From assembly GCA_002793855.1 (NCBI GenBank), contig PFET01000009.1, positions 21,749-85,748 on the forward strand: a stretch of DNA of 64,000 bases, in the 5' to 3' direction. Numbering within the stretch: the first letter of the stretch is position 1; each line of letters starts with the position of its first letter. Made by a program: the position numbers and the translations under genes. Positions 1 to 64,000 of this stretch are shown here, piece by piece. Source of the DNA: Candidatus Uhrbacteria bacterium CG10_big_fil_rev_8_21_14_0_10_48_11 (GTDB taxonomy: Bacteria > Patescibacteriota > Patescibacteriia > GWA2-46-9). The notes under the pieces are model-generated. The model did not search any database. It saw nothing but the letters and a program-made list of their open reading frames with translations, and was not told the DNA's origin.

Positions 1-1109
1 GACCCAACACCGTTTCTTTGGCGCAGGGGATACCATCATTTGATACCCCAAAAGAAATTAAGAAAGCAACCATAACGGCGCTGAACGCCGGACGTGTTGC
101 TAAGTATTCACTCGCACCCGGACTTATCGAGCTGCGCGAGTTAATCGAGGGGTCTTTGGCAGAGGAGGGGTCGCAGTACGACGCGCAATCTGAAATTATT
201 GTAACGGCAGGTTCAATTGAAGCTATTAGCTCAACTATGCTGGCGCTACTAGAGCCGCTTGATGAGGTGATTCTTTTTTCACCCAGCTATGTATCCTACA
301 ACCAATCGATACGTCTCGCTGGTGCTAAACCTGTATATGTTGCGCTAGATGAAGCTAGTGGTTGGCAATTTGACAAAGAGGCTTTTCTTGCGGCGCTGAA
401 CAAAAAGACAAAAGCGGTGCTTATCTGTAACCCTAACAATCCAACGGGAACCATTTTTGACAAACAGCAGCTTTTGGCAATTGCCGAAATTGCATACGAT
501 CGGGGCATCTATATTATCATGGATGAAGTTTATAAAGATTTTCTCTACGAAGAAGATAAGACATCTCTTTATTCGCTGACTCAAGAAGTACGTTATCGTG
601 ACCTCGTAATTCGTATTTATAGTTTTTCAAAAGCGTTTTCTATGACCGGCTGGCGAGTGGGCTACCTAGTAGCTGCCGAACAAAACGCAAGAAAGATTTT
701 AGCGGTTCATGATGCGCTCGTAACTTGCGCGCCCGTCATATCCCAGTACGCCGCGATCAAGGCACTCGAAATGCCAAGAAAAGCATGGCTTACGTATTTA
801 AACGAATACAAGGGTCGTCGTAATCTTATGTATGATCACCTAAACAGAATTTCCGCACTGCACTTTACAGTACCAAGCGCTGCATATTTTTTCTTTCCAC
901 GAGTAAATGCAACACGCATACGCGATTATCATAACTCTGAAATGTTGTCATTGGCGTTACTACAGGTCGCCGGTGTAGCGGTCGTACCTGGTGCTGCTTT
1001 TGGTCCTTCTGGGGAACATCACTTACGTCTTTCCTTTGGTCGGGATAGAACTACTATCAATGAAGGGATGAAACGTCTTAGTGATTTCTTTGCCGCCTAT
1101 GCGTTATAG
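1..1109 (+). CDS. Class I/II (aspartate-family) PLP-dependent aminotransferase. The 5' end is truncated by the window edge, because the frame stays open back to base 3.
   Basis: The translation carries the SFSKAFSMTGWRVGY lysine-PLP motif region and the N-terminal substrate-binding segment. There is no in-frame stop upstream of the first listed codon. Confidence 0.75.
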   Translation, partial: PNTVSLAQGIPSFDTPKEIKKATITALNAGRVAKYSLAPGLIELRELIEGSLAEEGSQYDAQSEIIVTAGSIEAISSTMLALLEPLDEVILFSPSYVSYNQSIRLAGAKPVYVALDEASGWQFDKEAFLAALNKKTKAVLICNPNNPTGTIFDKQQLLAIAEIAYDRGIYIIMDEVYKDFLYEEDKTSLYSLTQEVRYRDLVIRIYSFSKAFSMTGWRVGYLVAAEQNARKILAVHDALVTCAPVISQYAAIKALEMPRKAWLTYLNEYKGRRNLMYDHLNRISALHFTVPSAAYFFFPRVNATRIRDYHNSEMLSLALLQVAGVAVVPGAAFGPSGEHHLRLSFGRDRTTINEGMKRLSDFFAAYAL

Positions 1110-1788
1110 CATCAAAAAAGTATTAAGCTGGTTCTTATGCGCGTTAGCTCGCTATCGACTTGGCCGTAGTCATACGGTGGTGGTGGCCGTCGCAGGCATC
1201 GTTGGGAAATCAACAGCCAAGAGAACCGTAGCAAAAAAACTTAAAAAATTCGGCGAGGTTTTTGTATCAAAGAAAAATTACAATACCGAAATTGGTTTAC
1301 CTTTAACCTTACTTGATCTTGAGCCACCTTACAGTCAAACAGTAGGGGAGTGGGGGACCATTTTGTATCGTGCTTTCGTGCGAGCCTTTTTTTCTCCTCC
1401 ACTCCCTCGTCTTGCGGTAGTAGAATTTGGTGTTGCAGAAAAAGGGGATATGCTACAACTGCTAAAAATTGTTACGCCAATAGTTGCCGTCATTACTAAC
1501 ATTTCGGTTTCAGACTTTAACTCGCAGACAACCCTAGAAGACTTAAGTATAGAGTTTGCTGTACTTGCAGCCAGCGTGCCCAAGCAAGGCCTAGTTGTAC
1601 TTAATGGTGATAACAATTACGCAAAAATAGTAAAGAGTGCGGCAAAAGCACGTATCATTACCTATGGCGCTAAAGAGGGAAACGAGGTTCATCCAGTAGC
1701 ACCTAAAGTTATGAGTAGCGCTAGCGATACGGCAACGTTGGCTGCTACAATAATTAGCGATTTTATTAGTCAGCGTGGTACGCCTTAG
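1099..1788 (+). CDS. Mur ligase family protein resembling only the central domain of MurF. It is degenerate and short, about 230 aa.
   Basis: It has a P-loop-like VAVAGIVGKSTAKRT and NYNTEIGLPLTLL (MurF: NNEIGVPLTLL). It also has VVEFGVAEKGDM...IVAVITNIS...GLVVLNGDNNY, matching the MurF central domain. No N-terminal or C-terminal Mur domains are present. The NIGxAH histidine is replaced (NISVSDF). The start is taken at MRYSIKK. The ORF track's earlier start at 1081 overlaps the aminotransferase more. Confidence 0.5.
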   Translation: MRYSIKKVLSWFLCALARYRLGRSHTVVVAVAGIVGKSTAKRTVAKKLKKFGEVFVSKKNYNTEIGLPLTLLDLEPPYSQTVGEWGTILYRAFVRAFFSPPLPRLAVVEFGVAEKGDMLQLLKIVTPIVAVITNISVSDFNSQTTLEDLSIEFAVLAASVPKQGLVVLNGDNNYAKIVKSAAKARIITYGAKEGNEVHPVAPKVMSSASDTATLAATIISDFISQRGTP

Positions 1789-1790
1789 TT

Positions 1791-2621
1791 ATGCAACAAA
1801 AAAGATTTCGTTGGAAATTTCAACCCTCACCCAGAGCACCGTATCGAGCCCCAGCACAAAAATCCACCAGACGTGGCAGACCCTTTCCGGTAAAAAGCGT
1901 GCTTGTGGTGCTCCTGATAGGTAGTTTCTACCTTGTATTTGGCACTAGGACGTTTGCTGTCACCGGTGTAACGGTAACGGGGACTCGCTACCTTGAAAAG
2001 CAGCAAATGATTGAAAAGGTAGACGCAATACTTTCTGAAAATCGTTGGTTTTTCATACCTGCTCGCAATTTCTTTTTTGTGCCCACCGCACAAGTAAGCG
2101 CTGCGCTCAGTAACATTCGCCTTGAGCGTATCACTGTAAAAAAATCTTTTCCAAACGGCTTATCGATAACAGTTGTTGAAAAGCAACCTAAAGCAGCGTG
2201 GCGTGCAGGCGATAAATGGTATGAACTAGACAAAAAGGGTATTATTATTAATCAAATTGTATTACCAAGCACCGATGCGCTTAAAGTTACGTTTGCTAAC
2301 TCGTTAGAAACTGGTGCAATCGGAAAGCAAATTATTCAACCCTCACTACTTAATACTGTATTAGCAGTAAATGCAAACCTTCCGGATTTACCAATTACAA
2401 AGGTGTCCGAATACGTTATTGATACGCAGAATAGTTACTCTATAGGACTTAGGGATACACAAGGTATTACCATCTACTTTTCGACAGAGTTGCCGCTGTC
2501 TATCCAAACGAATAAGTTGTCGGTCTTCTACGCAGAAAAAACTAGAACAGAACCGGATTGGTTGGCTAACATAGACTACATAGATCTTCGCTACGGTAGT
2601 ACAAAGGTCTACTATAAGTAG
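1791..2621 (+). CDS. ftsQ: Cell division protein FtsQ/DivIB-like, with one N-terminal TM helix plus a POTRA domain.
   Basis: It has a basic N-terminus and a hydrophobic segment VLVVLLIGSFYLVF. Then comes a POTRA-like segment VTGVTVTG.RYL....I....... ITVKKSFPNGLSITVVEKQPKAAWR...YELDKKG. It lies next to a Mur-ligase-like gene, as in dcw clusters. Confidence 0.55.
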   Translation: MQQKRFRWKFQPSPRAPYRAPAQKSTRRGRPFPVKSVLVVLLIGSFYLVFGTRTFAVTGVTVTGTRYLEKQQMIEKVDAILSENRWFFIPARNFFFVPTAQVSAALSNIRLERITVKKSFPNGLSITVVEKQPKAAWRAGDKWYELDKKGIIINQIVLPSTDALKVTFANSLETGAIGKQIIQPSLLNTVLAVNANLPDLPITKVSEYVIDTQNSYSIGLRDTQGITIYFSTELPLSIQTNKLSVFYAEKTRTEPDWLANIDYIDLRYGSTKVYYK

Positions 2622-2995
2622 TAATATTGTACGACACATAAGACTAGCCAGCTGCAGCAGAGGGTACTACGTGCCAACGCATCCCATGACACCAATAGTC
2701 AAAATGCCGTGCGCTAACACGATACTAATTTATACAGGAACCATGAAGGAAGTTTAAAATAACTTTAGTCTAATTTTTTGAAGTTACTAATTTTAAATAA
2801 ACTTAAAGGCAACGTTGTTAATTGAATAGAAAATTACGTACAGAATCGCATACCAAGTCATCACGTTAAATAGAAGTGCGCTAAGGTCATATTTAAGCGT
2901 CGTATAAGATATATTGTGCGACTCATTTATGATTTCTTTTTCTTAGCAACTACCCTTCCCCCCGCAACAATTATACAAAGAATACCACCGTCTGA

Positions 2996-3739
2996 TCACA
3001 GTTTTTCGTATTTTACAAAGAGATAATCTGTGCTTGACTCTCTCTGGTGACGTACCGATAGATACACCATGAGAAATGCAGCGCAATACAAAATGCGGAA
3101 AATAACCAAGTGCCAGTCGGTAACTAATTTTGCGAGGTCAATGACACCAAAGAAAACATACAAAAATATTGCTATGTCGTAGAGTATCTCGTAACCTGCT
3201 GCTTTTGCCTTAACTCCCCCACCGCGCCACGTTTTAAACTCTACTGCGAAGCTATAAACAAGCGCTACAATAATGGCTCCGATTGACACACGGAAAAGTA
3301 CTGCAGAAATAGGATTTGCAACTGCCTCTGCCGTAAAAAAAGTAATCGGTTCGAAAATAATCCCATTTGGCTGCGCCAGAAACCAACTACCCACTATGCC
3401 AACGATAACCGCTACGGTAGTCAGTATTTTAGCGACTAAAGGGCTCTTGAACACTTTTCTGCCAATGTAGTAATAAAGCGGAATGCCGCTAATGAATACC
3501 GTTGTCTGACTCATTACCGCAGAGGCAAAACGAGGGAAATCTTCTACCCCAAAGCCGATCATTGCATTTCTATAGGCATTTTGAGCCCACAGAAGGCCCG
3601 TAAACAGCCAGAACAGCCCATAGGAGACCATCATATGGTTTAAGTGCCTAGAAAACAGCTCGTAGACCAGTATAAAGGCAACGATAGAAATAACTGCCGT
3701 AACAAAAGCGTGAAATATAAGTCCTATACTAATAACCAT
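2996..3739 (-). CDS. Polytopic membrane protein of unknown function.
   Basis: It has six to seven hydrophobic helices. I moved the start to the internal Met (MVISIGL) that sits just downstream of the stop of the upstream M23 peptidase gene. The longer ORF-track version overlaps that gene by about 140 nt. Confidence 0.4.
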   Translation of the reverse strand: MVISIGLIFHAFVTAVISIVAFILVYELFSRHLNHMMVSYGLFWLFTGLLWAQNAYRNAMIGFGVEDFPRFASAVMSQTTVFISGIPLYYYIGRKVFKSPLVAKILTTVAVIVGIVGSWFLAQPNGIIFEPITFFTAEAVANPISAVLFRVSIGAIIVALVYSFAVEFKTWRGGGVKAKAAGYEILYDIAIFLYVFFGVIDLAKLVTDWHLVIFRILYCAAFLMVYLSVRHQRESSTDYLFVKYEKL

Positions 3740-3746
3740 AAAACCA

Positions 3747-4964
3747 TTAAGGCAAAAACATCTTAGGGTCAACGACAATGCCATTATCGTGTACCTCGAA
3801 GTGCAAATGCGGACCAGTACTGTATGGGCCGGTGCCTGGCTTACCTGGTGTTGCGCCAGAAAGAGCAATGACCTGACCTTGAGTAACAAAGGTGTCTACG
3901 GAAACGAATACCTTAGATACGTGACCGTACACGGTTGTTAGACCACCGTCGTTAACCAACACAACATACCAGTAGTTACTAGGGTTACCGGTTCTGACTT
4001 TCGCCACGTAACCAGAAGCGGCCGCCAGTATTGGCGTACCCTGAGCTGCCCGGATATCAATAGCGTCGTGGGTAAATAAGTAGTTAAAAGGATAGTCGGG
4101 ATCGTGAAATCTAGTGGTAATTTTATTTTTTGGTACTGGCCAAATAAGGCGAGGGGCAGGGCCATTCGTTTCTATGCCATGCGAGCGAAGCTTGTCACGT
4201 ACCGTTTGCTCTAAAGCAGCAACCGCTCTCGTTGCCTGTTCTTGCTGATCTTTAACTTGTTGCAACAGATCTGCAAACTTCTGCTCTGATGATTTCGTCT
4301 GCTTTAAAAGATAACTTTTTAAAGACTGCTGGTCTGATAAATCTAGCGACTGTTGGTGCAAATCGTCAGCAGCTGAAATAAGTTCGCCTCTCTTGTTTTC
4401 AACAAGCTGTTTTTCTTCAGCAAGGGCCTCCTGCTCTGCCTTTACTTGCACAATGAGATTGTCCATTCTGTTTTGGAGGGTATGCAAATTCTGCAACCGC
4501 CCATAAAAACTAAAAAAATTCTCTGTTGTAAAAAGTGCCTGCAATGGTGAGCGACTTTTTTCCCGAACGATATAGCGCAATAATGCTCCAAGGTCCCCTC
4601 GATACGTTTTAACTTTCTGCTCCCCATCCTTAATCTGGTTTTCGACGCTGTTTATTTCCAAATTAACCTTTTCAATGTTCAGCTGCGCGGCTTCTATGCC
4701 TACTTGTGTTTTGGAAATCTCGTCGCTCAATATACCCATCTGGTTAGCAAGCGTCCTTGTTTCGCTCTGCTTTTGCTTAAGACTTTTTTGATACTCAGCG
4801 GCCGTATCTTCTAGTTTTTTTATTTCTTCTTGCTTCGCGTTAATTTGCTGTTGCAGCGCATTAACTTCGGGGCTGTCAGCCGCTTTTGCCGTAGCGTTTA
4901 CTGTAGACACTAAGGTGCCAAGTAAAATAAATAACGTCGTGATGAAAAAAACTTTTCTACTCAT
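3747..4964 (-). CDS. Secreted M23 (LytM-family) peptidase with an N-terminal coiled coil, EnvC-like.
   Basis: It has a signal peptide MSRKVFFITTLFILLGTLVSTVNA and about 230 aa of heptad-rich Q/E/K/L sequence. The C-terminus has M23 motifs HDAIDI...GTPILAAASGYV...YGH...GPHLHFEV. Confidence 0.75.
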   Translation of the reverse strand: MSRKVFFITTLFILLGTLVSTVNATAKAADSPEVNALQQQINAKQEEIKKLEDTAAEYQKSLKQKQSETRTLANQMGILSDEISKTQVGIEAAQLNIEKVNLEINSVENQIKDGEQKVKTYRGDLGALLRYIVREKSRSPLQALFTTENFFSFYGRLQNLHTLQNRMDNLIVQVKAEQEALAEEKQLVENKRGELISAADDLHQQSLDLSDQQSLKSYLLKQTKSSEQKFADLLQQVKDQQEQATRAVAALEQTVRDKLRSHGIETNGPAPRLIWPVPKNKITTRFHDPDYPFNYLFTHDAIDIRAAQGTPILAAASGYVAKVRTGNPSNYWYVVLVNDGGLTTVYGHVSKVFVSVDTFVTQGQVIALSGATPGKPGTGPYSTGPHLHFEVHDNGIVVDPKMFLP

Positions 4965-6471
4965 GCTGCGAACTTAATTTTTGAGAAGCTAAAGTAATTC
5001 TGTTAATAGTTTCTTGTTTTCCTACAACAGAAGCTAAAGAAAAAGGGCTCGGACTAACCGCCTCACCAGAAAGCGCAACTCTGAGTGGCCATAGGGTCTC
5101 CCCTACCCCAAGCTTCTTATCTGTAATAAATTGCCGTAATATTTTCTCTAGCATCTCTTCGGTGTAGTCACTTTCCGCAATTGTCTGCATATACTCTTCT
5201 AACATTTTGAGTGTTTCTATGGTATTGACTGCTGTAGACTTTTTGGCAATGAGTAGTTCTCCGGCATAGTCATCTTTTGGTTCCAGGTAGGTTGTAATAG
5301 CCGCACCTGTCTCATCAAGCTGTTGTAATCTATTCTGAACTGCCAATAACGACTTTTCGAGTAGCCCGTTAGAAATTTTCTTCCCGCTAACGGGAAGAAC
5401 CATTTCTCTGTTTCCTTTGGCTACCATAGATTGTAGCACGAAGGGCAGTGCTAATTGAATAAATCTTTGTGGCGGCAATGCCTTAATATACTGGCCATTC
5501 ATCCATCTCAATTTTTCCTCATTAAATATTGCTCCGGCAGCGTGTACATCCTCGAGTCTAAACTCTTCGCTTATCTGCTGTCTTGTTAGCATTTCTTTTT
5601 CGCCTTTAGGGTGCCAACCGAGCAGTGCGAGAAAATTGATCATTGCTTCTGGCAAAAATCCTCTATCGCGAAACGAAAGCGCGCTTAAATCGCCGTGACG
5701 TTTGCTCAATTTTGAACGATCTGTACCAAGAATTAATGGCACATGAGCAAAGACCGGTGGCTGCCAGTCAAAAGCTTTGTAGAGTGCCAAGTGTTTTGGT
5801 GTTGAAGAAATCCATTCTTCACCACGAATGACCGTGGTAATTTCCATAAGGTGATCGTCGATGACTACCGCCAAGTGGTAGGTCGGCCAACCGTCACTTT
5901 TGACGAGAACCTGATCATCTATAAGCGCATTAGAAAACGAAATCTCGCCTCTGATTTTATCGGCAAAGGTACTCTCGCCCTCTGTGGGCATTTTAAGGCG
6001 GAGGACGTAGGGTTCGGTGTTCATCTTTTTTTTGGCTTCCGCCAACGGTAGTGAACGGCAGTAACGATCATACCCTGTTGGCTTTTTATCGCGCTGCTGA
6101 CCCTCTCGCATTTCCTGCAGCCGCTCTGCGGTACAGAAGCAAGGATAGAGAGTCCCCTTCTCTTTTAGCTCTTCGATGTACGGCTTATAGATAGCAAGTC
6201 GCTCAGACTGTCGATATGGACCAAAAGCACCACCAATATCTGGGCCCTCGTCGTGGGTTATACCATACCAGTTAAGTGCCTCAAAAATAGCCTTTTCTGA
6301 TTCTGGTACAAAACGATTACGGTCAGTGTCTTCAATTCTCACAATCAATTCGCCTCTGGTGCTCTTAACATGCAGCCACTGCAAGAGCGCTATCCAAATG
6401 CTACCAATGTGTGGCATCCCTGTTGGAGAAGGCGCAAATCGCGTTCGTTCTTTTTGGTTACTTGTTGACAT
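4957..6471 (-). CDS. gltX: Glutamate--tRNA ligase.
   Basis: HIGH motif PTGMPHIGS and KMSKS-type LSKRHG. The RFAPSPTG start is typical of class I GluRS. Confidence 0.9.
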   Translation of the reverse strand: MSTSNQKERTRFAPSPTGMPHIGSIWIALLQWLHVKSTRGELIVRIEDTDRNRFVPESEKAIFEALNWYGITHDEGPDIGGAFGPYRQSERLAIYKPYIEELKEKGTLYPCFCTAERLQEMREGQQRDKKPTGYDRYCRSLPLAEAKKKMNTEPYVLRLKMPTEGESTFADKIRGEISFSNALIDDQVLVKSDGWPTYHLAVVIDDHLMEITTVIRGEEWISSTPKHLALYKAFDWQPPVFAHVPLILGTDRSKLSKRHGDLSALSFRDRGFLPEAMINFLALLGWHPKGEKEMLTRQQISEEFRLEDVHAAGAIFNEEKLRWMNGQYIKALPPQRFIQLALPFVLQSMVAKGNREMVLPVSGKKISNGLLEKSLLAVQNRLQQLDETGAAITTYLEPKDDYAGELLIAKKSTAVNTIETLKMLEEYMQTIAESDYTEEMLEKILRQFITDKKLGVGETLWPLRVALSGEAVSPSPFSLASVVGKQETINRITLASQKLSSQHE

Positions 6472-7687
6472 GAGATAGTTGATCTAAGGCGATATGAAGC
6501 ATAGCGTGACGTACTGGATTGACGACCGAATAGATATCTTTTTTTTCTACCCAGCGCCAGTCAACGTGTTCAAGCTGGTCCAGCGCAAAATCATTATCAT
6601 TTCCGACAAAGCGCAGATAAAAAATAGTTTGTTTCTGTCCGCGATAACCGTAGCGTCGATTGTTTACCGATAAAAGTTCGTTGTTTTGATAACGAGTCTT
6701 CCAGCTATAACGATACACGTTTTTTCGAGTTCTGCCTAAAACTTCGAACTTATCCGTACCGAGTTCCTCGTAAAGTTCTCTTTGTATGGCAAGACTGAGC
6801 CTTTCTCCCGGCTCTACACCCCCTTGCGGTAATTGCCAATGTCCTGGCTGATCTTTACGCTCTACAACTAGTACTTTACCTTGTTTATTCATTATAAAAC
6901 CGACAACACTAGTACGGTAACGGAGGCTCACTGAAAACATCCACCTCATTACAAGCAAAGGAAAACCAATAATAGCCCTTCTGATTCTATTTATCCGCCA
7001 CGGTTCACGCAACAACCGCCACAACCACTCTACCCCGAAACGGCGCATTAGTTTTGGCGCGCGTCTGACCCTCCCAGCCAAAATATCTAAACTACCACCA
7101 ACACCAATTGCCACCTTAACGCTTGGACAGTCTTTTAGAAAAGTATGCATCCACTTCTCCTGCTGACCGTGACCAAGAGCAACAATAAGCACGGTGGGTT
7201 TTGTCTTTTGTATGCGCTCTATAACGGCTTCGTGCTCATGGTCGTTCAGTACAGAAAACGAATTCTGATACTGATACGTTCCAAGTGGCGGAGCAAACGC
7301 ACCAGCAACTGTAGCATGAAATTTTTTCTTAGCTATCTCCGTCGCCTTCGTTAACACGCTGGATGTTGCCCCTAGAAAAAAAAAGCTATGTTGTTTTGGC
7401 AGATCGGTTAAAAGTGTTACTAAAAAATCAATTCCCGTTACTCGTTTTAGTCGAAGTCCATAAACGGCCCTGCAGGCAAGAACAAGACCTATGCCGTCTG
7501 GAAGTGCCATAACTGCCTCATTTAATGCCCTGCGAAATTCAGCGTCAGCGTGAGCAAGTACTACCATCTCAGGGTTAGGCGTTACCACATAGCGTTGCTC
7601 GGTCTCGTTGCACCAACGCGCAACAGAAGCGCTCGCGGCTTCTAGCGAAATATCATCGAGCACTATCCGGAAACAACTATGGCGCAT
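6458..7687 (-). CDS. Fusion protein. The N-terminal domain is a WecB/TagA/CpsF-family glycosyltransferase and the C-terminal domain is a NUDIX hydrolase.
   Basis: The N-terminal about 240 aa end in GVEWLWRLLREPWRINR, the characteristic C-terminus of the WecB/TagA/CpsF family. The C-terminal about 150 aa contain a perfect Nudix box GGVEPGERLSLAIQRELYEELG. The start is taken at MRHSCFRIV (Met 38 of the ORF-track protein), which gives an 11-nt overlap with the upstream gene. Confidence 0.65.
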   Translation of the reverse strand: MRHSCFRIVLDDISLEAASASVARWCNETEQRYVVTPNPEMVVLAHADAEFRRALNEAVMALPDGIGLVLACRAVYGLRLKRVTGIDFLVTLLTDLPKQHSFFFLGATSSVLTKATEIAKKKFHATVAGAFAPPLGTYQYQNSFSVLNDHEHEAVIERIQKTKPTVLIVALGHGQQEKWMHTFLKDCPSVKVAIGVGGSLDILAGRVRRAPKLMRRFGVEWLWRLLREPWRINRIRRAIIGFPLLVMRWMFSVSLRYRTSVVGFIMNKQGKVLVVERKDQPGHWQLPQGGVEPGERLSLAIQRELYEELGTDKFEVLGRTRKNVYRYSWKTRYQNNELLSVNNRRYGYRGQKQTIFYLRFVGNDNDFALDQLEHVDWRWVEKKDIYSVVNPVRHAMLHIALDQLSHVNK

Positions 7688-8243
7688 AACGCAGAGGTAC
7701 CTCCTTGCAAACCGTATACCTAAGCCCTTCGGACCCAAGGTCGCTGCGGTAAAGATTAACTTTTGTTGCCTGCCACGTGGGTGGCGCCAAGTTGGCATCT
7801 TGTGAAATTTTTGATTCTGAAATGCTTTGCTGTTCTTTTAACCTTCCTACTGTAACGTGAGGAATCCATGTTTTACTGTCATAGCCAAAATGGGCATTGT
7901 TGAGTTCATTCTTAAGCAAGGTATGCAGTTTTCTAAAAGCACCGCTTACGTCATTTACTCCGCAAGTAACCACTCGGGCATTGACAGCGCTTGGAAAACA
8001 CACTAGCGAACCTAGAGCTAATGCAAAATTATCAGCTTCTGAGCCAACGGTAGCGGTTATCCTGCAGAGGGTAGCAAGTCCCTCATCGCTTACTGCCGGA
8101 AAGAAAAAAAGAGTACTATGAATATGCTCCCTTCCCACAATTCGAAATTGAGGGTTACTTTGTAAAAGTTGACGACCAACTGTCTGAATATACTCCTTAA
8201 CCGCATCTGGCACGGATATTGCTATAAAGTATCTAGATGGCAT
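7677..8243 (-). CDS. 2H phosphoesterase (ThpR/LigT-like RNA 2',3'-cyclic phosphodiesterase).
   Basis: Two H-x-T/S-x motifs sit in the expected spacing: HIHSTLFF and HVTVGRL. The start is taken at MPSRYFIAI. Confidence 0.6.
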   Translation of the reverse strand: MPSRYFIAISVPDAVKEYIQTVGRQLLQSNPQFRIVGREHIHSTLFFFPAVSDEGLATLCRITATVGSEADNFALALGSLVCFPSAVNARVVTCGVNDVSGAFRKLHTLLKNELNNAHFGYDSKTWIPHVTVGRLKEQQSISESKISQDANLAPPTWQATKVNLYRSDLGSEGLRYTVCKEVPLRYAP

Positions 8244-8289
8244 AGCTGAATTGTAGCACACCTCGTGTACTGGGTTTAACGGTAATGTA

Positions 8290-8318
8290 TTGACCTTTTT
8301 TTCTTAAACATTTACGAT
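8290..8318 (+). promoter_or_regulatory. Candidate sigma-70-type promoter of clpB (TTGACC, 17 nt, TACGAT).
   Basis: TTGACC lies at 8290-8295 and TACGAT at 8313-8318. The spacer is 17 nt. The element sits directly upstream of the CIRCE element. Confidence 0.35.
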
Positions 8319-8319
8319 G

Positions 8320-8346
8320 TTAGCACTCTATAGTTATGAGTGCTAA
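8320..8346 (+). promoter_or_regulatory. CIRCE element (HrcA operator), a perfect match to the consensus TTAGCACTC-N9-GAGTGCTAA.
   Basis: The sequence reads TTAGCACTC tatagttat GAGTGCTAA and ends 9 nt upstream of the clpB ATG. Confidence 0.75.
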
Positions 8347-8355
8347 CATACCAAA

Positions 8356-10992
8356 ATGACAAACTTTACCACAAAATCGCAGGAAGCCATGCAGCGCGCC
8401 TATCGTTTAGCATCAGAGCGCCAGCACCAACAAATCGAACCGCTTCATCTTTTTGCGGCACTTTTGAGCCAAGATGAAGGGATTGTACCACCAGTACTTA
8501 AACAACTCGAGGTTCCAACCCTTGCTCTTAAGGAAACGGTGCATGGTGAACTTGAGAAAATACCCAAAGTCGGTGATGGCGGCGTTGCTCAACTCTATCT
8601 AAGCCAGCAGATGGCAGAGGTAATGAAGCGCGCTGACGAAGAAGCGACTCACCTTAAAGATGACTATATTAGTACTGAGCATTTCTTTTTGGCATTGACT
8701 GAGGTACCCAGCACTGCTGCTTCCACCCTTAAAAATTATGGCGTTACCTACGATGCCGTACTTAAAGTATTGGTAGATGTGCGAGGCAACCAACGCGTTT
8801 CCGACGCAGAACCTGAGTCTAAATTTCAGGCGCTTGAAAAATATTCTAAGAATCTGACCTCTCTGGCTCGCGCAAATAAGCTTGATCCGGTTATTGGACG
8901 GGACGACGAAATACGGCGCGTTATGCAGGTGCTTAGTCGCAGAACAAAAAATAACCCGGTTCTTATTGGTGAGGCAGGTACCGGAAAAACCGCCATCGCA
9001 GAAGGTCTTGCGCAACGAATTGCGGCGGGAGACATACCGGAATCACTGGCCGACAAAGATCTTGTCGCGCTCGATATTGGCTCTATGCTTGCGGGAGCAA
9101 AATTTCGTGGAGAGTTTGAAGATCGCCTCAAAGCCGTACTAAAAGAAATTGATGCTTCGTCCGGTAAAATTATTTTGTTCATTGACGAACTGCATACCTT
9201 GATTGGTGCTGGTGGTGCTGAAGGTGCAATCGATGCCGCCAATATGCTTAAACCTGCTTTGGCTAGAGGTGAGCTGCACGCTATTGGCGCTACTACGCTA
9301 CAAGAGTACCAACGACACATCGAAAAAGATCCGGCACTAGAACGTCGGTTTCAACCAGTCTATGTAGGTGAACCAACCCTTGAAGACACGGTGGCTATTT
9401 TGCGCGGCATCAAAGAGCGTTACGAAGTTCACCATGGGGTTCGCATTACAGACGCTGCGGTTGTTGCGGCAGCGGAACTTTCCCAGCGTTATATCACTGA
9501 CCGCTTTCTTCCTGATAAAGCAATTGACCTTATTGACGAAGCCGCTTCGGCCTTGCGAATGGAAATTGACAGCCTGCCAACCGAACTTGATAAACTAGAG
9601 CGTCGCATTAGGCAACTTGAAATTGAAAAGCAAGCTTTAAAAAAAGAAACTGATCAGGCTTCAAAAGAACGTCTAGAGAAATTAGAGCAAGAACTTTCAG
9701 GCAGCAAAGAAAAGGCTGACCAGCTTTCTGTTCACTGGAAAAATGAAAAAGAAATTATCAGTCGCATACGAACAGCAAAGAAACAAATTGATGAGCTACG
9801 GCAAACATCCGATATTTTTGAACGCGGATCTGATTTTCAAAAAGTTGCGGAGATTAGATATGGTAAAATACCCGATCTTGAAAAAGAAGTTTCAGCGCAA
9901 GAAAAAAAATTGGTAGCCATGCAAAAAGAAACTGGCCAACGTATTCTGACGGAGGAAATTACACCAGAAGATATTGCCCGCGTTGTTGCCCGCTGGACAG
10001 GTATACCGGTAGAAAAAATGCTCGAAGAAGAGAGCGCCAAGCTTGCCCGCGCCGAAGAGGAGCTCGAAAAACGTGTCGTTGGCCAACAAAAGGCAATAAG
10101 CTCAGTTGCCAACGCTCTCAGACGTTCGCGTGCAGGCATTGCGGAAGAAGGGCGTCCTATTGGGAGCTTCCTCTTTGTTGGTCCAACTGGCGTCGGTAAA
10201 ACTGAACTTGCCAGAGCGCTTGCTTCTTTTATGTTTAATGACGAACAGGCAATGGTACGAGTCGATATGTCCGAGTATATGGAACGACACAGTACGGCTA
10301 AGTTCATCGGCTCCCCTCCCGGGTACGTCGGGTACGAAGAAGGCGGCCAGCTTACTGAAAAAATTCGCCGGCGGCCGTATTCTGTTGTACTGTTTGATGA
10401 AATCGAAAAAGCGCACCCAGACATTTTTAACCTGCTTTTACAAATCTTAGAAGACGGTCGTTTGACAGACGCCAAAGGACGGGTCGCAAGCTTCAAAAAT
10501 GCCATCATTGTGATGACCTCAAACCTTGGTAACGAAATAATTCAAGAATACTCACTGGGATTTGCGGATGACGAAAAGCAGGCGCAGGAAAAAGAGGAAG
10601 AGATGGACACGCGCGTTCTTGGGGTAATAAAGAAAACAATGAAGCCGGAGTTTATTAACCGCATTGACGACATCATAGTATTCAGACACCTGACTAAGCG
10701 TGATTTGGATACTATTGTTGATCTTCAACTTTCACTGGTTTCTAAACGACTTGAGACAAAACATATATCGCTTGACGTTAGCGACAAGGCAAAAAAGTTT
10801 CTCATCCGTGCCGGCTACAGTACAGAGTATGGCGCGCGACCACTCAAGCGAACAATTCAGACGCTAATTCTCGACCCGCTAGCAAAGAAAATTGTTGAGG
10901 GAAAAATTACCTCCGCCACTACTGTAACCATCGATAGCGACGGCAAAAAAATAAGCCTAAAAACAAAACAAGCTAACAAAAAATCAAACTAG
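8356..10992 (+). CDS. clpB: Chaperone ClpB, a class-1 AAA+ disaggregase.
   Basis: It has a Clp-N domain and two AAA modules (GEAGTGKT and GPTGVGKT Walker A). A long coiled-coil middle domain sits between them. The C-terminal D2-small domain is present. Confidence 0.95.
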
Positions 10993-11718
10993 GTCTTTCG
11001 TCGCCTGACTACCCTCGCTAACTTCTGATATGGTGCCAGGCATCCAAAGAAGCCCATAATAAAGCAGAATGATGCCGGCGACCATGGCGGTAGCGCCTAA
11101 CACAATCCTCTCAACAAAAATGATTTTTGGGACAATCAAAATTGAAAGCGCTGAAAGCATTAAAGAAAACATCCCCGCAGCAAGATAGGCGGACCGACGA
11201 AAAACCACCATGTCGCTACGTCCCCTGTAACCGAGATAGAGAAAGGTTAGAGTAAAGGTAAGCGTGGTAGTACCAGCGACTACTCCAGTATAGCTACGCA
11301 GCCACTGCTCATACTGAGGCCACCAAAACACGTAAGGTCCAACCACTTCTCGTACGCTCGGTGAAGGATTAAGAAGCAGCCCAATAAAAAAAACGAGTCC
11401 AGCTGTGGCGAGAATAATTCCCGAAATAACGCCCCACTCCCTGCGGTCTAAAAAAATAAACGGTATCTGGATAAGAAGGACGCAAGAGACGTAAATAAAG
11501 AGATTTCCTATTGCGTCAATAACGGCGTTACCTACTCCGCTGGCAACAATGCCACCAAGCGCATAATTTAAAAACATAATCGTTACAACGGCAAACCATG
11601 CACCAAAATACCAAAGGGCTTCGTTTTTTCTCTGACGGTAAAGCGAAAAGACGCGCGTCGTTGCTCCAAGGGAAACGAGCGCGCTAATGAAACTAGCTAT
11701 GGGGATAATTGGAATCAT
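10984..11718 (-). CDS. Polytopic membrane protein of unknown function.
   Basis: It has about seven hydrophobic helices and no recognisable motif. The start is taken at MIPIIPIAS. It overlaps the clpB stop by 9 nt in the convergent direction. Confidence 0.4.
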   Translation of the reverse strand: MIPIIPIASFISALVSLGATTRVFSLYRQRKNEALWYFGAWFAVVTIMFLNYALGGIVASGVGNAVIDAIGNLFIYVSCVLLIQIPFIFLDRREWGVISGIILATAGLVFFIGLLLNPSPSVREVVGPYVFWWPQYEQWLRSYTGVVAGTTTLTFTLTFLYLGYRGRSDMVVFRRSAYLAAGMFSLMLSALSILIVPKIIFVERIVLGATAMVAGIILLYYGLLWMPGTISEVSEGSQATKDLV

Positions 11719-11807
11719 GTCTGCTACAGTATAGCACACCAGTTTGAGCTACCAAAAAAACAACGCCTTTTCTGTATACGTTTTGCGAAGGTTGCTATAC
11801 TAATCTT

Positions 11808-13658
11808 ATGAAATATCTTCTTGTTACGCCGAGGATACATTTACCCCGAGGTGTTCGCCAGTCTTATACCTATACCCTGTCAAATGCTAATACTGAGACC
11901 GTTGGGACCGGTACTCTTTGCGTTGTTCAATTCCGTTCGAGGAACGTAATAGGCATGGTTGAAGAGGTAGTGCGGCAACCCCTTAATGCTAAAAAGTTAA
12001 AATCAGTTACCACCATACTCCCCTACCCTCCGCTATCCGACACACAATTGTCGCTGCTCAATGAGCTTGCCCGAAGGTATGCAGCAACAAGAACTCAAGC
12101 AGTGCGAACAGTAGTACCTGACTTTCCGTTGCGCTTTATTCCGTCTGTTGAAAAAAGGACGGTAAGACGTAAATCTATAAAAGTAAAAAATATATCCAAG
12201 CTTTATCGTTATCTCACAAAAGCCAAGGGATCGCTCGTCATTACCGGCCGTGAAATGAACCCTACCGATAAAGCCATCGCTGACTATATTGTTACCCAAG
12301 CAAACAAAGGACAAGTACTTTGTTTATTTCCTGACCGCTACTCGCTAGAATGGGCTCTTCACCACTTTAGTGCGCAGCAAAATAGACGACCTAGTATTTA
12401 CCATGCAGGACTTTCTAAATCTACCCTAGCAACCACGTGGAAAAAAATTGCAACTGGAGAAGCGCAAATTATTTTTGGTACCCGTACAGCACTTTTTGCT
12501 CCTTTTGCCTCGCTCTGCTCTATTCTAGCTTTTAATGCCAGCGACGACAGCTACCGCTCCTGGGACATGCAGCCGCACTATGACGCCAGGGAGCTTGCAA
12601 TGGTTGTTGCAAAAAATAAAATGCCAAACTTTCTTTTTGCGGTGTTGCCATCATTCAGTATAACCGCGGGAGTTCCGCTTGTTCGCGTTCCTGCCACTAC
12701 CTTACCAAAACGCGTTGCTTTTGATCGCCGCGCTCTACCATACACGGAACGAAAAAAAATATTACCCGAAGAACTTATAAAAAAGATAGCTGCTGAAGAT
12801 AAACCTGTGCTTGTTTTTGCCAACAAACGTGGTTACGCTGCTCTTGTCTGTAGAGATTGCGGTTACCTGCCACGGTGCGAAAGTTGCGATCGAGCGCTCG
12901 TTTTAAAGTCTAAAAAAACAATAGCGACACTGCACTGTGAACGATGCAACGTAAACATTTCTACGCCAGAAACTTGCCCAGAGTGTACGGGGGCAAGTTT
13001 TCACTTTGTGGGAGCAGGAGTAGAAAGAATTGCGGAAGCCATTAAGAATGCCTTTCCTACTAAAACGGTACAAATCCTAAGTGCTAGCAATAAACAAAAC
13101 GTTATTCTTGCCAGTACTCTTGAAAATATACGACGGGATACCGTCGATATCATCGTGGCGACTGCTGTTATTTTGCCACGACTTTGGACCGTGCCAACGT
13201 TTGACCTTACTATTGTACTCGGTGCCGAGGGACTTTTTTTGCAGACTGATTGGCAGGCAAGTGAACGTGTTCTGGCTACCCTCGAGCAGCTAAGCGCACA
13301 TACCAGCGGCGAACTTATGGTCGACACCTACGGAAATGAAGACCCTGCGCTCAAAGCGTTTCTGGCAGGAACGACTGCTGATTTTTATAAACAAGAAATT
13401 AAACTGAGAAAGAAATTTAACTACCCGCCGTATGGAACGATTCTTACCCTGAGTGGTACTAGTAAAGAGCTAGACACACTCGCGGCAGTACTAAAAAAGG
13501 GCCAACTGGCAATCATAGAAATTATTTTACAACGCGAGGTCGGGGGCGCTATCAAAATGATAATACTTAAAGTAAGTAAAGAGGCTAGCCTTAAACCGCT
13601 TTTTGCTCTGCTGACCAGCGCCATTAAAGTTGACGTCAATCCAACAACGCTGTTATAG
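11808..13658 (+). CDS. priA: Primosomal protein N' (PriA) homologue with degenerate Walker A and B motifs.
   Basis: It has an N-terminal 3'-DNA-binding-domain-like segment and a helicase core alignable to PriA (IIFGTRTALFAPF, PHYDARE). The cysteine-rich zinc region is CRDCGYLPRCESCDRALV...LHCERCN....CPEC. GxTGSGKT is replaced by ITGREMNPTDK, and DEEHD by NASDD. Confidence 0.75.
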   Translation: MKYLLVTPRIHLPRGVRQSYTYTLSNANTETVGTGTLCVVQFRSRNVIGMVEEVVRQPLNAKKLKSVTTILPYPPLSDTQLSLLNELARRYAATRTQAVRTVVPDFPLRFIPSVEKRTVRRKSIKVKNISKLYRYLTKAKGSLVITGREMNPTDKAIADYIVTQANKGQVLCLFPDRYSLEWALHHFSAQQNRRPSIYHAGLSKSTLATTWKKIATGEAQIIFGTRTALFAPFASLCSILAFNASDDSYRSWDMQPHYDARELAMVVAKNKMPNFLFAVLPSFSITAGVPLVRVPATTLPKRVAFDRRALPYTERKKILPEELIKKIAAEDKPVLVFANKRGYAALVCRDCGYLPRCESCDRALVLKSKKTIATLHCERCNVNISTPETCPECTGASFHFVGAGVERIAEAIKNAFPTKTVQILSASNKQNVILASTLENIRRDTVDIIVATAVILPRLWTVPTFDLTIVLGAEGLFLQTDWQASERVLATLEQLSAHTSGELMVDTYGNEDPALKAFLAGTTADFYKQEIKLRKKFNYPPYGTILTLSGTSKELDTLAAVLKKGQLAIIEIILQREVGGAIKMIILKVSKEASLKPLFALLTSAIKVDVNPTTLL

Positions 13659-13665
13659 TCGGCCT

Positions 13666-14136
13666 ATGGCAACTATTTTACCATTGGTAACGCTCCCAGA
13701 CGAACGATTACACCAGCCGTCTGAAAAAGTGAGTCTTGCAGGGCTACAGCAACCAAGAATACAGACACTAATAGATGACATGATTGCGACCATGTGGAAG
13801 GCCGATGGTGTTGGTATTGCTGCGGTTCAGATTGGTAAACAGTTGCGTCTGGTTATTATTACCGACGGTGATACGCCAATAGAGCTTATTAATCCAAAAA
13901 TTTTATACCGTTCGCTTTCAAAAGACTCAATGGAGGAAGGCTGCCTTTCAGTTCCTGGTTTCTACGGTCCGGTGCGCCGCCCTAGAAGCGTCTACGCCCG
14001 TGCCTACAATCGACACGGAAAAAAGATAAGCATTAAGGCTACTGGTTTCATTGCTCGTATTATTCAACACGAAGTTGATCACACGAACGGTATCTTATTT
14101 GTTGACCGTGCGGATAGGGTGCTTCCAAACGAATAG
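13666..14136 (+). CDS. def: Peptide deformylase.
   Basis: Motifs GIGIAAVQIG, EGCLSVPG and QHEVDH are present. The start is taken at MATILPLVTLPDERL. Confidence 0.85.
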   Translation: MATILPLVTLPDERLHQPSEKVSLAGLQQPRIQTLIDDMIATMWKADGVGIAAVQIGKQLRLVIITDGDTPIELINPKILYRSLSKDSMEEGCLSVPGFYGPVRRPRSVYARAYNRHGKKISIKATGFIARIIQHEVDHTNGILFVDRADRVLPNE

Positions 14137-14144
14137 TTATTACT

Positions 14145-15062
14145 ATGGTGAAACCACGCGTTCTCTTCGTGGGAACAGGTTTTTTTGCCGCGACAATACT
14201 TGAGGCGCTTTTTGACACTAGCACGCTAGTCGGCGCAGTTACGCAACCACCTCGACCGCAAGGAAAAAATAAAGAACGACTAGACAACCCAGTCGCCGTT
14301 GTTGCCAAAGAAAAGAACGTGCCGTTACTAACGCCGGATAAAATTGGAACGAGTTTTGAAGTGCTAGAAGCGCTAACACCCGACGTTCTTGTTGTTGCAG
14401 ACTATGGTCAAATCATACCCGAGCGCATACTGCTTTTGCCCCCGCACGGGGCGCTGAACCTTCACCCTTCGCTGCTGCCAAGGCATCGTGGCGCTACACC
14501 AATTGAGTCTGCAATTTTAGAAGGAGACGATATAACCGGGGTTACCTTAATGGTTATGGATAGCAAAATGGATCACGGCCCCGTTGTTGCAGTCATAGAG
14601 CATAAACTTAGCGGTAACGAAACAGTGCTAGAACTTGAAGCGGTACTCGCGAGCAAAGCAGCAGCGCTACTTACTTCTACCTTACCAAACTACCTTGAGG
14701 GTACTGTTACCCCCCACGCCCAAGAACATAGCAAGGCAACTTTTTGTAAAATGCTTACCCGCGAGAAAGGCTACATTGACGGCAGCACAACGGTTTTGCA
14801 AGCGCTCAGAATGTACAGGGCGTACCAACCATGGCCAGGGATATGGACAACGGTAACAGTGAATAACAAACCCAAACGATTAAAGCTCCTTAAGGTAAAA
14901 GAGTGGAAAGATTTCTTACCAGAAGATACTAATGTGCTATTTAGAAATGACGACAAACTTGGTTTAAAACTTGCCGACGGCGCGCTGATAATTGAAGAAG
15001 CACAACTTGAAGGCAAAAAAGTGCAGCCAGCAAAAGACCTCATTAACGGACTCAGAGTTTAA
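14145..15062 (+). CDS. fmt: Methionyl-tRNA formyltransferase.
   Basis: The formyltransferase core LNLHPSLLPRHRGATPIESAIL is present, followed by a C-terminal Fmt domain. The def-fmt pair is the usual one. Confidence 0.85.
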   Translation: MVKPRVLFVGTGFFAATILEALFDTSTLVGAVTQPPRPQGKNKERLDNPVAVVAKEKNVPLLTPDKIGTSFEVLEALTPDVLVVADYGQIIPERILLLPPHGALNLHPSLLPRHRGATPIESAILEGDDITGVTLMVMDSKMDHGPVVAVIEHKLSGNETVLELEAVLASKAAALLTSTLPNYLEGTVTPHAQEHSKATFCKMLTREKGYIDGSTTVLQALRMYRAYQPWPGIWTTVTVNNKPKRLKLLKVKEWKDFLPEDTNVLFRNDDKLGLKLADGALIIEEAQLEGKKVQPAKDLINGLRV

Positions 15063-15070
15063 GACGTTAA

Positions 15071-15110
15071 AGGAAAAGGGCCGCGCAACGTATAGAACGC
15101 GCGCGGCCCC
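15071..15110 (-). terminator. Intrinsic terminator hairpin between the convergent fmt and the LysM gene. Its U-tract is on the minus strand.
   Basis: GGGCCGCGC (15078-15086) pairs with GCGCGGCCC (15102-15110). The minus-strand continuation is TTTTCCTTT. Confidence 0.45.
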
Positions 15111-15128
15111 TTCGATACTGCGTCATCC

Positions 15129-15473
15129 CTACTCCGGCGACCTTGCCAGCCAGAGAGGGAGGTCAATTTCTTCGCCCGGACGCAACGAGTGCATCCAGGC
15201 ATCCGGACGACTGTCATTACAGAAGTACCCCTTGGTGCGCCGAATACCAGCGCAGGTATGGACATACTCCTCTTCGAGATAGCTGCTCAGCAGCAGCACA
15301 TCTTTGACAGTCAACCGGTGCGACCGTGCGATACTCCAAAGCGTGTCACCACACTGTACGACGTATCGTTCGATTTCGGAGTTGCTCTCCGACTCTACTT
15401 TGGCGCTTGCGCCAAAGTCACAGCCAGAAGCAAAACACGAAACCATACAAACCAACAGAACCCTCCGCCACAT
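15129..15473 (-). CDS. LysM-domain lipoprotein.
   Basis: A lipobox CFASGC follows a hydrophobic signal. The LysM motif is YVVQCGDTLWSIARSHRLTVKDVLLL. Confidence 0.6.
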   Translation of the reverse strand: MWRRVLLVCMVSCFASGCDFGASAKVESESNSEIERYVVQCGDTLWSIARSHRLTVKDVLLLSSYLEEEYVHTCAGIRRTKGYFCNDSRPDAWMHSLRPGEEIDLPLWLARSPE

Positions 15474-15512
15474 CACCACTACCTCCGTTGTTCCGCCCAA
15501 AAAACGTCGGCT

Positions 15513-17015
15513 CTACCTCGGAACATTAGGCAAAGTCGAACCCATGTTTATAGCACGATTTTCGCTCCCCGTCAACCCGGGTGCGTAAAATAGCAATGCA
15601 AGTAACACAAGCCCTATACCAAGCGGATGATTTAAATACGGACTCCCTATGTTTACCATCAAAACTGCAAGAACACCAAAAAGTAAGCCGAGCTCTGTAA
15701 CTTTTTTTTGGTATCCCCAATAGATAATGCAACTAATTAGTAGCCCATAGGAAGCAATCCCAAGAAGTCCAAGTTTTAACCACATATCAAGGTAACCCCA
15801 CTCAAAAGCGGTTGTTATGTATAGTCCGCTACTGTTTTCCTCGCGCACGCGAGGATCGTTACTAATGTAGGTTACGCTACTACCAAAACCGTTGCCGATA
15901 AACTGATGTTTTTCTATTTGTTTCCATAGGGGCGAAAGCTCATTCCATCGACTTGACGCTGCCGCGTCGCTCGCTGTTAAACGCTCGTCAAGCGAAAACT
16001 TAGCTCCTGACGGCGTACCAGGAAAGGGTACGGCAACGACAGCTACAACGACAAGGTATCCTATTAGTACGGACAACGCCGAGAAACCAACCGATCGAAT
16101 TGCCTCTACCATGCGTCGACTAGCTAGCAACCACACTACGGCTAACATAAGTACACCAACCCACCCAAGCCAAAAGCTTCTTGAATAACTAACGATAAGC
16201 GCAGCCGCCAAAAAGCTGACATAAAGTACAGCTTTGCCATAATGCCAAACTGGTCGATGCACGTGCGAGAGCACCGCATAAATCCATACCACCAATAGGT
16301 AGATCTGGCTTTGTATAAAGATGCGATAAAGCCCTGTACCGAGTGGGGTAAACTCCCCTATCTTACTGTCTCTCAGCCACATGTAAATATCTGGCACGAA
16401 ATACTGAAAATAGGAATGGGTGAATACGTAAAATAACAATACTGTTTTTACGGCAAGATAACCGGCGGCAACAAACAAGAGATGAACACAGTCTTTGAAA
16501 AAATCTTTATCCGCGATGACCACTAACAGTGGTACGACAAGCGCAAAGTAAAGGTAAGCATTAGCGTCAAAAAAAACGGCCCCAAAGTTTGCCCCAGAAA
16601 GTACCCCGCGAACAAACGCCAACCCAATAAAGAAAGCGAGTGGACCCATTACCGCCAACAATGCTTTACCTGAAGGCTTACTTAATTGTAGACGGAGCTC
16701 TTTTACGTGCAGTACGCTTGCGGCCATAAGCAAAAGATAGAAGGCAATGCGCATAGACACCTGTGTTTCGCCAAGTTGAAGCCAAAGTAGGTATCCGTGT
16801 GACCCCACAAAAAGCTCGGCAAAAGCAACGAGTACCGCATACTTATAGTTCGTCAGCGCAAGGATGACATAGGCAACAAAAAGTATTACAAAAAAAGCGG
16901 TTCGGAATGAAGGCTCAAAATAAGCAAAAAAAGACAGCACGTCAACCAAGACAAAAAGGGGTAGCCAAACTCTTGTTGTCATCTGTTCTGGAAATAGTGC
17001 TCTTGTAATCGTCAT
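15513..17015 (-). CDS. Wzy_C / O-antigen-ligase-family polytopic membrane protein (WaaL/PglL-like).
   Basis: It has about 12 TM helices. An SRSFWLGWVG motif and an HQFIGNGFGS...YITTAFEWGYLDMWLKLGLLG periplasmic-loop region are typical of the O-antigen ligase / O-oligosaccharyltransferase family. It is the last gene of a glycan operon. Confidence 0.5.
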   Translation of the reverse strand: MTITRALFPEQMTTRVWLPLFVLVDVLSFFAYFEPSFRTAFFVILFVAYVILALTNYKYAVLVAFAELFVGSHGYLLWLQLGETQVSMRIAFYLLLMAASVLHVKELRLQLSKPSGKALLAVMGPLAFFIGLAFVRGVLSGANFGAVFFDANAYLYFALVVPLLVVIADKDFFKDCVHLLFVAAGYLAVKTVLLFYVFTHSYFQYFVPDIYMWLRDSKIGEFTPLGTGLYRIFIQSQIYLLVVWIYAVLSHVHRPVWHYGKAVLYVSFLAAALIVSYSRSFWLGWVGVLMLAVVWLLASRRMVEAIRSVGFSALSVLIGYLVVVAVVAVPFPGTPSGAKFSLDERLTASDAAASSRWNELSPLWKQIEKHQFIGNGFGSSVTYISNDPRVREENSSGLYITTAFEWGYLDMWLKLGLLGIASYGLLISCIIYWGYQKKVTELGLLFGVLAVLMVNIGSPYLNHPLGIGLVLLALLFYAPGLTGSENRAINMGSTLPNVPR

Positions 17016-17878
17016 GGTCGAAACGCTTTAGGAATGAAAGTTAATAGTAGGGCCGGCAAAAGCGCAAGATAGCTAGCGGCAGCAACAATAATTTTGCCAA
17101 TACTTCTAAAGTGCTTTCGTGCATATTGCCGAGCGCTTTTAGAAAAAAACCATTGCCGCCAGAGCGGGCTACGCTGACCAAATGAGTGACCGCCGACATG
17201 CCTTGCCGTAGCCCACGGAACAAAAAAAATCAAACTGCCAATCTCTTTTGCACGCTTACAAAAATCTACCTCTTCAAACCAGATAAAAAAACGTTCGTCA
17301 AACCCGTTTAGTGAATCGAAAGTAGTTTTGCGAACAGCAAAGCACGCCCCCATCACCTGATCTACTTCACGTAACGTACTGTAATTAAAACTAGAAAGTA
17401 AATACCGACGCAACGGCAATATTGAGCTAAAAAAATGCTGCACCTTGAGCAAATTTAAGGCGAGCACAAAAACGCTCGGAAACGTGCGGACAGAAGCTTG
17501 AATGCTGTTGTCAACGTTTAGCATTTTAGGGCCAACAACCCCGACAAACGGTTGTGCTCTAAAAAAACGCGTAATACCTTCCAAGCATTGCGGCTGAAGC
17601 ACGGTATCTGGATTTAGAAAAACAAGATACTCGCACTCTTGAAGAACGCTGGCACCTTCGTTGCACGCTTTTGCAAAACCAAGATTCGTAGTATGTAATG
17701 AGAGTTTTATTCTGTTTTGGTACGTTTTGAGTAGCGCTACAGTTCCGTCTTTTGATCCATTATCTACGACCACAACTTCTACACCAGAACCATCCTGTAG
17801 AACGTTTGGAATACTTTCAAGACACGCGGCAATTGTTGCCACAGAATTCCACGTTACTATAACAATACCAATGTTCAT
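17012..17878 (-). CDS. Family 2 glycosyltransferase.
   Basis: IVIVTWNS...VVVVDNGSKDGT and a DXD-like region are present. The 4-nt overlap indicates translational coupling in the operon. Confidence 0.75.
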   Translation of the reverse strand: MNIGIVIVTWNSVATIAACLESIPNVLQDGSGVEVVVVDNGSKDGTVALLKTYQNRIKLSLHTTNLGFAKACNEGASVLQECEYLVFLNPDTVLQPQCLEGITRFFRAQPFVGVVGPKMLNVDNSIQASVRTFPSVFVLALNLLKVQHFFSSILPLRRYLLSSFNYSTLREVDQVMGACFAVRKTTFDSLNGFDERFFIWFEEVDFCKRAKEIGSLIFFVPWATARHVGGHSFGQRSPLWRQWFFSKSARQYARKHFRSIGKIIVAAASYLALLPALLLTFIPKAFRP

Positions 17879-18609
17879 AATGGCAGTTGATGTTTTTCGA
17901 TAATACGCTGTCGAGCGCTAGCGTACGCTCGATACCAACGCGGCGCCCAACCAAAATGCCTAAGCAACCACGCGGACAGCGGGTAGCACAAACGAGGCCG
18001 CCAACTACTTATGCCACGTCTTAGGAATACATTTCTCGCTCTAAAAAGTACGGCATCGACGAATAAACCATAGTGACCCTGCTCTGCCATCGTTAGCCAT
18101 AAATCCCAGTCCTGAAACCGAACCAATGATTCGTCAAAACCGCAATAAGCAGCTCGACGAATAAGCGCACTGGTATGAATATAATTTTGTCGTCTTAGGG
18201 CGGCAACGTCAAACGGTCGTGAGCGAATAAGTTTTCTACCAAACCGATGCGAAGCGTACACGTAAAACGTCTCAGGGTGCGACTGAAGGGCCGTCAGATA
18301 CTTCTCTAGCATTGTGGATTTGGCAATAATATCCGCATCGAGGAAAATGAGGTACTCACCTTTTGCCAACTGCGCCCCAATATTTCTTGCTTTTGGTGCG
18401 CCAGAGTGAGCGATACGCCGATAACTGCACGATAACGATTTAAACCTTGGGTCTATCAGATATTGCTTTACCGCTTCTTCCGTATTGTCGGTCGAACCAT
18501 CATCGATAATGAGCACCTCATCTGGCAAACGAGTTTGCGCTGCCAACGACTCCACGCAACCCTTAAGTGCTTTCGCATGGTTGTAGCTGGGTATAATGAC
18601 GCTAATCAT
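17875..18609 (-). CDS. Family 2 glycosyltransferase.
   Basis: MISVIIPSYNHAKAL...VLIIDDGSTDNT...FLDADII. Confidence 0.75.
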   Translation of the reverse strand: MISVIIPSYNHAKALKGCVESLAAQTRLPDEVLIIDDGSTDNTEEAVKQYLIDPRFKSLSCSYRRIAHSGAPKARNIGAQLAKGEYLIFLDADIIAKSTMLEKYLTALQSHPETFYVYASHRFGRKLIRSRPFDVAALRRQNYIHTSALIRRAAYCGFDESLVRFQDWDLWLTMAEQGHYGLFVDAVLFRARNVFLRRGISSWRPRLCYPLSAWLLRHFGWAPRWYRAYASARQRIIEKHQLPL

Positions 18610-19729
18610 TTTTTTTTACCGCTGACAAAAAAGTGTTAACGACGCGTTCTTGCCCAAAACGATTTTTTACTAACTGCTGTCCCGCGCTACCCATTGCACG
18701 ACGTTTTCCCGCATTTTGCAACAATGAGAGAATTTGTTCTCCGAGCGCTTTTGTATCTTCCTCTGCAATAAGGCTGCCGCTTACCCCGTCTTCCATTCCC
18801 TCTGGCACTCCCCCGTGGCGCGACCCTATTACCGGCAGTCCTGCCGCACTTGCCTCGAGTAGCGCAATACCAACTCCTTCTGTGTCGCCATTTTTTAGCG
18901 TCAGTGGCGTCAGGATAAAAATGTCCGCCGCTATTCGCCAGCTCCGTGCTGTCCTGTCATCTACCTCACCCAAAAATACAATGCGATCAGGATGACTCGT
19001 TTTGCTAGCGAACTTTTTTAATTGCTCTTCAAATGACCCCTTACCAATAACATAATAAGTTACTTCGGGTAAAACTTTCCAGACCGTTTCCAATGCGTCA
19101 ATCACCAACTGAACACCCTTACGCTCGACTAAACGACAAATCGTTAACAGTGCATAACCATGGCCAACGTGCAGTCGCTCTCGTGCTTCCTCTTTTTGTT
19201 CTCGTGATGACTCTACTTCTACTATAGGATAGATAACGGCAATTTTATTACGCGAAATGCCCAGCGCAATAACTTTTTTTTCAATAAACTGATTAGCGGC
19301 CAATACAACGTCTGCCCGCTTTAAAATGCGCCTTATAAGCCAGCGACGACGCACTACTTTTGCGGCGACGGTAATATCCATCCCGTGCACAAACACGGCG
19401 TACCGAATATGCTTGAAAAATGACGCCGCCCACAGGGCAGTGCCAATGGGTAGCACCTGTCCTGCAATAAATAGCTCATGCTCACGCCCTTTTTCTTTGT
19501 TTAGCAGCAAAACCCAAAATAATTTTCTCCACTTTAACAATCCCGCTTCAGCTAGTAACGGCTGGCGCACAATGGAAAACGGTAGCTCAGTGTCGTTCTC
19601 GTTTTTTGGTAGTGGTGCGTAAACACGCAACTGAGGCGCAAGAGCACACGCCAACGCTTCGTACATTCTTCCAACACCGCCACGGTCTGGAGGGAAATCA
19701 ATAGTGAAAAGGGTAAACATCTCATTCAT
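18602..19729 (-). CDS. GT4 (GT-B fold) glycosyltransferase.
   Basis: The C-terminal EGVGIALLEASAAGLPVIGSRHGGVPE motif is present. The start is taken at MNEMFTLF, to avoid a 38-nt overlap with the flippase gene. Confidence 0.75.
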   Translation of the reverse strand: MNEMFTLFTIDFPPDRGGVGRMYEALACALAPQLRVYAPLPKNENDTELPFSIVRQPLLAEAGLLKWRKLFWVLLLNKEKGREHELFIAGQVLPIGTALWAASFFKHIRYAVFVHGMDITVAAKVVRRRWLIRRILKRADVVLAANQFIEKKVIALGISRNKIAVIYPIVEVESSREQKEEARERLHVGHGYALLTICRLVERKGVQLVIDALETVWKVLPEVTYYVIGKGSFEEQLKKFASKTSHPDRIVFLGEVDDRTARSWRIAADIFILTPLTLKNGDTEGVGIALLEASAAGLPVIGSRHGGVPEGMEDGVSGSLIAEEDTKALGEQILSLLQNAGKRRAMGSAGQQLVKNRFGQERVVNTFLSAVKKND

Positions 19730-19730
19730 A

Positions 19731-21218
19731 CTATAACCCTTCCGGTGGTAGTGGTTGTACATTACCACCTACTGGCCTACGCATTAACCCAAGCAAAAAC
19801 CGGACATCGTTCATGGTTATCTCACGAGTCAACACTAATACGAACCCATAGCAAATTGCCGCAAGACCGACGATCGCGAAAAGCGGTAGGGCGGGTAAGG
19901 AAGCTGAAACGATATAGCCCATTATTACTGCTGCCAAACCAACCCTAATAGCGCTCACGAACATGGTCGACCACGAAATACGCACAACGCGCGATGCAAA
20001 AACCGCGTCTAAAATAAAGTAGCAGGCGTTTGAAACAAACCAGGCAGCGCTTGCCCCAAGGTAACTATAAGCTGGAATCCAGAAAAGATTACAGACAACA
20101 TTTACCGCTAAGCTGACGCCAATAATTGCCGTTTGCCAGTGCTGTCTGTTGGTTGCGTTAAGTAACGAACCCAACGGAAATGACAGAAATACAAAAATAA
20201 GACTCGGTACCAATATGCGAACCGCCTCCGCTGATGGTCCATACGACACGCCAAGACGCTGCACAAAATTGTCGGCAAGCAGGTAGATACCAACGGCAAT
20301 AGGCACACCGATGATCAGCAGATAACGGAGGGCCCGATCAACGGTGCGCTTTAACAAATCTGGAGCAGAAACATAGAAGCTACTCAATGCAGGATAGAGA
20401 GCCGCCACAAACGCCGCCGGTATAAAAGCAAACGCATTCATGGTTTTGGCGGCAACGCTATAGAGGCCGACCGCGGAGTTCCCTTGCAGGATACTTAAAA
20501 GTACCGAATCTAACTGCACGTAGGCGGTGGAAAACACACCTGCAATTGCAAAGGGTACGGCAAGGCGCAGTAAAAACTTGGCCGTTGTTTTGCTAAAAGA
20601 CGGACGCCAAGGTTGTCCGACTCGACGGCTTAAGTAGTTACCAAGAAGCACGTAGGAAAATAAACTGCCAACAAGTATGGCAACCGAAACGTTGAAGGCT
20701 GACGGAAACAAAAAAAGCGCCGCTACCCCGACGGCTAGCACGCCAATTTTTTGAACAATAATGACAATAGATTCAAACCACAAATTTTGCCATCCTCTAA
20801 ATATGCTAGTGCCTGTTAACACTAAAGAATCGGCCATCATAATGATACCGGCAATAGCTACCACACTGATGCCTGGATGAGGAATGCCAAAATAGTTTAG
20901 AGATACTATCGTCGCCATAAGGGCGCCGTAGACAAGCACCCCAAGAACAAGCTTCATGCCAAGCGTTGTGCGATAAAATTTTTCGGTTCGTTCTGGACTG
21001 CGGGCAATTTCTCGCACCAGTACCTGTGCAAGGCCAATATCTACGCCAATTGAAAAAAGGCTACTAAAGGCAAAGGCGCCGACATACTCCCCTGTTCCGA
21101 CATCTCCAAGCAGTTTAGCAATAAGCAAAAAAAACAGAAAAGCAATTGCTTTCTGGATAACCAGTGCCGTAGTGAGGTAGGTAGTATTCTTTGCAATTGT
21201 TCTTGCTTCCTCTGACAT
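19731..21218 (-). CDS. Polysaccharide biosynthesis protein / oligosaccharide flippase (Wzx, MOP superfamily).
   Basis: It is about 495 aa with 12-14 TM helices. Its position at the head of the GT operon fits a flippase. Confidence 0.7.
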   Translation of the reverse strand: MSEEARTIAKNTTYLTTALVIQKAIAFLFFLLIAKLLGDVGTGEYVGAFAFSSLFSIGVDIGLAQVLVREIARSPERTEKFYRTTLGMKLVLGVLVYGALMATIVSLNYFGIPHPGISVVAIAGIIMMADSLVLTGTSIFRGWQNLWFESIVIIVQKIGVLAVGVAALFLFPSAFNVSVAILVGSLFSYVLLGNYLSRRVGQPWRPSFSKTTAKFLLRLAVPFAIAGVFSTAYVQLDSVLLSILQGNSAVGLYSVAAKTMNAFAFIPAAFVAALYPALSSFYVSAPDLLKRTVDRALRYLLIIGVPIAVGIYLLADNFVQRLGVSYGPSAEAVRILVPSLIFVFLSFPLGSLLNATNRQHWQTAIIGVSLAVNVVCNLFWIPAYSYLGASAAWFVSNACYFILDAVFASRVVRISWSTMFVSAIRVGLAAVIMGYIVSASLPALPLFAIVGLAAICYGFVLVLTREITMNDVRFLLGLMRRPVGGNVQPLPPEGL

Positions 21219-21266
21219 GTAGCTTTAGGGTAGCATACATATCCCCCTTCCGAATATAAGCAATTT

Positions 21267-21818
21267 TTAGTTTGCTAACCGGTCTACGGGAACAATAGTT
21301 ATCGTTTGCGGCTGATTACCATGTGGGTATTTCGCCACAAAAATATCTACGGTCGGGTACTCTCGAACACGGTCAAGCCAATGCGCATAACGGTCTTCGC
21401 ACGCGTACTCCTTCCCGTCTATTTCAATTTTAGTCCCTAAGGCAAGAAAACTCGGACAGGCGACAGCACCAAGGTATACAGGTTTTCCGCTTGCCATCAA
21501 GCACTTCCCATTACGAATATTATGACAGCTATCGGTGTAGCTATACTGCGTCACAATAGCTGTAAACGTCTCAGCGACAATCTCTCTCGTAGGTGTAGCA
21601 ATGCTATTAGTTGATTCGGGAGCGGCTGCAATACCTGCCAATGGACCGTATAGCACTCCGACCGCAAGCACAACAAAAAGAACGCCCTGAGCAACTCTAG
21701 TTGAAGCGCCTCTTAAGGCTTTATTTGTGGTTATAAGGGCCTGTTCGAGGCCAACTACTATAAACCAACGAATAGCATTCGCGACCAGGATGAGGTGTAC
21801 TAATACCATAATAACCAT
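21267..21818 (-). CDS. Membrane-anchored 3D/RlpA-like double-psi beta-barrel domain protein, a putative cell-wall glycan-binding or lytic protein.
   Basis: An N-terminal TM helix is present. The C-terminus reads GKPVYLGAVACPSFLALGTKIEIDGKEYACEDRYAH...TVDIFV, resembling 3D/RlpA DPBB domains. Confidence 0.4.
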   Translation of the reverse strand: MVIMVLVHLILVANAIRWFIVVGLEQALITTNKALRGASTRVAQGVLFVVLAVGVLYGPLAGIAAAPESTNSIATPTREIVAETFTAIVTQYSYTDSCHNIRNGKCLMASGKPVYLGAVACPSFLALGTKIEIDGKEYACEDRYAHWLDRVREYPTVDIFVAKYPHGNQPQTITIVPVDRLAN

Positions 21819-21825
21819 ATAAAAA

Positions 21826-21858
21826 GCCTGCTTTTTGCAAAAAGCAGGTTCGCACTAT
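21826..21858 (-). terminator. Rho-independent terminator of the ribosomal-protein operon.
   Basis: The perfect palindrome CCTGCTTTTT gc AAAAAGCAGG is followed on the minus strand by CTTTTTATAT. It lies about 100 nt after the rpsI stop. Confidence 0.6.
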
Positions 21859-21957
21859 CCTAGCAAAAAATATGAATCCCGTCAAGGTAACAAAACAAAT
21901 AAAAAAGGGCGCGTTGGTCGCACTCTTTTTTTTATTAATTCTATTTTAAAAAAATTG

Positions 21958-22422
21958 TTATCGCTTCTGCCACTGCGGTGCCCGTCTAGCACCCTTTAAT
22001 CCTGGCTTCTTTCGCTCTTTCACTCTCGGATCTCTAGTCAACCAACCCATTTTTCGTAATGTTGGGCGTACCTCTTCGTTATTGACAACAAGCGCTCTAG
22101 CTACGCCCAATCGAATCGCCTCCGCTTGACCTCTCATGCCGCCGCCAGCCACCTTAACCGTAATATCAGTAGTGTCGTTCATACCAACCAAAGGTAATGG
22201 TGCGGTAATCGCCTCCTGCTGAAGCTTGTGAGGAAAATACTCCTCCAACTTCTTACCATTTACGGTAATAACACCTTTACCTTTAAGATGCAGTCGAACT
22301 CTCGCTACGGCACTTTTTCGTCGACCAACGGTTTGTATAAAATTACGAGGTTCTTTGACTGTCGCCTTGTTTACCGGTTTACTTAGTGGTTTTTTTGCAG
22401 TTTTGGTAGAAGTTGTTGGCAT
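21958..22422 (-). CDS. rpsI: Ribosomal protein S9, with a Lys-rich N-terminal extension.
   Basis: GGGMRGQAEAIRLGVARAL ... KKPGLKGARRAPQWQKR. Confidence 0.9.
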   Translation of the reverse strand: MPTTSTKTAKKPLSKPVNKATVKEPRNFIQTVGRRKSAVARVRLHLKGKGVITVNGKKLEEYFPHKLQQEAITAPLPLVGMNDTTDITVKVAGGGMRGQAEAIRLGVARALVVNNEEVRPTLRKMGWLTRDPRVKERKKPGLKGARRAPQWQKR

Positions 22423-22427
22423 AGTAG

Positions 22428-22784
22428 CTAGTTAATCTTCAAGCGGAAAAATTGCGCCCTGCGTAGTTTTGTTTTTGGAAGCATCTGCCACACGGCTCTA
22501 CGCAGTACTTCCGCTGGATCTTTTTCCCAAATTTCACGCATAGGTTTAGTTTTGAGTCCTCCAGGATAACCGCTGTAGTGGTAATACTTCTTCTGCTTCA
22601 TTTTTTCACCAATAATCTTCGCTGCTGCAATATTCACCACCTCAACTGGTTGACCGCTATCGGTGTTAGGGGCCCAATTCGGCATATGCTTTCCTTGCAA
22701 TCGCTTCACCGCCTCGGTAGCAATTCTACCAATGCTCTTACCGTTGGCGTCAATCGTAAGTACTTTTTTCTTCGTATCTGCCAT
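22428..22784 (-). CDS. rplM: Ribosomal protein L13.
   Basis: GKSIGRIATEAVKRLQGKH...YYHYSGYPGG. Confidence 0.9.
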   Translation of the reverse strand: MADTKKKVLTIDANGKSIGRIATEAVKRLQGKHMPNWAPNTDSGQPVEVVNIAAAKIIGEKMKQKKYYHYSGYPGGLKTKPMREIWEKDPAEVLRRAVWQMLPKTKLRRAQFFRLKIN

Positions 22785-22788
22785 ATCG

Positions 22789-23139
22789 TTATACTAGTTC
22801 AATCGTAGCAGTAGACGCACCGTCACCCTGCCGACTACCTGTTTTAGTTATTCTGGTATAGCCGCTGTCTCGCTTTGCGTATCGTGGTCCGAGATCTTCC
22901 AATGCCTTAGTTACCGCATTTTTTACCGGCAACGTCTGCAACAAACGTCGACGTGCAGTTACATCATTCTTCTTGGCAATAGTAATTACGGTATCAACCA
23001 TCCCCCGAACCGCTTTCGCCTTAGCAAGTGTCGTCGTCACTTTCTCGTAGAGAATAATGCTGGACACCAGATTACGAAGCATGAGCTCTCGTGGTGCTTT
23101 TTTTCTATCAAGTGTCTTGGTTTTTTGACGATGACGCAT
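22789..23139 (-). CDS. rplQ: Ribosomal protein L17.
   Basis: MRHRQKTKTLDRKKAPRELMLRNLVSSII. Confidence 0.9.
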   Translation of the reverse strand: MRHRQKTKTLDRKKAPRELMLRNLVSSIILYEKVTTTLAKAKAVRGMVDTVITIAKKNDVTARRRLLQTLPVKNAVTKALEDLGPRYAKRDSGYTRITKTGSRQGDGASTATIELV

Positions 23140-23144
23140 ATCGC

Positions 23145-23972
23145 TTACTCTTTAGTAGCTTTCTTTACGTTCTTTTTCTCCAATGCCTCCTCCTTTTCTG
23201 AAGTTTCTTCGCTGACCGTTTCGCTAACTTCCTGCACCTCTTCTTCTGTATCAGTATCAGCTACCAGCGTTTCAACCTCCATTTCGTTCACCTTACCAAC
23301 AGCGGCAAATTGAGCAACTAGAACTTTCGTGGCGTCCTTTACCGCCTCTTCTGGCGTCAACGTTGCATCCGTCTCAATGTTCATAAGCAATCGGTCGTAG
23401 TTGATCATCTGTCCTACTCGTGCGCTCTCTACAATAAAAGAAACTCTGCGTACTGGGGAGAAGAAAGAATCTACGGCAATCGTACCAATTTCTCTACCAG
23501 CCGCATCGCCTGTTTCTGTCATTTGATATCCTCGCCCCTTGGCTACCCAAATATCCATTTCAATTGCAGCATCTTTAGCCGTAAGCGTAGCAATGGTTAA
23601 TTCCGGATTAACAATTTCTACGTCGCTATTTTTATCAATATCTTTTGCCGTCACTGCTTTTTCTCCCTTGGCAGCTAGATGCAACTTAATTGGTTCATCG
23701 CTAAAAACTCGCATACGTAGCTCTTTGAGGTTCATTATAATTTGCAGCATATCTTCTGCAACTTTTGGTAACGCCGCAAATTCATGCGGCGCACCGGCAA
23801 TTTTCACGGCCGTAACTGCTGCACCCGGCAGTGACGAAAGCAGCACCCTGCGCAAGGCGTTGCCAACCGTCGTACCATACCCAGGATAAAGCGGCTCTAC
23901 TATTAAACGACCGCCTGTGCTTGTTTCGCCGGCTTCAAAAGTAACAACTGAAGGAAGGTTGATGTCCAACAT
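23145..23972 (-). CDS. rpoA: DNA-directed RNA polymerase alpha subunit. It has the N-terminal domain plus an acidic tail, and no alpha-CTD.
   Basis: The NTD is conserved (TTVGNALRRVLLSSLPGAAVTAVKIAGAPHEF). The last about 45 aa are acidic and low-complexity (EEEVQEVSETVSEETSEKEEALEKK). There is no helix-hairpin-helix CTD. Confidence 0.9.
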   Translation of the reverse strand: MLDINLPSVVTFEAGETSTGGRLIVEPLYPGYGTTVGNALRRVLLSSLPGAAVTAVKIAGAPHEFAALPKVAEDMLQIIMNLKELRMRVFSDEPIKLHLAAKGEKAVTAKDIDKNSDVEIVNPELTIATLTAKDAAIEMDIWVAKGRGYQMTETGDAAGREIGTIAVDSFFSPVRRVSFIVESARVGQMINYDRLLMNIETDATLTPEEAVKDATKVLVAQFAAVGKVNEMEVETLVADTDTEEEVQEVSETVSEETSEKEEALEKKNVKKATKE

Positions 23973-23984
23973 ACGTATAAAAAA

Positions 23985-24596
23985 TTAGCGAGAATAGAAC
24001 TCGACGACGAGCGTCATATTAATGTTTGGTGGAAAGTCATCATGGGCGGGGAAGCCCGTTACCTTACCTTCTAGAGCCTTTTCATCAACGGATAGCCAAG
24101 AAGTGGCGGTCGTCCCCTGACGCCCTGCAGAGATGCTCTTCCACAACGCACTACCTTTTACCGACGGTTTAAGAGTAATAACCTCACCAGCCCTAACCTG
24201 ATAGGATGGAATAGTCACTCGCTTGCCATTGATCAAAACAAAACCGTGCCCAACAAGCTGCCTTGCCTGTGCTCTCGTTCTGGCAAATCCCATACGGAAA
24301 ATGACGTTGTCCAATCTACGCTCAAGCAGTTGCAAGAAAAACTCTGCCGTGTTGCCACTCTTGCTTGCCGCTTTTTCGTAGTAACCACTGAACTGCTTCT
24401 CCATAACCCCGTAAAGGTATTTCGTCTTCTGCTTTTCTCGCATCTGCGTACCAAATTCTGTGAGTCGCCGATACCCCTTCGTCCCATGCACCCCTGGTGG
24501 CTGCTGCCGCTTTACGGCAGGACACTTGTCGCTAGTGCATACTCGCTCACCGACACGCCGACACATTCTATGCTTTGGTCCAAGTAATTTACCCAT
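23985..24596 (-). CDS. rpsD: Ribosomal protein S4.
   Basis: The N-terminal Zn-ribbon-like CRRVGERVCTSDKC is present, with an S4 RNA-binding domain. Confidence 0.9.
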   Translation of the reverse strand: MGKLLGPKHRMCRRVGERVCTSDKCPAVKRQQPPGVHGTKGYRRLTEFGTQMREKQKTKYLYGVMEKQFSGYYEKAASKSGNTAEFFLQLLERRLDNVIFRMGFARTRAQARQLVGHGFVLINGKRVTIPSYQVRAGEVITLKPSVKGSALWKSISAGRQGTTATSWLSVDEKALEGKVTGFPAHDDFPPNINMTLVVEFYSR

Positions 24597-24604
24597 AGTA
24601 AGTA

Positions 24605-25060
24605 TTAAACGCGCCGCGCACGTGGCCTACGGCAGCCATTATGAGGAATAGGCGTAATATCTCTAATAGTAGAAACCGCAATATTATTTGCGTGCAACGC
24701 CCGAATTGCTGCTTCTCGTCCAGATCCTACCCCTTTGACGTAAACGCTAACCTCTTGCAGCCCATATGCCTTACTACGCTCGACCGCATCTCGTACAATG
24801 ACGCCTGCGGCGTACGGTGTAGATTTTTTTGGTCCCCTGAAACCTACGCGGCCAGCGCTAGACCAGCTAATCACGTTACCGTTAAGATCAGTCAAGGTAA
24901 CCACGGTATTGTTGTAGGTTGCCTGAATATGAGCTTCGCCTTGGCTAACCTGACGAGCTTTCTTTCCGCGCTTTCCGCGGACAGCCTTAGTCGGCTTACT
25001 GGCATCGGTCTCAGCTGTGTTGGCTTCCGTAAAAGGAATTGTTGTTGTTTCTTCAGCCAT
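24605..25060 (-). CDS. rpsK: Ribosomal protein S11.
   Basis: STPYAAGVIVRDAV...VKGVGSGREAAIRAL. Confidence 0.9.
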   Translation of the reverse strand: MAEETTTIPFTEANTAETDASKPTKAVRGKRGKKARQVSQGEAHIQATYNNTVVTLTDLNGNVISWSSAGRVGFRGPKKSTPYAAGVIVRDAVERSKAYGLQEVSVYVKGVGSGREAAIRALHANNIAVSTIRDITPIPHNGCRRPRARRV

Positions 25061-25065
25061 AGTGT

Positions 25066-25452
25066 TTAGGTCTTAGCAAGTGTTCTCTTACCGCTACCCA
25101 TAGTTCTGCGCACGTTACCTCGCACCGTACGGGTGTTGGTCTTAGTTCTCTGCCCGCGAGCCGGAAGATGCTTTGCGTGTCTACTGCCGCGATAGGAACC
25201 AATATCTTTAATTCTCATTATATTTCCGATGACCTCTCTGCGTAAATCTCCTTCTACGCGAAGCTTCTTTTCTATGTACTCGCGCAACAAGGCAACCTGA
25301 TCATCAAGCAAATCCTTTGTTCTGGTATCCACGTTAATTTTTGTCTCAGACAAAATCTTTTTGGACACCGATAGTCCAATGCCATAAATGTAGGTAAGCG
25401 CAACTTCAATGCGCTTTTCGTTAGGTATAGTAACACCAGCAATTCTTGCCAT
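25066..25452 (-). CDS. rpsM: Ribosomal protein S13.
   Basis: [26 protein letters not shown]. Confidence 0.9.
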
Positions 25453-25458
25453 AAATTA

Positions 25459-25572
25459 TTATCCTTGACGCTGTTTATGCTTTGGCGTACGACAAATCAC
25501 TCGCAACTTTCCTTTGCGACGAATCACTCGACACTGAATACAAATTTTCTTTACAGACGCTCTAACTTTCAT
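25459..25572 (-). CDS. rpmJ: Ribosomal protein L36 (37 aa). It is not in the ORF track.
   Basis: Minus-strand translation gives [37 protein letters not shown]. Confidence 0.8.
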
Positions 25573-25581
25573 TGAATCAAA

Positions 25582-25833
25582 TTAGTATCGGTAAGTAATT
25601 CGACCCTTAGTAAGATCGTAGGGGGTCATTTCCATGCGCACTCGATCCCCTGGAACAATGCGTATTCTAAATTTCCTCATTTTTCCTGACAGGTGAGCAA
25701 GCACTGCAGGACCATTGTCGAGCTTCACTCGGAAAGTAGCCGCCGGCAATAGCTCGGCAACCTGCCCGTCAACCTCTAGGAAATCCTTGGAGTTCGGGGC
25801 GGAAGTTGTATCCTCTGCGTTTAATTCGCCTAT
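25582..25833 (-). CDS. infA: Translation initiation factor IF-1, with a non-canonical start codon (AUA proposed). It is not in the ORF track.
   Basis: Translation gives ...[68 protein letters not shown], clearly IF-1. The frame opens right after a TAA. No ATG, GTG or TTG occurs before the conserved core. GAAGGT lies 5 nt upstream of an in-frame ATA at 25833-25831. Confidence 0.7.
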
Positions 25834-26009
25834 ACGTACCTTCTGTTAGTCGGCAATAACTACCAAGACAAAAAATAAAAATTCTTAGCAAATTTCAGAT
25901 TCTGAGTAAACTAAAAAAGCCTAGAATTTCTAAGGAAAAACCCATCAATAGGTCGTAATTCCTTTGTTTCTGCAACTTGTCTGCAGTGTCGAATAGAATA
26001 CATTGCCAG

Positions 26010-26669
26010 CTAAAGAATGTCAAGGGTAAAATTGAATGATTCTGAGCGGTATGGCAACCATGGCCAAAAGGATGGCCAAACTGAAATCTTTACATCGGTA
26101 ATGCCGCGCAGAAGCATCAATTTTTGAACTAATACTATTGGTTTTTTTGCGGCCACCATTTTAGCCATGCTGCCAAAATCATAGACGGGTATTGCCAGCC
26201 CCGAGACGGAAGTATTCATCCGCAAAACGTCACCACTATCTGCTACTGCCTTGGTAACGCGTACCTCTATGCTTGCTTTGTCTAAGACGGTATTGGTGGC
26301 TAACAATCTCTTAAGTTCATCATTCTCAAGATTCAATAAATCGTCCTTTTTAAAGGCAACCCCAGTGGTGAGAAGAGGATCTGAAACCACAAAGTGATCT
26401 TGGGCGTCATCAGTCCTTACCAGAAGGGGGAAAATTTGATCGTTTGGTTGCACCTCTACTTGCTCAGCAGGAATGGTAGCGAGCGCAGGTAGAGAATGGT
26501 CAATACTGGGATCCAAAACTACGTTCATAGTTGTTCTGGCGGGTTCTCCGCTTACGCTCACAGTAACGCTTGCTTTTGGAATAAAAAAAACAAACAATAC
26601 ACAACTAAGCAGTACTATTGAACCTCCAATAAACCACCAAGCAACGCGATGCCAACGCACAAACAACAT
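26010..26669 (-). CDS. Membrane-anchored hypothetical protein.
   Basis: One N-terminal TM helix is followed by about 190 aa with no motif I recognise. Confidence 0.4.
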   Translation of the reverse strand: MLFVRWHRVAWWFIGGSIVLLSCVLFVFFIPKASVTVSVSGEPARTTMNVVLDPSIDHSLPALATIPAEQVEVQPNDQIFPLLVRTDDAQDHFVVSDPLLTTGVAFKKDDLLNLENDELKRLLATNTVLDKASIEVRVTKAVADSGDVLRMNTSVSGLAIPVYDFGSMAKMVAAKKPIVLVQKLMLLRGITDVKISVWPSFWPWLPYRSESFNFTLDIL

Positions 26670-26681
26670 TGTAAAACTAAA

Positions 26682-28607
26682 CTACGATACCGTAGCTCTA
26701 ATTCTACGAATTCCTCGCGAAACCGCTTCCTCTTTCTTAATCTTTACCTTCCCCACTTGCGCTGTGTGCGCCACATGAGGACCGCCACATACTTCTTTAC
26801 TAAAATCGCCAACTGTGTACACCTTCACTTTTTCTCCGTAACGATCTTCAAACAACCCCAAAGCGCCGAGTTTCTCCGCCTCGGCAAAGGTCATTTCTTT
26901 CCATGAAACAGGCAAATCAGCTTCAACGGCACCGTTTACTTCACGTTCTATTGCTTCGAGCTGCTCTGACGTTACTTTTTCATTGTGCGAAAAATCAAAT
27001 CGAAGTCTATCGCGAGTTATGTTTGAGCCTTTTTGGAATACGTGCTTACCAAGTACTCTACGAAGTGACTCGTGCAAAAGGTGAGTAGCAGTATGCAAAC
27101 GAGTGCATTCCCATGAATCGTCAGCAAGTCCGCCATGAAATTTTTTTATCTCCCCGCCTTTAGAGAGTAGCTGATGCTGCTCGAATTCTTGCTTAAACTC
27201 TTCAAGTATTTTCTCTCTGTCAAAAAAATTTTCGGCATTTTCAAGCCCTAATTCCGGTAAAATAACACGTTCTACTTCTTCTAAACTTAACTCTACTGGA
27301 AAACCATAGGTCGCATACATTGTAAACAAATCACGACCAGTTAACCGCTTTCCTGCAGTTAAAATAGTGTCGTTCACAATTTTACGCAGCTCCCGCTCAC
27401 CTCGAACCAAAGTCTGGCGAAACTTTTGTTCTTCCGCGCCGATAGCTTCAGCTATTAGCTGCTGGCGCTTAACCAAGTACGGATAAACTTCTTCATACGC
27501 TTGCACAACCGGCCTTACCAATCGATGTAAGGTGTTAGGCTCCATTGCCAACATGTCCGCGTGTCGCACCACGCGCCGCAAGAGACGTCGAACCACATAT
27601 CCTTGCTCTTTATTGGACGGTTCCGCACCATCGCCTATCAAAAAAACGCTTGCGCGAATATGATCGGCAATTACCCGAAAGGACCACTTGAGCGCAGGGG
27701 CACAGTTAGCGTAAGATTGCCCCGATAGCTGTTCTATCTGTTGAACAGTGAAGTGCAAACCTTCAACGGTCGAAAACACATCGGGATTATTGTTAGCAGC
27801 CGCGGTCAATCGTTCTAGCCCACCTCCAAAATCGACATTTCTTTGCGGAAGCGGATCAAACCCGGTTTTTGTTCTTTGGTATTCCATAAAAACCGAATTG
27901 CCAATCTCCATAAAACGGCCACAGTCGCAATTTGGATGACAAAACGCTCCATAGGCAGGATCGTGTTTGATTTCAGTAAATTCGTAAAAGATTTCACTAT
28001 CAGGTCCTCCGGGTTCACCCTCTGGCATTTTGTCAGGCAACCCAACTCTGCTCCACCAATTTTTTGACGCATCGTAATAAAAAATTCTTCCCCCTTTCAT
28101 GCCATTGCGAGAACCTTCCTCAATGGAACCAATAACGACATCTTTCGCGTCGATTCCTTTTTCTTTAAAAAGGCTTTTCCATAGAGCAACAGACTCGTCG
28201 TCTCGCGGAATACTATTTTCTTCACTGCCGGAAAACACAGTAACATAGAGATGCTTCGGATCTATGCCAAGCTTCTCTGTCAAAAAAACAAAGCACCATG
28301 GAAGTTGTTCAGCTTTAAAATAGTCTCCAAGTGACCAGTTGCCGAGCATTTCAAAAAAAGTGGTGTGACGATTGTCCCCCACCTCCTCCATATCTTCCGC
28401 GCGAAAACATTTTTGCGAATCAGCCAACCGCTTCCCTTCCGGATGCTGCTCTCCAAGAAGATACGGTATTAACACCTGCATTCCCGAACCGGTAAATAGT
28501 GTGGTAGGGTCGTTGTCTGGGATGAGTAACCCAGAAGCAATAACTCGATGCTCCAAATCAGCAAAATAGGAAAGATATTTTTTTCTGATTTCGTTTGCTG
28601 TCATAGT
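26682..28607 (-). CDS. alaS: Alanine--tRNA ligase, short form that ends after the editing domain, with no C-Ala domain.
   Basis: The class II core is present: FTGSGMQ...RHTTFFEMLGNWSLGDYFK. Editing-domain motifs HTATHLLH and CGGPHV are present. It is 641 aa from MTANEIRKKY. Confidence 0.85.
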   Translation of the reverse strand, partial: TMTANEIRKKYLSYFADLEHRVIASGLLIPDNDPTTLFTGSGMQVLIPYLLGEQHPEGKRLADSQKCFRAEDMEEVGDNRHTTFFEMLGNWSLGDYFKAEQLPWCFVFLTEKLGIDPKHLYVTVFSGSEENSIPRDDESVALWKSLFKEKGIDAKDVVIGSIEEGSRNGMKGGRIFYYDASKNWWSRVGLPDKMPEGEPGGPDSEIFYEFTEIKHDPAYGAFCHPNCDCGRFMEIGNSVFMEYQRTKTGFDPLPQRNVDFGGGLERLTAAANNNPDVFSTVEGLHFTVQQIEQLSGQSYANCAPALKWSFRVIADHIRASVFLIGDGAEPSNKEQGYVVRRLLRRVVRHADMLAMEPNTLHRLVRPVVQAYEEVYPYLVKRQQLIAEAIGAEEQKFRQTLVRGERELRKIVNDTILTAGKRLTGRDLFTMYATYGFPVELSLEEVERVILPELGLENAENFFDREKILEEFKQEFEQHQLLSKGGEIKKFHGGLADDSWECTRLHTATHLLHESLRRVLGKHVFQKGSNITRDRLRFDFSHNEKVTSEQLEAIEREVNGAVEADLPVSWKEMTFAEAEKLGALGLFEDRYGEKVKVYTVGDFSKEVCGGPHVAHTAQVGKVKIKKEEAVSRGIRRIRATVS

Positions 28608-28657
28608 ATTGCTAGTATATTGACAATTCTTTACCCTGACAAGATGGGTAAAAAACA

Positions 28658-29374
28658 TTGTATACTAAAAGCATGCCAGAACGAATTAATAAATTTATAG
28701 CGGCTCGAAGTCAATGGTCGCGCCGACAAGCAGACGAATTGATTGCTCGAGGTTTAGTAACCGTAAATGGAACGCCTGTAACCCCTGGTGCGACTGTCAC
28801 TGATGCCGATACGGTTACGGTCAATGGGATGACCATTTCTGCCCCGGCTGCGTTGCTCTATCTCATGCTTAATAAACCAATCGGCTATATTACCACGACT
28901 GATCGACGTATGTCCGACAATGTACTCGATCTTGTCCCTTCGACCCAAAGACTTTTTCCTGTTGGGCGTCTCGATGTGTTGTCCTCTGGATTACTACTAC
29001 TGACTAATGACGGCGAGCTCACGAACCGACTAACCCATCCTCGCTTTGAGCACGAAAAGGAGTATGTGGTTGAGGTCGATAAAACACTTACTGAGGACAA
29101 ACTTGATGTACTGCGACACGGTATTCGTTTACGCGATAAACTAACTTTACCAGCTAAAGTACGGCGACTTACCGACCGCGGATTCAGTATCGCTATCAGA
29201 GAGGGTAAAAATAGACAAATTAGAAGGATGTGTGAGTATGTTGGATATAACGTAATAAATCTACGCAGAACCAGAGTGCTTTCACTCTCTCTGGGCAACC
29301 TAACGGTTGGCCGCTGGCGCTATCTGTCCGCTGAAGAGATAACACACCTTCGCCGCGACACAGGACTGCTTTAG
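28658..29374 (+). CDS. RsuA/RluB-family rRNA pseudouridine synthase with an S4 domain.
   Basis: S4 motif INKFIAARSQWSRRQADELIARGLVTVNG and catalytic GRLDVLSSGLLLLTNDGEL. A later start at MPERINKF (28673) is possible. Confidence 0.75.
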   Translation: MYTKSMPERINKFIAARSQWSRRQADELIARGLVTVNGTPVTPGATVTDADTVTVNGMTISAPAALLYLMLNKPIGYITTTDRRMSDNVLDLVPSTQRLFPVGRLDVLSSGLLLLTNDGELTNRLTHPRFEHEKEYVVEVDKTLTEDKLDVLRHGIRLRDKLTLPAKVRRLTDRGFSIAIREGKNRQIRRMCEYVGYNVINLRRTRVLSLSLGNLTVGRWRYLSAEEITHLRRDTGLL

Positions 29375-30456
29375 TCCGCTGCAATGATACCCCCCCCAAC
29401 GACCCTATCTTTATCGTACACAACAAGTGATTGGCCTGGCGCTACAGCACGTTGTGGTTCAGTAAAGCGAAAACGACAGCCCGTCTCTTCATGCGCAATG
29501 CACTCCACTTTTTGCAATGGTTGGCGATAACGTATACGCGCACTGTACTTCATTCCAATTTTTGGTGATTCGTTTATCCAATGCTCTTTTTCAATACGTA
29601 CCATTTTTCTATACAGCACCTTATCACTATTTCCCTCAGCTACTGTTACTACATTATTCTCAATATCTGTTCCGGCAACGTAATACGGTAGTTTTGCATT
29701 AAGGGCAAGACCATGACGCTGACCGATTGTATACAACGCTGCACCTTTATGCCCACCCACTACTTCCCCACTCGCAGTAATAACTTTGCCATCTTTTTGG
29801 GGTATCCTCGTCTGTAGAAATGTTTCCAGCGGCACTTTACCAATAAAGCAAATACCCTGAGAATCGGGCTTTTGTGCATTAGGAAGGTTTATTTGCAAAG
29901 CGAGCTTACGAACTTGCGCTTTCTTGAGTTCGCCAACAGGGAAAAAACTGTGGGCCAACGCAAATTGTGTAAGTGCCCATAAGAAGTACGATTGATCTTT
30001 TGTGGAATCGACACCAGCTAAAAGTTGTGCTCCTGATTGGTGCTGCTCGACTCGCGCATAGTGGCCCGTCGCTATTGCGTCGGCTCCTTCATAAAGGGCA
30101 CGCTTTAAAAAAGAGTCAAACTTGATAATACGATTGCATAACACATCAGGATTTGGTGTTCTTCCAGCTGCGTACTCTTGGAAAAAATTATCCACTACTG
30201 CACGCTGATATTCTTCGACGAAGTCATACGTTTTAAAAGGTATACGTAGCATGGCAGCAACTGCCAGAGCGTCCCGCCTCTCTTTTCGCCAGCTGCAACT
30301 GTCGTTAAATTGCAATCCCGAATCTGTCTGTAATCCTTCCCAACATTTTAAATAAACGCCTGTTACGTCGTACCCTTTTTGCTGCAACAAAAAAGCTGCG
30401 GTAGCCGAATCAACACCACCAGAAAGTCCTACATAAACTTTTTTCTTCTTATGCAT
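29371..30456 (-). CDS. mnmA: tRNA-specific 2-thiouridylase.
   Basis: PP-loop VGLSGGVDSATAA and the C-terminal MnmA domain are present. Confidence 0.85.
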   Translation of the reverse strand: MHKKKKVYVGLSGGVDSATAAFLLQQKGYDVTGVYLKCWEGLQTDSGLQFNDSCSWRKERRDALAVAAMLRIPFKTYDFVEEYQRAVVDNFFQEYAAGRTPNPDVLCNRIIKFDSFLKRALYEGADAIATGHYARVEQHQSGAQLLAGVDSTKDQSYFLWALTQFALAHSFFPVGELKKAQVRKLALQINLPNAQKPDSQGICFIGKVPLETFLQTRIPQKDGKVITASGEVVGGHKGAALYTIGQRHGLALNAKLPYYVAGTDIENNVVTVAEGNSDKVLYRKMVRIEKEHWINESPKIGMKYSARIRYRQPLQKVECIAHEETGCRFRFTEPQRAVAPGQSLVVYDKDRVVGGGIIAAD

Positions 30457-30499
30457 TTACAGCCTCGCCAGCTAAGTTAAACTCTATACTACCATGCTT

Positions 30500-30733
30500 C
30501 TAGATTCTATCGGCATATCGCAGCACAGACACAAAAAATACAAGAAAAAAAACAGCAAACACCATTATAAGCGATCGGCCATGATGAATCTTTTGCTCAA
30601 TAGTAAATGCCGCAAAAGTAGCAAATGCGCCCCAGACAATCGATGGTTGCACATTTTTACGCGAAAAAAGCGTGTCTTCTTTTAAATGAATCTTCTCGCT
30701 CTTTTTTGCTACGTAATCAGACTCGTACTTCAT
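30500..30733 (-). CDS. Small 2-TM membrane protein, the last gene of the candidate operon.
   Basis: Its 77 aa include two hydrophobic helices. It starts 2 nt after the ATPase stop. Confidence 0.35.
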   Translation of the reverse strand: MKYESDYVAKKSEKIHLKEDTLFSRKNVQPSIVWGAFATFAAFTIEQKIHHGRSLIMVFAVFFLVFFVSVLRYADRI

Positions 30734-30735
30734 TG

Positions 30736-32550
30736 CTAACTTAACGTAATCGTTTGGCCTGGTTGCACGATACTTCCCTTTGAGGTATTTTGTTCATTTG
30801 TTTCTCTTGCACTTTTCAGATGCTCATCGCCTTGCTTTTTTTCTACAAATGGTTCAGCTTCTTTTTGTTTAACCTCATCGTCACTTTTATTTTCTATTGC
30901 AACTACGTTATTGATCACCAGAGGTATTTTCTCTTTTACGACGGCTGGTTTACTTGCTGGAACCGCACCCTGTCTGCCTTTCGCTCGCTCACTGCGTATG
31001 CGACTGAGGCACTCTTTGCAGTAAACAGGGCGTTTTCCATCTGGCTTAAAAGACAGCTTAGTAGGCTTACCGCACTCATTACAAACCGCATCATAGCTTA
31101 ACACGTTCTTTACTGGTTCGCTGGCTAATAACTGTTTCGCCTCAGACTGAGTTGCCGTCTTTGGCACTGCTGTTTTGTGGCTAGTAACAACTTGCGCACT
31201 TCTAGATCGTTCTGTTCTCGGAGGCGCGGAACTGGCAGCTTTGTGCAAATCTACGGCTTCTTGTTCGAGGGTACTTGCCCAGCGCGAAATCTTGTCTTCG
31301 ATAATTTCTCGCTCTTTTGCGTACCGCTCTCTAGACACACGAATAACTTTTTCACGATTACCGTAATTATTCGCTACCGGCTTAAGCGTATTTGCGGAAA
31401 ATGGCGTTGAGGCAACGCCATCAATCATTAACTTAAGGTAAATCTGCCACTTTGCTAGGTTAACCAAATCTTCTTCAGTGAAATAAGGGCTAAACTCTTT
31501 AACCAACAACTCCGCGTCAGTAGCGCCTACACGAAAGCATACAATCGTACCAACGTTACCAAAAACGGCAGCCTGCACTTCCTCGTCTAACTGTTCGACG
31601 TACTGATGTGCGATAATAAGGTTGAGGCGGTACTTACGGGCCTCTGACAAAATATTTGCAAACGACTCGGTGGCAAAGTTTTGAAATTCGTCGACATAAA
31701 GATAAAAATCTTTTCGCTCTTCTTCTGGCGTATCAATACGACCCATAGCTGCCAATTGAATTTGCGTAATCATCATTGCTCCCAGTAGAGCAGAAGTATC
31801 TTCTCCAATTCTTCCTTTTGATAAATTCAAAATAAGAATTTTTTGATTATCCATGATGTCACGAATATCAATAGAAGACTTTACCTGTCCCACAACATTG
31901 CGAATGAGAGCATTGGACAAAAACTGCCCAACTTTATTCTGAATTGGCGCAATAGCTTCCGCCTGAAAACGATCTGGATACTTTGAATATTCGTCTACCC
32001 AAAAACTTCTCACGACTGGATCCTGAATTTTTTCAATGACGCGTTTACGGTACGCTTTGTCCGTCAAAATGCGCAGTACACCAAGTAATGTTGATCCTGG
32101 ATAATCGAGTAAGGCGAGAATGGCATTCCGAAGCACGTACTCAAGTCGCGGTCCCCAAGAATCTGCCCAAATCTTTTTAAACACACCTACCAGTCCAGAA
32201 GCGATAAGATGCCGCACTTCGGGATTAACAGATTCTAAAATATTAAAAGCGATGGGAAAATTTAAATCTGCGGGGTTGAAATACACCACGTCATTTACCC
32301 TATTTGAAGGTATGAGCGGTAGTGTAGCTTCGGCCAGCTCACCGTGCGGATCAATAACCGCAATGCCGTTACCCGCCATAATGTCTGAATACACCATCTG
32401 CTTCAAAAGTTCAGACTTGCCCATACCGGTTTTACCGATAATGTACATGTGGCGACGCCGATCATCCCGTCGAATACCAAAAAGGCGGCACTTATCTCGG
32501 TAGTTCGTTTCAGCAAAAAAAGTTATATCTTGGTTGTTTGTGTTTAGCAT
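30736..32550 (-). CDS. Soluble P-loop ATPase related to the TraG/VirD4/TraD coupling-protein family. It has no N-terminal TM segment and carries a C-terminal Zn ribbon.
   Basis: Walker A IIGKTGMGKS is followed by VIDPHGEL. Walker B and the family signature read YLYVDEFQNFATES...ARKYRLNLIIAHQYVEQLDEEVQAAVFGNVGTIVCFRVGATDAELLVKEFS (compare the TraG-D_C pattern DEFxNL...Q...QL...N.gt.i.f). The C-terminal zinc ribbon is CNECGKPTKLSFKPDGKRPVYCKEC, followed by a Lys/Glu-rich tail. Confidence 0.6.
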   Translation of the reverse strand: MLNTNNQDITFFAETNYRDKCRLFGIRRDDRRRHMYIIGKTGMGKSELLKQMVYSDIMAGNGIAVIDPHGELAEATLPLIPSNRVNDVVYFNPADLNFPIAFNILESVNPEVRHLIASGLVGVFKKIWADSWGPRLEYVLRNAILALLDYPGSTLLGVLRILTDKAYRKRVIEKIQDPVVRSFWVDEYSKYPDRFQAEAIAPIQNKVGQFLSNALIRNVVGQVKSSIDIRDIMDNQKILILNLSKGRIGEDTSALLGAMMITQIQLAAMGRIDTPEEERKDFYLYVDEFQNFATESFANILSEARKYRLNLIIAHQYVEQLDEEVQAAVFGNVGTIVCFRVGATDAELLVKEFSPYFTEEDLVNLAKWQIYLKLMIDGVASTPFSANTLKPVANNYGNREKVIRVSRERYAKEREIIEDKISRWASTLEQEAVDLHKAASSAPPRTERSRSAQVVTSHKTAVPKTATQSEAKQLLASEPVKNVLSYDAVCNECGKPTKLSFKPDGKRPVYCKECLSRIRSERAKGRQGAVPASKPAVVKEKIPLVINNVVAIENKSDDEVKQKEAEPFVEKKQGDEHLKSARETNEQNTSKGSIVQPGQTITLS

Positions 32551-32556
32551 AACCTT

Positions 32557-33981
32557 CTAAGCTGTCGGTAAATCTGCGGGTGGTTTTGGATTTACCTCTC
32601 CTTCCTGCCGCTTCGTCTCACTGGGGTAATTAGTGCCAATTTCGCTCGCGTAGGGCAAAGTAACTGGTGGGGAGGTGTGCTTAAAGTCCGTCTTTTGAAC
32701 TGCTGCTCTAATGGGGGTCGTTTCAGTCATCATTGGAAAATGCCAAAGTGTGGCCAACTCTTCGATATTCATAACATACGGTTCTCGGCCAAACTCAAAC
32801 TCACGCTCTTTGTATCGATGCATCAGTTTTCTGCGCTTCAAATTTTTTCGCCAATCGGTAAAAAAGTAGTTAGCATGAACGCCGACGTGTTTTGTGTCAG
32901 GCTTAAGAGAATTTAAGTTTTCGGTGTTAAATTGCTTAATGGCGCCAATGAACGCCTCACGTCCATGCTGTACATTAAACCGTTCTTTGGTGGCAATATA
33001 AACAAATCGAATTTTTGTTTCGTAGCCTATCTTTTTGACCTTCATTGACATCGCCTCAATACGATCCCTGTCGTAGGGCGAAAGTAGCAATAACCCGCCA
33101 AGTGAGCCTTTCTCCTGATGCCCCTCTTCGAGTACACCCGAACCACCACCAAATTGATTCGACGCGGACTGCCCAAACTTTTGAATTTCTCCTGCGATGC
33201 TAGACAGTAGCGAGCCCGTCTCCTTTGCGTGACCCATAGTATCCTTAATTTTATGAATCACTTCTTTCTTCCACGAGTTTGTTATAGGCAAAATAATAAT
33301 CTGTAGCCACAGCTGTTCACCCGGACCAAGTTTACCCATTGTTTCTATAACAGCGTTCATCGGGTCTTTCATCTCTTTACTCATTATGTGCTCAAACTCT
33401 ACGTAGGTACGAATAGGTAGCGCCTCATTCTCTACATAAACGACCTCTGTACCGTACATATCATAGCGCTCGTCGGGATACACCGTCGGATACCCCTCCA
33501 CATAATCTTCTACTTCAGTAATTTGAGCGTCTGGATACTGACTATACACCGCCGCTTCCACTAAGTCTCGGAACTTGTCAACCGTTCTAATCAAAAACTG
33601 AACGTATCCTTCAATACTTACAATTTCTAAAGAGAAGGACTCCTGCACGGCACCATACCAATATTTTTCCAGCATTGTTTTTGTGCCATGTGCACCAGCA
33701 AGATGAGCAAAAATATTTTCAACTGCTTTTGGTGATTGCACGTTATCTCGTGGCACATCTATCGCCAGAAGTACCCAATGACACTTTTGTCTTTGGTACT
33801 CTCTCTTAATGTAGCGCATCCAAAAAAACCATCCGAGCCGCACAAAAGCAATAACAAAAATAATCCACCCACCGTGAATCACCAAATAGAAAAAAAGTTC
33901 CCAGCTAGCAATGAGCGGAGAAGCGCCGTATATGGCTGCATGCAGTAACTCAGCAAAACGTGACGGTGTTGCAACGTCCAT
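32557..33981 (-). CDS. Membrane protein with 2 N-terminal TM helices and an uncharacterised soluble domain of about 400 aa.
   Basis: Hydrophobic helices LIASWELFFYLVIHGGWIIFVIAFV and WFFW lie near the N-terminus. The rest has no motif I recognise. It is wedged between the regulator and the ATPase with gaps of 3 nt and 6 nt. Confidence 0.45.
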   Translation of the reverse strand: MDVATPSRFAELLHAAIYGASPLIASWELFFYLVIHGGWIIFVIAFVRLGWFFWMRYIKREYQRQKCHWVLLAIDVPRDNVQSPKAVENIFAHLAGAHGTKTMLEKYWYGAVQESFSLEIVSIEGYVQFLIRTVDKFRDLVEAAVYSQYPDAQITEVEDYVEGYPTVYPDERYDMYGTEVVYVENEALPIRTYVEFEHIMSKEMKDPMNAVIETMGKLGPGEQLWLQIIILPITNSWKKEVIHKIKDTMGHAKETGSLLSSIAGEIQKFGQSASNQFGGGSGVLEEGHQEKGSLGGLLLLSPYDRDRIEAMSMKVKKIGYETKIRFVYIATKERFNVQHGREAFIGAIKQFNTENLNSLKPDTKHVGVHANYFFTDWRKNLKRRKLMHRYKEREFEFGREPYVMNIEELATLWHFPMMTETTPIRAAVQKTDFKHTSPPVTLPYASEIGTNYPSETKRQEGEVNPKPPADLPTA

Positions 33982-33984
33982 AGA

Positions 33985-35199
33985 TTAGGCTTGCTGAACA
34001 AGATGGTAATTACCTTCTTTGTCTTTCGTAAACATTGTAGAATTGAGAAGCGCCAAATGAATTGTCTGTTTCTTTACCATTCGTCGTTCAAGTACGGCGC
34101 GTACTATCTGCTCTCGCTTCATACTGCCCTCTTTTTGAAGCAACTCACGAACAACATCAACTACGGTACCTGGCTGGTATCCCCACTCTCTAAGCGCGTA
34201 AAGCCCACGGCCAACAAGAACAAACCGTTTGTCTAAAATGAGTTCGTTATGAACCGATGGCGCCTTGGCAACTTTCGAATCAAAATGCATCGAATTAATT
34301 TTTTCGGTAATCACATTAAAATGTAAGGGCTTTCCGTGATGCCGAAGAATTAAATAAATTTTATCATTCATTCGTCGCGGATGAATGGTTTGCCAAGAAC
34401 GCATCCCCCACTCTCCAAAAATATTCTGCGCAAGCTCACCAGCTGCTGATAAATAGGCGGTCAGGACGCGATTTTCTTCCTCGGTAGTTGGTGGGTCATT
34501 TGTACCCGGAGAGCCAATAAACTCTCTTGCAATATGTACTGGTTCAGCCACTAGTTGTTGACGGCGCTCAAGGTAAAAAGGTTGTTGCCGAAAGCGTTGT
34601 AGAAGATCGCCACGCTCTATCGGGTATCCTACCGTTTTTATTGCTTCCACAAACGATTCTACTGCTCCCTTTAGTAATGCTGTATCAACGCCAGTTAAAA
34701 CATAAATTGGGCGAAGACAAACATCGTCTTCCCGGTATTCAACAAAACCATCAAGTAAATGGTCGAGCAAAAAATGTAGGCAGGCTTTTGTCGAAGCTTC
34801 ATGTTTTTCGTCACCGATCCTTCCTTGCGAGTAATCCAGGAGCTGATCTATAAAAAAAACTGCCTCTAACGCGCCTCCGTAACTACGCAACAGGTATTCT
34901 GTTGTTCTGATGAACAACTTTAGCTCCTCGTTCTTTGCGGAGAGCGCCCGCAATTTGTCTACAGAAGATTTAGCAATTTGACGGATACGTTCTCTGGTAA
35001 CCGATAACTGATCTCCAATCTCTTCCAGCGTTTCTGTTTGACCCCCTTCTGGAATTGCAAATCTGCGACGAACAACATCGGCCTCGCGGTCCGCTAGGGT
35101 GCTAAGCAGATGATTCACTACCGCGACAGGGTCAAACGTACGTATTTCTTCTGCGTGTCGCTGGGCAATTAATTTATCTAAAATACTATACTCTGACAT
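33985..35199 (-). CDS. Putative DNA-binding or transcription protein. It has an N-terminal sigma-70 region-4 helix-turn-helix and a C-terminal HARE-HTH-like winged helix.
   Basis: Residues about 35-85 read LADREADVVRRRFAIPEGGQTETLEEIGDQLSVTRERIRQIAKSSVDKLR, matching sigma-70 region 4.2. Residues about 290-360 read IYLILRHHGKPLHFNVITEKI........ILDKRFVLVGRGLYALREWGY, matching the HARE-HTH pattern of RpoE/delta (Pm.f.ei...DgRF..lg.g.WgLr.W). Confidence 0.55.
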   Translation of the reverse strand: MSEYSILDKLIAQRHAEEIRTFDPVAVVNHLLSTLADREADVVRRRFAIPEGGQTETLEEIGDQLSVTRERIRQIAKSSVDKLRALSAKNEELKLFIRTTEYLLRSYGGALEAVFFIDQLLDYSQGRIGDEKHEASTKACLHFLLDHLLDGFVEYREDDVCLRPIYVLTGVDTALLKGAVESFVEAIKTVGYPIERGDLLQRFRQQPFYLERRQQLVAEPVHIAREFIGSPGTNDPPTTEEENRVLTAYLSAAGELAQNIFGEWGMRSWQTIHPRRMNDKIYLILRHHGKPLHFNVITEKINSMHFDSKVAKAPSVHNELILDKRFVLVGRGLYALREWGYQPGTVVDVVRELLQKEGSMKREQIVRAVLERRMVKKQTIHLALLNSTMFTKDKEGNYHLVQQA

Positions 35200-35266
35200 G
35201 ATTTTATGGGCTAATACAAAAGATCAAAAATACTATCTTATTTTATGTGCTATTTTAAATTTCCGA

Positions 35267-35302
35267 TAAAATTATAATAGCATAAAACGAATAATCTGTC
35301 AA
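35267..35302 (-). promoter_or_regulatory. Near-consensus sigma-70-type promoter for the operon beginning at 35199.
   Basis: The minus strand reads TTGACA (35302-35297), then a 17-nt spacer, then TATTAT (35279-35274). That is about 70 nt upstream of the ATG. Confidence 0.45.
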
Positions 35303-35354
35303 CGTCAAAGCGACGCAGTCTAGCTTCGCTTCCTACATCTCTAAACTTGTAAAA

Positions 35355-36305
35355 TTAGTAACGTGCGATTCGTCGCTTTTCTTTCCAGCTATACCAGCTA
35401 ATCAAAAGTGGCGAAGCTATAAAAATTGAACTGTAGGTACCAACGAAAATACCAATGGTAAGTGCTAGTACGAAATAGTGAATACTTTCTCCACCAAAGA
35501 CCAAAGTAAAAATAAGCACGAGCAATGTCGTAAACGAAGTGTTTATCGATCGACCCATTGTTTCGTTTAAGCTCCGGTTTACAACTCGGGAAAAAGAATC
35601 AGTGGCGCGATGCAAGTTCTCTCTAATACGATCAAATACAACAATGGTATCGTGAACCGAAAATCCAAGTAAGGTCAGTAGTGCAGTAATGAAAAGCACG
35701 TTTACTTCAACACCAAGGTAGTGTCCAAGAATAGAAAAAATACCAACCGTAATAATGGTGTCGTGAAAGAGAGCGATAATGGCCGCCGTTCCAAACTGCC
35801 ATGAGGGTACCGGACGAGAAACCTTTCTGAACGCCCAAGCGATATACAGAATGATTGCCCCCAAAACAGCACTCAATGCAAAAATTGATTTTTGTCGTAG
35901 CTCAGCTCCAATAGTAGGACCGATGGCGGTAAAACGCTCTTCGCTAATACTATCCCCTTTCTCTCCGCCAAATGTTTTCTCTAATGCTGCGAGTAAGGTC
36001 GCGTGATCCTCTTCGCTTAACGCCTTACCTTCTTTGGCGCCTATTCGCAGAGTTGCCCCATTGGTACCAATGGGAGTAATGTCTACGGTTCCAATAGTTT
36101 CTAGTACCGCCGCTGAAATGTCCGCTATCGCTGGACGATTACCAGCAAAGGTAATTTCCATTAACGATCCCCCAGTAAAATCAATACCGTATTTGAGTCC
36201 CCACCCTGGAAGTAAAATAGCCAGCGCGCACAGTAGCACCAAGGTACCCGAAAAGAGGTAGGCAATTCTGCGATAACCAACAATATTTATATTTGTACGT
36301 CTCAT
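35355..36305 (-). CDS. secF: Protein-export membrane protein SecF.
   Basis: It has six TM helices with a SecF periplasmic loop and a 4-nt overlap with secD. Confidence 0.85.
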   Translation of the reverse strand: MRRTNINIVGYRRIAYLFSGTLVLLCALAILLPGWGLKYGIDFTGGSLMEITFAGNRPAIADISAAVLETIGTVDITPIGTNGATLRIGAKEGKALSEEDHATLLAALEKTFGGEKGDSISEERFTAIGPTIGAELRQKSIFALSAVLGAIILYIAWAFRKVSRPVPSWQFGTAAIIALFHDTIITVGIFSILGHYLGVEVNVLFITALLTLLGFSVHDTIVVFDRIRENLHRATDSFSRVVNRSLNETMGRSINTSFTTLLVLIFTLVFGGESIHYFVLALTIGIFVGTYSSIFIASPLLISWYSWKEKRRIARY

Positions 36306-38110
36306 ACTTCGGTCGAATTATTTTTTCGCGCCACGCCATAAAGCCACAGTCGTTTACTTGTACCGTTAGCCACCACAAGCCTTAAGAATGTACGAGTAAC
36401 GATAATCGCGCTAAACATACTTACCAAAATACCAAGAGCGAGCGTCAACGCAAACCCACGAACAACGCTGGTTCCAAACCAGTAAAGAATCGTACAGGTA
36501 AGAAGCGAGGATACATTTGAATCGCGAATGGACGTCCAAGCACGCTGGAAACCAACTTCGATAGCTGATTGTAGCGGCCTTGCCTCAGCAAGCTCTTCCC
36601 TAAGGCGTTCAAAAATAAGCACGTTGGCGTCCACTGCCATACCAATAGAGAGAATAAACCCAGTTACTCCTGCAAGCGTCAACGTTACTGGCCAAAACTT
36701 GAAAAGCGCTAGGGCAATGCTGGCGTACACCAGCAAAGCAAACACCGACAAAAGACCCGGCAAGCGATAGTAAAGAATCATAAACAGTGCAACTAGAAGA
36801 AACCCGATAAACGCCGCTTCTAAACTCTGCTGAACTGCAACGGCGCCAAGCTTAGCCCCGATGGTTTGCTGCGAAACAAGTGCGATTGGTACTGGCAATG
36901 CACCGGCATTCAAACGCTGTGCTAACAGTTTTGCCTCGTCAATAGTGAAGCTTCCAGTAATAACCGCCTCGCCACCAACAATTGCCTGTTGGACTGTTGG
37001 GACACTAATCGGCTGACCATCAAGGAAAATACCAACCGGTTTACCAATATCACGCTGCGTAATTTCTTCAAAAAGTTTCGATCCTTCTGCGTTAAAGCGT
37101 AGCTGCACCTGCGGCTGGTTTGTCTGCTGGGCAAAAACGACCGTTGCTTTATCAAGCTGCTTACCTGATAACTGAGTGTTCTTCCAGCCAGCGTTTGGGT
37201 CATTTGGCAAAAAATCTCGGGCCGACGGAGCACTGATAAGAATATGACGAGCGTGAACCTCTTGAACCCCGTCGCTGTTGGTTCTCTCGTCAAGACGTTG
37301 TATCACATGATGCCCATAAGCGGTTTTGATAGGCGTTTGGGTAATCTGATTTTCTTTGAGTTGGTTAAAGAGTGCGTCACCGAATTCTGCCACAACGCTG
37401 GCTTTCGTGATGTAGTCAAGGTCACCGCCATTGTCTTTCGAGCCGGGATCATCAGAAAGCTCTTTCGCAATTTTTGCAAAATCTTCTCCGGCATTGAGGC
37501 GCTTAATAACCGATTCGGCTTTACGCTTGGCAGCCGCCTGTCCGTCATCAATCTGTTTTTGCTGGGCTGGCGTAATGGTCGGAGCTACCGCATTTTCATC
37601 CTGCTCTTTAAATTCTAGCAATGGCGTCTCACCGATCTGCTTAATGGCATCATCCACGTTCTCTACACCCGCAAGTTCAACCAATACGCGCCACTGGTTC
37701 CCAGAGCGTTCTGTTTGTACCACTGGCTCAGCAACACCAAAGGCGTTCACGCGCCGCTCAATGACGTCACGGACGCCCTCAAGCGCTGAGACCTTATCAC
37801 TGTCAGGAATTTTACTGGTATCCGCGTCATAAAGTAACTGCGTCCCGCCAACAAGATCAAGGCCGAGTCGAAACGGCGTATCGACAAAGTACGGAACGCC
37901 AGCCTTCAATACTCCCCCAACCCAACCCAAACCAGTCGGATACTGCTTAGCACCGAGTTCTGCTAATTTTGGATTTACCGCATCTACCGCCTTATTGTAA
38001 TAAACAGGATAGTTATAAAGTCCCGCAACAATAGTAAGCACGATGATTGCCACGAAGGTCCACCGAACTCGTCCTCGGCGGGTGCGGAAGGTAACGCGTA
38101 CGCCCATCAA
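36302..38110 (-). CDS. secD: Protein-export membrane protein SecD carrying a parvulin-like insertion in the periplasmic P1 region.
   Basis: The SecD N-terminal TM and P1 base (LGLDLVGG) are present, as are the head subdomain (IFLDGQPISVPTVQQAIVGGEAVITGSFTIDEAKLLAQRLNAGALP) and the C-terminal six TM helices. Residues about 175-300 are alignable to parvulin PPIase (see finding). Confidence 0.85.
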   Translation of the reverse strand: MMGVRVTFRTRRGRVRWTFVAIIVLTIVAGLYNYPVYYNKAVDAVNPKLAELGAKQYPTGLGWVGGVLKAGVPYFVDTPFRLGLDLVGGTQLLYDADTSKIPDSDKVSALEGVRDVIERRVNAFGVAEPVVQTERSGNQWRVLVELAGVENVDDAIKQIGETPLLEFKEQDENAVAPTITPAQQKQIDDGQAAAKRKAESVIKRLNAGEDFAKIAKELSDDPGSKDNGGDLDYITKASVVAEFGDALFNQLKENQITQTPIKTAYGHHVIQRLDERTNSDGVQEVHARHILISAPSARDFLPNDPNAGWKNTQLSGKQLDKATVVFAQQTNQPQVQLRFNAEGSKLFEEITQRDIGKPVGIFLDGQPISVPTVQQAIVGGEAVITGSFTIDEAKLLAQRLNAGALPVPIALVSQQTIGAKLGAVAVQQSLEAAFIGFLLVALFMILYYRLPGLLSVFALLVYASIALALFKFWPVTLTLAGVTGFILSIGMAVDANVLIFERLREELAEARPLQSAIEVGFQRAWTSIRDSNVSSLLTCTILYWFGTSVVRGFALTLALGILVSMFSAIIVTRTFLRLVVANGTSKRLWLYGVARKNNSTEV

Positions 38111-38241
38111 GAGAACACCCGGTCCTCGAAAAATGAAGACAATACCGGCACCGAGCCACTCAAAGGGCTTTGCAAGCAGTGCCCCAAGTTGCCGAAGCGG
38201 CCTAAATAGCTTTACATTTGGTTTCTTCAGATTGTTTCTAC

Positions 38242-38262
38242 AGAAAAATCCCCTTGCGGGGT
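38242..38262 (-). terminator. Candidate rho-independent terminator downstream of the NUDIX pseudogene.
   Basis: The minus strand reads CCCC gcaa GGGG followed by ATTTTTCTG. Confidence 0.4.
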
Positions 38263-38348
38263 AAGCGAAACTTATAGTAGCAAAACTGAGAACGAGCGCA
38301 AGTGAGCCTACTAGTTAACGCTACCGTGCGGTCACTCGGTAGCGTTTG

Positions 38349-38812
38349 TTATAGTTCTTCCCTTTCTAGTAGTGAAAAATCAAGAAGCGTCCCCTCTTTG
38401 TCAAAAAGAAAGTCTCCGGTAAATCTTTTCCCTGTAATGAGTAGCGGGTACCGGTGGTGATCATCCGGAAACATTGACCCGTAGGGAATGTTCTCGACGG
38501 TAAACCACTTCGGTTTCATTTCTTCGGTCTCTACTATTTTACCACCATAGGCACCAACTTTAAAACGTGTACTTCGTGAACGAGTTCTCCACTGTTCGTT
38601 GTAAAATTGAGAATGCCAACTTTTTCAATCTGCTGCGCAACGACTCCAGACTCTTCTTCTAGCTCCCTCTTTGCCGCTTCTTCTATGGTCTCTTCTGTTT
38701 CTACCTTGCCACCAAAACCATCCCACTTTCCCGCGCCAAACCTGCGCTTCTTTAAACCAAGTAAGCTGTTTGCGTGCTGATAAACGATACAGAGATTGTA
38801 AAGTTTTTTCAT
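38349..38812 (-). pseudogene. MTH1/MutT-like NUDIX (8-oxo-dGTPase-type) gene interrupted by a 1-nt frameshift in a T-run.
   Basis: The first frame (92 aa) reads LGLKKRRFGAGKWDGFGGKVETEETIEEAAKRELEEESG...HEVHVL. The second frame continues VGAYGGKIVETEEMKPKWFTVENIPYGSMFPDDHHRYPLLITGKRFTGDFLFDKEGTLLDFSL. Together they align along the full length of an MTH1-type NUDIX protein. The break is at cacgTTTTaaag, about 38565. Confidence 0.6.
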
Positions 38813-38895
38813 TTACGTAAGAAAATTTTGCGTTGCTTTTCTTGCTGCTTTATCTATGCCCTGCCCTTTAATAACAACATCATCGCCCTAAACTC

Positions 38896-41625
38896 CTACT
38901 TCCCATGACACTTCTTATATTTCTTACCTGAGCCGCATGGACATGGTTCGTTGCGTCCAATTTTTTCTGAACGAATTTGTTGTGTGCTTGTCGTAACATT
39001 TCCGCCTTCCGGAACCGAAACTGCTGGTGTTCGCTCTGACATCGTCTTTGCGGGTGCGGAGAACGTCACATTCTGCCTACCCATCATAGAGGGGGCAACA
39101 TCAACCGCAACACCAACTTTGTAGATGCTGTAAACAACCTGTTTTCGAATGAGGTCGAGGAGATCAGTAAATAACTTAAACGCCTCTCGCTTGTACTCAA
39201 CAAGCGGGTCTCGCTGACCGTAGCTGCGAAGTCCGATTCCTTGGCGCAGATGATCCATCGCTTCGAGGTGTTCAATCCATAGCGTATCAATAGCACGAAG
39301 CAATAATGAACGCTCAGCAAGCAGAAAAACTCGTTGCTCTTGCGGCAGTGCTGCTGCCACATGTTCACGCAAGCGTCCGTACGCTGCTGTAGCGTCATCG
39401 ATTATGCGCGTAATAAGTGCGTCACGTTTCGCTACAAGCGTATGCTCTTCGGCAGTACTTGAAAGTTCTGCAATGGCCGTTTCCACCTCCGTAGATACCG
39501 GATAAATCGTTCTGATTACCTGACTAATTTCTTTACTGTCCCAATCCCCTGTTTCTTCCGCGCGGGTGTGGAAAGCAACCACTGTTTCAATTTCTTCGGT
39601 AATCATTTTCATAATCTCCGGCTCTAACAAATCTTCAGCACTTTCCATACTGGCTTTAAAGTTGTCGAGCACGCGGTGACGTAAACGATAGACCGTTTCT
39701 CGATGCTTATTGATAACGTCGTCGTACTCGACCAAATGTTTTCGAATATCAAAGTTGTGGCCCTCAACCCGTCGCTGTGCTGATTCAAGCGCCTTTGAAA
39801 CCATATTGTTTTCTATTGGCATATCTTCTGGAACGCCTAGTCGCTCCATCATATTCTTGATGCGCTCAGAGCTAAAAATGCGCATCAAGTCATCCTCCAG
39901 TGAAACGTAAAACTGTGAGGATCCGGGGTCACCCTGACGCCCCGAACGTCCACGCAGCTGGTTATCGATACGTCTTGATTCGTGTCGTTCGGTGCCGATA
40001 ACGTGAAGCCCTCCGGCATCAAGCGCCTGCTGGTGCGCCTGCTGCCATGCTGTAAATTCCTCACCGTCCACTGGTTTACCGTCAACCAGTTCTGGTGGCG
40101 GACCGCCAAGAATAATGTCGACACCGCGACCGGCCATATTGGTCGCAAGGGTAACCGCCCCGACACGACCGGCTTCGGCAATGATGCTTGCTTCTCGTTC
40201 ATGGTTTTTAGCGTTTAACATTTGATGCGGCACGCCAGACTCTAATAGCAACTGGCTGAGGCGCTCGTTCTTTTCGATTGAAATAGTACCAATTAAAACC
40301 GGCTGTCCTTTTTCATAACGTTCTTTTACCTCTCGAACGACCGCCAAAAACTTTCCGTGCTCTGTTTTGTAAATGCGGTCAGACAAGTCCTTACGAACCA
40401 TTGGGCGGTTGGTGGGGACAACAACGACTTCTAATTTGTAAATCTTATGGAATTCTTCTGCTTCGGTTTCTGCGGTACCGGTCATACCAGCCAGTTTTTC
40501 GTAGAGCCGGAAGTAGTTCTGGAAGGTGATGGTAGCAAGGGTCTGGCTTTCCCGCTGAATTTTTACGTTTTCTTTTGCTTCTATTGCCTGGTGAAGTCCC
40601 TCGGAGTAGCGTCGCCCCTGCATAAGACGACCGGTAAACTCGTCAACAATAATTACCTCGCCATCTTTTACCACGTAATCACGATCTCGCTTGTAAAGGC
40701 GCTCAGCTTTAAGTGCTTGCTCGATGTGGTGCACCGTTTCCATGCCTCCGGCAGCATAAATATTCTCAACGTTCAGTAGCTTTTCAAGTTTGGCGATACC
40801 GGCCTCGGTCAGCGTAGCCGCGCGCATTTTTTCATCAACGTTATCGTCAACCTCTGGCTCTAGTCGCCTGATAAGCTCGGCAAATTGGTAGTAACGATCG
40901 TTGGACTCTTCCGCTGGAGCAGAAATGATAAGTGGCGTTCTCGCTTCGTCAATAAGAATACTATCGACCTCGTCAACGATAGCATAAGCCAAGTCTCGCT
41001 GTACTCGGTCTTCTACTCGAGACACCATATTGTCCCGTAGGTAATCAAACCCAAATTCGTTGTTAGTGCCGTACGTGATGTCGCAAGCGTATGCCTCTCT
41101 GCGCGTTACAGGGAGCAGTTCTCGAGTCTTAGGATCATAACGGAAAGCAGCATCGTGCTGAATACTGCCAACGGTCATACCCAGCGAATCAAAAACGCCC
41201 CCCATCCACTGGCACTGGAAGCGCGCCAGATAGTCGTTGACGGTAACAAGATGCGCCCCCTTGCCGTTAAGTGCATTGGTGTACAGTGGCGCGGTAGCGG
41301 TAAGCGTTTTTCCTTCACCGGTTTTCATTTCAGCAATAGTGCCGCGATGAAGAATTATTCCCCCCATCAGCTGAACGTCAAACTGCCGCTGGTTCAATGT
41401 TCGCCTTGCCGCTTCACGGACGACAGCAAAAGCTTCTGGCAATAAATCATCTATCGTTTCCCCTTCTTTGAGACGACGGCGAAACGCCTCCGTCTGTTGA
41501 CGAAGCTCTTCGGAACTCAATTTTTGAATCGACTCTTCCCACCCGTTAATGGCTTCAACGGTTTTACGAACGCTTTTTAGCGCCCGCTCGTTTGGGTTAC
41601 CTAACAGACTAGTTAAAAAGCTCAC
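38896..41625 (-). CDS. secA: Preprotein translocase ATPase SecA with a C-terminal zinc-binding motif.
   Basis: The full SecA architecture is present and the C-terminus reads [15 protein letters not shown]. The start is proposed at GTG 41625 ([17 protein letters not shown]...), matching the SecA N-terminus. The ORF track started earlier, at a TTG right after a stop. Confidence 0.9.
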
Positions 41626-41695
41626 GATAGTATGATTACTAAGTAAAGTCCCCGCCGTTTGGCGAGGAAAGCGCAACTACACCTGCACCGCAGTT

Positions 41696-42019
41696 TTACG
41701 CTTTTCCCCTACTTTTGTCGAGGCGTTTTGTTTTGAGGCGGTTCATTTCTTTTTTTAACTCATCACGTAACACATCAATCGCTCGATACATATCAGCGGC
41801 GTAGGCTTCAGCAAAAAAAGTGTGCTTTGGTATTGCCACTTTAGCACCGCTTCGAAAAAGCTTTTCCCCTTTTTGGTGATGCTGGGTAGTGCGCTCTACC
41901 TCGACCTCTATTCTGAGTACGTCAGGATAAAATTTAACTAGCGCTCCAATTTTTTGCTGTACGTATGTATCTAGCGCTGAAGTTAGCTCAATATCTATTG
42001 CTTTTATGTGTATGTTCAT
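41696..42019 (-). CDS. hpf: Ribosome hibernation promoting factor / RaiA family, short form.
   Basis: MNIHIKAIDIELTSALDTYVQQKIGAL...FFAEAYAADMYRAIDVL. Confidence 0.7.
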   Translation of the reverse strand: MNIHIKAIDIELTSALDTYVQQKIGALVKFYPDVLRIEVEVERTTQHHQKGEKLFRSGAKVAIPKHTFFAEAYAADMYRAIDVLRDELKKEMNRLKTKRLDKSRGKA

Positions 42020-42064
42020 ACACAGAAACGATACCACAAATGTTCGACAAAAGCAACGTAAAAA

Positions 42065-43150
42065 TTAAAGCGGTGGCGACGAAAAACCAACAAAATATGC
42101 TTCAGCTTCTAGCTGTATCCCAAACCTGTTCTTAACTGCCATTTGTATATCTTTTGCTAAGCTAACAAGCTCAGCCGATGAGGCGCTGCCAAGATTGACT
42201 AGCGCCAATGCTTGCTTAGGTGAAATGCCTACTGAACCTCGTTGGTAACCCCGATTAAATCCTGCGTGCTCGATGAGCCAGGCGGCGGATAGCTTTACCT
42301 TGCAATCCCCTGCCGGCCAAGTAACGAGCTCTAGTCCTGCTTCCTTAAGCTGTTCATTTAGAGCGTCCGCGCTATTGCTATCCAGAATGGGATTGGTAAA
42401 AAAAGAACCAACACTTTTACTAAACGGTTCGTCAGGACTTAGAAGCATAGCCTTTGCTCTACGCAAAGACAGTACTGCATTACGAACAGCACTTAAGCTT
42501 GGCTTTTGTTTCTTCTCGTCAAGAAATTTCTTAAGCTGTTCATAGGCGACAAATCCGGTAGCATTTTTTTTAAGAAGAAAGGCGACAGAAAGTATGACGT
42601 AGCCATTTTTCCACTTCTTAAAGTTGCTGGTTCGATAGCCAAATCCGCACTCTGGCACGGAAAATTTAACCACCTTGCCGTCCTCTATAGCAAGCGCCTC
42701 AACGGTTTCAATACTAGCGCTGACCTCTTGGCCGTAAGCACCGATATTCTGAACCGGCGCGGCACCAACCGTTCCGGGTATCCCGCTTAAACACTCGACG
42801 CCAGCCAGCCCTCGCTCTACACAAAAAGCTACAAACGCATCCCACGACACTGCTGCCTCGGCAACCACTTTTGTTGCTGTAGCGGTACTTTCGGTAACTG
42901 TTAGATTGCGGGCAACATAGCGGATAACGACCCCCCGAAAACCCTCATCGGAAAAAAGAATGTTACTTCCCTCACCAAGAATAAAAAACGCAAGTCCTGC
43001 TTCTTTTGCAGCCGCCAGCACCGCCAAAAGTTCCTGGACCGTTCTTGCTTCGACGTAGTAATCAGCAACCCCGCCAACACCCAGTGATGAATGGCGAGCC
43101 AATAACTCTCTTTCTTTTACCGGCAATGATAGTTTTTCTAAAAATGACAT
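42065..43150 (-). CDS. murB: UDP-N-acetylenolpyruvoylglucosamine reductase.
   Basis: A FAD-binding domain (LGVGGVADYY) and the MurB C-terminal domain are present. Confidence 0.85.
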   Translation of the reverse strand: MSFLEKLSLPVKERELLARHSSLGVGGVADYYVEARTVQELLAVLAAAKEAGLAFFILGEGSNILFSDEGFRGVVIRYVARNLTVTESTATATKVVAEAAVSWDAFVAFCVERGLAGVECLSGIPGTVGAAPVQNIGAYGQEVSASIETVEALAIEDGKVVKFSVPECGFGYRTSNFKKWKNGYVILSVAFLLKKNATGFVAYEQLKKFLDEKKQKPSLSAVRNAVLSLRRAKAMLLSPDEPFSKSVGSFFTNPILDSNSADALNEQLKEAGLELVTWPAGDCKVKLSAAWLIEHAGFNRGYQRGSVGISPKQALALVNLGSASSAELVSLAKDIQMAVKNRFGIQLEAEAYFVGFSSPPL

Positions 43151-43153
43151 ACC

Positions 43154-44536
43154 TTACGATAGTAACTTTTCTGCAACCTGCCAGACATCACCCGCCCCCA
43201 TGGTCACTACGACCGCAGGCCCAGCTTCAGATCCTACGGCAACAACTGCGTCTTCAAAACTATCAACGCAGACCACTTTCGCCTGTTGTCTCTTTTCTAC
43301 CGCTTGACCTAGTGCGTGGTGGTCAATTATTTTTTCTTTCTCCCGAGCTGACGCGTAGATGGGAGGCAGAATAACCACGTCGGCTTTCGACAACGCTTCA
43401 GCAAAATTATCCAGTAACTCTGCAGTTCTACTGTAGGTATGACCTTGAAACACAATTATCAACTTTCTATCCTTGTACCCACTTCTTAGTGCTTTGATAA
43501 CCGCACTAATTTCTGCCGGATGATGTGCGTAGTCGTCAATGATAATGTTATCATTACTGGTACCTCTGAGCTCGAAGCGTCGGGCTGTGCCGTGAAACTG
43601 CTCTAGCGATCTGGCGCTTATGTCAACGCTCACACCTGCCTCATCTGCAACGACAATGGCAGAAAGCGCATCAAGTGCGTAGTGCTCACCGGGAAGATGC
43701 AAACGATAGTTACCATAAAATTCCCCTTTTTTATAAACCTGAAAAGTCGTCTGTCCGTTGTCGATCAAAACACTTTTTGCCTGCCAGTCGCAACCGTTAG
43801 AAAGACCAAACGTTACAACCGTTGCTTTAACCACCTCTTTAAGCAACATACTTTTCTTGTCGTCTCCCGGTAGTACGACAACGCCATCTTCTGGAACTCG
43901 CTTAACAAATGCTGAAAAAACTTCTCGGTAGGCCTCTGCGTCCTTAAAAAAATCAGGATGATCAAAATCAATATTGGTAACAATGACAACTCGGGGATGA
44001 TAGTACTGCAATTTATTCTGGTATTCATCGGCCTCAAACACAAACCATTCGCCAAGACCAGTTCTGGCATTACTCCCCCACGAGCGCACCGGCGCACCGA
44101 CAACAGCCGTCGGATCAAGTCCGGCAGTTTCCATAATAGAGGCAAGCATTGCTGTCGTCGTTGTCTTGCCGTGCGAACCGGCAACCGCCACCGATCTCGA
44201 GTACCCGTCGATCAGTAGGCCAAGTGCCTCTGGATAGCTCCACTGTGGTATAGCAAGTTCGTCAGCTGCTTGCCGTTCAACATTGCTGTCGTCGTAGGCG
44301 GTAGAGTAAATGACTGCTGCGGTATTTATAGTAAGGTGCGCCACATCGAACGTCTCAGCGACCAAAATATTTAATCTCTTTAGCACACTGTCAGTTGGAA
44401 ATGTTTCCGCGCTGTCTGAACCACTGACACTATACCCTTGGCGCAAAAAAATTTCCGCGAGTGCCGTCATGCCAACACCCTTGATACCAATAAAATGAAG
44501 CCGTGCGGGTGGATCTGGAAATGGCATCGAGCTCAT
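43154..44536 (-). CDS. murC: UDP-N-acetylmuramate--L-alanine ligase.
   Basis: HFIGIKGVGMTALAEIF...GYSVSGSD, with Mur ligase middle and C-terminal domains. Confidence 0.85.
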   Translation of the reverse strand: MSSMPFPDPPARLHFIGIKGVGMTALAEIFLRQGYSVSGSDSAETFPTDSVLKRLNILVAETFDVAHLTINTAAVIYSTAYDDSNVERQAADELAIPQWSYPEALGLLIDGYSRSVAVAGSHGKTTTTAMLASIMETAGLDPTAVVGAPVRSWGSNARTGLGEWFVFEADEYQNKLQYYHPRVVIVTNIDFDHPDFFKDAEAYREVFSAFVKRVPEDGVVVLPGDDKKSMLLKEVVKATVVTFGLSNGCDWQAKSVLIDNGQTTFQVYKKGEFYGNYRLHLPGEHYALDALSAIVVADEAGVSVDISARSLEQFHGTARRFELRGTSNDNIIIDDYAHHPAEISAVIKALRSGYKDRKLIIVFQGHTYSRTAELLDNFAEALSKADVVILPPIYASAREKEKIIDHHALGQAVEKRQQAKVVCVDSFEDAVVAVGSEAGPAVVVTMGAGDVWQVAEKLLS

Positions 44537-45591
44537 AGTGGTTTGCGTCCAAGTTCGCTATCAACCAGCGCTAAATAGTCGTTCGTCCCGTCTTTAATAA
44601 GTTTATGCAGCGCTTCACCTAGCGCCACTCGCTCCCCCTCATTATCAAGCAGTGTAAAAACGGCTCGCCTAAGCGTATCGGCGGTAAGCTCTGCTTGTGG
44701 CATAACCACAGCGGCGTGGTTAGCGGCAAGAAATGATGCATTTTCTTCTTGGTGGGAGTGCGGCATAGGGATGACAATAGCGGGTTTGCGAAGTTGCGCA
44801 AGTCCAGAAAGGGTACCCATACCGGCACGGGTGATGACAACAGAAGCAACGGCATACATATCAGGAAGTTCACCAACGACCAACTCTATTGCCCGATAAC
44901 GATCTTCCTTCACAGAGTCAACTTTCTTTCCTTTGCCAGTTATATGCAGCACAAAAACGCGTTTCGTTAGTTCCGGAAGCGCCGCCAGCAATAGGCTGTT
45001 AATCGCCAGCGCGCCTGTGCCGCCGCCTATGACTAACACCACCGGCAAACCAGCTGGCAGTGCGTAGTGCTTACGAATTCTATCAACGTCACCTTCGTAA
45101 ATCGATGGCGGTATCAAATTACCAATGGCGGTTGTCCCCTCTTTGGCCCAAACGCTTGTTCGAACGGTTGCTGTAAACCTTACCAATTGTAATGCTAGAC
45201 CATCGCGTTTATCTTGTTCGTGAAGTAGCACTGGAATACGGAAACACCAGGCTGCCCAAACCACCGGCACGGCCACGTAAGCGCCAGCAGAAATTACCAA
45301 CGAAGGTCTACCAAAAATAAATATACCCACGGTTTGTAAAAAACCTACAAAAACAAATAAAGGAGCCGTTACATTTTTTGCGCTCCAGTACCGTCGCAGT
45401 TTCCCGGACGCTATGCGGTAATAGGGTAAGTGGTACGGTGCAACGATAAAGCGCTCTGGCCCGCGCCACGTACCGAACCATACAAAATCATAATTTCGAT
45501 TGTTATTGTTTGCTAATTCGACAAGTGCCAAAAGTGACGTAACTGAACCGAGCGTTCCTCCGCCCGCTAGTACAATAGAGCGCCTTTTCAT
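44533..45591 (-). CDS. murG: Undecaprenyldiphospho-muramoylpentapeptide beta-N-acetylglucosaminyltransferase.
   Basis: A GT28 N-terminal domain (LAGGGTLGSV) and C-terminal domain are present, in a dcw context. Confidence 0.85.
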   Translation of the reverse strand: MKRRSIVLAGGGTLGSVTSLLALVELANNNNRNYDFVWFGTWRGPERFIVAPYHLPYYRIASGKLRRYWSAKNVTAPLFVFVGFLQTVGIFIFGRPSLVISAGAYVAVPVVWAAWCFRIPVLLHEQDKRDGLALQLVRFTATVRTSVWAKEGTTAIGNLIPPSIYEGDVDRIRKHYALPAGLPVVLVIGGGTGALAINSLLLAALPELTKRVFVLHITGKGKKVDSVKEDRYRAIELVVGELPDMYAVASVVITRAGMGTLSGLAQLRKPAIVIPMPHSHQEENASFLAANHAAVVMPQAELTADTLRRAVFTLLDNEGERVALGEALHKLIKDGTNDYLALVDSELGRKPL

Positions 45592-46706
45592 ACCTCCACT
45601 GTCGACTGGCGTGAAATATTTGCAACGATACCAATGGCTGCCATAGAAACGGCAAGTGCTGTTCCTCCGTAGCTCACAAACGGCAACGGGAGGCCGGTAA
45701 GCGGCAACAAGCCAAGCATGGCGCCAATGTTAATGATTGATTGCACCAGTAGCCAGAGCATAATCCCAGCACCTAGGTAGCGGCCAAAATCATCTGGCGA
45801 GTGTTCTGCAATTTTAAAACCTCGAATGAACACGTACACCAGTAAACCGATAAAAGCAACCGAGAGCAAAAAACCAAGCTCTTCACCAATGACTGCAAAG
45901 ATAGAATCACCACTTGCTTCAGGCAGGTACTGAAACTTCGCTTGCGAATGTCCGTAGCCTCTCCCCCAAAAACCACCAGAACCAATGGCCAAAAAAGCTT
46001 GATTAATGTGGTAGCCAATGCCTTGCGGATCTAGTTCTGGCTTTAAGAAAATGAGCAAACGGTTAAAACGGTACGGAGCAAGTGCAATTAGCCCACCTAC
46101 TGCAGCTACGCCAGCAACCAGTAGAAGAAAAAAATGCCGAAGTGGAGCACCGGATAAAAAGTACAAAACAACAGTAGCAATAGCAATTACCATCGTTGTT
46201 CCCAGATCTGGTTCAAGAACAATTAAGCCAAGAACGGTACCAAGCAATACAATAAAAGGAAGAAATCCTTCACGTAAACTACCTAGCTTTTGTTGCTTAG
46301 CGGCAAACCACGATGCCAGATAAACAATGAGTCCAAGCTTTGCTAGTTCACTTGGCTGAAAGGTAATACCAGCAAGGCCTATCCATCGACGGGCGCCACC
46401 GTAGATTTGACCGATACCCGGAATGAGCACAACCGCCAACAAAAAAACCGAAACCGAGAATAGCGGCAAGGCAAAACGGCGTATTTTTTTGTAATCAAAA
46501 AAATAAAAAAAAGCAAACCCAATCAGCCCAGGAGTAAGGCCAACTGCCAGCTGTCGCTGTAAGAAATAATACGCATCCCCATAACGACTAATAGCGGTCG
46601 GAGAGCTAGCCGAGGTAAGCATTAGTAAACCGAAGAGAAGTAAAATGCCAACCGCCGCAAGAAACCGATAGTCCGGCACACCTAGCTTTATTCTTTTTTC
46701 AGTCAT
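45588..46706 (-). CDS. ftsW: SEDS-family peptidoglycan glycosyltransferase (FtsW/RodA).
   Basis: It has ten TM helices and SEDS motifs. The start is taken at MTEKRIKLG, to abut the mraY stop. Confidence 0.8.
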   Translation of the reverse strand: MTEKRIKLGVPDYRFLAAVGILLLFGLLMLTSASSPTAISRYGDAYYFLQRQLAVGLTPGLIGFAFFYFFDYKKIRRFALPLFSVSVFLLAVVLIPGIGQIYGGARRWIGLAGITFQPSELAKLGLIVYLASWFAAKQQKLGSLREGFLPFIVLLGTVLGLIVLEPDLGTTMVIAIATVVLYFLSGAPLRHFFLLLVAGVAAVGGLIALAPYRFNRLLIFLKPELDPQGIGYHINQAFLAIGSGGFWGRGYGHSQAKFQYLPEASGDSIFAVIGEELGFLLSVAFIGLLVYVFIRGFKIAEHSPDDFGRYLGAGIMLWLLVQSIINIGAMLGLLPLTGLPLPFVSYGGTALAVSMAAIGIVANISRQSTVEV

Positions 46707-47758
46707 AGTGTTACCCGGTCGATTAGAAAGAAGGCAAGCCCTAACATAGTAACCACTCCAGTAATAACCCAAAAGCGCATCACAATTTTTGGCTCCGTCC
46801 AGCCAATAGCTTCCAAATGATGATGAAACGGTGAGGAGAGTAAAAGTTTATGTTTAAACACTTTTTTAGAAACAGTCTGCGCAATAACCGATGCCGAATC
46901 GATGACCAAAATAAGTCCAAAAAGCGGAAGCAGTAATGCCGTGTTTGTTAGCATTGCCAAAACGCCGACCACAACACCAAGTGACATCGCACCGGTATCG
47001 CCCAAGAAAAAACGTGCAGGATGGATGTTGAACCAGAGAAATGCCAGTAATGCACCGGCGAGCACCGCAATAAATGCGGCGAGATCGTAACGGTCTTGAG
47101 CGAAACTTATGACGGCATAGGCGGCAAGAATAATAAGTAGCACCCCACCAGCAAGACCATCCAAACCGTCAGCCTCGTTAACCGAAAAGGCAGTTGAAAA
47201 GATAACGATAAAAAACACTACTAGGTACCACCAGCCTATGGTGATGTCCCCCATAAGCGGTATATGAATAGTGTCCCATCCTAGTTTGAAGTAAAACCAC
47301 CATCCGCCGATTGCAGCGATAATGGCATAGAGGAACAGACGATGTTTTACCGTTAACCCTCCACTCTTAGCGCCGACTCCCCAAACGTTAAGTAGGTCAT
47401 CGACAAAGCCAACCAACGCTGCTGCTAAGAGTACAGCAAGTGGCAACCACGTTTCAGCTCTAGTAAGAAAATTGAGCGCACCAAATTGTTCTGGAAAAAA
47501 AGCAGCAAGCGCCCAGAAAAAAAGAGTGATAAAAGCGGTTGTTAGCCATACCAAAATACCCCCCATAGTAGGAGTACCCTGCTTATGCAAGTGCAGCTTA
47601 GAAAAAATTGGCGTGTCCCCGCTTGATCGCACATTCTTTTTAAGCTTGAACCGATACAAGAGGTTTGTCAGAAACGGCGTCCATGCCATAGCAAGCGCGA
47701 AGGATAGCACCGCTAAAAGAAGCATCCGTAATATTGCAAAAAGTGCAACGGTGGACAT
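46703..47758 (-). CDS. mraY: Phospho-N-acetylmuramoyl-pentapeptide transferase.
   Basis: The MraY/WecA polyprenyl-phosphate transferase family is recognisable by the DD..DGLDGL region (NEADGLDGLAGG). Confidence 0.85.
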   Translation of the reverse strand: MSTVALFAILRMLLLAVLSFALAMAWTPFLTNLLYRFKLKKNVRSSGDTPIFSKLHLHKQGTPTMGGILVWLTTAFITLFFWALAAFFPEQFGALNFLTRAETWLPLAVLLAAALVGFVDDLLNVWGVGAKSGGLTVKHRLFLYAIIAAIGGWWFYFKLGWDTIHIPLMGDITIGWWYLVVFFIVIFSTAFSVNEADGLDGLAGGVLLIILAAYAVISFAQDRYDLAAFIAVLAGALLAFLWFNIHPARFFLGDTGAMSLGVVVGVLAMLTNTALLLPLFGLILVIDSASVIAQTVSKKVFKHKLLLSSPFHHHLEAIGWTEPKIVMRFWVITGVVTMLGLAFFLIDRVTL

Positions 47759-47760
47759 GA

Positions 47761-48126
47761 CTAGTAGTTTACGTACACCGTCAATACGCTGGCAACGAGA
47801 ACGAGAAGCATAACCGCCACTGTTCCCGTTGCCAAAAAGTAGCTTGTTACTTTATCGCGACGCCAAACAAAAACACCGAGAGTTATGTTGATAAGTAGCA
47901 ACGCCAGTGCTGCAGCCGGTAATAACATTGCCGTTTGCCAACTGCCCAAAAAATCAATTCCAAAATAAACGTTGTAATGCAATGAAAGTGCATCTTCTCT
48001 TGGTAAAAAGCGGTAGAAAGCAGCGGCTGAGAGCGCACAAAAGGCAAAGCTCAGCCCGTAGGCATAGCGATTGGTACGGTCACGAAAAAAGACGCCAATC
48101 TGCGCCAAGTACGGTAATCTTATCAT
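47761..48126 (-). CDS. Small (121 aa) 3-TM membrane protein immediately upstream of mraY.
   Basis: Hydrophobicity pattern only. It sits 3 nt from the mraY start. Confidence 0.4.
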   Translation of the reverse strand: MIRLPYLAQIGVFFRDRTNRYAYGLSFAFCALSAAAFYRFLPREDALSLHYNVYFGIDFLGSWQTAMLLPAAALALLLINITLGVFVWRRDKVTSYFLATGTVAVMLLVLVASVLTVYVNY

Positions 48127-48339
48127 AGAACCATCCTACCACACCGCGCCATTGAAACAAGCAGTCAGACCAGAATCGTTTGCATTTTGGCAACTGCCCG
48201 CTACAATGAAACAACGTGCTATGAACACAACATCATTTGTCGCAGCAAATGCATTCATCGTTCGCGAGGGCAAAGCACTGGCGAGCCACAAGCGAATTAT
48301 ATTTGAAACCTACCGCAAACAGCGGCATAGTTACGTCTA

Positions 48340-49287
48340 ATGTTTACTTTGCTACTCCTCGTTGTCGGTTTCGCGCTCTTGATTAAAGGTGCAGACGTAC
48401 TTGTCGAGGGAGCCTCTTCCTTAGCGAGGCGCTTACATATTTCTCCTCTTGTGGTTGGCCTTACTGTTGTTGCCTTTGGTACGTCGGCACCAGAACTGGT
48501 AGTCAACATCATTGCCAACCTTCAAGGAGAATCTGCCCTTGCCATTGGAAACATCATCGGTAGCAATATTGCAAACATCTTACTTATTCTTGGTGTTGCC
48601 GGAATGATTCGACCACTCAGCGTTACCCGCAACACCGTTTGGCGCGAAATCCCCTTTTCACTACTGGCTATGCTCGTCTTGGCGGCGCTCGCCAACGACG
48701 CCCTTATTGACGGCGCTGGTGTTTCGGTCCTGAGCCGCATTGACGGGTTGGTGCTGCTTGCGTTCTTTCTCGTCTTTTTAAGTTACTCATTTAGCAAAAG
48801 TAAACCTGTTACCACCGATCTGCGAGAAGAGCGACTTCCGTCTGTTTTGCGGTCGACTATGTACATTACGCTTGGCATTCTGGGGCTGGCGCTCGGTGGT
48901 AAACTCGTAGTTGATAGTGCAACAACTATAGCGATTATGCTTGGCTTATCACAAACTTTTATTGGGCTTACCTTGGTAGCTCTCGGCACATCGCTTCCCG
49001 AGCTTGCCACAACCATTGTAGCTGCTCACAAACGAAAAACTGACATCGCTATAGGAAACATCGTCGGTTCAAATATCTTCAACGTATTCTGGATTCTGGG
49101 GCTTAGTGCCATTATTCATCCTATTAGCTACACTATGATCTTAAACCGTGACGTAGGTGTTGCGGTGTTGGCCAGTGTCCTACTAATGAGCTTTGTTCTA
49201 GGTAATGGTCGTAGTCTACAACGCGGCCAAGGGTTCGTTCTTGTTCTCTTCTATATTGTCTATCTCGTTACGCTTACCTTAAGCTAG
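48340..49287 (+). CDS. CaCA-family sodium/calcium exchanger (YrbG-like).
   Basis: Two alpha-repeat motifs are present, GTSAPELVVNI and GTSLPELATTI. Confidence 0.8.
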   Translation: MFTLLLLVVGFALLIKGADVLVEGASSLARRLHISPLVVGLTVVAFGTSAPELVVNIIANLQGESALAIGNIIGSNIANILLILGVAGMIRPLSVTRNTVWREIPFSLLAMLVLAALANDALIDGAGVSVLSRIDGLVLLAFFLVFLSYSFSKSKPVTTDLREERLPSVLRSTMYITLGILGLALGGKLVVDSATTIAIMLGLSQTFIGLTLVALGTSLPELATTIVAAHKRKTDIAIGNIVGSNIFNVFWILGLSAIIHPISYTMILNRDVGVAVLASVLLMSFVLGNGRSLQRGQGFVLVLFYIVYLVTLTLS

Positions 49288-49323
49288 CACTTGGCAGTTT
49301 TTCTTCCGTACTGTCAAAAAAAA

Positions 49324-49332
49324 TGGTATAGT
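49324..49332 (+). promoter_or_regulatory. Extended -10 element (TGgTATAGT) ending 6 nt before the pilB ATG. This suggests a leaderless pilB transcript.
   Basis: TGGTATAGT lies at 49324-49332 and the ATG at 49339. No Shine-Dalgarno sequence is visible. Confidence 0.3.
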
Positions 49333-49338
49333 AAAACT

Positions 49339-51090
49339 ATGTTTACCGACAAACAGCTGGTAAAAATTATTGATTCCAGTGGCATTTTTTCTGCTCCAGA
49401 TATTAAAAAGTACCAAGGCGAAGCAGACGCTAAAAGACAACCGTTGGAAAATTTCCTACTCGGTAAGCGCCTAATTTCTGAAGATAGCCTTTACGAAAAT
49501 GCTGCCGGCGTATACAGTGTTCCCTTTATAAAACTTAGAGGTAAGCCAATTAGAAAGGACGTTCTCTTCTTGGTACCAGAACCACTTGCCAAACACTACC
49601 AAATCATTGCCTACGATACCGAAGGTGACGATACCATCAAAGTAGTAAGCACTGACCCTGAAAATTTGCAGGCCGTTGAGTTTTTACGCAAAAAAACGGC
49701 CAAAAAGATAGAGCTCTCTTTGACCACTCCTGACGAGTGGCAAGAGCTAATGAAGCAGTACCACAAAAGTCTCCAGGCTGAGTTTAGTGAGCTATCAGCA
49801 AAACCAGGGAAAAAATCTACCACCAAGGCTGGCTCGAAGAAGATTGATAAGGACCTAAAAGAACTTGCCGAAGATCTTCCCGTTATTGGGGTTGTCGATA
49901 CGATTCTGGAGTACGCCATATTTGAAGGCGCGTCGGACATTCACATTGAGCCCACTGAAAAAGATCTTAACGTCCGCTATCGAATTGATGGTGTCTTGAA
50001 GAATGTCATGAACCTTCCCAAAACAATCCAACCCGGCGTGACTGCTCGTATCAAGGTACTCTCTACGCTGAAGCTAGACGAACATCGCCTCCCACAGGAT
50101 GGTCGTTTTAAGATTGAAACGGAAGAATACAGAGTTGCGTTTCGTGTTTCTGTTTTGCCAACATTTGATGGGGAAAAAATTGTATTGCGTCTTCTCGATG
50201 AAGGTAGCCAAATACTGACTCTCGCTCAGCTCGGACTACAACCCAAAGAGCTTGATCTGCTACAGATAAACATAACGAAGCCGCACGGTATGATTCTGGT
50301 TACCGGCCCTACAGGTTCCGGAAAGACGACGACACTCTACACAGTTCTTAACGTGCTGAACAAACCAGAGGTTAACATTTCTACCGTAGAAGATCCCATC
50401 GAGTACCGTATGCAGGGCATTAACCAAAGTCAGGTAAACCCAAAAATAGGTTATACCTTCGCTATGGGCCTACGTGCGTTACTGCGTCAAGACCCAAACA
50501 TTATCATGGTTGGAGAAATTCGAGATTTAGAAACTGCTGAAATCGCCGTCAATGCCGCAATGACCGGTCACCTTCTCCTTTCTACACTGCACACCAATGA
50601 CGCCGTCACGGCAATACCTCGCTTGTTTGATATGGGCATCCCGCCATTCTTGGTGGCCTCCACTACAAATATGGTCATGGCGCAACGATTGGTCCGTCGC
50701 ATCTGTAGCCTCTGCATTTCAAGTTATACGCTAGACAAGGCAGCACTAGATGAACTTAAAAAACAATTCGATCTAGGAGCGATTCTCAATGCATTGGTTC
50801 GTCATGGCAGTGTCGCGAAAAAAACAAAATCTTTTGGTGATCTACTTTTTTACCGAGGTAAAGGTTGTAAACAGTGCGGTGATGACGGCTATCGCGGCCG
50901 CGTTGGCGTCTATGAAATATTAAATATCAGCAAAGAAGTAAATGATGCTATTCTACGAAAAGCGAGCCGTGAAGAGCTCGTAGAGCTTGCCAGAAAACAA
51001 GGAATGACAACTCTCCTTGAGGACGGCTTCCTTAAGGCAAAGGCTGGTATAACCACCATAGAAGAGGTGCTCAGGGTAACCCAAGAATAG
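49339..51090 (+). CDS. pilB: Type IV pilus assembly ATPase (GspE/PilB family).
   Basis: It has a T2SSE N-terminal domain, a GPTGSGKTTT Walker A, Asp and His boxes, and a tetracysteine motif (CSLC...CKQCG). The ORF-track alternative start is the TTG at 49291. Confidence 0.85.
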   Translation: MFTDKQLVKIIDSSGIFSAPDIKKYQGEADAKRQPLENFLLGKRLISEDSLYENAAGVYSVPFIKLRGKPIRKDVLFLVPEPLAKHYQIIAYDTEGDDTIKVVSTDPENLQAVEFLRKKTAKKIELSLTTPDEWQELMKQYHKSLQAEFSELSAKPGKKSTTKAGSKKIDKDLKELAEDLPVIGVVDTILEYAIFEGASDIHIEPTEKDLNVRYRIDGVLKNVMNLPKTIQPGVTARIKVLSTLKLDEHRLPQDGRFKIETEEYRVAFRVSVLPTFDGEKIVLRLLDEGSQILTLAQLGLQPKELDLLQINITKPHGMILVTGPTGSGKTTTLYTVLNVLNKPEVNISTVEDPIEYRMQGINQSQVNPKIGYTFAMGLRALLRQDPNIIMVGEIRDLETAEIAVNAAMTGHLLLSTLHTNDAVTAIPRLFDMGIPPFLVASTTNMVMAQRLVRRICSLCISSYTLDKAALDELKKQFDLGAILNALVRHGSVAKKTKSFGDLLFYRGKGCKQCGDDGYRGRVGVYEILNISKEVNDAILRKASREELVELARKQGMTTLLEDGFLKAKAGITTIEEVLRVTQE

Positions 51091-51091
51091 T

Positions 51092-52213
51092 ATGGCAATA
51101 ACCTACGTAGACGAAAAAACCAACGAGGTTGCTGCGACCCCTGCAACGGAAAAACGATCCCGAAAAATGCCATGGGAAAGCTTGAGCACCAAGCAGGTAC
51201 TATTTTTGACACAACAGTTGCAAATTATGATGCATGCCGGTGTCCCACTAACAAAGACACTTGAAACGTTAAAAGCACAAGCAACTACAAAGTACCTACG
51301 GACACTACTTGAAAGAATAGAGGCTGACGTCGAGCAAGGGAAATCGTTGGCCGATGCCTTGCGTCCTTACGAAAAAGATTTCGGAGAGCTCATGATTAAT
51401 ATGATTGCTGCCGGTGAAGCCAGTGGTCGACTCGACGAAGTACTCGAGCAGCTCTATCTCCAAATGAAAAAAGATAATGAAATTGTTTCGCGCGTGCGTG
51501 GTGCCCTCATTTATCCAGCAATCGTAGTAGCCGCAATGTTTGGTATTGGTACTTTTATGATTGTCTTTGTTGTACCGAAACTTATTGGACTTTTTCAAGA
51601 AGTAAAAGTATCGCTTCCTTTACCGACTCGTATCCTTATTGCCATGAGCGATTTTTTTACCCACCATGGCTTCATCGCGGCCACTTCAATTACAGCTTTT
51701 ATTTTATTGTTTGCGTGGACCATTAGACAACCTTGGGGTAAAAAAGTATGGCACACCATACTACTCCACTCCCCTGTCATAGGAGCAATTATTAAAAAGG
51801 TAAATGTGGCACGTTTCGCAAGGACAGTTAGTTCTTTTTTAAAAACAGATATCCCTGTCGTAAAAACATTAGAAACAACGGCGCACGTCTTGGGAAATGT
51901 TCACTATCAAAATGCTCTTATTGATGCCTCTCAAAAAATAACTAAAGGCATTACCTTGGGAGAAGCACTGCGGCCACATAAAAATCTTTTTAACCCAACT
52001 ATTTTGCAAATGATCTCTGTTGGTGAGCAGGCCGGTAAGCTTGATGATATGCTTGCTGAGGCGGCAAATTTTTACGAAGCAGAAGTGAACCAAACCATGG
52101 AAACGCTTCCTTCGTTGCTCGAACCGATTTTGATGATTTTACTTGGTTTTGGTGTAGGTGGTATGGCGGTAGCCATTATTCTACCTCTGTACACGTTGAC
52201 ACAGGCATTTTAG
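51092..52213 (+). CDS. pilC: Type IV pilus inner-membrane platform protein (GspF/PilC family).
   Basis: Two T2SSF repeats and three TM helices. It abuts pilB. Confidence 0.85.
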   Translation: MAITYVDEKTNEVAATPATEKRSRKMPWESLSTKQVLFLTQQLQIMMHAGVPLTKTLETLKAQATTKYLRTLLERIEADVEQGKSLADALRPYEKDFGELMINMIAAGEASGRLDEVLEQLYLQMKKDNEIVSRVRGALIYPAIVVAAMFGIGTFMIVFVVPKLIGLFQEVKVSLPLPTRILIAMSDFFTHHGFIAATSITAFILLFAWTIRQPWGKKVWHTILLHSPVIGAIIKKVNVARFARTVSSFLKTDIPVVKTLETTAHVLGNVHYQNALIDASQKITKGITLGEALRPHKNLFNPTILQMISVGEQAGKLDDMLAEAANFYEAEVNQTMETLPSLLEPILMILLGFGVGGMAVAIILPLYTLTQAF

Positions 52214-52217
52214 CTAT

Positions 52218-53285
52218 ATGGATTTTTCATTTTCTCTACGAAGCCCAAGACCTCCCTCTGCTTTCGGTCTTGATCTTTCAGACGATACTCTAAAAATTGC
52301 CCAGCTACGTTACCACGGTAAAAAAATTACCGTCGACGTACTAATAGAGAAACGGCTACCCGCAAAAGCAATTGTAGACGGTGAAATAAAAAATATTGAT
52401 GCAGTAAGCGAGGCACTAGCTACTGTTTATGGTGAGCAACGACATAAGCTTATTTCTAGTGCCATTATCGCCCTTCCTGAGGCGCAAACCTTTATTACCA
52501 CTATTACGGTTCCCAAAAAGGGCAATACTGCCTTAAAGCAACTGTTGCAAGAAGCCCTGCCGGAATATCTACCCGACAGTGTTGATAAACTTTATATTGA
52601 CACGCAGACTTTGTCCGAGAACGACACGAGCTGGATTGTACTTGTTGGCGCAGCACCACAAATTTTAGTTGAACCATACTTAGCTATTGCGGAACGTGCT
52701 GGCGTGTCGCCTCTCGTTCTTGATATTGAGCCAATTGCAACGGCAAATGCACTTATCCCCCACGCAGAAACGACGCCCAAAACAAGAGCAATAATAAACC
52801 TAGGACAACGCCGAGGAAATCTTATCCTGCACAGCTCCGGTTCTGTTCTTTTCACTGCTAGCCTCCCTATTTCAGGGGAAGCTGTTACCGAAGAATTAAA
52901 GGAACAACTTAAAATCACGAAAGAGCAAGCAGAAAAAACAAAGCGCTTATGCGGGTTAGACCCTAAAAAATGTGAGGGCGTGCTTCGGCAGGTGCTTGAA
53001 CGCATGGTTCAACAGCTGCTTGAACGCATCGGAGAGAACCAAAAATACTACCGAGACCACTTTGCTGCAGCAACCAAAATTGAGGAAATTATTCTTGCGG
53101 GTGGTGGCGCGCACCTCATCGGGCTTGATACAGTGCTCTCGGATGCCTTGGGTATTCCTGTACGATTAGGTACACTATGGGAAAATGTATCAGTTGAGAC
53201 ACCTCCGGAACTTGAATCAGAGCTTCGCTATGCAACAGTAGTTGGACTAGCAGAAAGAGCTCTCAACGACGAAGCAACGCTATGA
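52218..53285 (+). CDS. pilM: Type IV pilus assembly protein PilM (actin-like ATPase fold).
   Basis: FtsA/PilM-like sequence in its operon position. Confidence 0.8.
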   Translation: MDFSFSLRSPRPPSAFGLDLSDDTLKIAQLRYHGKKITVDVLIEKRLPAKAIVDGEIKNIDAVSEALATVYGEQRHKLISSAIIALPEAQTFITTITVPKKGNTALKQLLQEALPEYLPDSVDKLYIDTQTLSENDTSWIVLVGAAPQILVEPYLAIAERAGVSPLVLDIEPIATANALIPHAETTPKTRAIINLGQRRGNLILHSSGSVLFTASLPISGEAVTEELKEQLKITKEQAEKTKRLCGLDPKKCEGVLRQVLERMVQQLLERIGENQKYYRDHFAAATKIEEIILAGGGAHLIGLDTVLSDALGIPVRLGTLWENVSVETPPELESELRYATVVGLAERALNDEATL

Positions 53286-53824
53286 TACTGACCTTAAACC
53301 TCATCCCAGAATCGATAAAGCAAAGGGTTCGAATGCAACGACTCTACGGTATGCTTAAAACTACACTGGTAGTAACAGCTTTATTCGTACTGGTCATGGG
53401 AATCTTCGTGCTTATCGGCAGACTAATTTTACAACAGCAATTTACGCGCATTGTAAACGAAACAACTCTAATAACGGCAAGCAACCGAAAAGTTGAAGGT
53501 GAGATTAGAGACCTTAACGGTAAAGTAATAACTGCCAAAAAAATTATAACCAGTACAAACCCCTGGGCGGAGTTAGTTTACGAAATAGTATCTATTTTAC
53601 CCAACGAAGTAACCGTACACTCAATTGGTGTTACAGATAAAGGACAAAGTACTATTACTGGTGTCGCTACGACCCGCGACGCGCTTTTGGCATTTAAAGA
53701 TTCTTTAGAAAAATCTCCATTTGCAACTGATATTGCGCTGCCAATTACCGACTTATTGAAACGCGAAGACGCTCCTTTTACCATCACTTTTACAGTAAAA
53801 CTAGATGCGGTTACCAAACGTTAA
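53282..53824 (+). CDS. pilN: PilN-like bitopic membrane protein.
   Basis: One N-terminal TM helix, then a coiled coil and a ferredoxin-like fold region. It overlaps pilM by 4 nt. Confidence 0.6.
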   Translation: MILTLNLIPESIKQRVRMQRLYGMLKTTLVVTALFVLVMGIFVLIGRLILQQQFTRIVNETTLITASNRKVEGEIRDLNGKVITAKKIITSTNPWAELVYEIVSILPNEVTVHSIGVTDKGQSTITGVATTRDALLAFKDSLEKSPFATDIALPITDLLKREDAPFTITFTVKLDAVTKR

Positions 53825-54386
53825 CATTAGTCGACAGCACCTTTGGATGATGGCTTTTGTCACCATTGTGTTTGCGGTGCCGGTTGGCATTATACTACCT
53901 AACGCTCTTCAAATTAAATCTACGGCCAACGCTATATATAGTCAGTACTACTTTCTAGAAGAGCGCAATCGCCTAGGCTACGACATCCGCAAAGCCAGCA
54001 AAGACTACGGCCAAGCGCTTCCTTACATCGATCAACTGGAGTCGCTATCTATTGCTAAAGGAGATGAACTTACTTTCATTACAGCCGTTGAATCTTTGGC
54101 GGATGATTACAAGGTAACGGTTTCACTCAATCTTTCACTTGATAAAGCTACTTCTGAAAGAAACGGGCACCTACCATTCACCTTGCTGGTAAATGGTACC
54201 TTTGCGCATACGATGACCTACCTAGGAGCCCTCAGAACACTTCCGATGACAACCAGCATTACTAAACTTAGCATTGCCAAAAAAACATTTTCTGCTAAAG
54301 ATCGTTCTCTTTCGTCTGCAGACTTGATTTCTGCCACGCTAGAAGGTTTTGTCTATCGTACAACAGTTGCTACTACCGCAAAGTAA
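53805..54386 (+). CDS. PilO-like bitopic membrane protein.
   Basis: One N-terminal TM helix, about 190 aa, following pilN. Confidence 0.45.
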   Translation: MRLPNVNISRQHLWMMAFVTIVFAVPVGIILPNALQIKSTANAIYSQYYFLEERNRLGYDIRKASKDYGQALPYIDQLESLSIAKGDELTFITAVESLADDYKVTVSLNLSLDKATSERNGHLPFTLLVNGTFAHTMTYLGALRTLPMTTSITKLSIAKKTFSAKDRSLSSADLISATLEGFVYRTTVATTAK

Positions 54387-54393
54387 TAACCAT

Positions 54394-54744
54394 ATGAAAT
54401 TACCAATAAATTACATTATTAAATACAGTAGAGTTGCTATCGGTATGGCTATGATGGCAATATTTGCCGGCGTCGTTTGGTTCCTTTACCAAAATGTCTA
54501 CCAGCCACTAACGCAAGCGACTTTTCTTGCAGAGCTTGAGTCGCGTGTTGCCCTCGTTGGAGTCAATAAGAATGACCTAAAAGAAGTGTTAGAGACCATA
54601 AAAACAAACGCTCACCCTCCCGAGATTGACTGGACACAAACGAGAAATCCCTTTATTGAAGGGCAAATTCTAAATACCGATACTTCCTCGCAGTTAGGAG
54701 GAACAACACTACCAACCGAGGCACCTCTGCCTAAGCAGCCTTGA
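54394..54744 (+). CDS. Small bitopic membrane protein in the PilP position.
   Basis: One TM helix and a Thr/Pro-rich C-terminus. The start is taken at MKLPINY. Confidence 0.35.
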   Translation: MKLPINYIIKYSRVAIGMAMMAIFAGVVWFLYQNVYQPLTQATFLAELESRVALVGVNKNDLKEVLETIKTNAHPPEIDWTQTRNPFIEGQILNTDTSSQLGGTTLPTEAPLPKQP

Positions 54745-54803
54745 CCGAAAAACATAATATTGCTATAGTCATCGCTACGTAATTCATTTACCCTTAGTCC
54801 TGT

Positions 54804-55085
54804 ATGGCCCATAAAAAAGCTGGTGGATCTACCTCCCTTGGACGGGATTCCCACGGACAACGCCTCGGCGTTAAAGTACCTGACGGTAAGCTCGCCACCG
54901 CCGGCAGTTTTATCATACGACAACGTGGCACTCATATTCGACCTGGTAAAAACGTCGGTCGCGGTGGAGATGACAGTCTGTTTGCAAAAGTAAACGGCAT
55001 TGTTAAATTTTCTGCCAAGAAAGTGCGCACTTACACCGGTCATATCAAGCGTGTTGGTTTTGTGCGCGTTGACGAACAAGCGTAG
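54804..55085 (+). CDS. rpmA: Ribosomal protein L27.
   Basis: [24 protein letters not shown]. Confidence 0.9.
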
Positions 55086-55110
55086 GACAAAACCTTTCTG
55101 TTTAGCAACT

Positions 55111-55137
55111 AAAAAAAGCCCCGTACGGGGCTTTTTT
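55111..55137. terminator. Bidirectional rho-independent terminator.
   Basis: AAAAAAA AGCCCCG TAC GGGGCT TTTTTT. It forms a perfect 7-bp GC-rich stem flanked by an A-tract and a T-tract. Confidence 0.75.
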
Positions 55138-55161
55138 AGTATGGCATTTCGCCTTGCTGAC

Positions 55162-55347
55162 TTAGGTATGCTCTTCGCTTTCGATATGGGCATTAAGCTT
55201 AACTACAAGGATTTCGTCCCAGCTTGCTGCTTCGTCCAAGCCGGCACTCCTCGCTGCCTCATAAGGTAGAGTGTTTGCCTGCTCATTTTTTTGCTGCTTA
55301 ATAGCATCGAGGGTGGTTCCTTTAGGCAATCCAAGCGTCTCTACCAA
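55162..55347 (-). CDS. Possible small protein (61 aa) between pyrG and the terminator.
   Basis: It is an open frame with an ATG, but I see no recognisable motif. It sits between a strong terminator and the pyrG 3' end. Confidence 0.25.
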   Translation of the reverse strand: MVETLGLPKGTTLDAIKQQKNEQANTLPYEAARSAGLDEAASWDEILVVKLNAHIESEEHT

Positions 55348-55444
55348 AATTTCGCAACTAGCACCTCGCGCGGATTCTACTCCGCCTCTTGCTCTCCTAC
55401 ATTTTCGTGTGTTTCCCGCATATGCTATAGCAGAATTTTAATAG

Positions 55445-57088
55445 TTACTTTTTTACCTTTTTTCTTTCTGTACTTCGTTTTTTCGCTGCCCTAATGAACG
55501 CCCGAAAGAGCGGGTTTGGTAAGAGTGGTCTTGAGGTAAACTCGGGATGGAACTGCGTCCCTACAAAAAAGGGATGATCAATAGCTTCTATAATTTCTAC
55601 CAACTCCCCATCTGGCGAAAGGCCCGCAAGGCGCATACCCTTCTTCATGAATCGGTCACGATACTTGTTATTAAACTCGTAACGATGGCGATGACGCTCC
55701 TGAATGGTTCGCTTGCTGTATGCTTCACGGCTAAGCGAGTCGGCACTGAGCACTGCAGGATAACTACCAAGACGCATCGTCGCGCCATAGTTCTTGTCCT
55801 TCAACTTTTGCACCTGATCCAACATGGTATGAATGACTGGGTTCTTGGCTTCAGCGTCAAATTCTTCGCTCGTCGCATCCTTAATACCGCAAACGTCGCG
55901 AGCAAATTCTACGGCCGCAAGTTGCATACCAAGGCATAAACCGAAGTACGGTATTTTTTGCTCCCGCACGTATTTTATCGATCGTATTTTTCCTTCAACC
56001 CCACGGTTACCAAAACCACCTGGTACAATAATCCCATCAAACTGATTAAGCTCTTTTACCTTGCGAGCGTCTTTTTCGTATTCTTCTGCGTTAAGCCAAC
56101 TAATTTCCGGCTGACGTCCCTCTGCCCAGGCTGCGTGCCTTACGGCTTCAATGACTGAAATGTAGGAGTCCGAAAGGGTAAAATTTCCAGTACCAAAGTA
56201 TTTTCCAACAATGCCAATTTTTACCGGCTCTTGTAGACGACGAATTTTGGCGACTAACTTACGCCACTCGTCCATATTTTTCTTCTTCGGCTTTAGCTTT
56301 AACTTGGTGAGCAGTTTGTCGCTTAATTTTTCTCGTTCAAAATTAACCGGTATTTCATAAATAGAAGCAACGTCAGGAGCTGAAATTGCGGCGCTTGGTT
56401 CGATACCGCAAAAAATAGCAAGACGCTTTCTTCTTGGGGCGTCAATTTCTTTTTCCGCGCGACACAAAATAAAATCAGCCTGCAGCCCTGCAGAGTTTAA
56501 TGACCGCGACGCGTACTGTGTTGGTTTTGTTTTCATCTCCCCAACCGCCTTCGGTATCGGAAGGTAGCTCACTAGCACCAAGGCTACATCTTCTGGATGC
56601 TTCAACTTAAGTATACGAATGGCTTCAAGGAACAAAATGTTTTGATATTCACCAACGGTGCCCCCTATCTCAATAACGGTAACGTCAGCCTTGCCGCGTT
56701 TTCCCGCCACGTTAATGCGTCGAATAATTTCATTTGGAATATCTGGCACCACCTCAACATCTTCGCCGTCGTAGCCCAAGTTTCTCTCTCTTTCAATGAC
56801 GCTCTGGTACACTTGTCCGGTCGTAATGTAATTTGCACGCGTTGAGGTAATACCTGTAAAACGTTCGTAGTTACCAAGATCTTGATCGGCCTCGATTCCG
56901 TCTTCGCCGACAAACACTTCACCGTGCTCTGTAGGACGAATGGTTCCGGCATCAATATTGATGTACATATCACATTTTACAACGGCAACCTTGTACCCAC
57001 GACTTTGTAAAATTTTTGCAATTGAAGCCGTTGATACCCCCTTACCGACACTTGACATAACACCACCTACAACGAAAATATATTTCAT
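55445..57088 (-). CDS. pyrG: CTP synthase.
   Basis: The N-terminal synthetase P-loop is VGGVMSSVGKG. The C-terminal class-I glutamine amidotransferase has GLCLGMQ. Confidence 0.9.
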   Translation of the reverse strand: MKYIFVVGGVMSSVGKGVSTASIAKILQSRGYKVAVVKCDMYINIDAGTIRPTEHGEVFVGEDGIEADQDLGNYERFTGITSTRANYITTGQVYQSVIERERNLGYDGEDVEVVPDIPNEIIRRINVAGKRGKADVTVIEIGGTVGEYQNILFLEAIRILKLKHPEDVALVLVSYLPIPKAVGEMKTKPTQYASRSLNSAGLQADFILCRAEKEIDAPRRKRLAIFCGIEPSAAISAPDVASIYEIPVNFEREKLSDKLLTKLKLKPKKKNMDEWRKLVAKIRRLQEPVKIGIVGKYFGTGNFTLSDSYISVIEAVRHAAWAEGRQPEISWLNAEEYEKDARKVKELNQFDGIIVPGGFGNRGVEGKIRSIKYVREQKIPYFGLCLGMQLAAVEFARDVCGIKDATSEEFDAEAKNPVIHTMLDQVQKLKDKNYGATMRLGSYPAVLSADSLSREAYSKRTIQERHRHRYEFNNKYRDRFMKKGMRLAGLSPDGELVEIIEAIDHPFFVGTQFHPEFTSRPLLPNPLFRAFIRAAKKRSTERKKVKK

Positions 57089-57537
57089 AAGTATGTTTGT
57101 TCTTGTACAGAAAGATAAATAGTTACCTCTCCCACCTTGGGAACAGAGATAACGATTGGATGCTTACCGATTGTTTTGATCGGTTCAGCCAATTTAATGT
57201 CAGCTTCAGAAATGAAAAATTTTTTGCCCACAAGCAAGGCGACAATCTCTTGCGGATGTACCGCCGAAAAAAGTGTCCCCTGGTCATTGCTCTTCTTTTT
57301 AAGTGAAAATGCTTTGCCAGAAATCCGCTCTAGGACGCTGGCCATCTTTTGTTGCTTCATGACACGCCCTCGCTCCTGCTGAGCCATACCGGTCTTTAGC
57401 ACCTTAACGCGCTCGGTGCTGGCCGGTTCAGCAAGCCCGTTAGCCACCAGGTAATTCCGTGCGTATCCTTCACGCACCTCTCGTATACTACCGGCTACGC
57501 CTAATGATGGCACATTTTTTTTTAAAATAACTCTCAT
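57085..57537 (-). CDS. rplI: Ribosomal protein L9.
   Basis: MRVILKKNVPSLGVAGSIREVREGYARNYLVANGLA. The start is taken at that Met. Confidence 0.8.
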   Translation of the reverse strand: MRVILKKNVPSLGVAGSIREVREGYARNYLVANGLAEPASTERVKVLKTGMAQQERGRVMKQQKMASVLERISGKAFSLKKKSNDQGTLFSAVHPQEIVALLVGKKFFISEADIKLAEPIKTIGKHPIVISVPKVGEVTIYLSVQEQTYL

Positions 57538-57541
57538 AAAT

Positions 57542-58807
57542 CTAGCGAAGTAACTGCAAGGCGCGCTCAAGCACGGGATCAGTATCAGCGCTATCCTTCT
57601 CTGGTGTCTTTACCTCAACATCAGGCGCAATACCACCGTCGGCGATAGACCGACCTTTTGGTGTTAACCATTTCGCAACAGTAATCTTAACCGCTGAACC
57701 ATCAGGCAAGTCGCGAAGTTCTTGCACCGAACCCTTACCAAAGGTATTCTCCCCAACAAGCGTCGCCAAGCCATCGTCTTGCAAAGCTCCCGCCACGATC
57801 TCGGCCGCACTCGCACTACCACCGTTCACCAAAACAATGGTCGGCTTACCGTGAAGTTTCGCTATACCTCGATGTTGATGTTCGTTTGTTATACCTCCTT
57901 TAAATTGCTCAACAACGATTGGTCCATCGTCTACCCAATAACTCGCAACATCGACAGCACCCTCTAAATACCCGCCAGGATTATTTCTAAGATCTAAAAT
58001 GATGGCGCGGGGATTACTGGCGAGGAGTGTATCAACCATTTTGGCAAAATTATCCGACGTATCTTCATTAAAATGGGTAACATTAATGTAGCCAATATCC
58101 TTTACCCCTTTTGCTGTTGCTGAAATAAGCTTGCTATCAACTGATGCAATCGTAATAGTGTCGCGAGTAACATCCACGTCAAACACCTTATGCTCACCAT
58201 TAATTCTTTCTAGTGTTAACTTTACGGAACTTCCACGTGGTCCTCGAATTCGGGAAACTGCCTCAACGAGTGTCATTCCGGTGGTATCAGTGCCGTCTAT
58301 TGCTCGAATGGTATCTCCTGCTTCTATTTTTGCTTTAGCAGCCGGCGTATCAGCAAGTGGGGCGATAACAACAATCTGCTCGTTCTTTACTCCGATTTCC
58401 ATACCTATCCCTTCGAAACTTCCTGATAATTCAGAGGTAAAATCTGCGGCTGTTTTTGGATCTAAAAATACAGTGTAGGGATCGCCGACACCAGCCACAA
58501 GTCCAGAAAGGGCACCGTACAATAACTTTGTATCAGCAATAGGTCGTTGCACGTAATTATTTTGCAATAAATTCCACACCTGCCAAAAGAGGGAGAAATT
58601 TACATCGTTCGAAAGAAAGGCCCGCGCTGTCGTGTCCTTGCCTGCAACCGTACCACTACCTAGCGCCTCTTGAATACCTCTCTCTTGACCACTCTTGTAG
58701 CCAGCAATAAAAAAAATGGCGAGTAGTGCCAAGATACTAACCACTGAAAAAAACTTCCTTCTGGAGGAAGCACCACTGTTTAGCCTGAGACCTGGTAAGG
58801 TAACCAT
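57542..58807 (-). CDS. ctp: S41 carboxyl-terminal processing protease with a PDZ domain.
   Basis: An N-terminal TM helix and a PDZ domain are present. The S41 catalytic region reads GGSASAAEIVAGAL...GKGSVQ. Confidence 0.8.
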   Translation of the reverse strand: MVTLPGLRLNSGASSRRKFFSVVSILALLAIFFIAGYKSGQERGIQEALGSGTVAGKDTTARAFLSNDVNFSLFWQVWNLLQNNYVQRPIADTKLLYGALSGLVAGVGDPYTVFLDPKTAADFTSELSGSFEGIGMEIGVKNEQIVVIAPLADTPAAKAKIEAGDTIRAIDGTDTTGMTLVEAVSRIRGPRGSSVKLTLERINGEHKVFDVDVTRDTITIASVDSKLISATAKGVKDIGYINVTHFNEDTSDNFAKMVDTLLASNPRAIILDLRNNPGGYLEGAVDVASYWVDDGPIVVEQFKGGITNEHQHRGIAKLHGKPTIVLVNGGSASAAEIVAGALQDDGLATLVGENTFGKGSVQELRDLPDGSAVKITVAKWLTPKGRSIADGGIAPDVEVKTPEKDSADTDPVLERALQLLR

Positions 58808-58895
58808 ACGTGCATAGTAGCAGAGGGCCTAAGTAGGCGTCAAAGTGAGTTGCTTTGGGGGTATCTTTTCTGCTACGATGCAACCACGAAACACT

Positions 58896-60158
58896 ATGCA
58901 CGAACAAATATACATCGTTGGGGGCAAAGAGCTTACGGGTACTATTGAAGTCCAAGGTGCCAAGAATGCCGGCCTAAAAATGCTTGCAGCAGCTCTTCTT
59001 TCTGAAGAGCCATGCACCATTACCAACTTGCCAAAAATTGAGGATATTGAGCGAATGAAAGAACTTGTGGTATCGCTTGGCGCAAAAATAACTACCTCCC
59101 CACAAGGCACGACTATTGTTGCCAAACAACTGCAAACGACCTTAGAGCCTACAATTACTGGCAAGCTTCGTGCTTCTGCTATTCTTGCTGGACCACTGCT
59201 GGCACGCACCGGAGAGGTCTTTCTCCCTTACCCAGGTGGCTGTAATCTCGGAGAACGTCCTATTGATATCTTTCTTAGCGCTTTTCGTGCGCTCGGTGTC
59301 GCAGAAGAAGAATCCGAAAAAGGATTTCGCCTAACTGCACCCCACGGCCTCGTCGGTGCTACTATTTTGCTTTCTCGGGTAAGCGTTACGGTAACCGAAA
59401 CCGCAATGATGGCAGCCACACTTGCTAAGGGTACCACTACTATTAAAAATGCTGCCATGGAACCTGAGATACCGGCACTCGCTGACTACCTTAATCGTTG
59501 TGGCGCAAAGATAACTGGTGCAGGAACAAGTACTATCAGTATCGTCGGGGTTGAACGCATTGCTGGCGCGGAAATTACGCTCATACCTGATCGTCTTGAT
59601 ACTGGTACCTTTGCCCTACTCGGTGCTATAACAAATAGCGAAATTACTATTGCAAATGCCGAGCCAAATCATCTCGAAATTTTTTGGCAACAATTGGAAC
59701 GTATTGGTGCCAACTTCACGATTGAAGGAAATACCATTAGAACCCACCACCACAATGGTCTTATTGCGCAAAACATTACTACTCATGAGTACCCTGGTTT
59801 TCCAACGGATCTTCAGGCCCCCTACACGGTTGCCATGACTCAGGCCTCTGGTATGTCACTTATCCATGAAACCATTTTTTCTGGACGTCTGTTCTATACT
59901 GATCAGCTACGCTCAATGGGTGCAAACATTATAATGTGCGACCCCTATCGTGTCATCGTCAATGGACCTACAAAACTACGGGGTAGGTTTTTAACGAGTC
60001 CCGACATTCGTGCTGGCATCGCACTTATTCTAGCTGGACTGGTGGCGGAGGGCGAAACGCGAATAGATAACATTTATCAAATTGATCGTGGGTACGAGGA
60101 TATCGTTGGGCGACTTAAAAAACTAGGTGCTGACATTAGCAGAAATCGTCCAGCTTAA
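58896..60158 (+). CDS. murA: UDP-N-acetylglucosamine 1-carboxyvinyltransferase.
   Basis: The EPSP synthase fold is present. The start is taken at MHEQIYIVGGKELTG. The conserved LGERPID loop is present in the form CNLGERPIDIF. Confidence 0.85.
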   Translation: MHEQIYIVGGKELTGTIEVQGAKNAGLKMLAAALLSEEPCTITNLPKIEDIERMKELVVSLGAKITTSPQGTTIVAKQLQTTLEPTITGKLRASAILAGPLLARTGEVFLPYPGGCNLGERPIDIFLSAFRALGVAEEESEKGFRLTAPHGLVGATILLSRVSVTVTETAMMAATLAKGTTTIKNAAMEPEIPALADYLNRCGAKITGAGTSTISIVGVERIAGAEITLIPDRLDTGTFALLGAITNSEITIANAEPNHLEIFWQQLERIGANFTIEGNTIRTHHHNGLIAQNITTHEYPGFPTDLQAPYTVAMTQASGMSLIHETIFSGRLFYTDQLRSMGANIIMCDPYRVIVNGPTKLRGRFLTSPDIRAGIALILAGLVAEGETRIDNIYQIDRGYEDIVGRLKKLGADISRNRPA

Positions 60159-60163
60159 GTCGT

Positions 60164-61534
60164 ATGAACTTTCGCATTAGACGTTTAATTTTCTGGTCGT
60201 TTATTATTGCCTTTTTTTTACTGTCCCCATTTATTATTTTTTATACCGCAGGGTATCGTATCAGCGAAGACGGCTCATTGAGAATTATTAAAACGGGTAC
60301 GCTTATTCTTTCTTCGACACCGCGGCAAGCGTCGATTATACTAAACGGTACGGACAGCGGAAAAGTTACCCCAACTATCATTAAGGGGCTTACCCCTGGT
60401 CGTTACGAAGTAACATTAACAAAAAAGGGATACTTGCCATGGAAAAAACGCATTACCGTTCAGGAGAACAATGCGACCTTTGTCAGCGACGTTAGACTAT
60501 TCAAAGACACTGCTCCTGTTGAGCTCCTAAACAAAACAAATTTGTCATTGTGGTCAAAACCACGAGGGACGCAAATACTTGTTATCGCAAAATCAAATGA
60601 AGCACCGCACTCCTTCGAGCTAAGTCTACTTGCCAAAAATCCTGCAGCGCCTATTGTTCCACTAGCTTCACTTGATGGCGACAGTCTTACCCCAATGGAT
60701 TGGTCAGAAGATGAAACAAGAATCATTATACAACTTGATAAAGAGTGGGTTCTACTTAACCTTGCGACGCACCAAACAACAACACTAAGCTCGTCGGAAA
60801 TTCTAGCGGGGACTTTTGCTCTTCATTATTCTGATAACGGATTACTTTATGCGGCAACGCCTAAACAAATTTACCTACTAGAAAAACAGGCTAGTAAATT
60901 TGTTCCAAGGCCGGTTAACCAAAGCGCATCTGCCTCAACGGTTACAGGACATATAGACGACTTTTGGATAGCGAATAGTAAACTTTATGAAGCTGTTAGT
61001 TTAAATGAAGGATCTTCGTTGCTTCGCGTCTCTAAGCTTGGTTCACTTAATACTGCTTCCGTTGCGCTTGTTGATAGCGGTACCTACCATTATCTAGATA
61101 GCGATGCGACAACCCTACTGTTAACGCACAACAGCGACGTATTGATATATGATATTAGTTCTCTGGCGCCTACCTTAAGGACAACTATTGCTGGCTCGAT
61201 GGAAGCAGTTATTGCTGATACTGGTGCTATTTTATACACGAGAGGCTTTGAATTGCAACGCTACTCTGCTGCCACCAACTCCCACACGCTGCTCGTACGA
61301 ACAACCACACCACTTACTAGTATAGGTTGGCTACCGGGTTCACAGTACGCCCTATTTAGCACAAACAACAATGTATACGCCATCGATACCGAAGGACCAG
61401 AGCTCTATACTTCATGGCTATTACTGCACTACGACGCCTTACAGGGCTACGCCAGCACCGTAGACGGCTCTATTCTGTACTTTGCCGGACAAATGCCTGA
61501 TGGTACCAGTGGACTATTCGAACGTTCACTTTAA
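60164..61534 (+). CDS. Membrane-anchored PEGA-domain protein with a large C-terminal beta-rich region.
   Basis: An N-terminal TM helix and a PEGA motif (ASIILNGTDSGKVTPTIIKGLTPGRYEVTLTKKGYLPW) are present. Confidence 0.55.
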   Translation: MNFRIRRLIFWSFIIAFFLLSPFIIFYTAGYRISEDGSLRIIKTGTLILSSTPRQASIILNGTDSGKVTPTIIKGLTPGRYEVTLTKKGYLPWKKRITVQENNATFVSDVRLFKDTAPVELLNKTNLSLWSKPRGTQILVIAKSNEAPHSFELSLLAKNPAAPIVPLASLDGDSLTPMDWSEDETRIIIQLDKEWVLLNLATHQTTTLSSSEILAGTFALHYSDNGLLYAATPKQIYLLEKQASKFVPRPVNQSASASTVTGHIDDFWIANSKLYEAVSLNEGSSLLRVSKLGSLNTASVALVDSGTYHYLDSDATTLLLTHNSDVLIYDISSLAPTLRTTIAGSMEAVIADTGAILYTRGFELQRYSAATNSHTLLVRTTTPLTSIGWLPGSQYALFSTNNNVYAIDTEGPELYTSWLLLHYDALQGYASTVDGSILYFAGQMPDGTSGLFERSL

Positions 61535-63378
61535 AGCTCTTCGCTTGATAGAGTGTTATTGTCTGATACTGCAGGACTTTCTGCATTCAGCTGTTTTGCC
61601 TCTGGGGTATCTGAACCGACAAGCCAACGCTCTGGCCATGGTCGATAGTAACTCTTAAATTCTTGGGTCTCGACGTGTCCATCATTATACGTAATGGTAT
61701 ACGTAGCAATAGCCGAACCTCCTGCATGGGCATGCTCTAAAAGCTGTTTGCTAGTTGATGCAATAGTATCTGACTCAACATAAATAGGACTACCGGCAGG
61801 TATGGTCGACAACGTGTGTGGTCCATCTACAACAGCACGGCGACCATCTTTGGTACCATAAAGGTCGAAAGTAATAAGATCTCCCTCTACATGCCCGACT
61901 ATCAGAATGTTCTTGCCTGTATCATTTTTAAAACGAAAATCTGGTCGTGGGGAATAAATCGTCGCATCTAGACCGGGACCAATATACTTGCCCTTGGCAT
62001 CCTTCTCATAGTAACTCACACGGTACGAATGGTTCTGCCGCGTGGTAACCGGCAGACCGGCATTGAGTACTGACCGAAATAGCGTAGTTGAAACCTGACA
62101 CAACCCACCACCAAATTCTGGCACCGTGCGATCGCCCTTAATGACCAGTTCGGGCAGATACCCTGTCGTATTGTCAATTTCACCAAGTGCGCCAATAGTT
62201 GAAAATTCATTATCGGGCGCTATCAAGATACCAGTTAAAAACCGGGTACCATTTTTTATGTTTGCAATGCGGTTCTTAGGACTGCCGGCAAACGTTGTCG
62301 TAGCACTTCCAATAAGCTCCTTAATGCCGAGATCTGCTGCGGAACCATCGACGACCGGTTGCCGTACGGCGACCGGTAATGAAAGTTCACTTACTGCCTC
62401 CTTACCAGCAAGACGCGAGGTGAGCGCCTGACGCAAAAGTGAAATGGTGTCAGCTTCTTCCAGTACGCGGCCGGCACGTGGCGCCGTAAATGAGGTAACC
62501 AAATTATCCTTAATAATTACCTGTAAACTTTGAGCAGAAGTATTGACCCTCTCGGCAATACTCGCCACATACTGAGCAATGGCACGGGTATCAAAACTTA
62601 CTACTAGTCGGTTACCCTCTGAGGATGAAGCGAGAAAACCAGCAAGCTCCTTCGGTGTCACCTCGTAATGGCTACCTTGATAAATAAGCGTCAGGGGCGT
62701 TGCAATGACCCGCTTTACCGAAGCAACCGCATCAACGACGGACTGAGGGTCAACGTGCGGCTGTCTCAAAATCTTTTGAGCCGCAATGGCAGAAAAGTCT
62801 AACGTTGCGGCGGCATTGAGTAAATCGTTCCTCAAACGCTGTTGATCAATGACAAATCCCGGCTTTGTATCGTTCAATATTTGTACCTCGGTCCCCTTTA
62901 TAACAAACCTAATATCTCGCCCAGGCTGGTCATACAGCGCAGCGATACCTGCTATCTCATTAGATAATGCAGCCTCATCAGTTACCAACGGAGAAGAAAT
63001 AACGACTGGCCGACTAAGCACTTGATAAAGCTCTTTTATCTGGTTAGCAAAATTTCCTGTTCTCCCTACGGCAGCAGCTTGCTCAACGGCAGCAGTCGCG
63101 TCAACACGAATTCCAAAACGATCCAGATGCACGAGTTGAGTTTGTCCGTCTAGGGTAACAGGGATGCCAACAGCACTAAAGCTTTGTATTCTTCCTTCAA
63201 GCTTGGCTTCTGCTACCGATACCGGAAGACCACCAACATCAACAGAGCCAATGTGGATGTTCGGCAACACGTGACCCGCATAGGCAATGTGAAATAACGC
63301 AATAGCAGTAATCGCAACTAGTGCGATTACTGCTAACATCAAGACTACTTTTTTCCCCGCTACAGTAAAAATACTCAT
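61531..63378 (-). CDS. VanW-family protein, with one N-terminal TM helix.
   Basis: The VanW domain has the conserved GGGLCQVSTTLF. Confidence 0.65.
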   Translation of the reverse strand: MSIFTVAGKKVVLMLAVIALVAITAIALFHIAYAGHVLPNIHIGSVDVGGLPVSVAEAKLEGRIQSFSAVGIPVTLDGQTQLVHLDRFGIRVDATAAVEQAAAVGRTGNFANQIKELYQVLSRPVVISSPLVTDEAALSNEIAGIAALYDQPGRDIRFVIKGTEVQILNDTKPGFVIDQQRLRNDLLNAAATLDFSAIAAQKILRQPHVDPQSVVDAVASVKRVIATPLTLIYQGSHYEVTPKELAGFLASSSEGNRLVVSFDTRAIAQYVASIAERVNTSAQSLQVIIKDNLVTSFTAPRAGRVLEEADTISLLRQALTSRLAGKEAVSELSLPVAVRQPVVDGSAADLGIKELIGSATTTFAGSPKNRIANIKNGTRFLTGILIAPDNEFSTIGALGEIDNTTGYLPELVIKGDRTVPEFGGGLCQVSTTLFRSVLNAGLPVTTRQNHSYRVSYYEKDAKGKYIGPGLDATIYSPRPDFRFKNDTGKNILIVGHVEGDLITFDLYGTKDGRRAVVDGPHTLSTIPAGSPIYVESDTIASTSKQLLEHAHAGGSAIATYTITYNDGHVETQEFKSYYRPWPERWLVGSDTPEAKQLNAESPAVSDNNTLSSEEL

Positions 63379-63411
63379 GGTGGAGGCTTGCTATCCTCCG
63401 CACCTCTCTTG

Positions 63412-64000
63412 CTACTGCTGGGCTGAGGTTTTGGCGGAATCAATAATAGATTGCAGCTGCGAAATAGGCACGGCACCATTGACCGGCGTCTTCTGACCGT
63501 TGGCAATAATCACTGAGTAGGGCGTACCGGTACCGCCCGCGGCAATTGCCTCATCGTATTGATCTTGTACTTTTTGGGTGTACTTACCGCTAGATAAACA
63601 CTTGTTAAAAGCGTTCACATCCAAACCGGCAGCAGATGCTATTTCTGGTAATGCTGATTCATCTAACGTATTGTTTGACGTAGTTCTACTGAAGAGTTCA
63701 TCAAGATACTTCCAGAATCCATCATTTCCACCAAGTTCTGCTGCGCACTCAGTTGCCTCTGCCTCATGCGGGGCTTTGCTGTGTAGAGAAGCCAATGGGA
63801 AATGGCGGTAAACCCAAGCGACTTCACCATTGTTCTGACTGTACACCTGTTGCAACGTGGTATGGAACTGCTTACAGAAAGGGCACTCGGTGTCAGAATA
63901 TTCAACTATTACAACGGGTGCCTTAGGGTCACCAAGAATGTGGTCGCTTGAGCTAACAGGAGCTATTGTGCCGACGGTAGCTGCGGGAGCTTGGTCATTT
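63412..64000 (-). CDS. DsbA-like thiol:disulfide oxidoreductase. Its 5' end lies beyond the window edge.
   Basis: The minus-strand translation near the window end contains VEYSDTECPFCKQFH, a CxxC thioredoxin-fold motif. The frame is still open at position 64000. Confidence 0.6.
   Translation of the reverse strand, partial: NDQAPAATVGTIAPVSSSDHILGDPKAPVVIVEYSDTECPFCKQFHTTLQQVYSQNNGEVAWVYRHFPLASLHSKAPHEAEATECAAELGGNDGFWKYLDELFSRTTSNNTLDESALPEIASAAGLDVNAFNKCLSSGKYTQKVQDQYDEAIAAGGTGTPYSVIIANGQKTPVNGAVPISQLQSIIDSAKTSAQQ

Follow-up and report, generated by a model that had tools for sequence, protein, structure and literature searches.

The window analysed here is a stretch of 64,000 nucleotides (64 kb) of Candidatus Uhrbacteria DNA. 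Near its middle lie two adjoining genes, the downstream one encoding a predicted soluble ATPase with a C-terminal zinc ribbon and the upstream one a predicted membrane protein with a DUF8128 domain (Table 1). The ATPase gene starts with ATG, and its product exactly matches the public record PJE75817.1, which is named 'hypothetical protein COV04_02635' and assigned to Candidatus Uhrbacteria. The DUF8128 gene ends 6 nt before the ATPase start; hence, the two genes are probably co-translated. A gene for a protein with Sigma70_r4 and HARE-HTH domains lies 3 nt upstream of the DUF8128 gene and probably belongs to the same operon. The 155-nt gap that follows secF contains a sigma-70-like promoter match, which is a match to the consensus only; this region gives 5 such matches compared with a mean of 9.6 after shuffling. 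For the short ORF that follows the ATPase gene, no homologue was found in the 82 species-level loci collected for this analysis. The Pfam scan of the window comprised 47 ORFs and covered the non-nested ORFs of at least 150 aa except four short ones. Among these ORFs, only housekeeping genes and no genes for VirB4, VirB6, or a relaxase were found.

Table 1. Positions of the split coupling-protein genes, their features, and neighbouring elements in the 64-kb window
Feature	Coordinates	Strand	Basis
Soluble T4CP-type ATPase with C-terminal zinc ribbon, 604 aa	30736..32550	-	ORF, Pfam, NCBIfam, PDB sequence search, Foldseek
ATPase core, aa 24-424	31279..32481	-	hhalign to fused actinobacterial profile and TrwB
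Walker A GKTGMGKS, aa 39-46	32413..32436	-	Invariant columns; K45 aligned with TrwB K136
All-alpha insertion, about aa 105-235	31846..32238	-	At position of TrwB all-alpha domain; boundaries approximate
Walker B YLYVDEF, aa 283-289	31684..31704	-	D287/E288 aligned with TrwB D356/E357
R305 to Q316 (RKYRLNLIIAHQ)	31603..31638	-	R305 aligned with TrwB R375, Q316 with TrwB Q386
CxxC-x17-CxxC zinc ribbon, aa 486-518	30997..31095	-	PF23477 50.6 bits, TIGR04272 49.1 bits
Disordered K/E-rich C-terminal tail, aa 519-604	30739..30996	-	pLDDT 27-56; composition
77-aa ORF with C-terminal hydrophobic segment, perhaps not a gene	30500..30733	-	2 nt after ATPase stop
DUF8128 (PF26449) membrane protein, 474 aa	32557..33981	-	100%-identical protein carries PF26449; hhalign; synteny
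Hydrophobic membrane anchor, about aa 21-57, one long or two short TM helices	33811..33921	-	Kyte-Doolittle, AF2
Conserved alpha/beta cytoplasmic domain, aa 67-416	32734..33783	-	AF2 pLDDT 75.5, pTM 0.70
Sigma70_r4 and HARE-HTH protein, 404 aa	33985..35199	-	Pfam; upstream of pair in 54/82 loci
Sigma-70-like promoter match, TTGACA, 17-nt spacer, TATTAT with TG	35274..35302	-	11/12 positions

The initial annotation had described the ATPase as TraG/VirD4-like, and this identity is borne out by every type of comparison. In Pfam, TrwB_AAD_bind (PF10412) matches aa 30-341 with an E-value of 2.9e-9 and TraG-D_C (PF12696) reaches 2.3e-6, both above their cut-offs. The best matches of the PDB sequence search are TrwB (2.8e-9) and DotL (1.8e-6), with HerA at 0.27, and Foldseek ranks DotL (5e-9), TrwB (2e-8), and Cagbeta (2e-7) before HerA (1.5e-6). 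Herein, no VirB4 chain occurs among the 50 Foldseek matches listed. By hhalign, TrwB is aligned with a probability of 94.6% (E 6.5e-8) over 264 columns (TrwB 117-394), as opposed to 1.8% for the VirB4 protein TrwK. All 8000 of the 8000 homologues scored lie at E <= 0.001, the best 120 of them being 57-84% identical; these matches are far beyond chance. Profiles, the PDB sequence search, and the fold comparison agree in placing the ATPase among the type IV coupling proteins (T4CPs) of the TrwB/VirD4 family.

Other P-loop families were compared in the same manner. The NCBIfam HerA models match the P-loop only (aa 31-86) with 13-14 bits and E-values of 0.011-0.027, their cut-offs being 800-970; HerA_C from Pfam gives no match in the ATPase, and NurA is absent from the window ORFs scanned. 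A HerA/DUF87 identity is thus rejected, since the T4CP profiles and structures score better. For VirB4, the AAA_10 profile of Pfam covers the P-loop only and stays below its cut-off (18.8 versus 27.5 bits), and PrgJ reaches only -2.2 bits with the family HMM of the ATPase; together with the low TrwK probability, this leads to the rejection of this identity as well. The same holds for FtsK, whose Pfam profile FtsK_SpoIIIE (PF01580) gives an E-value of 0.085 and 12.7 bits compared with a cut-off of 24 bits, and whose Escherichia coli representative scores -1.7 bits against the family HMM. Neither HerA nor VirB4 therefore provides the best-scoring profile; T4CP profiles and structures do.

The Walker A and Walker B motifs reported earlier are present and are invariant in the 27 family members aligned, their K45 and D287/E288 being superposed on the corresponding TrwB residues. 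R305 and Q316 are likewise invariant in the family alignment, and their counterparts in TrwB, R375 and Q386, are part of the catalytic set. By alignment, the TrwB-type set (K136, D356/E357, R375, and Q386) is intact in the ATPase. An all-alpha insertion is predicted between the core strands 88-91 and 238-242, where the AF2 model places eight helices within aa 110-234; both the TrwB_AAD_bind match and the hhalign alignment to TrwB extend through it. The model itself is mediocre, with a mean pLDDT of 66 and values below 50 in parts of the core past Walker B. No TM segment was found in any part of the 604 aa, because no 19-aa Kyte-Doolittle window reaches 1.6 (over residues 1-60, the peak value is 1.03), in line with the earlier view that the ATPase lacks a membrane anchor.

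Two elements follow the core at the C terminus, and both had been anticipated. The zinc ribbon is recognized by two curated models, Pfam zf_Tbcl_2 (PF23477) and TIGR04272, whose cut-offs of 27 and 36 bits are clearly exceeded. Its motif CNECGKPTKLSFKPDGKRPVYCKEC (aa 490-514, nt 31009-31083) is the sole one of its family in the 64-kb window and is modeled with a pLDDT of 83-86. The four cysteines C490, C493, C511, and C514, in a 2-17-2 spacing, are invariant in the family alignment, and the ribbon with the exact 17-residue spacer occurs in 67 of the 77 family members that are complete, the other 10 lacking the ribbon. For the same ribbon domain, zinc binding is known by experiment from Methanosarcina small proteins only (PMC12704099). 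The charged tail comprises 86 aa with 15 K+R and 13 D+E and is predicted to be disordered (pLDDT about 30); across the ATPase family, its length ranges from 19 to 213 aa.

The product of the DUF8128 gene is 100% identical to a protein annotated with PF26449 (P0121), and the syntenic homologues carry this domain too. Kyte-Doolittle windows above 1.6 begin at aa 26-40, where AF2 predicts a helix from 22 to 66, and the basic stretch RYIKREYQRQK follows directly after the anchor. According to the positive-inside rule, the domain behind the anchor would face the cytoplasm. It is closed by the invariant NIEELATLWHFP motif. The initial annotation had referred to this gene as a separate 2-TM protein; a separate membrane protein it is, but the conserved cytoplasmic domain of about 350 aa makes it more than a mere 2-TM anchor. 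The predicted fold of this domain resembles VirB4/TrwK: the top 13 Foldseek matches in the PDB are all TrwK/VirB4 (E 5e-5 to 2e-3), with query-normalized TM-scores of 0.28-0.34 and without specification of the TrwK region aligned. At the sequence level, the DUF8128 profile shows no similarity to TrwK, PrgJ, or TrsD, and the PDB sequence search gave zero matches; hence, sequence homology to VirB4 N-terminal domains or TrsD is not supported by either route.

The relation between the two proteins emerges from actinobacterial T4CPs, in which PF26449 is fused with PF10412, PF01935, and PF12696. A profile of these fused proteins aligns with the DUF8128 profile at 95.1% probability (hhalign, E 3.3e-8, aa 29-439 onto 40-389) and with the ATPase profile at 100% (E 2e-61, aa 24-424 onto 400-801). 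The two window genes are thus collinear with the halves of a fused T4CP, and therefore the pair is, on these profile alignments, a genuine split T4CP, with the DUF8128 protein as its detached N-terminal half. The earlier idea of a split motor with a separate membrane protein is confirmed and strengthened by this homology of the partner to the N-terminal part of the fused proteins. The split was settled only with the profile built from fused proteins; tests with single sequences are suggestive only (BLASTP E 0.01-0.3, hhalign 6-10%). In a DUF8128-profile search of representatives, the 150 best matches are all standalone proteins, a search in which fused forms could not be revealed, and tblastn of the actinobacterial N-terminal domain against plasmids gave 3 records only. 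One CPR genome (L022) also contains a second copy, which is divergent and fused, with probabilities of 99.4% and 99.8% for the halves, and scores merely 148 bits against the profile of the split ATPase family.

The pairing is widespread. In 67 of the 82 species-level loci, the gene immediately preceding the ATPase is DUF8128, and the gene order around the pair is usually SecDF, Sigma70_r4-HARE-HTH, DUF8128, ATPase, and MnmA-AlaS. Among the neighbors, SecDF was counted in 31 loci, MnmA in 17, and AlaS in 21, and the Sigma70_r4/HARE-HTH gene is the most frequent (Table 1). For SecDF, MnmA, and AlaS, the shared neighborhood may be nothing more than conserved gene order. The split arrangement, which had been regarded as unusual, is hence the norm in CPR bacteria, and T4CPs without a TM domain that act with a membrane protein form a recognized class (class iii, Llosa and Alkorta 2017), exemplified by TraJ/TraI of pIP501. 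Ten loci without adjacent DUF8128 form one shallow clade nested within the DUF8128-linked radiation, in which the gene is flanked by NrdR-NrdD-NrdG on one side and by a gene for an RNase_T-type exonuclease and then DivIC on the other. Because of this nesting, they are best seen as a lineage-specific relocation, and an old second paralogue in the Nrd context is rejected. Since one clade lacks an adjacent DUF8128 gene and 10 of 77 members lack the ribbon, neither is strictly required in cis. A phage-borne element was also considered and discarded: a relative occurs in just 7 of 2.9 million viral contigs, as bare cores with neither ribbon nor DUF8128. As far as gene order tells, the pair in CPR bacteria is vertically inherited chromosomal equipment and not part of a mobile element.

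Compared with TrwB of R388 and VirD4, the window ATPase shares the RecA-like nucleotide-binding domain, the inserted all-alpha domain, and identical catalytic residues, at about 19-20% identity to TrwB in structural alignments. Unlike it, TrwB carries its own short 2-TM N-terminal domain, has neither DUF8128 nor a zinc ribbon, and is plasmid-borne beside its relaxase. In the window, the anchor is provided in trans by the DUF8128 gene, and no VirB4 or relaxase was found within the 64 kb, which also sets the system apart from a typical T4CP. Close in architecture are the actinobacterial fused T4CPs, which likewise show a TM anchor, a DUF8128 domain with an ELAxLxHxP motif, and then a T4CP ATPase, and whose core is 31-35% identical to that of the window ATPase. 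However, they are single polypeptides without a ribbon, whereas the window has two genes and the ribbon. One example is WP_331738717.1 (812 aa) from a plasmid of Embleya sp. NBC_00896, annotated as 'type IV secretory system conjugative DNA transfer family protein'. It resides in a conjugation cluster, where a PrgI-family gene and the gene of a VirB4-like ATPase lie to one side of it and relaxase and NlpC/P60 genes to the other, as opposed to the housekeeping surroundings of the window pair. TraJ/TraI of the conjugative plasmid pIP501 resembles the pair in architecture only: TraJ is a soluble T4CP ATPase with anchoring proposed via a separate membrane protein, but TraI is a small 2-TM protein compared with the 474-aa DUF8128 protein. 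Split VirB4 systems (TrsD and TrsE of pGO1; TrsD and VirB4 of Patescibacteria) also have the gene for the N-terminal domain immediately upstream; their ATPase is of the VirB4 type, whereas that of the window is of the VirD4 type, and DUF8128 and TrsD share no profile similarity. HerA and FtsK have the P-loop superfamily in common with the window ATPase, but neither NurA nor another HerA partner was found in the window.

Taken together, the DUF8128 and ATPase genes would jointly encode one type IV coupling protein of the TrwB/VirD4 family that is split in two, a reading to which we assign a probability of roughly 75%. Herein, the DUF8128 product would provide the membrane anchor and the cytoplasmic domain, and the ATPase would provide the motor with the all-alpha domain, which is expected to form a hexamer by analogy with TrwB. 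At the cytoplasmic membrane, the halves would come together as a ring that receives or translocates substrates with the energy of ATP, by analogy with their fused relatives in Gram-positive conjugation. We infer the docking of the two halves from fusion and synteny only, and hexamer formation, the substrate, and the cellular role of the pair are likewise what we infer rather than observe. The CPR-specific zinc ribbon and charged tail most likely serve as an adaptor that binds a substrate or partner, probably nucleic acid, by analogy with the variable extensions found at the C terminus of other T4CPs. The pair looks domesticated because it is CPR-wide, lies beside housekeeping genes, and is far from a secretion system. 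We lean toward the view that it was taken over for a conserved cellular task, namely the handling of DNA or other nucleic acid at the membrane, which may proceed with or without a CPR type IV secretion apparatus (T4SS) encoded elsewhere in the genome.

Alternatively, the pair may be the working coupling protein of the MPF-FATA-like T4SS of Patescibacteria, located at a distance from virB4 and recruiting protein or DNA substrates that are moved to or from the host. This appears quite possible, though somewhat short of even odds. The genes of the fused homologues are located within conjugative T4SS clusters, a T4CP gene at a distance from virB4 is common in other systems, and T4CPs can engage heterologous T4SSs (FEMS review). 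VirB4 is found in 2,417 of 3,035 Patescibacteria genomes (80%), and the clusters are usually without a T4CP of their own, as in the essential T4SS cluster of S. epibionticum, which contains no recognizable coupling protein. However, a 2025 survey found VirD4-like T4CPs in 2,918 of the 3,035 genomes (96%) and raised a possible exaptation, with only 148 of 5,713 T4CP homologues near virB4; in these counts, split and fused copies are mixed. Assemblies without VirB4 retain T4CPs, and the excess over VirB4 may in part reflect incomplete assemblies. CPR have hardly any relaxases (109 in 3,035 genomes), and the distal t4cp of S. epibionticum is non-essential while its T4SS is essential, a result that may concern a copy other than the split pair. 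Moreover, conservation is far stronger in the split copy than in the fused CPR copy, suggesting that selection acts differently on the two. An uncoupling of the T4CP from the T4SS in CPR is thus possible.

Such an uncoupling is the core of a further explanation, in which the pair is a T4SS-independent membrane translocase for nucleic acids in CPR housekeeping, for example importing or processing foreign DNA/RNA for nucleotide salvage or, like FtsK, handling chromosomal DNA at the membrane or septum. We hold this only tentatively, its support being contextual throughout. It fits the near-universal presence, high conservation, and vertical inheritance amid housekeeping genes, the Sigma70_r4/HARE-HTH protein as a conserved DNA-binding neighbor, and the one clade in which the gene is embedded among Nrd, exonuclease, and DivIC genes. 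Because CPR cannot synthesize nucleotides de novo and S. epibionticum can do without comEC, another route of nucleotide acquisition has been proposed. On the other hand, apart from the one or two helices of the anchor, no membrane channel component was identified, transport of DNA across a membrane by a T4CP alone is not known, and the non-essential t4cp of S. epibionticum speaks against this role as well. A bolder version strikes us as doubtful: a domesticated, T4SS-independent conjugation motor at the core of a CPR-wide membrane nucleic-acid machine (for instance, for foreign DNA/RNA import and processing for nucleotide salvage), with DUF8128 as an ancestral VirB4-like N-terminal domain that links both ATPase families of the T4SS. 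Very improbable, finally, is an ATPase of the HerA/DUF87, VirB4, or anti-phage defence type whose T4CP-like motifs reflect generic P-loop similarity. Here, the DUF87 profile does pass its cut-off (38 bits), PADLOC reports mad8 (62 bits) and weak HerA matches, HerA structures appear in the Foldseek list, and the predicted fold of the partner is VirB4-like. Yet the HerA models are confined to the P-loop, T4CPs lead the structural ranking and the hhalign comparison, the AAA_10 and FtsK_SpoIIIE profiles fail, and Embleya encodes a genuine VirB4 separately from the fused homologue. A defence ATPase in particular is rejected, as the mad8 match is generic ATPase similarity, DUF8128 has no PADLOC match, and the surroundings are housekeeping genes and no defence island.

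The ubiquity of T4CPs in Patescibacteria, their rarity near virB4, and a possible exaptation were already described in the 2025 survey. In the searchable literature, nothing was found on the split architecture, the link to DUF8128, or its VirB4-like predicted fold, and a search for 'DUF8128' returned nothing. CPR/Patescibacteria account for much of the diversity of bacteria, obtain nucleotides and other building blocks from hosts, and are genetically almost uncharacterized. The ATPase copy described here is unusually well conserved and, therefore, likely to be doing something important. With the split T4CP, the conserved upstream 'hypothetical' membrane protein becomes the missing N-terminal half of the motor, so that the functional unit would consist of two genes and possibly include the adjacent Sigma70_r4/HARE-HTH protein. 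For comparison, the actinobacterial fused homologues of the conjugation clusters are a tractable system, and whether the motor is coupled to or independent of a T4SS can be tested directly in Saccharibacteria, which are amenable to genetics. Should the VirB4-like fold predicted for DUF8128 prove correct, it would also bear on the divergence of the VirB4 and VirD4 ATPase families.

The ATPase gene predicted in the initial annotation is a real ORF, and its product exactly matches the public record PJE75817.1, named "hypothetical protein COV04_02635" in a metagenome-assembled genome of Candidatus Uhrbacteria. As predicted there, the protein has no membrane anchor, meaning that no 19-residue window nears transmembrane (TM) hydrophobicity, and it carries a C-terminal zinc ribbon. 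The CNECGK...YCKEC motif of the latter scores above the curated cut-offs of both Pfam zf_Tbcl_2 (50.6 bits) and TIGR04272 "CxxC-x17-CxxC" (49.1 bits), and it is followed by a charged tail that is predicted to be disordered. Of 77 complete family members, 67 have the ribbon, each with a spacer of 17 residues. In small proteins of Methanosarcina, the CxxC-x17-CxxC domain binds zinc.

Features of the split coupling protein locus (window coordinates) and of its ATPase (residues)
Feature	Position	Strand	Remarks
Candidate sigma-70-like promoter	35302-35274		strong match; upstream of Sigma70_r4/HARE-HTH gene
Sigma70_r4/HARE-HTH gene	33985-35199	-	404 aa; Sigma-70 region 4 at aa 31-85, HARE-HTH at aa 280-339
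DUF8128 membrane protein gene	32557-33981	-	ends 6 nt ahead of ATPase start
T4CP-type ATPase ORF	30736-32550	-	604 aa
Small ORF	30500-30733	-	77 aa, C-terminal hydrophobic segment; starts 2 nt past ATPase stop
Walker A GKTGMGKS	aa 39-46 of ATPase		invariant in alignment of 27 family members
Walker B YLYVDEF	aa 283-289 of ATPase		invariant in alignment of 27 family members
Zinc-ribbon motif CNECGK...YCKEC	aa 490-514 of ATPase		Pfam and TIGR04272 matches

Pfam alone is at first ambiguous on the family of the ATPase, with DUF87/HerA (38 bits), TrwB_AAD_bind (36.7 bits), and TraG-D_C (28 bits) all above their cut-offs. All subsequent tests point to the type IV coupling protein (T4CP) family, which bears out the T4CP-like identity first assigned. 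The PDB sequence search yields TrwB (E 2.8e-9) and DotL (1.8e-6) well ahead of HerA (0.27). With the AF2 model, Foldseek finds DotL (5e-9), TrwB (2e-8), and Cagbeta (2e-7), HerA follows at 1.5e-6 or weaker, and no VirB4 chain is among the 50 matches listed. The family profile is aligned by hhalign with TrwB at 94.6% (E 6.5e-8, 264 columns), spanning Walker A, the helical insertion, and a region past Walker B, and with VirB4/TrwK at 1.8% over the P-loop only. Scored against the family HMM, TrwB reaches 32.7 bits, compared with 8.7 for the Embleya VirB4-like protein, 0.4 for PcfC, -1.7 for FtsK, and -2.2 for PrgJ. The best-scoring references are T4CPs, rather than HerA or VirB4. In the multiple alignment, K45, D287/E288, R305, and Q316 fall on K136, D356/E357, R375, and Q386 of TrwB, and the AF2 model contains an all-helical block (aa 110-234) flanked by core strands, as is likewise the case in TrwB. 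The ATPase belongs to the T4CP family, and its set of catalytic residues is complete.

The closest plasmid-borne relatives of the ATPase, with 29-39% identity over the core, include an 812-aa Embleya protein whose C-terminal half is the homologous core. To one side of its gene lie a PrgI-family gene and one for a VirB4-like ATPase, and to the other genes for a relaxase and an NlpC/P60 hydrolase; the locus is a genuine Gram-positive-type conjugation cluster. The N-terminal 415 aa align weakly and collinearly with the DUF8128 protein of the window; a search with this region returns 98 proteins, mainly actinobacterial, whose precomputed annotation combines PF26449 (DUF8128) with PF10412, PF01935, and PF12696 in one chain. 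In profile-profile alignments, residues 29-439 of DUF8128 from Patescibacteria (CPR) map onto 40-389 of the fused form (95.1% probability, E 3.3e-8), and 24-424 of the CPR ATPase onto 400-801 (100% probability, E 2e-61). One CPR locus even contains both modules in a single ORF (L022:11191-12888, forward strand; 99.4% and 99.8% probability), which is located 5 kb downstream of a split pair on the same contig and runs off the locus end. From these alignments and the fused CPR copy it follows that the window encodes a split T4CP, the upstream gene being its detached N-terminal half, and the split-motor reading of the initial annotation holds. Hence, one CPR genome can contain a conserved split copy next to a more divergent fused copy, as seen in this one locus, and this might explain why a published survey (PMC12102498) reports approximately two T4CP homologues per genome. 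Stand-alone ATPase cores of ~360-600 aa that lack DUF8128, a TM segment, and the ribbon, and that share up to 65% identity with the CPR family, occur on a non-mobilizable alphaproteobacterial (Sulfitobacter) plasmid (L003:5986-7173), where transposases and a recombinase adjoin the core, and on a few IMG/VR viral contigs (L089-L095). From viral contigs the family is otherwise almost absent, and those present are bare cores only.

The initial annotation described the partner as a 2-TM protein, which has to be corrected, as it is far more than such an anchor. It has a single N-terminal hydrophobic stretch (~aa 21-57), and its AF2 model (pLDDT 75.5, pTM 0.70; rated good) consists of an N-terminal helix across this stretch, an α/β domain that closes with the invariant NIEELATLWHFP motif, and a disordered tail. 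A Foldseek search of the PDB places R388 TrwK/VirB4 chains in all of the first 13 ranks (E 5e-5 to 2e-3; 390-458 aligned columns; query-normalised TM-score 0.28-0.34); an ESX-3 translocon chain comes next, and after it a miscellany of unrelated enzymes and small regulators. Because no T4CP, HerA, or FtsK structure is among the 50 matches listed, the matched part would be the non-ATPase N-terminal domain of VirB4. DUF8128 gives no sequence-profile signal against TrwK, PrgJ, or TrsD and no match in the PDB sequence search; the link to VirB4 is therefore at the fold level only. VirB4 is also found split, as a TrsD N-terminal-domain gene with an adjacent ATPase gene in pGO1 (trsD-trsE, L096:25886-28602). 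Patescibacteria VirB4 is likewise a TrsD gene plus an ATPase gene, with the TrsD match carrying PF11130 (Table S3, PMC12102498), and this two-gene VirB4 parallels the split T4CP of the window.

The ATPase belongs to a very large family: all 8000 scored homologues lie at E <= 0.001, and the best 120 of them show 57-84% identity with unchanged architecture, those named by organism being Patescibacteria. The gene upstream of the ATPase is annotated as Pfam DUF8128 in two distant genomes, and its counterpart in the window shares 100% identity with a record annotated as DUF8128. Among 82 sampled loci (80 species-representative genomes and two metagenomic contigs), DUF8128 is directly upstream of the ATPase gene in 67, the Sigma70_r4/HARE-HTH gene precedes the DUF8128 position in 54, and SecDF lies farther upstream in 31; downstream, AlaS is found in 21 and MnmA in 17. 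The split pair is vertically inherited chromosomal equipment. The arrangement, initially considered unusual, is thus common in CPR, and it has precedent in T4CPs without a TM domain that are accompanied by a separate membrane protein, a recognised class (TraJ/TraI of pIP501). Ten loci without adjacent DUF8128 (L008, L016, L018, L025, L027, L035, L036, L043, L054, and L058) share a block of NrdR-NrdD-NrdG, the ATPase, an RNase_T-type exonuclease, a GT2 glycosyltransferase, DivIC, and a DD-carboxypeptidase (e.g., L016:3194-13327). Since they form a single shallow clade inside the DUF8128-linked radiation, this context is a lineage-specific relocation; the neighbouring Nrd genes and exonuclease are suggestive of a link to nucleotide metabolism.

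The four genes following the candidate promoter are separated by gaps of 3, 6, and 2 nt, which is consistent with one operon. The Sigma70_r4/HARE-HTH protein may bind DNA in partnership with the split T4CP, or else be a transcription factor that has nothing to do with it. The 77-aa ORF has no homologue in the 82 related loci and might be restricted to this lineage or be no true gene. The Pfam scan covered 47 window ORFs (all non-nested ORFs of at least 150 aa except four short ones) and reveals housekeeping functions only: SecA, SecDF, MurB/C/G, FtsW, MraY, ClpB, PriA, GltX, CTP synthase, RpoA, ribosomal proteins, polysaccharide synthesis, and a PilB/C/M/N pilus cluster. VirB4, VirB6, VirB8, and relaxases are absent from these 47.

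The type IV pilus cluster (49291-53824, forward strand), ~17 kb from the split T4CP, comprises PilC, PilM, PilN, and a PilB-like ATPase (T2SSE) that bears an MshEN domain; in CPR, such pili have been linked to the attachment to hosts and to the uptake of DNA. SecD homologues in two related loci (L001:2482-4167, L002:2725-4371) contain internal PpiC-type rotamase (peptidyl-prolyl isomerase) domains by Pfam, and the window SecD (36302-38110, reverse strand, 602 aa) apparently has the same insertion. In RpoA (23145-23972, reverse strand), which has only 275 aa, Pfam at E <= 1e-5 recovers the dimerisation and insert domains of the N-terminal part and nothing else; the protein seems to lack the α C-terminal domain. 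The alanyl-tRNA synthetase ORF (26682-28658, reverse strand) encodes only 658 aa, compared with ~875 aa in Escherichia coli; a short AlaS seems common to related loci, the called genes in L001 and L002 (588-591 aa) running off the locus ends. The ORF 6458-7798 (reverse strand) joins a WecG/TagA glycosyltransferase domain and a C-terminal NUDIX hydrolase domain in one chain.

At the membrane, the ATPase and DUF8128 products would join into a TrwB-like ring-shaped ATPase, with ribbon and tail possibly acting as a nucleic-acid or partner adaptor; any substrate would be presumptive. The pair might be the distal coupling protein of a CPR type IV secretion system (T4SS), to which we assign a probability of roughly 0.4, or, with a probability only slightly lower, a T4SS-independent nucleic-acid-handling motor. 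Quinonero-Coronel et al. 2025 (PMC12102498) count 5,713 VirD4-like T4CP homologues in 2,918 of 3,035 Patescibacteria genomes, and just 148 of these homologues lie close to virB4; the same survey finds VirB4 in 2,417 genomes and hardly any relaxases. The essential T4SS cluster of S. epibionticum has been described as having neither a recognisable coupling protein nor a recognisable relaxase (Wang et al. 2023), and T4CP matches are still listed for VirB4-less assemblies, an Uhrbacteria genome among them. Four points, though not decisive, make us lean slightly toward uncoupling from the T4SS: the higher prevalence of T4CP than of VirB4, the unusually high conservation of the split compared with the fused copy, the S. 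epibionticum data, and the synteny with housekeeping genes.

The existence of the T4CP family in CPR and its puzzling distribution are already published. In the literature searched, no paper names DUF8128, and the split architecture, its conserved synteny, and the ribbon on these ATPases are described nowhere. The finding of the initial annotation is real and its interpretation supported, corrected for rarity and the nature of the partner: the unit is a split, chromosomal, ribbon-bearing T4CP. The definition of the two-gene unit, the relatives in which both halves are fused, and the predicted resemblance of the N-terminal module to VirB4 in fold are new leads by which the function of the split T4CP becomes directly testable.

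Follow-up and report, generated by a model that had tools for sequence, protein, structure and literature searches.

What is the function of a protein that carries a domain closely resembling region 4 of the housekeeping sigma factor and yet is almost certainly not a sigma factor? This question is raised by a gene at 33985..35199 on the minus strand of the window, the 64,000-nucleotide stretch of DNA analysed here. As the initial annotation had it, an open reading frame is present at this position; it has an ATG start and encodes 404 aa, and an identical protein (100%) is listed for Candidatus Uhrbacteria bacterium CG10_big_fil_rev_8_21_14_0_10 as COV04_02645, annotated as hypothetical. The same annotation did not recognise the architecture as characterised, and our literature searches likewise found no paper characterising this sigma-4/HARE-HTH protein. 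Our leading, though tentative, answer is that it may be a Patescibacteria-specific transcription or DNA factor that binds -35 hexamers without being a sigma factor.

Pfam identified Sigma70_r4 near the N-terminus of the 404-aa protein (PF04545, residues 31-85, E=2.6e-14, 52.9 bits; cutoff 24.1) and HARE-HTH toward the C-terminus (residues 280-339, E=1e-10, 42.3 bits against a gathering threshold of 25.9), and no further family at E<=1. Both domains had been proposed from the sequence, the latter from the motif GKPLHF...ILDKRFVLVGRGLYALREWGY, which does occur in the translation. An AlphaFold2 model (pLDDT 89, pTM 0.79) suggests that the whole protein consists of a sigma-4 domain and four winged helices. 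In this model, two acidic winged helices take the place of the ~200-aa helical domain that had been described for the centre of the protein, and an additional winged helix that had been overlooked (residues 346-400) follows the HARE-HTH.

All parts of the protein are encoded on the minus strand. A short N-terminal segment (residues 1-22; 35134..35199) contains a SILDK motif and a helix at residues 6-20; I6 and L7 show no variation in an alignment of 29 ABY1/Paceibacteria-type homologs, and the motif is not present in the aligned Saccharimonadia homologs. The sigma-70 region 4 domain follows (residues 23-90; 34930..35133), with the recognition helix VTRERIRQI at residues 67-75. Next come the predicted winged helix 1 (WH1; residues 91-172, 91-170 in the model; 34684..34929), with the strand/helix order H-b-H-H-b-b, and winged helix 2 (WH2; residues 173-270, 174-268 in the model; 34390..34683), both acidic and variable. 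Homolog alignments show that WH2 carries an insert in the subfamily of this protein, and the corresponding region of a Saccharibacterial homolog gave a WH_Rok match below threshold. Winged helix 3 is the HARE-HTH (residues 271-342; 34174..34389), and the basic winged helix 4 (WH4; residues 343-404; 33988..34173), assigned from model topology, completes the protein. R373, V375, T379, L382, L384 and Y398 of WH4 are invariant in the aligned homologs. A common origin of the four winged helices by internal duplication was unsupported, as hhalign similarities were weak (best pair WH2-WH4, 65% probability).

Mean net charge is +3.3 for sigma-4, -3.6 for WH1, -4.0 for WH2, +5.4 for HARE-HTH and +3.2 for WH4. 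Mean pairwise identity is 26% for WH1, 28% for WH2, 48% for WH4 and 68% for HARE-HTH, the highest conservation within the protein across the 29 ABY1/Paceibacteria-type homologs. If the protein does bind at -35 elements, the basic, highly conserved HARE-HTH and WH4 may hold neighbouring DNA or RNA polymerase, while the acidic, fast-evolving WH1 and WH2 would serve as a spacer or a protein-docking surface.

The proposed DNA-reading activity lies in the sigma-4 domain. A profile search of the PDB matched region 4 of SigA/RpoD at E~1e-17, and Foldseek aligned the domain with sigmaA region 4 at 49-54% identity and an rmsd of 1.1-1.7 Å, including 1ku7, a complex with -35 DNA, and 7kuf. In HMMER alignments, VTRERIRQI is identical to the recognition helix of B. 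subtilis and S. aureus SigA. Residues R46, T68, R69, E70, R71, R73 and Q74 do not vary among the 29 homologs, nor in an alignment of 18 sequences with Saccharimonadia members (~30% identity). We take these residues to be the equivalents of E. coli sigma70 R562, T583, R584, E585, R586, R588 and Q589. E585 and Q589 of sigma70 are said, after Campbell et al. 2002, to read bases, so the invariance of their equivalents points to DNA reading. We infer that the sigma-4 domain, which reproduces region 4 of the housekeeping sigma in full, would read TTGACA-type (-35) hexamers via the residues that sigmaA uses, and that a protein sitting on -35 elements would either compete with the sigmaA-holoenzyme or pass the site on to it. 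Against this model, one would expect an abundant reader of sigmaA's hexamer to disturb transcription as a whole if neither its affinity nor its context were limited.

Automatic annotation treats such proteins as genuine alternative sigma factors ('RpoS', 'specialized sigma subunit'), and both the PROKKA and JGI source names and the strong region 4 match agree with that label. The likeness to group-1 sigma-70 region 4 (SigA/RpoD; PDB 1KU7, 7KUF, 4G6D) does extend to the fold, ~50% identity, the helix and the residues that contact DNA backbone and bases. However, Pfam and NCBIfam found neither region 2 (PF04542) nor region 3 in the 404-aa protein, and the remainder is modelled as winged helices. 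The NCBIfam RpoD, RpoS and ECF models align by their C-terminal ends alone (last ~60-85 positions, 18-60 bits against cutoffs of 133-800). Region 4 is N-terminal here, the opposite of the order in sigma factors, and since regions 1.2, 2 and 3 are missing, the protein has no means of melting the -10 element or of binding core RNA polymerase as a sigma factor would. The alternative sigma factor reading is effectively refuted, and we give it next to no weight. The initial proposal of a non-sigma transcription or DNA-binding factor holds at the level of class, because the protein is without sigma regions 2 and 3 by Pfam and NCBIfam.

Region-4 function on a separate polypeptide has precedents in the two-subunit sigma SigO(YvrI)/RsoA of B. 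subtilis, in gp33 of phage T4 and in MzaA of the MZA defence system. The present protein shares with SigO/RsoA, T4 gp33 and MzaA the idea of a separately supplied region 4. Unlike SigO/RsoA, it has no region-2-only partner gene beside it; the adjoining genes encode a DUF8128 protein and a T4CP-like ATPase. A split sigma factor was also ruled out, as related genomes contain complete sigma factors with the identical helix (positions 514-1362 of locus L063; SEML1_0063).

Clustered at 50% identity, the family falls into 867 clusters, and all of its named members belong to Patescibacteria. Tn-seq data are available for an apparent ortholog in S. epibionticum, SEML1_0294, assigned as such by architecture, length and synteny. 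This gene was scored ES/ES/ES, with insertions falling from 24 in the input to 1-2 (PMC10633639, Tables S1 and S2), and was flagged as belonging to a core and Patescibacteria-enriched family. The gene for the downstream ATPase, SEML1_0293, was scored NE and is dispensable; the text of the paper discusses neither gene (PMC10633639). In the one genetically tractable Patescibacteria species, 73 of the 116 genes enriched in the lineage are essential, and most of these have no known role. The sigma-4/HARE-HTH family is among these Patescibacteria-enriched essentials, and its sequence suggests a concrete activity, the reading of -35 hexamers by a copy of the sigma head.

The C-terminal half raises a different possibility. 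HARE-HTH is precomputed on almost all homologs, and its founding bacterial example is the Firmicute RNA polymerase delta subunit (RpoE; PF05066), with which the target shares the pattern KP..F...I / F...L..D.RF......W.L..W. The HARE-HTH of the delta subunit binds polymerase, not DNA, so the C-terminal half of the target may not touch DNA at all. The protein might thus be an RNA polymerase-bound accessory subunit, with sigma-4 on the beta-flap tip and HARE-HTH on beta-prime as in Firmicute delta: a lineage-specific essential general factor with a role like that of delta, RbpA/CarD or T4 gp33, and possibly a tether between polymerase and the membrane ATPase. Both recognisable domains derive from RNA polymerase-binding proteins, and the NCBIfam delta model (RNAP_delt_lowGC / TIGR04567) scored 41.0 bits, just under its equivalog cutoff of 42. 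Essentiality would suit a core transcription role, and the 68% identity of the HARE-HTH is what a conserved protein partner would predict. In addition, profile alignments to RpoS start as early as residue 4, reaching into the 3.2/4.1 linker, and hydrophobic equivalents of sigma70 L551, F563, I565, I590, L595, L598 and L607 are conserved.

These hydrophobic positions double as fold-core residues, however, and therefore do not discriminate between the readings. In profile and single-sequence searches of the PDB, the best match of the HARE region was S. aureus RNA polymerase delta, but at a non-significant E of 0.19-0.36, and a link to delta was rejected on these values. The target's HARE-HTH sits inside a five-domain protein and has behind it a folded, basic winged helix in place of the acidic disordered C-terminal tail of delta. 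Flap binding does not require invariant base-contact residues, such as the equivalents of E585 and Q589, and sigma-4 placed on the flap would shut sigmaA region 4 out of the holoenzyme. An accessory subunit is therefore a somewhat unlikely explanation. Delta is not essential in Bacillus, in contrast to the target family in the one species tested. RbpA and CarD of Actinobacteria are closer in this respect, being limited to one large lineage, essential there and equipped with DNA- or RNA polymerase-binding modules, but they are not homologous to the target family, whose polymerase binding is a prediction.

It should be added that the rpoA gene of the window does lack the alpha-CTD, as the initial annotation pointed out. 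Its speculative link between this loss and unusual accessory factors did not hold up: Southlakia epibionticum has both the sigma-4/HARE-HTH gene and an RpoA with a CTD (PF03118, residues 240-304). As the two coexist there, compensation for a missing alpha-CTD was ruled out.

The two most informative facts about this gene had both been missed earlier: its deeply conserved pairing with the DUF8128/VirD4-like genes and the published finding that its apparent ortholog in Saccharibacteria is essential. In the window, the gene heads a tightly packed operon whose genes lie 3 and 6 bp apart. The second gene, 3 bp downstream (32557..33981, minus strand), encodes a 474-aa membrane protein of family DUF8128 (PF26449, precomputed on an identical protein). 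Local Pfam and NCBIfam searches gave no match to it, nor was there a PDB sequence match; its model (pLDDT 78.7) has a fold like the VirB4 N-terminal domain, and the top Foldseek matches were TrwK/VirB4 of R388 at a probability of 1.0. The third gene (30736..32550, minus strand) encodes a 604-aa VirD4/TrwB-like (T4CP-like) ATPase that carries a CxxC-x17-CxxC zinc ribbon at its C-terminus. TrwB_AAD_bind, DUF87 and TraG-D_C matched over their Pfam cutoffs, with zf_Tbcl_2 in addition, and the NCBIfam matches were VirD4-like CD1115 and TIGR04272, with the VirD4-like models far under cutoff. TrwB and DotL were its only sequence matches in a profile search of the PDB. The membrane anchor of the ATPase would be supplied by the DUF8128 protein, either separately or, in Saccharibacteria, within one fused gene.

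This arrangement is widely kept. The DUF8128 gene adjoins a target-type gene in 72 of 80 loci, and the ATPase, at 57-76% identity, is found in 71 of the 80. Both partners lie directly downstream of the target-type gene in 57/65 loci and at least one does so in 64/65; one partner is missing beside the gene in a few lineages, and both are missing at locus L072. The pairing persists in Saccharimonadia despite the fusion and other flanking genes.

Such strict adjacency would be expected if the protein were the DNA-recognition adaptor of the adjoining membrane-anchored VirB4/VirD4-like translocase. It would then resemble the relaxosome accessory proteins TraM, TrwA and TcpK, which dock DNA on coupling proteins, or the FtsK gamma winged helix, and would load the motor at TTGACA sites so that DNA can be transferred, taken up or segregated. 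The VirB4-NTD fold of the membrane protein and a TraM-recognition-region match in the T4CP-like ATPase are consistent with this. So is a 2025 survey in which Patescibacterial T4CPs were mostly orphans, with just 148 of 5,713 copies near virB4 and their role left open (PMC12102498). As with TraM, TrwA and the wHTH protein TcpK, a (w)HTH protein is encoded beside a VirD4/TrwB-like ATPase, although DNA binding of the target is predicted. There is no sequence relationship to these three proteins by Pfam, however, and the setting is one of chromosomal housekeeping genes (secDF, secA, murB, mnmA, alaS, ribosomal and rpoA genes), with no relaxase, VirB genes or oriT-like element among the 20 neighbours scanned. 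Moreover, the ATPase of S. epibionticum is dispensable whereas the sigma-4/HARE protein is essential, so that an adaptor role cannot be its sole function, and we consider this explanation improbable. The same difference in essentiality implies that the protein must also act beyond its operon. As a -35-binding factor, it might do so as a general promoter- or nucleoid-associated protein.

The clearest predicted target of such a factor is its own promoter, a near-perfect TTGACA-N17-TGnTATAAT in related loci, which would also drive the co-transcribed DUF8128 and VirD4-like membrane ATPase genes. The predicted operon promoter (35274..35308, minus strand) reads TTGACA-17-TATTAT with a TG extension and has an overlapping second hexamer before it (TTGACGTTGACA). 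It matches 11 of 12 consensus positions and is the best site in 30400-35500; no other intergenic site in the window combines a perfect -35 hexamer (TTGACA) with a -10 at the proper spacing. TTGAC-N17-20-TAnnnT occurs upstream of the target-type gene in 68/71 related loci, compared to 41/272 (15%) of other genes, and the consensus across related loci is TTGACA-N14-T.TGcTATAaT. The Saccharibacterial locus L082 has no TTGAC -35. Additional TTGAC/GTCAA copies within 60 nt upstream are ~4-fold enriched, but occur in 27 of 75 loci only; they reflect tandem promoters in part, and these loci do not count as independent cases. The perfect promoter could also be a mere sign of high expression.

These features would also suit a dedicated repressor that covers the -35 of its own operon promoter and whose essentiality would stem only from a presumed toxicity of unchecked membrane ATPase expression. 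The position of the gene at the head of the operon, the near-invariant -35 hexamer with extra hexamers close by and the gene order kept across classes all favour autoregulation of this kind, and transfer-type operons are often headed by regulator genes. A protein of five domains and 350-400 aa, with such a conserved HARE-HTH, is far more elaborate and constrained than operon repressors usually are, however, and a few lineages keep the gene without one or, in L072, both of the partners that would be repressed. We therefore regard a dedicated repressor as quite unlikely.

The ultra-small Patescibacteria (CPR) represent a very large and poorly understood share of bacterial diversity. If -35 reading by this protein is true, promoters in CPR cells are regulated or organised by means of a factor absent from other bacteria. 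A broader and doubtful extension is that Patescibacteria throughout share an essential general transcription factor or additional RNA polymerase subunit, which combines a second copy of the housekeeping sigma's -35-reading domain with a delta-like HARE-HTH and physically links promoters, or polymerase, to a DNA translocase of the VirB4/VirD4 type anchored in the membrane. Such coupling would mean a form of promoter handling, and a use for CPR 'orphan' coupling proteins, without counterpart in studied bacteria. The conserved pairing itself offers a first clue to the function of the thousands of orphan VirD4-like coupling proteins in these genomes, and the Saccharibacterial genetic system (PMC10633639) puts experimental follow-up within reach now.

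Two other origins of the locus were considered and rejected. PADLOC matched the protein to MzaA by region 4 alone and the ATPase to mad8/HerA, but the synteny with housekeeping genes speaks against a defence island. The complete architecture has no viral counterpart, and BFVD contained no full-length analogue. One locus (L081) did match IMG/VR; its neighbours include topA, FtsK-like and RecT genes, of which topA is of the chromosomal type, and its topA synteny is that of Saccharibacterial chromosomes.

The ORF at 33985-35199 (minus strand; ATG start, 404 aa) encodes a non-sigma protein in which a housekeeping-type sigma region 4 (sigma-4) head is joined to a winged-helix array containing a HARE-HTH domain. 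The fusion of sigma-70 region 4 with HARE-HTH proposed in the initial annotation was borne out by profile searches. Exactly two Pfam families match, each above its cutoff: Sigma70_r4 (residues 31-85, E=2.6e-14, 52.9 bits vs 24.1) and HARE-HTH (residues 280-339, E=1e-10, 42.3 bits vs 25.9). NCBIfam sigma models (RpoD, RpoS, RpoH, ECF) align over their last 60-85 positions only, with scores far under their cutoffs, and neither Pfam nor these models detected sigma regions 2 and 3. Because regions 2 and 3 are absent, the protein is not a true sigma factor, and we regard that reading as effectively excluded. The NCBIfam model for RNAP delta (TIGR04567) scored 41.0 against a cutoff of 42. An RNAP-bound accessory subunit, delta-like or gp33-like, is possible, if on the unlikely side.

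A confident AlphaFold2 model built with 29 homologs (pLDDT 89.2, pTM 0.79) shows, from the N-terminus, a short helix, a four-helix sigma region 4 (residues 24-87) and four units in a row whose helices and strands follow the winged-helix order (helix-strand-helix-helix-strand-strand). These are WH1 (91-170), WH2 (174-268, carrying an insert), WH3, which is the HARE-HTH (277-338), and WH4 (346-400). In Foldseek searches of the PDB, the N-terminal domain resembled sigmaA region 4 (7kuf_B, 8cwr_B, 4g6d_A, 1ku7_A; 49-54% identity, rmsd 1.1-1.7 A), and the whole chain resembled the tandem winged-helix proteins UFL1/DDRGK1 (8b9x) and Dcc1 (5msn). Sequence-level signal for an origin of the winged helices by duplication is weak. 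For SEML1_0294, the apparent counterpart in Southlakia epibionticum, an independent published parse reads 'tri-helical, winged, winged, winged' (PMC10633639). Charge and conservation differ sharply between domains: mean net charge and mean pairwise identity are +3.3 and 48% for sigma-4, -3.6 and 26% for WH1, -4.0 and 28% for WH2, +5.4 and 68% for the HARE-HTH, and +3.2 and 48% for WH4.

The recognition helix reads VTRERIRQI, exactly as in the solved SigA proteins of B. subtilis and S. aureus to which it was aligned with HMMER, and TLEE(I/V)G ahead of it is conserved too. Sigma-4 positions were mapped to E. coli sigma70 (RpoD). No variation is seen in 29 family members at the equivalents of R562, T572-G577, T583, R584, E585, R586, R588 and Q589, and this holds in a further alignment that takes in Saccharimonadia members of only about 30% identity. 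The residues at these positions are reportedly those that touch the -35 element in the structure of sigmaA region 4 with DNA (Campbell et al. 2002). It is difficult to account for such invariance across the deepest split sampled (ABY1/Paceibacteria-type versus Saccharimonadia) if the domain no longer reads a TTGACA-like hexamer. Complete sigma factors bearing this helix are encoded separately in a related organism (locus L063, 514-1362) and in S. epibionticum (SEML1_0063, with regions 1.2, 2, 3 and 4; PMC10633639). Since complete sigma factors coexist with it in related organisms, we rejected the idea that the protein is a fragment split from the housekeeping sigma factor.

The gene is tied to a membrane-anchored VirB4/VirD4-like ATPase. 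Three bp after it lies a gene for a 474-aa membrane protein (32557-33981, minus strand), followed 6 bp later by one for a 604-aa VirD4/TrwB-like ATPase (30736-32550, minus strand). The membrane protein had no match in local Pfam; an identical database protein is annotated PF26449 (DUF8128), and its model (pLDDT 78.7) resembles the N-terminal part of TrwK/VirB4 of the R388 type IV secretion system (Foldseek, E=5e-5, probability 1.0). In Pfam, the ATPase has matches to TrwB_AAD_bind, DUF87/HerA, TraG-D_C and a treble-clef zinc finger; in NCBIfam, it matches CxxC-x17-CxxC and, far below cutoff, the VirD4-like CD1115 model. A profile search of the PDB with it returned coupling proteins only, TrwB and DotL. 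A DNA-loading adaptor of this translocase is an improbable role for the sigma-4/HARE-HTH protein.

Downstream sequence reaches at least 3.4 kb in 65 related loci; both partners adjoin the gene on the same strand in 57 of these and at least one does in 64; in a few, the ATPase gene lies directly 3' of it with no membrane protein between. The partners are separate genes in the window and in most ABY1/Paceibacteria-type loci examined. In Saccharimonadia, the gene is immediately upstream of a single 902-918-aa fusion of DUF8128 and TrwB-like ATPase (loci L082, 8198-10954, and L084, 8122-10830), and the flank differs, with topA upstream in place of secDF. As the pairing is kept despite other flanks, the linkage is to the ATPase machine, and it is old. 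The window surroundings are housekeeping (secA, secDF, murB, mnmA, alaS, rpoA, ribosomal proteins, polysaccharide genes), so a mobile element or defence island was rejected for this locus. Across 2,918 Patescibacteria genomes, Quinonero-Coronel et al. 2025 (PMC12102498) found 5,713 VirD4-like coupling-protein homologs, of which just 148 were near virB4, and left standing the possibility of exapted roles; sigma is not mentioned there. The DUF8128 and VirD4/TrwB-like pair is probably this widespread 'orphan T4CP' of Patescibacteria.

Published Tn-seq data for S. epibionticum (Wang et al. 2023, Tables S1 and S2; PMC10633639) cover SEML1_0294, a 349-aa protein labelled 'RpoS' by PROKKA, with PF04545 at 27-72 and PF05066 at 225-283. 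From its identical architecture, length and synteny with the related loci L082-L085, it is an apparent ortholog. Insertions in SEML1_0294 fell from 24 in input DNA to 1, 1 and 2 after selection (called ES at all three time points), while those in the ATPase gene SEML1_0293 (921 aa; TrwB/TraG/HerA domains) went from 82 to 87, 120 and 110 (called NE). Thus, the apparent ortholog is essential and its partner ATPase is not. Both families are flagged core = 1 and Patescibacteria-enriched = 1, and both proteins are undiscussed in the main text of that study. A dedicated repressor, essential only through prevention of ATPase toxicity, seems unlikely to us; the accessory-subunit, repressor and adaptor readings are not mutually exclusive. 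Because of three constraints together (invariant -35-reading residues, the lock to the ATPase, and an essential apparent ortholog with a dispensable ATPase), we tentatively favour a lineage-specific transcription or DNA factor that binds the -35 hexamer. Such a factor would act at its own promoter, with the -35 element as operator, and also more widely, and its acidic middle domains would be available to protein partners.

The operon promoter (35302-35274, minus strand) is TTGACA-17-TATTAT with a TG extension, matching 11 of 12 consensus positions, and no better site occurs within the surrounding 5 kb. Two overlapping -35-type hexamers are found there (35297-35308, minus strand; TTGACGTTGACA), TTGACG preceding TTGACA. 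TTGAC-N17-20-TAnnnT is present upstream of the gene in 68/71 related loci, compared to 41/272 (15%) other genes preceded by a gap of 80 nt or more. Aligned on the hexamer, these promoters give the consensus TTGACA-N14-T.TGcTATAaT, with no further conserved block seen around them. Two distinct Saccharibacterial loci differ, a perfect TTGACA-17-TATAAT being present in one and not in the other. Within 60 nt upstream, 17 extra TTGAC and 13 extra GTCAA copies were observed (4.3 and 3.6 expected), in 27/75 loci; this excess is no more than suggestive, since tandem promoters account for some of the copies and the loci are related by descent.

Databases list an identical protein from Candidatus Uhrbacteria bacterium CG10_big_fil_rev_8_21_14_0_10, annotated as hypothetical. 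Among the matches listed, full-length homologs share both Pfam domains at 36-70% identity, and all named ones are Patescibacteria (Uhr-, Buchanan-, Kerfeld- and Nomurabacteria) labelled 'sigma factor-like helix-turn-helix DNA-binding protein'. Searching 1.84 billion cluster representatives with a profile gave 867 hits at E<=1e-30, most of them 345-410 aa long. The gene occurs in at least 542 GTDB species genomes, and a Saccharimonadia branch at 29% identity includes Candidatus Nanogingivalis. Many GTDB records with the CPR-type cassette (e.g., L003, L005, L006) are TPA assemblies titled 'uncultured Gammaproteobacteria bacterium', and one (L073) is titled 'Pirellulales bacterium'; judging by the synteny of secDF, DUF8128 and ATPase, these seem to be contigs of Patescibacteria that were mislabelled or misbinned. 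Both domains, the family (in databases) and essentiality (in a supplementary table) were already known. No paper describing, naming or analysing the protein was found in the literature searched, the original HARE-HTH paper being outside its reach. The protein is of interest because it spans the lineage, is apparently essential and can be tested directly in a genetic system that already exists.

Other features of these loci were also observed. As initially annotated, the window RpoA (23145-23972, minus strand) lacks its alpha-CTD: it is just 275 aa long, comprises the N-terminal dimerisation and insert domains and ends in an acidic low-complexity tail (...TDTEEEVQEVSETVSEETSEKEEALEKKNVKKATKE), with the L17 gene directly after. 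S. epibionticum RpoA retains the CTD, so this loss is not CPR-wide. SecD (36302-38110, minus strand) carries a PpiC-type peptidyl-prolyl isomerase (rotamase) domain at residues 169-275, between its SecD_1st and SecDF_P1_head matches. A 446-aa ORF (6458-7798, minus strand) combines WecG/TagA-type glycosyltransferase and NUDIX hydrolase domains. Alanyl-tRNA synthetase (26682-28658, minus strand) is short (658 aa), with catalytic and second additional domains and no further match past the latter. A 238-aa ORF (28658-29374, plus strand) lies between alaS and mnmA on the opposite strand; neither it nor a 219-aa ORF without a Pfam match (26010-26669, minus strand) has a counterpart in 80 related loci. 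In Candidatus Nanogingivalis, topA and the sigma-4/HARE-HTH gene are separated by an insertion of an MmeI-type restriction-modification gene (two ORFs in L083), a helicase and a T5orf172 gene (L082, 826-6706; L083, 807-6706). Finally, L081, a Saccharibacteria-type contig listed in IMG/VR as viral, codes for an FtsK/SpoIIIE ATPase whose N-terminal domain is a PD-(D/E)XK nuclease (2185-4371, minus strand), adjoining a RecT gene.

Follow-up and report, generated by a model that had tools for sequence, protein, structure and literature searches.

SurA is a periplasmic chaperone with tandem parvulin domains, P1 (inactive) and P2 (active), and PrsA is a foldase of monoderm bacteria that acts on Sec substrates. 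The SurA parvulin domains have been placed on the P1 head of SecDF by AlphaFold and EM (PMC9987972). In E. coli, PpiD-YfgM stands at the exit of SecYEG as a chaperone with a membrane anchor and a parvulin domain, and a contact between PpiD and the periplasmic domain of SecD has been described (PMC9643414). In Mycoplasma pneumoniae, the dome that sits on SecDF-SecYEG consists of PrsA-like PPIase lipoproteins (bioRxiv 10.1101/2025.04.25.650208, 10.1101/2024.09.05.611430). The hand-over from the Sec translocon to the folding helpers outside is a question still being worked out, and the present evidence consists of crosslinks, low-resolution EM and AlphaFold docking (PpiD-SecD, SurA-SecDF P1 head, Mycoplasma dome). 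In the solved SecDFs of Thermus thermophilus and Deinococcus radiodurans (3AQP, 5XAN, 5XAP, 5YHF) no domain lies between the P1 base and the P1 head, whereas the SecD described here carries a parvulin of ~120 aa at this position.

We analysed a 64-kb stretch of DNA, hereafter the window, in which secA, secD and secF form a Sec gene cluster with the following features:

38896..41676, minus strand: secA, 926 aa, upstream of secD on the same strand (motifs read from the ORF translation)
36302..38110, minus strand: secD CDS, 602 aa from the TTG at 38110, stop codon included (ORF list, Pfam)
38012..38080, minus strand: N-terminal TM helix of SecD, aa ~11-33 (AF2 helix 11-33)
37598..37777, minus strand: N-terminal part of the P1 base (SecD_1st), aa 112-171 (Pfam)
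36890..37186, minus strand: P1 head (SecDF_P1_head), aa 309-407 (Pfam aa 310-407, E 7.7e-31)
36338..36844, minus strand: SecD TM helices 2-6, aa 423-591 (AF2 helices)
35355..36305, minus strand: secF, 316 aa (Pfam SecD_SecF_C, E 1.2e-56)

The secA translation shows the SecA motifs and the C-terminal zinc finger. The secD reading frame is unbroken in the ORF list, and its product is 100% identical to 'protein translocase subunit SecD, Candidatus Uhrbacteria bacterium CG10_big_fil_rev_8_21_14_0_10'. The NCBI annotation starts secD at the ATG at 38107, which gives a protein of 601 aa. The start of secF and the stop of secD overlap in the sequence ATGA, which suggests that the two genes are translationally coupled. 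Scans of the 64-kb window for tRNAs and Rfam families returned nothing relevant.

SecD_1st, the P1 head and SecD_SecF_C (aa 411-578, Pfam) follow each other in the order proper to SecD, together with the N-terminal TM helix and a five-helix bundle, and the AF2 model matched the SecDF crystal structures 5xan, 5xap, 5yhf and 3aqp at E ~1e-25 (Foldseek). The last strand of the N-terminal part of the P1 base ends in ...PLLEFKEQD (AF2 strand aa 165-170), and the P1 head opens with the conserved WKNTxLSGKxL, of which W309, T312, L314 and G316 are invariant or nearly so in the homologue alignment. Within TM helices 2-6, the motif 'GMAVDANVLIFER' contains D494, the proton-path aspartate; D494 and N496 are invariant among 116 aligned homologues, and the essential Asp of SecD is given here the role described for it (PMC5974789). 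The conserved proton-path Asp in TM4 and the adjacent secF place the protein among the SecDF motors, and the motor parts are intact in both SecD and SecF. The window SecD thus shares with the Thermus and Deinococcus SecDFs an RND-type six-helix half-transporter, the P1 base, the P1 head, the proton-path Asp and an adjacent SecF. Following the published topology (PMC5974789), the N-terminal TM helix at aa ~11-33 puts aa ~35 to ~420 outside the cytoplasmic membrane.

Looking at the spacing of these domains, we found 138 aa between SecD_1st and the head, versus 7-42 aa in relatives without insert. The original prediction had placed a parvulin-like PPIase of about 125 extra residues in this P1-base/P1-head connector, and both the size and the identity of the insert were borne out. 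The region 37211-37588 on the minus strand reads VAPTITPAQQ...AKRKAESVIKRLNAGEDFAKIAKELSDDPGSKDNGGDLDYITKASVVAEFGDALFNQLKENQITQTPIKTAYGHHVIQRLDERTNSDGVQEVHARHILISAPSARDF and corresponds to aa 175-300 of the 602-aa ORF; within it, the parvulin-type PPIase domain covers ~120 residues, aa ~177-296. Pfam matched Rotamase_3 (PF13616) on aa 169-275 with E 4.6e-24 and 85.6 bits against a gathering cut-off of 22.5, and Rotamase (PF00639) on aa 183-272 with E 5.7e-19 and 69.3 bits against a cut-off of 21.7. When the insert was compared with PDB sequences (phmmer), SurA was the best match (E 6e-19), with PrsA and PpiC-type parvulins next. A profile search without a significant rotamase match had been named as a result that would speak against the prediction; both Pfam and phmmer gave strongly significant ones.

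37280..37570, minus strand: parvulin body, aa 181-277, without the N-terminal beta1 (Pfam, AF2, Foldseek)

In the AF2 model the body consists of a long alpha1 (181-206), alpha2 (211-218), beta2 (230-234), alpha4 (241-250), beta3 (261-263) and beta4 (266-277). The pLDDT was 96-98 over aa 181-293, and the insert folded alone gave a pLDDT of 93.3 and a pTM of 0.85. All Foldseek matches of the insert model at E<0.05 were parvulins (8hm3, 8hm4, 4g2p, 6vj4, 1m5y, 5htf), among them 8hm3_B at E 6e-8, the SurA P2 domain 4g2p with a TMt of 0.76, and PrsA 6vj4. The predicted elements are those expected of the parvulin fold, a four-stranded antiparallel sheet with four helices, and the insert can be assigned to the parvulins by sequence and predicted fold. 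By its position in SecD it lies on the outer side of the cytoplasmic membrane. For the full-length SecD model the pTM was only 0.68, and the inter-domain geometry is therefore uncertain. Pfam found no SurA_N, Rotamase_2-core or trigger-factor-like family in the window SecD at E<=1. SecD P1 elements border the parvulin directly on both sides. It is not a member of the SurA/PrsA/PpiD-type chaperones, which have a helical N- and C-terminal core around their parvulin, though its way of working may resemble theirs.

Parvulins share a hydrogen-bond tetrad, in Pin1 C113/H59/H157/T152, with an Asp in place of the Cys in the non-phospho-specific members. The putative equivalents in SecD, whose codons were checked, are the following:

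37448..37450, minus strand: codon of D221, kept in 69/69 one-unit homologues
37322..37324, minus strand: codon of T263, Thr in 47/69 and Ser in 22/69 homologues
37307..37309, minus strand: codon of H268, the beta4 His, invariant in 116/116 aligned homologues
37244..37246, minus strand: codon of H289, the beta1' His, kept in 69/69 one-unit homologues

We take D221 to be the equivalent of Pin1 C113 and Par14 D74, and T263, H268 and H289 to be those of Pin1 T152, H157 and H59, respectively. Besides D221, H268 and H289, all 69 one-unit homologues keep S219, G228, G229 and F243, and the hydrophobic Pro pocket is conserved (L231, V240, F243), while identity over the remainder of the insert is down to 37-67%. 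Judging by this conservation, the insert probably has the tetrad and the Pro pocket of a parvulin-type PPIase. The window copy has a few minority residues: D232 for Gly in GGDLG (7/69), H267 for Tyr (1/69) and Y265 for Phe (8/69). Taken together, these results lead us to propose, with a probability of roughly 0.7, that this SecD carries in its P1 connector a complete permuted parvulin, most likely working as a foldase/holdase on chains leaving SecYEG. PPIase activity and contact with substrate are predicted from the conserved residues.

We then studied the distribution of the insert. The SecD plus PF00639 architecture was present in 120/120 of the closest homologues, from independent assemblies, and 118/120 homologues of a Peregrinibacteria SecDF likewise carry a parvulin insert. 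In all, it was found in more than 200 proteins (NCBI, JGI, ENA and Logan assemblies) on contigs of up to 1.4 Mb. The labels that are informative for taxon name Patescibacteria in all but two cases (Binatia, Eisenbacteria), and the carrier lineages are Uhr-, Falkow-, Buchanan-, Komeili-, Peregrini- and Gracilibacteria. We also scanned GTDB genomes with the pattern [VI][KQE][TS]x[FY]GYH[IV]I, which is generic for parvulins; among the 80 loci listed, five were SecD fusions (L001, L005, L007, L028, L065), and the named ones were all from Patescibacteria. SecD as such can do without the module: it is missing from the SecD of a cluster named as Azambacteria/Patescibacteria, and two relatives with 80% identity are set apart by a clean indel of 116 aa that is exactly the parvulin module. 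The insert site can also carry a mere low-complexity linker. The possibility that the insertion is lineage-specific is borne out on comparison with relatives in a refined form, namely that it is widespread but patchy within Patescibacteria and occurs in several unit numbers.

The inserts contain one unit, two nested units or larger arrangements. Two-unit relatives enclose a canonical catalytic parvulin within an outer unit that is degenerate, in the same permuted register (see below). The pair formed by the middle-beta1 His and the body-2 beta4 His is H/H in 67/71 two-unit forms, and the body-1 beta4 position and the trailing strand degenerate together, mostly to N/R. A trailing His accompanies a body-1 His in 6/7 cases, and occurs in 8/53 where body 1 has none (Fisher p = 4e-4, uncorrected for phylogeny). 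A crude NJ tree, built on the SecD core of 142 cluster representatives, was star-like, with two main parvulin-bearing groups and with one- and two-unit forms intermixed.

These variants bear on the reading that the insert is folded but catalytically irrelevant, serving as a holdase, a docking surface or a strut that tunes the P1 head swing. Inactive parvulin domains are known in such chaperones (PpiD, SurA P1). In two-unit forms the outer unit persists although both of its histidines are gone (N/R, S/R, E/R), one relative (P0145) has at this SecD site a one-unit version that is degenerate throughout, the site also tolerates the low-complexity linkers, and the functional importance of the PpiD parvulin domain has been questioned (PMC9643414). 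In contrast, the one-unit class keeps D, H, H and T/S in 69/69 members, in an insert that has otherwise diverged as described above; a mere strut is not expected to keep the tetrad in this way. The two-unit forms, moreover, maintain one intact catalytic unit. We regard a catalytically irrelevant insert as unlikely, though it is the likeliest of the alternatives.

We next looked at the order of the strands in the insert, for which the last element is needed:

37232..37264, minus strand: displaced beta1' strand, aa 283-293, QEVHARHILIS (AF2 strand, SurA alignment, conservation)

The canonical parvulin order is beta1-alpha1-alpha2-alpha3-beta2-alpha4-beta3-beta4. The SecD insert instead starts with alpha1, runs to beta4 and has beta1 after it, and it is thus a permuted variant of the parvulin fold and not a canonical member. 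In the native order, Rotamase_3 was matched from profile position 11 onward (28-30 when the insert was scanned alone) and PF00639 from position 7 onward only. We moved aa 279-296 in front of the insert and rescored it with Pfam, with a shuffled segment as control. The de-permuted insert matched PF00639 from position 1 with 76.6 bits versus 73.0 in the native order, and PF13616 from position 14 with 95.0 versus 90.3 bits, while the shuffled control gave 73.5 and 89.1 bits, respectively, and did not extend the match. In the phmmer alignment with SurA, the insert runs along the P1 body and then beta1 of P2, beta1' meeting 'VTEVHARHILLK'. Within beta1', H289, I290 and L291 are kept in 69, 68 and 69 of the 69 one-unit homologues.

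It had been pointed out that a HARHILIS string (aa 286-293) follows the GHH motif, which indeed includes H268, and that the domain might be circularly permuted or partial. The first possibility was favoured over the second by the de-permutation, the AF2 hairpin and the invariant His. The structure prediction called for at the time folds the HARHILIS segment as a strand that follows beta4 through a 5-residue turn, giving a beta4-beta1' hairpin with a pLDDT of 96-98. A partial remnant, made of a truncated first domain and a second-domain stub with an incomplete fold and carried as a neutral passenger, would agree with the native-order Pfam match lacking the N-terminal strand and with the clean loss of the module leaving SecD undestroyed. 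It is nonetheless very improbable given the confident models of the insert, within SecD and alone, the invariant His-Ile-Leu of the trailing strand, the Pfam matches lengthened by de-permutation, and the conservation of the module across Parcubacteria-type and Peregrini/Gracilibacteria lineages; a partial domain was thus rejected in favour of permutation. Sequence and model agree in indicating a parvulin domain that is complete but circularly permuted, and the permutation looks like the outcome of duplication and truncation among tandem parvulins. There is practically no chance that the insert arose in assembly or annotation as a chimera of secD with a PPIase gene fragment such as the duplicated neighbouring one envisaged at the outset, as the same architecture recurs in independent assemblies (all 120 closest homologues being alike), the reading frame runs continuously through secD, insert and flanks have the same GC content, and the window contains no second parvulin copy (tblastn of the insert matches only itself).

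The comparison with the known chaperones shows where the permuted parvulin of SecD departs from them. SurA (E. coli, 1M5Y) is its best sequence match, the P2 beta1 'EVHARHILLK' being aligned to beta1', and the pairing of one degenerate and one active unit in two-unit SecD relatives is SurA-like; SurA, however, is soluble, of canonical order and has an N/C chaperone core around its parvulins, which the SecD insert lacks. PrsA (Bacillus, Listeria; 4WO7, 6VJ4, 5HTF) matches the insert in sequence and fold; both are parvulins outside the cytoplasm, tethered to the membrane, not phospho-specific and with Asp at the position of Pin1 C113. PrsA, however, is a lipoprotein dimer of its own, with the canonical strand order and an NC chaperone domain, whereas the insert is permuted and has SecD as its anchor. 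PpiD associates non-covalently and has an inactive parvulin and additional chaperone domains, whereas the SecD insert is covalent. The Mycoplasma pneumoniae dome (Mdp444/436/489, SecDF-SecYEG-SecA) also belongs to a genome-reduced bacterium with a parvulin foldase physically coupled to SecDF, but it is made of separate large lipoproteins that form a chamber, whereas the window SecD has the domain fused within it. Mdp444 has an Arg for the beta1 His, like most trailing strands of two-unit SecD (bioRxiv 10.1101/2025.04.25.650208, 10.1101/2024.09.05.611430). In the literature searched, which covered few subscription journals, we found no description of a SecD-parvulin fusion or of a circularly permuted parvulin. 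If it acts as proposed, the SecD insert would be the covalent counterpart of the partnerships that PpiD, SurA and PrsA form with SecDF.

If the insert works as a foldase/holdase, it would ride beside the swinging P1 head, which captures polypeptides leaving SecYEG and is known to bind precursor proteins (PMC5974789). It would then bind the same unfolded chains as the head, and would perform prolyl isomerisation, or at least holding, during their emergence. A genome-reduced bacterium might in this way gain a translocon with a built-in PrsA/PpiD/SurA-like foldase. It is also conceivable, although we consider it doubtful, that the fusion is a 'Rosetta stone' of an ancient general interface between the P1 head and parvulins, and that the module is an energy-coupled foldase. 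In Pin1, the substrate-binding loop at the beta1/alpha1 junction borders the catalytic cleft. The permutation would put both chain connections to SecD at this junction, and with this arrangement the proton-driven swing of the P1 head would hand the emerging polypeptide from the head cavity straight to the isomerase cleft and then draw it out again. The translocation cycle would thereby set the mechanical timing of prolyl isomerisation or holding. Nested two-unit relatives, whose outer parvulin is a degenerate scaffold and whose inner one is catalytic, may represent an elaboration of the same device.

Export and folding helpers, which are separate proteins in other bacteria, are thus united here in one polypeptide. 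The SecD parvulin is a clear case of circular permutation, and its relatives nest the same fold domain-in-domain, with the intermediates still extant. The recurrence of the parvulin-SecD fusion across a huge bacterial radiation provides independent evolutionary evidence that the partnership is real and functionally important, and a single chain of ~600 aa plus SecF offers a compact system for structural studies of the coupling between translocation and folding. For CPR biology, the fusion points to one way in which minimal genomes retain extracytoplasmic proteostasis.

The minus-strand translation of positions 37211 to 37588 gave exactly the peptide quoted in the original prediction, which placed a parvulin-like PPIase segment in the P1 region of SecD. 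It lies within a secD gene whose product matches the NCBI entry 'protein translocase subunit SecD [Candidatus Uhrbacteria bacterium CG10_big_fil_rev_8_21_14_0_10...]' at 100% identity and is organized as follows.

36302-38110, minus strand: secD open reading frame (602 aa), enclosing 37211-37588
aa 112-171: SecD_1st (Pfam)
aa 169-275: Rotamase_3 (PF13616; Pfam, E 4.6e-24)
aa 183-272: Rotamase (PF00639; Pfam, E 5.7e-19)
aa 310-407: SecDF_P1_head (Pfam)
aa 411-578: SecD_SecF_C (Pfam)

The PPIase assignment was borne out by these profiles and by phmmer against all PDB sequences, where SecD matched SurA (E 6e-19) as well as PrsA proteins and small parvulins of the PpiC type. Searched by tblastn against the whole window, the insert matched only itself; there was thus no second parvulin copy in the window and no sign of the assembly duplication of a neighbouring PPIase fragment that had been raised as a caveat. 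The GC content of the insert (0.48-0.50) is that of the remaining secD, and all 120 closest homologues (50-81% identity), drawn from NCBI, JGI, ENA and Logan assemblies with contigs of up to 717 kb, carry PF00639/PF13616 together with the SecD domains. That the parvulin insert is real is virtually certain.

The secF gene directly follows secD, the stop and start codons sharing ATGA at 36302-36305, which suggests translational coupling of both motor subunits, and an upstream open reading frame, also minus-strand, appears from its sequence to be secA. Between secA and secD, a 92-aa open reading frame (38534-38812, minus strand) matches the NUDIX profile at positions 8-69 of 134 only and probably represents either a truncated NUDIX hydrolase or a pseudogene. 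In a 404-aa protein (33985-35199, minus strand), an N-terminal Sigma-70 region 4 (aa 31-85) is joined to a HARE-HTH domain (aa 280-339). The pairing is unusual, HARE-HTH being the module through which the delta subunit of Gram-positive RNA polymerase binds DNA. Neither tRNA genes nor Rfam families at gathering threshold were found across the whole 64-kb window (1-64000).

In its native order the insert aligns with PF00639 from profile position 7 of 97 and with PF13616 from position 11 of 116 (28-30 if scanned alone); the N-terminal beta1, which bears one of the catalytic histidine pair, is absent at the front, and 'EVHARHILIS' stands after beta4 instead. In the SurA alignment, the insert follows the P1 body and then runs directly into 'VTEVHARHILLK', beta1 of the second SurA parvulin, a pattern expected from a tandem duplicate truncated at both ends. 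When aa 279-296 were placed ahead of aa 176-278, the alignments reached profile positions 1 (PF00639) and 14 (PF13616), and the scores rose from 73.0 to 76.6 and from 90.3 to 95.0 bits, respectively; the same segment shuffled gave 73.5 and 89.1 bits and no extension. Two SecD homologues with about 80% identity on either flank differ by a clean 116-aa indel (P0134 aa 137-251): P0134 has the module and P0177 lacks it. The indel coincides exactly with the permuted parvulin module, starting at the beginning of alpha1 ('LT.EQ') and stopping just past the HILI strand, and thereby defines the module boundaries independently; this comparison points to a cassette that was lost or gained recently.

The structure of the full SecD was predicted, as originally proposed, by AlphaFold2 with 116 homologues (mean pLDDT 91.9; insert 96-98), and the insert contained the following elements.

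aa 181-206: helix
aa 211-218: helix
aa 230-234: strand
aa 241-250: helix
aa 261-263: strand
aa 266-277: strand, then a 5-residue turn
aa 283-293: strand, after this turn

In the model, strands 266-277 and 283-293 make up a beta4-beta1' hairpin. Modelled alone, the insert reached a pLDDT of 93.3 and a pTM of 0.85, and at E < 0.05 Foldseek returned parvulins exclusively: 8hm3/8hm4 PPIase (E 6e-8, TM 0.66), SurA P2 4g2p (TM 0.76, target-normalised), PrsA 6vj4 and 5htf, and SurA 1m5y. Altogether, five lines of evidence (SurA alignment, de-permutation, AlphaFold2, conservation and indel boundaries) show that 'EVHARHILIS' is the displaced beta1. From the original wording, 'circularly permuted or partial', we thus retain the first term and drop the second: the parvulin is very probably permuted and complete.

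The 120 close homologues form two classes. One-unit forms (550-658 aa) resemble the window's SecD, and two-unit forms (655-720 aa) contain a first body (alpha1 to beta4), a beta1 'ASHILIC' with a canonical second body, and a trailing beta1-like strand 'EYxLxRILxKTK'. The second body and the middle beta1 add up to a complete canonical parvulin (positions 1-94 of the Pfam profile), with both histidines kept in 67 of 71 proteins. The first body and the trailing strand degenerate jointly (N/R 19, S/R 5, E/R 4, H/H 6); the trailing His is present in 6/7 proteins if body 1 has its His versus 8/53 if it does not (Fisher p = 4e-4, without correction for shared ancestry). The simplest reading of these sequences is an outer permuted parvulin (body 1 and trailing strand) hosting an inner canonical, catalytic one between its beta4 and beta1. 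The same register occurs in SecDF fusions of about 1000-1100 aa from Peregrinibacteria and Gracilibacteria, 118/120 homologues of which carry PF00639. Just after the inner middle beta1, two-unit homologues (e.g. P0038, aa ~288-305) show a conserved Cys pair, 'HILIC....(R/N)C', which could form an extracytoplasmic disulfide and is missing in the window's one-unit form.

Among 1.84 billion cluster representatives scanned, the best 150 SecD relatives included 142 that could be classified.

67: no insert
49: one or two parvulin units (48 representatives and the window's own SecD)
13: 335-470-aa inserts, canonical parvulin with unannotated flanks
13: other inserts, either low-complexity linkers (acidic or rich in Pro/Thr) or degenerate parvulins (e.g. 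homologue P0145)

The extra-long inserts (P0174, P0245, P0193 and others) have one canonical parvulin with >100 aa lacking a Pfam match on each side and may each correspond to an entire PrsA/SurA-like chaperone module inserted at this site. In four patescibacterial homologues (P0148, P0230, P0192 and P0242), low-complexity linkers of 65-185 aa, acidic or Pro/Thr-rich, replace the parvulin. The base-head connector is a general insertion hotspot. SecD_1st and the head lie 7-42 aa apart in insert-less relatives, where the head profile likewise begins at position ~18, meaning that the insertion point is a naturally variable connector. Comparison with relatives, also suggested at the outset, showed that the names attached to the parvulin-bearing SecDs among the homologues surveyed are nearly all Patescibacteria (Uhr-, Falkow-, Buchanan-, Komeili-, Peregrini- and Gracilibacteria, Parcubacteria, 'Patescibacteria group'), except for two third-party MAG labels, Binatia and Eisenbacteria, which we regard as doubtful. 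The closest insert-less cluster within the best 150 is also patescibacterial (Azambacteria).

In all 69 one-unit homologues H289, L291, H268, D221, S219, G228, G229 and F243 are invariant and position 263 is Thr or Ser; I290 is kept in 68. We take D221, H289, H268 and T263 to correspond to the Pin1 (Par14) hydrogen-bond tetrad C113(D74), H59(H42), H157(H123) and T152(T118), and L231, V240 and F243 presumably line the parvulin proline pocket. On these residues, the balance leans towards a catalytically active domain.

SecDF is proton-driven, its P1 head swinging between membrane-facing and upright positions, and the head cavity touches precursor proteins exiting SecYEG (PMC5974789). Parvulin-domain chaperones work at this exit, where PpiD makes contact with SecD through the periplasmic domain of the latter (PMC9643414). 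SurA, too, associates with the holotranslocon, and all AlphaFold models have its parvulin domains touching the SecDF P1 head (PMC9987972). In Mycoplasma pneumoniae, a bacterium with a reduced genome, SecDF-SecYEG-SecA carries a dome of PrsA-like PPIase lipoproteins, in which substrate density lies at the active PPIase domain (bioRxiv 10.1101/2025.04.25.650208; 10.1101/2024.09.05.611430). The window's parvulin, flanked by TM1 (aa 11-33) and TM2 (from aa 423), would lie on the outer side of the membrane, and the short linkers at the base-head junction would hold it beside the substrate-capturing head. Since both tetrad and pocket are intact, the domain probably binds chains as they emerge and isomerises their prolyl bonds, as a built-in analogue of PrsA/PpiD. 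The permutation would set both SecD connections at the beta1/alpha1 junction, which in canonical parvulins adjoins the substrate cleft, so that we infer a cleft likely facing the SecD hinge. We put the probability that the parvulin acts on Sec substrates, as foldase or holdase, at about 70%.

A non-catalytic holdase or strut would agree with the degenerate outer units retained in two-unit forms, with the degenerate parvulin of P0145 and with the PpiD and SurA-P1 precedents; for the window's SecD it is nevertheless unlikely, as the tetrad is strictly conserved across the one-unit class. A neutral remnant is very improbable in view of the permutation, AlphaFold2, conservation and indel evidence and of its recurrence in homologues, and an artefact is hardly conceivable with a single copy in the window, uniform GC and 120/120 homologues alike.

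The N/C chaperone core of SurA, PrsA and PpiD is absent from the window's SecD (Pfam), which is therefore not a member of that family, although its parvulin plausibly works like these chaperones. The two building blocks are each a textbook family, and these proteins already receive both domain tags in automated Pfam annotation, so that in this respect the co-occurrence can be seen in databases. Full-text literature searches of partial coverage, amounting to absence of evidence only, brought up neither an account of SecD fused with a parvulin nor a paper joining 'circular permutation' and 'parvulin'. The sequences depict a SecD into which a putative, topologically rearranged foldase is integrated, with nested-domain relatives and a clean presence/absence polymorphism. 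For the Sec-translocon and chaperone field this would offer evolutionary support for SecDF-parvulin coupling, and for protein evolution a tidy example, assembled from known parts.
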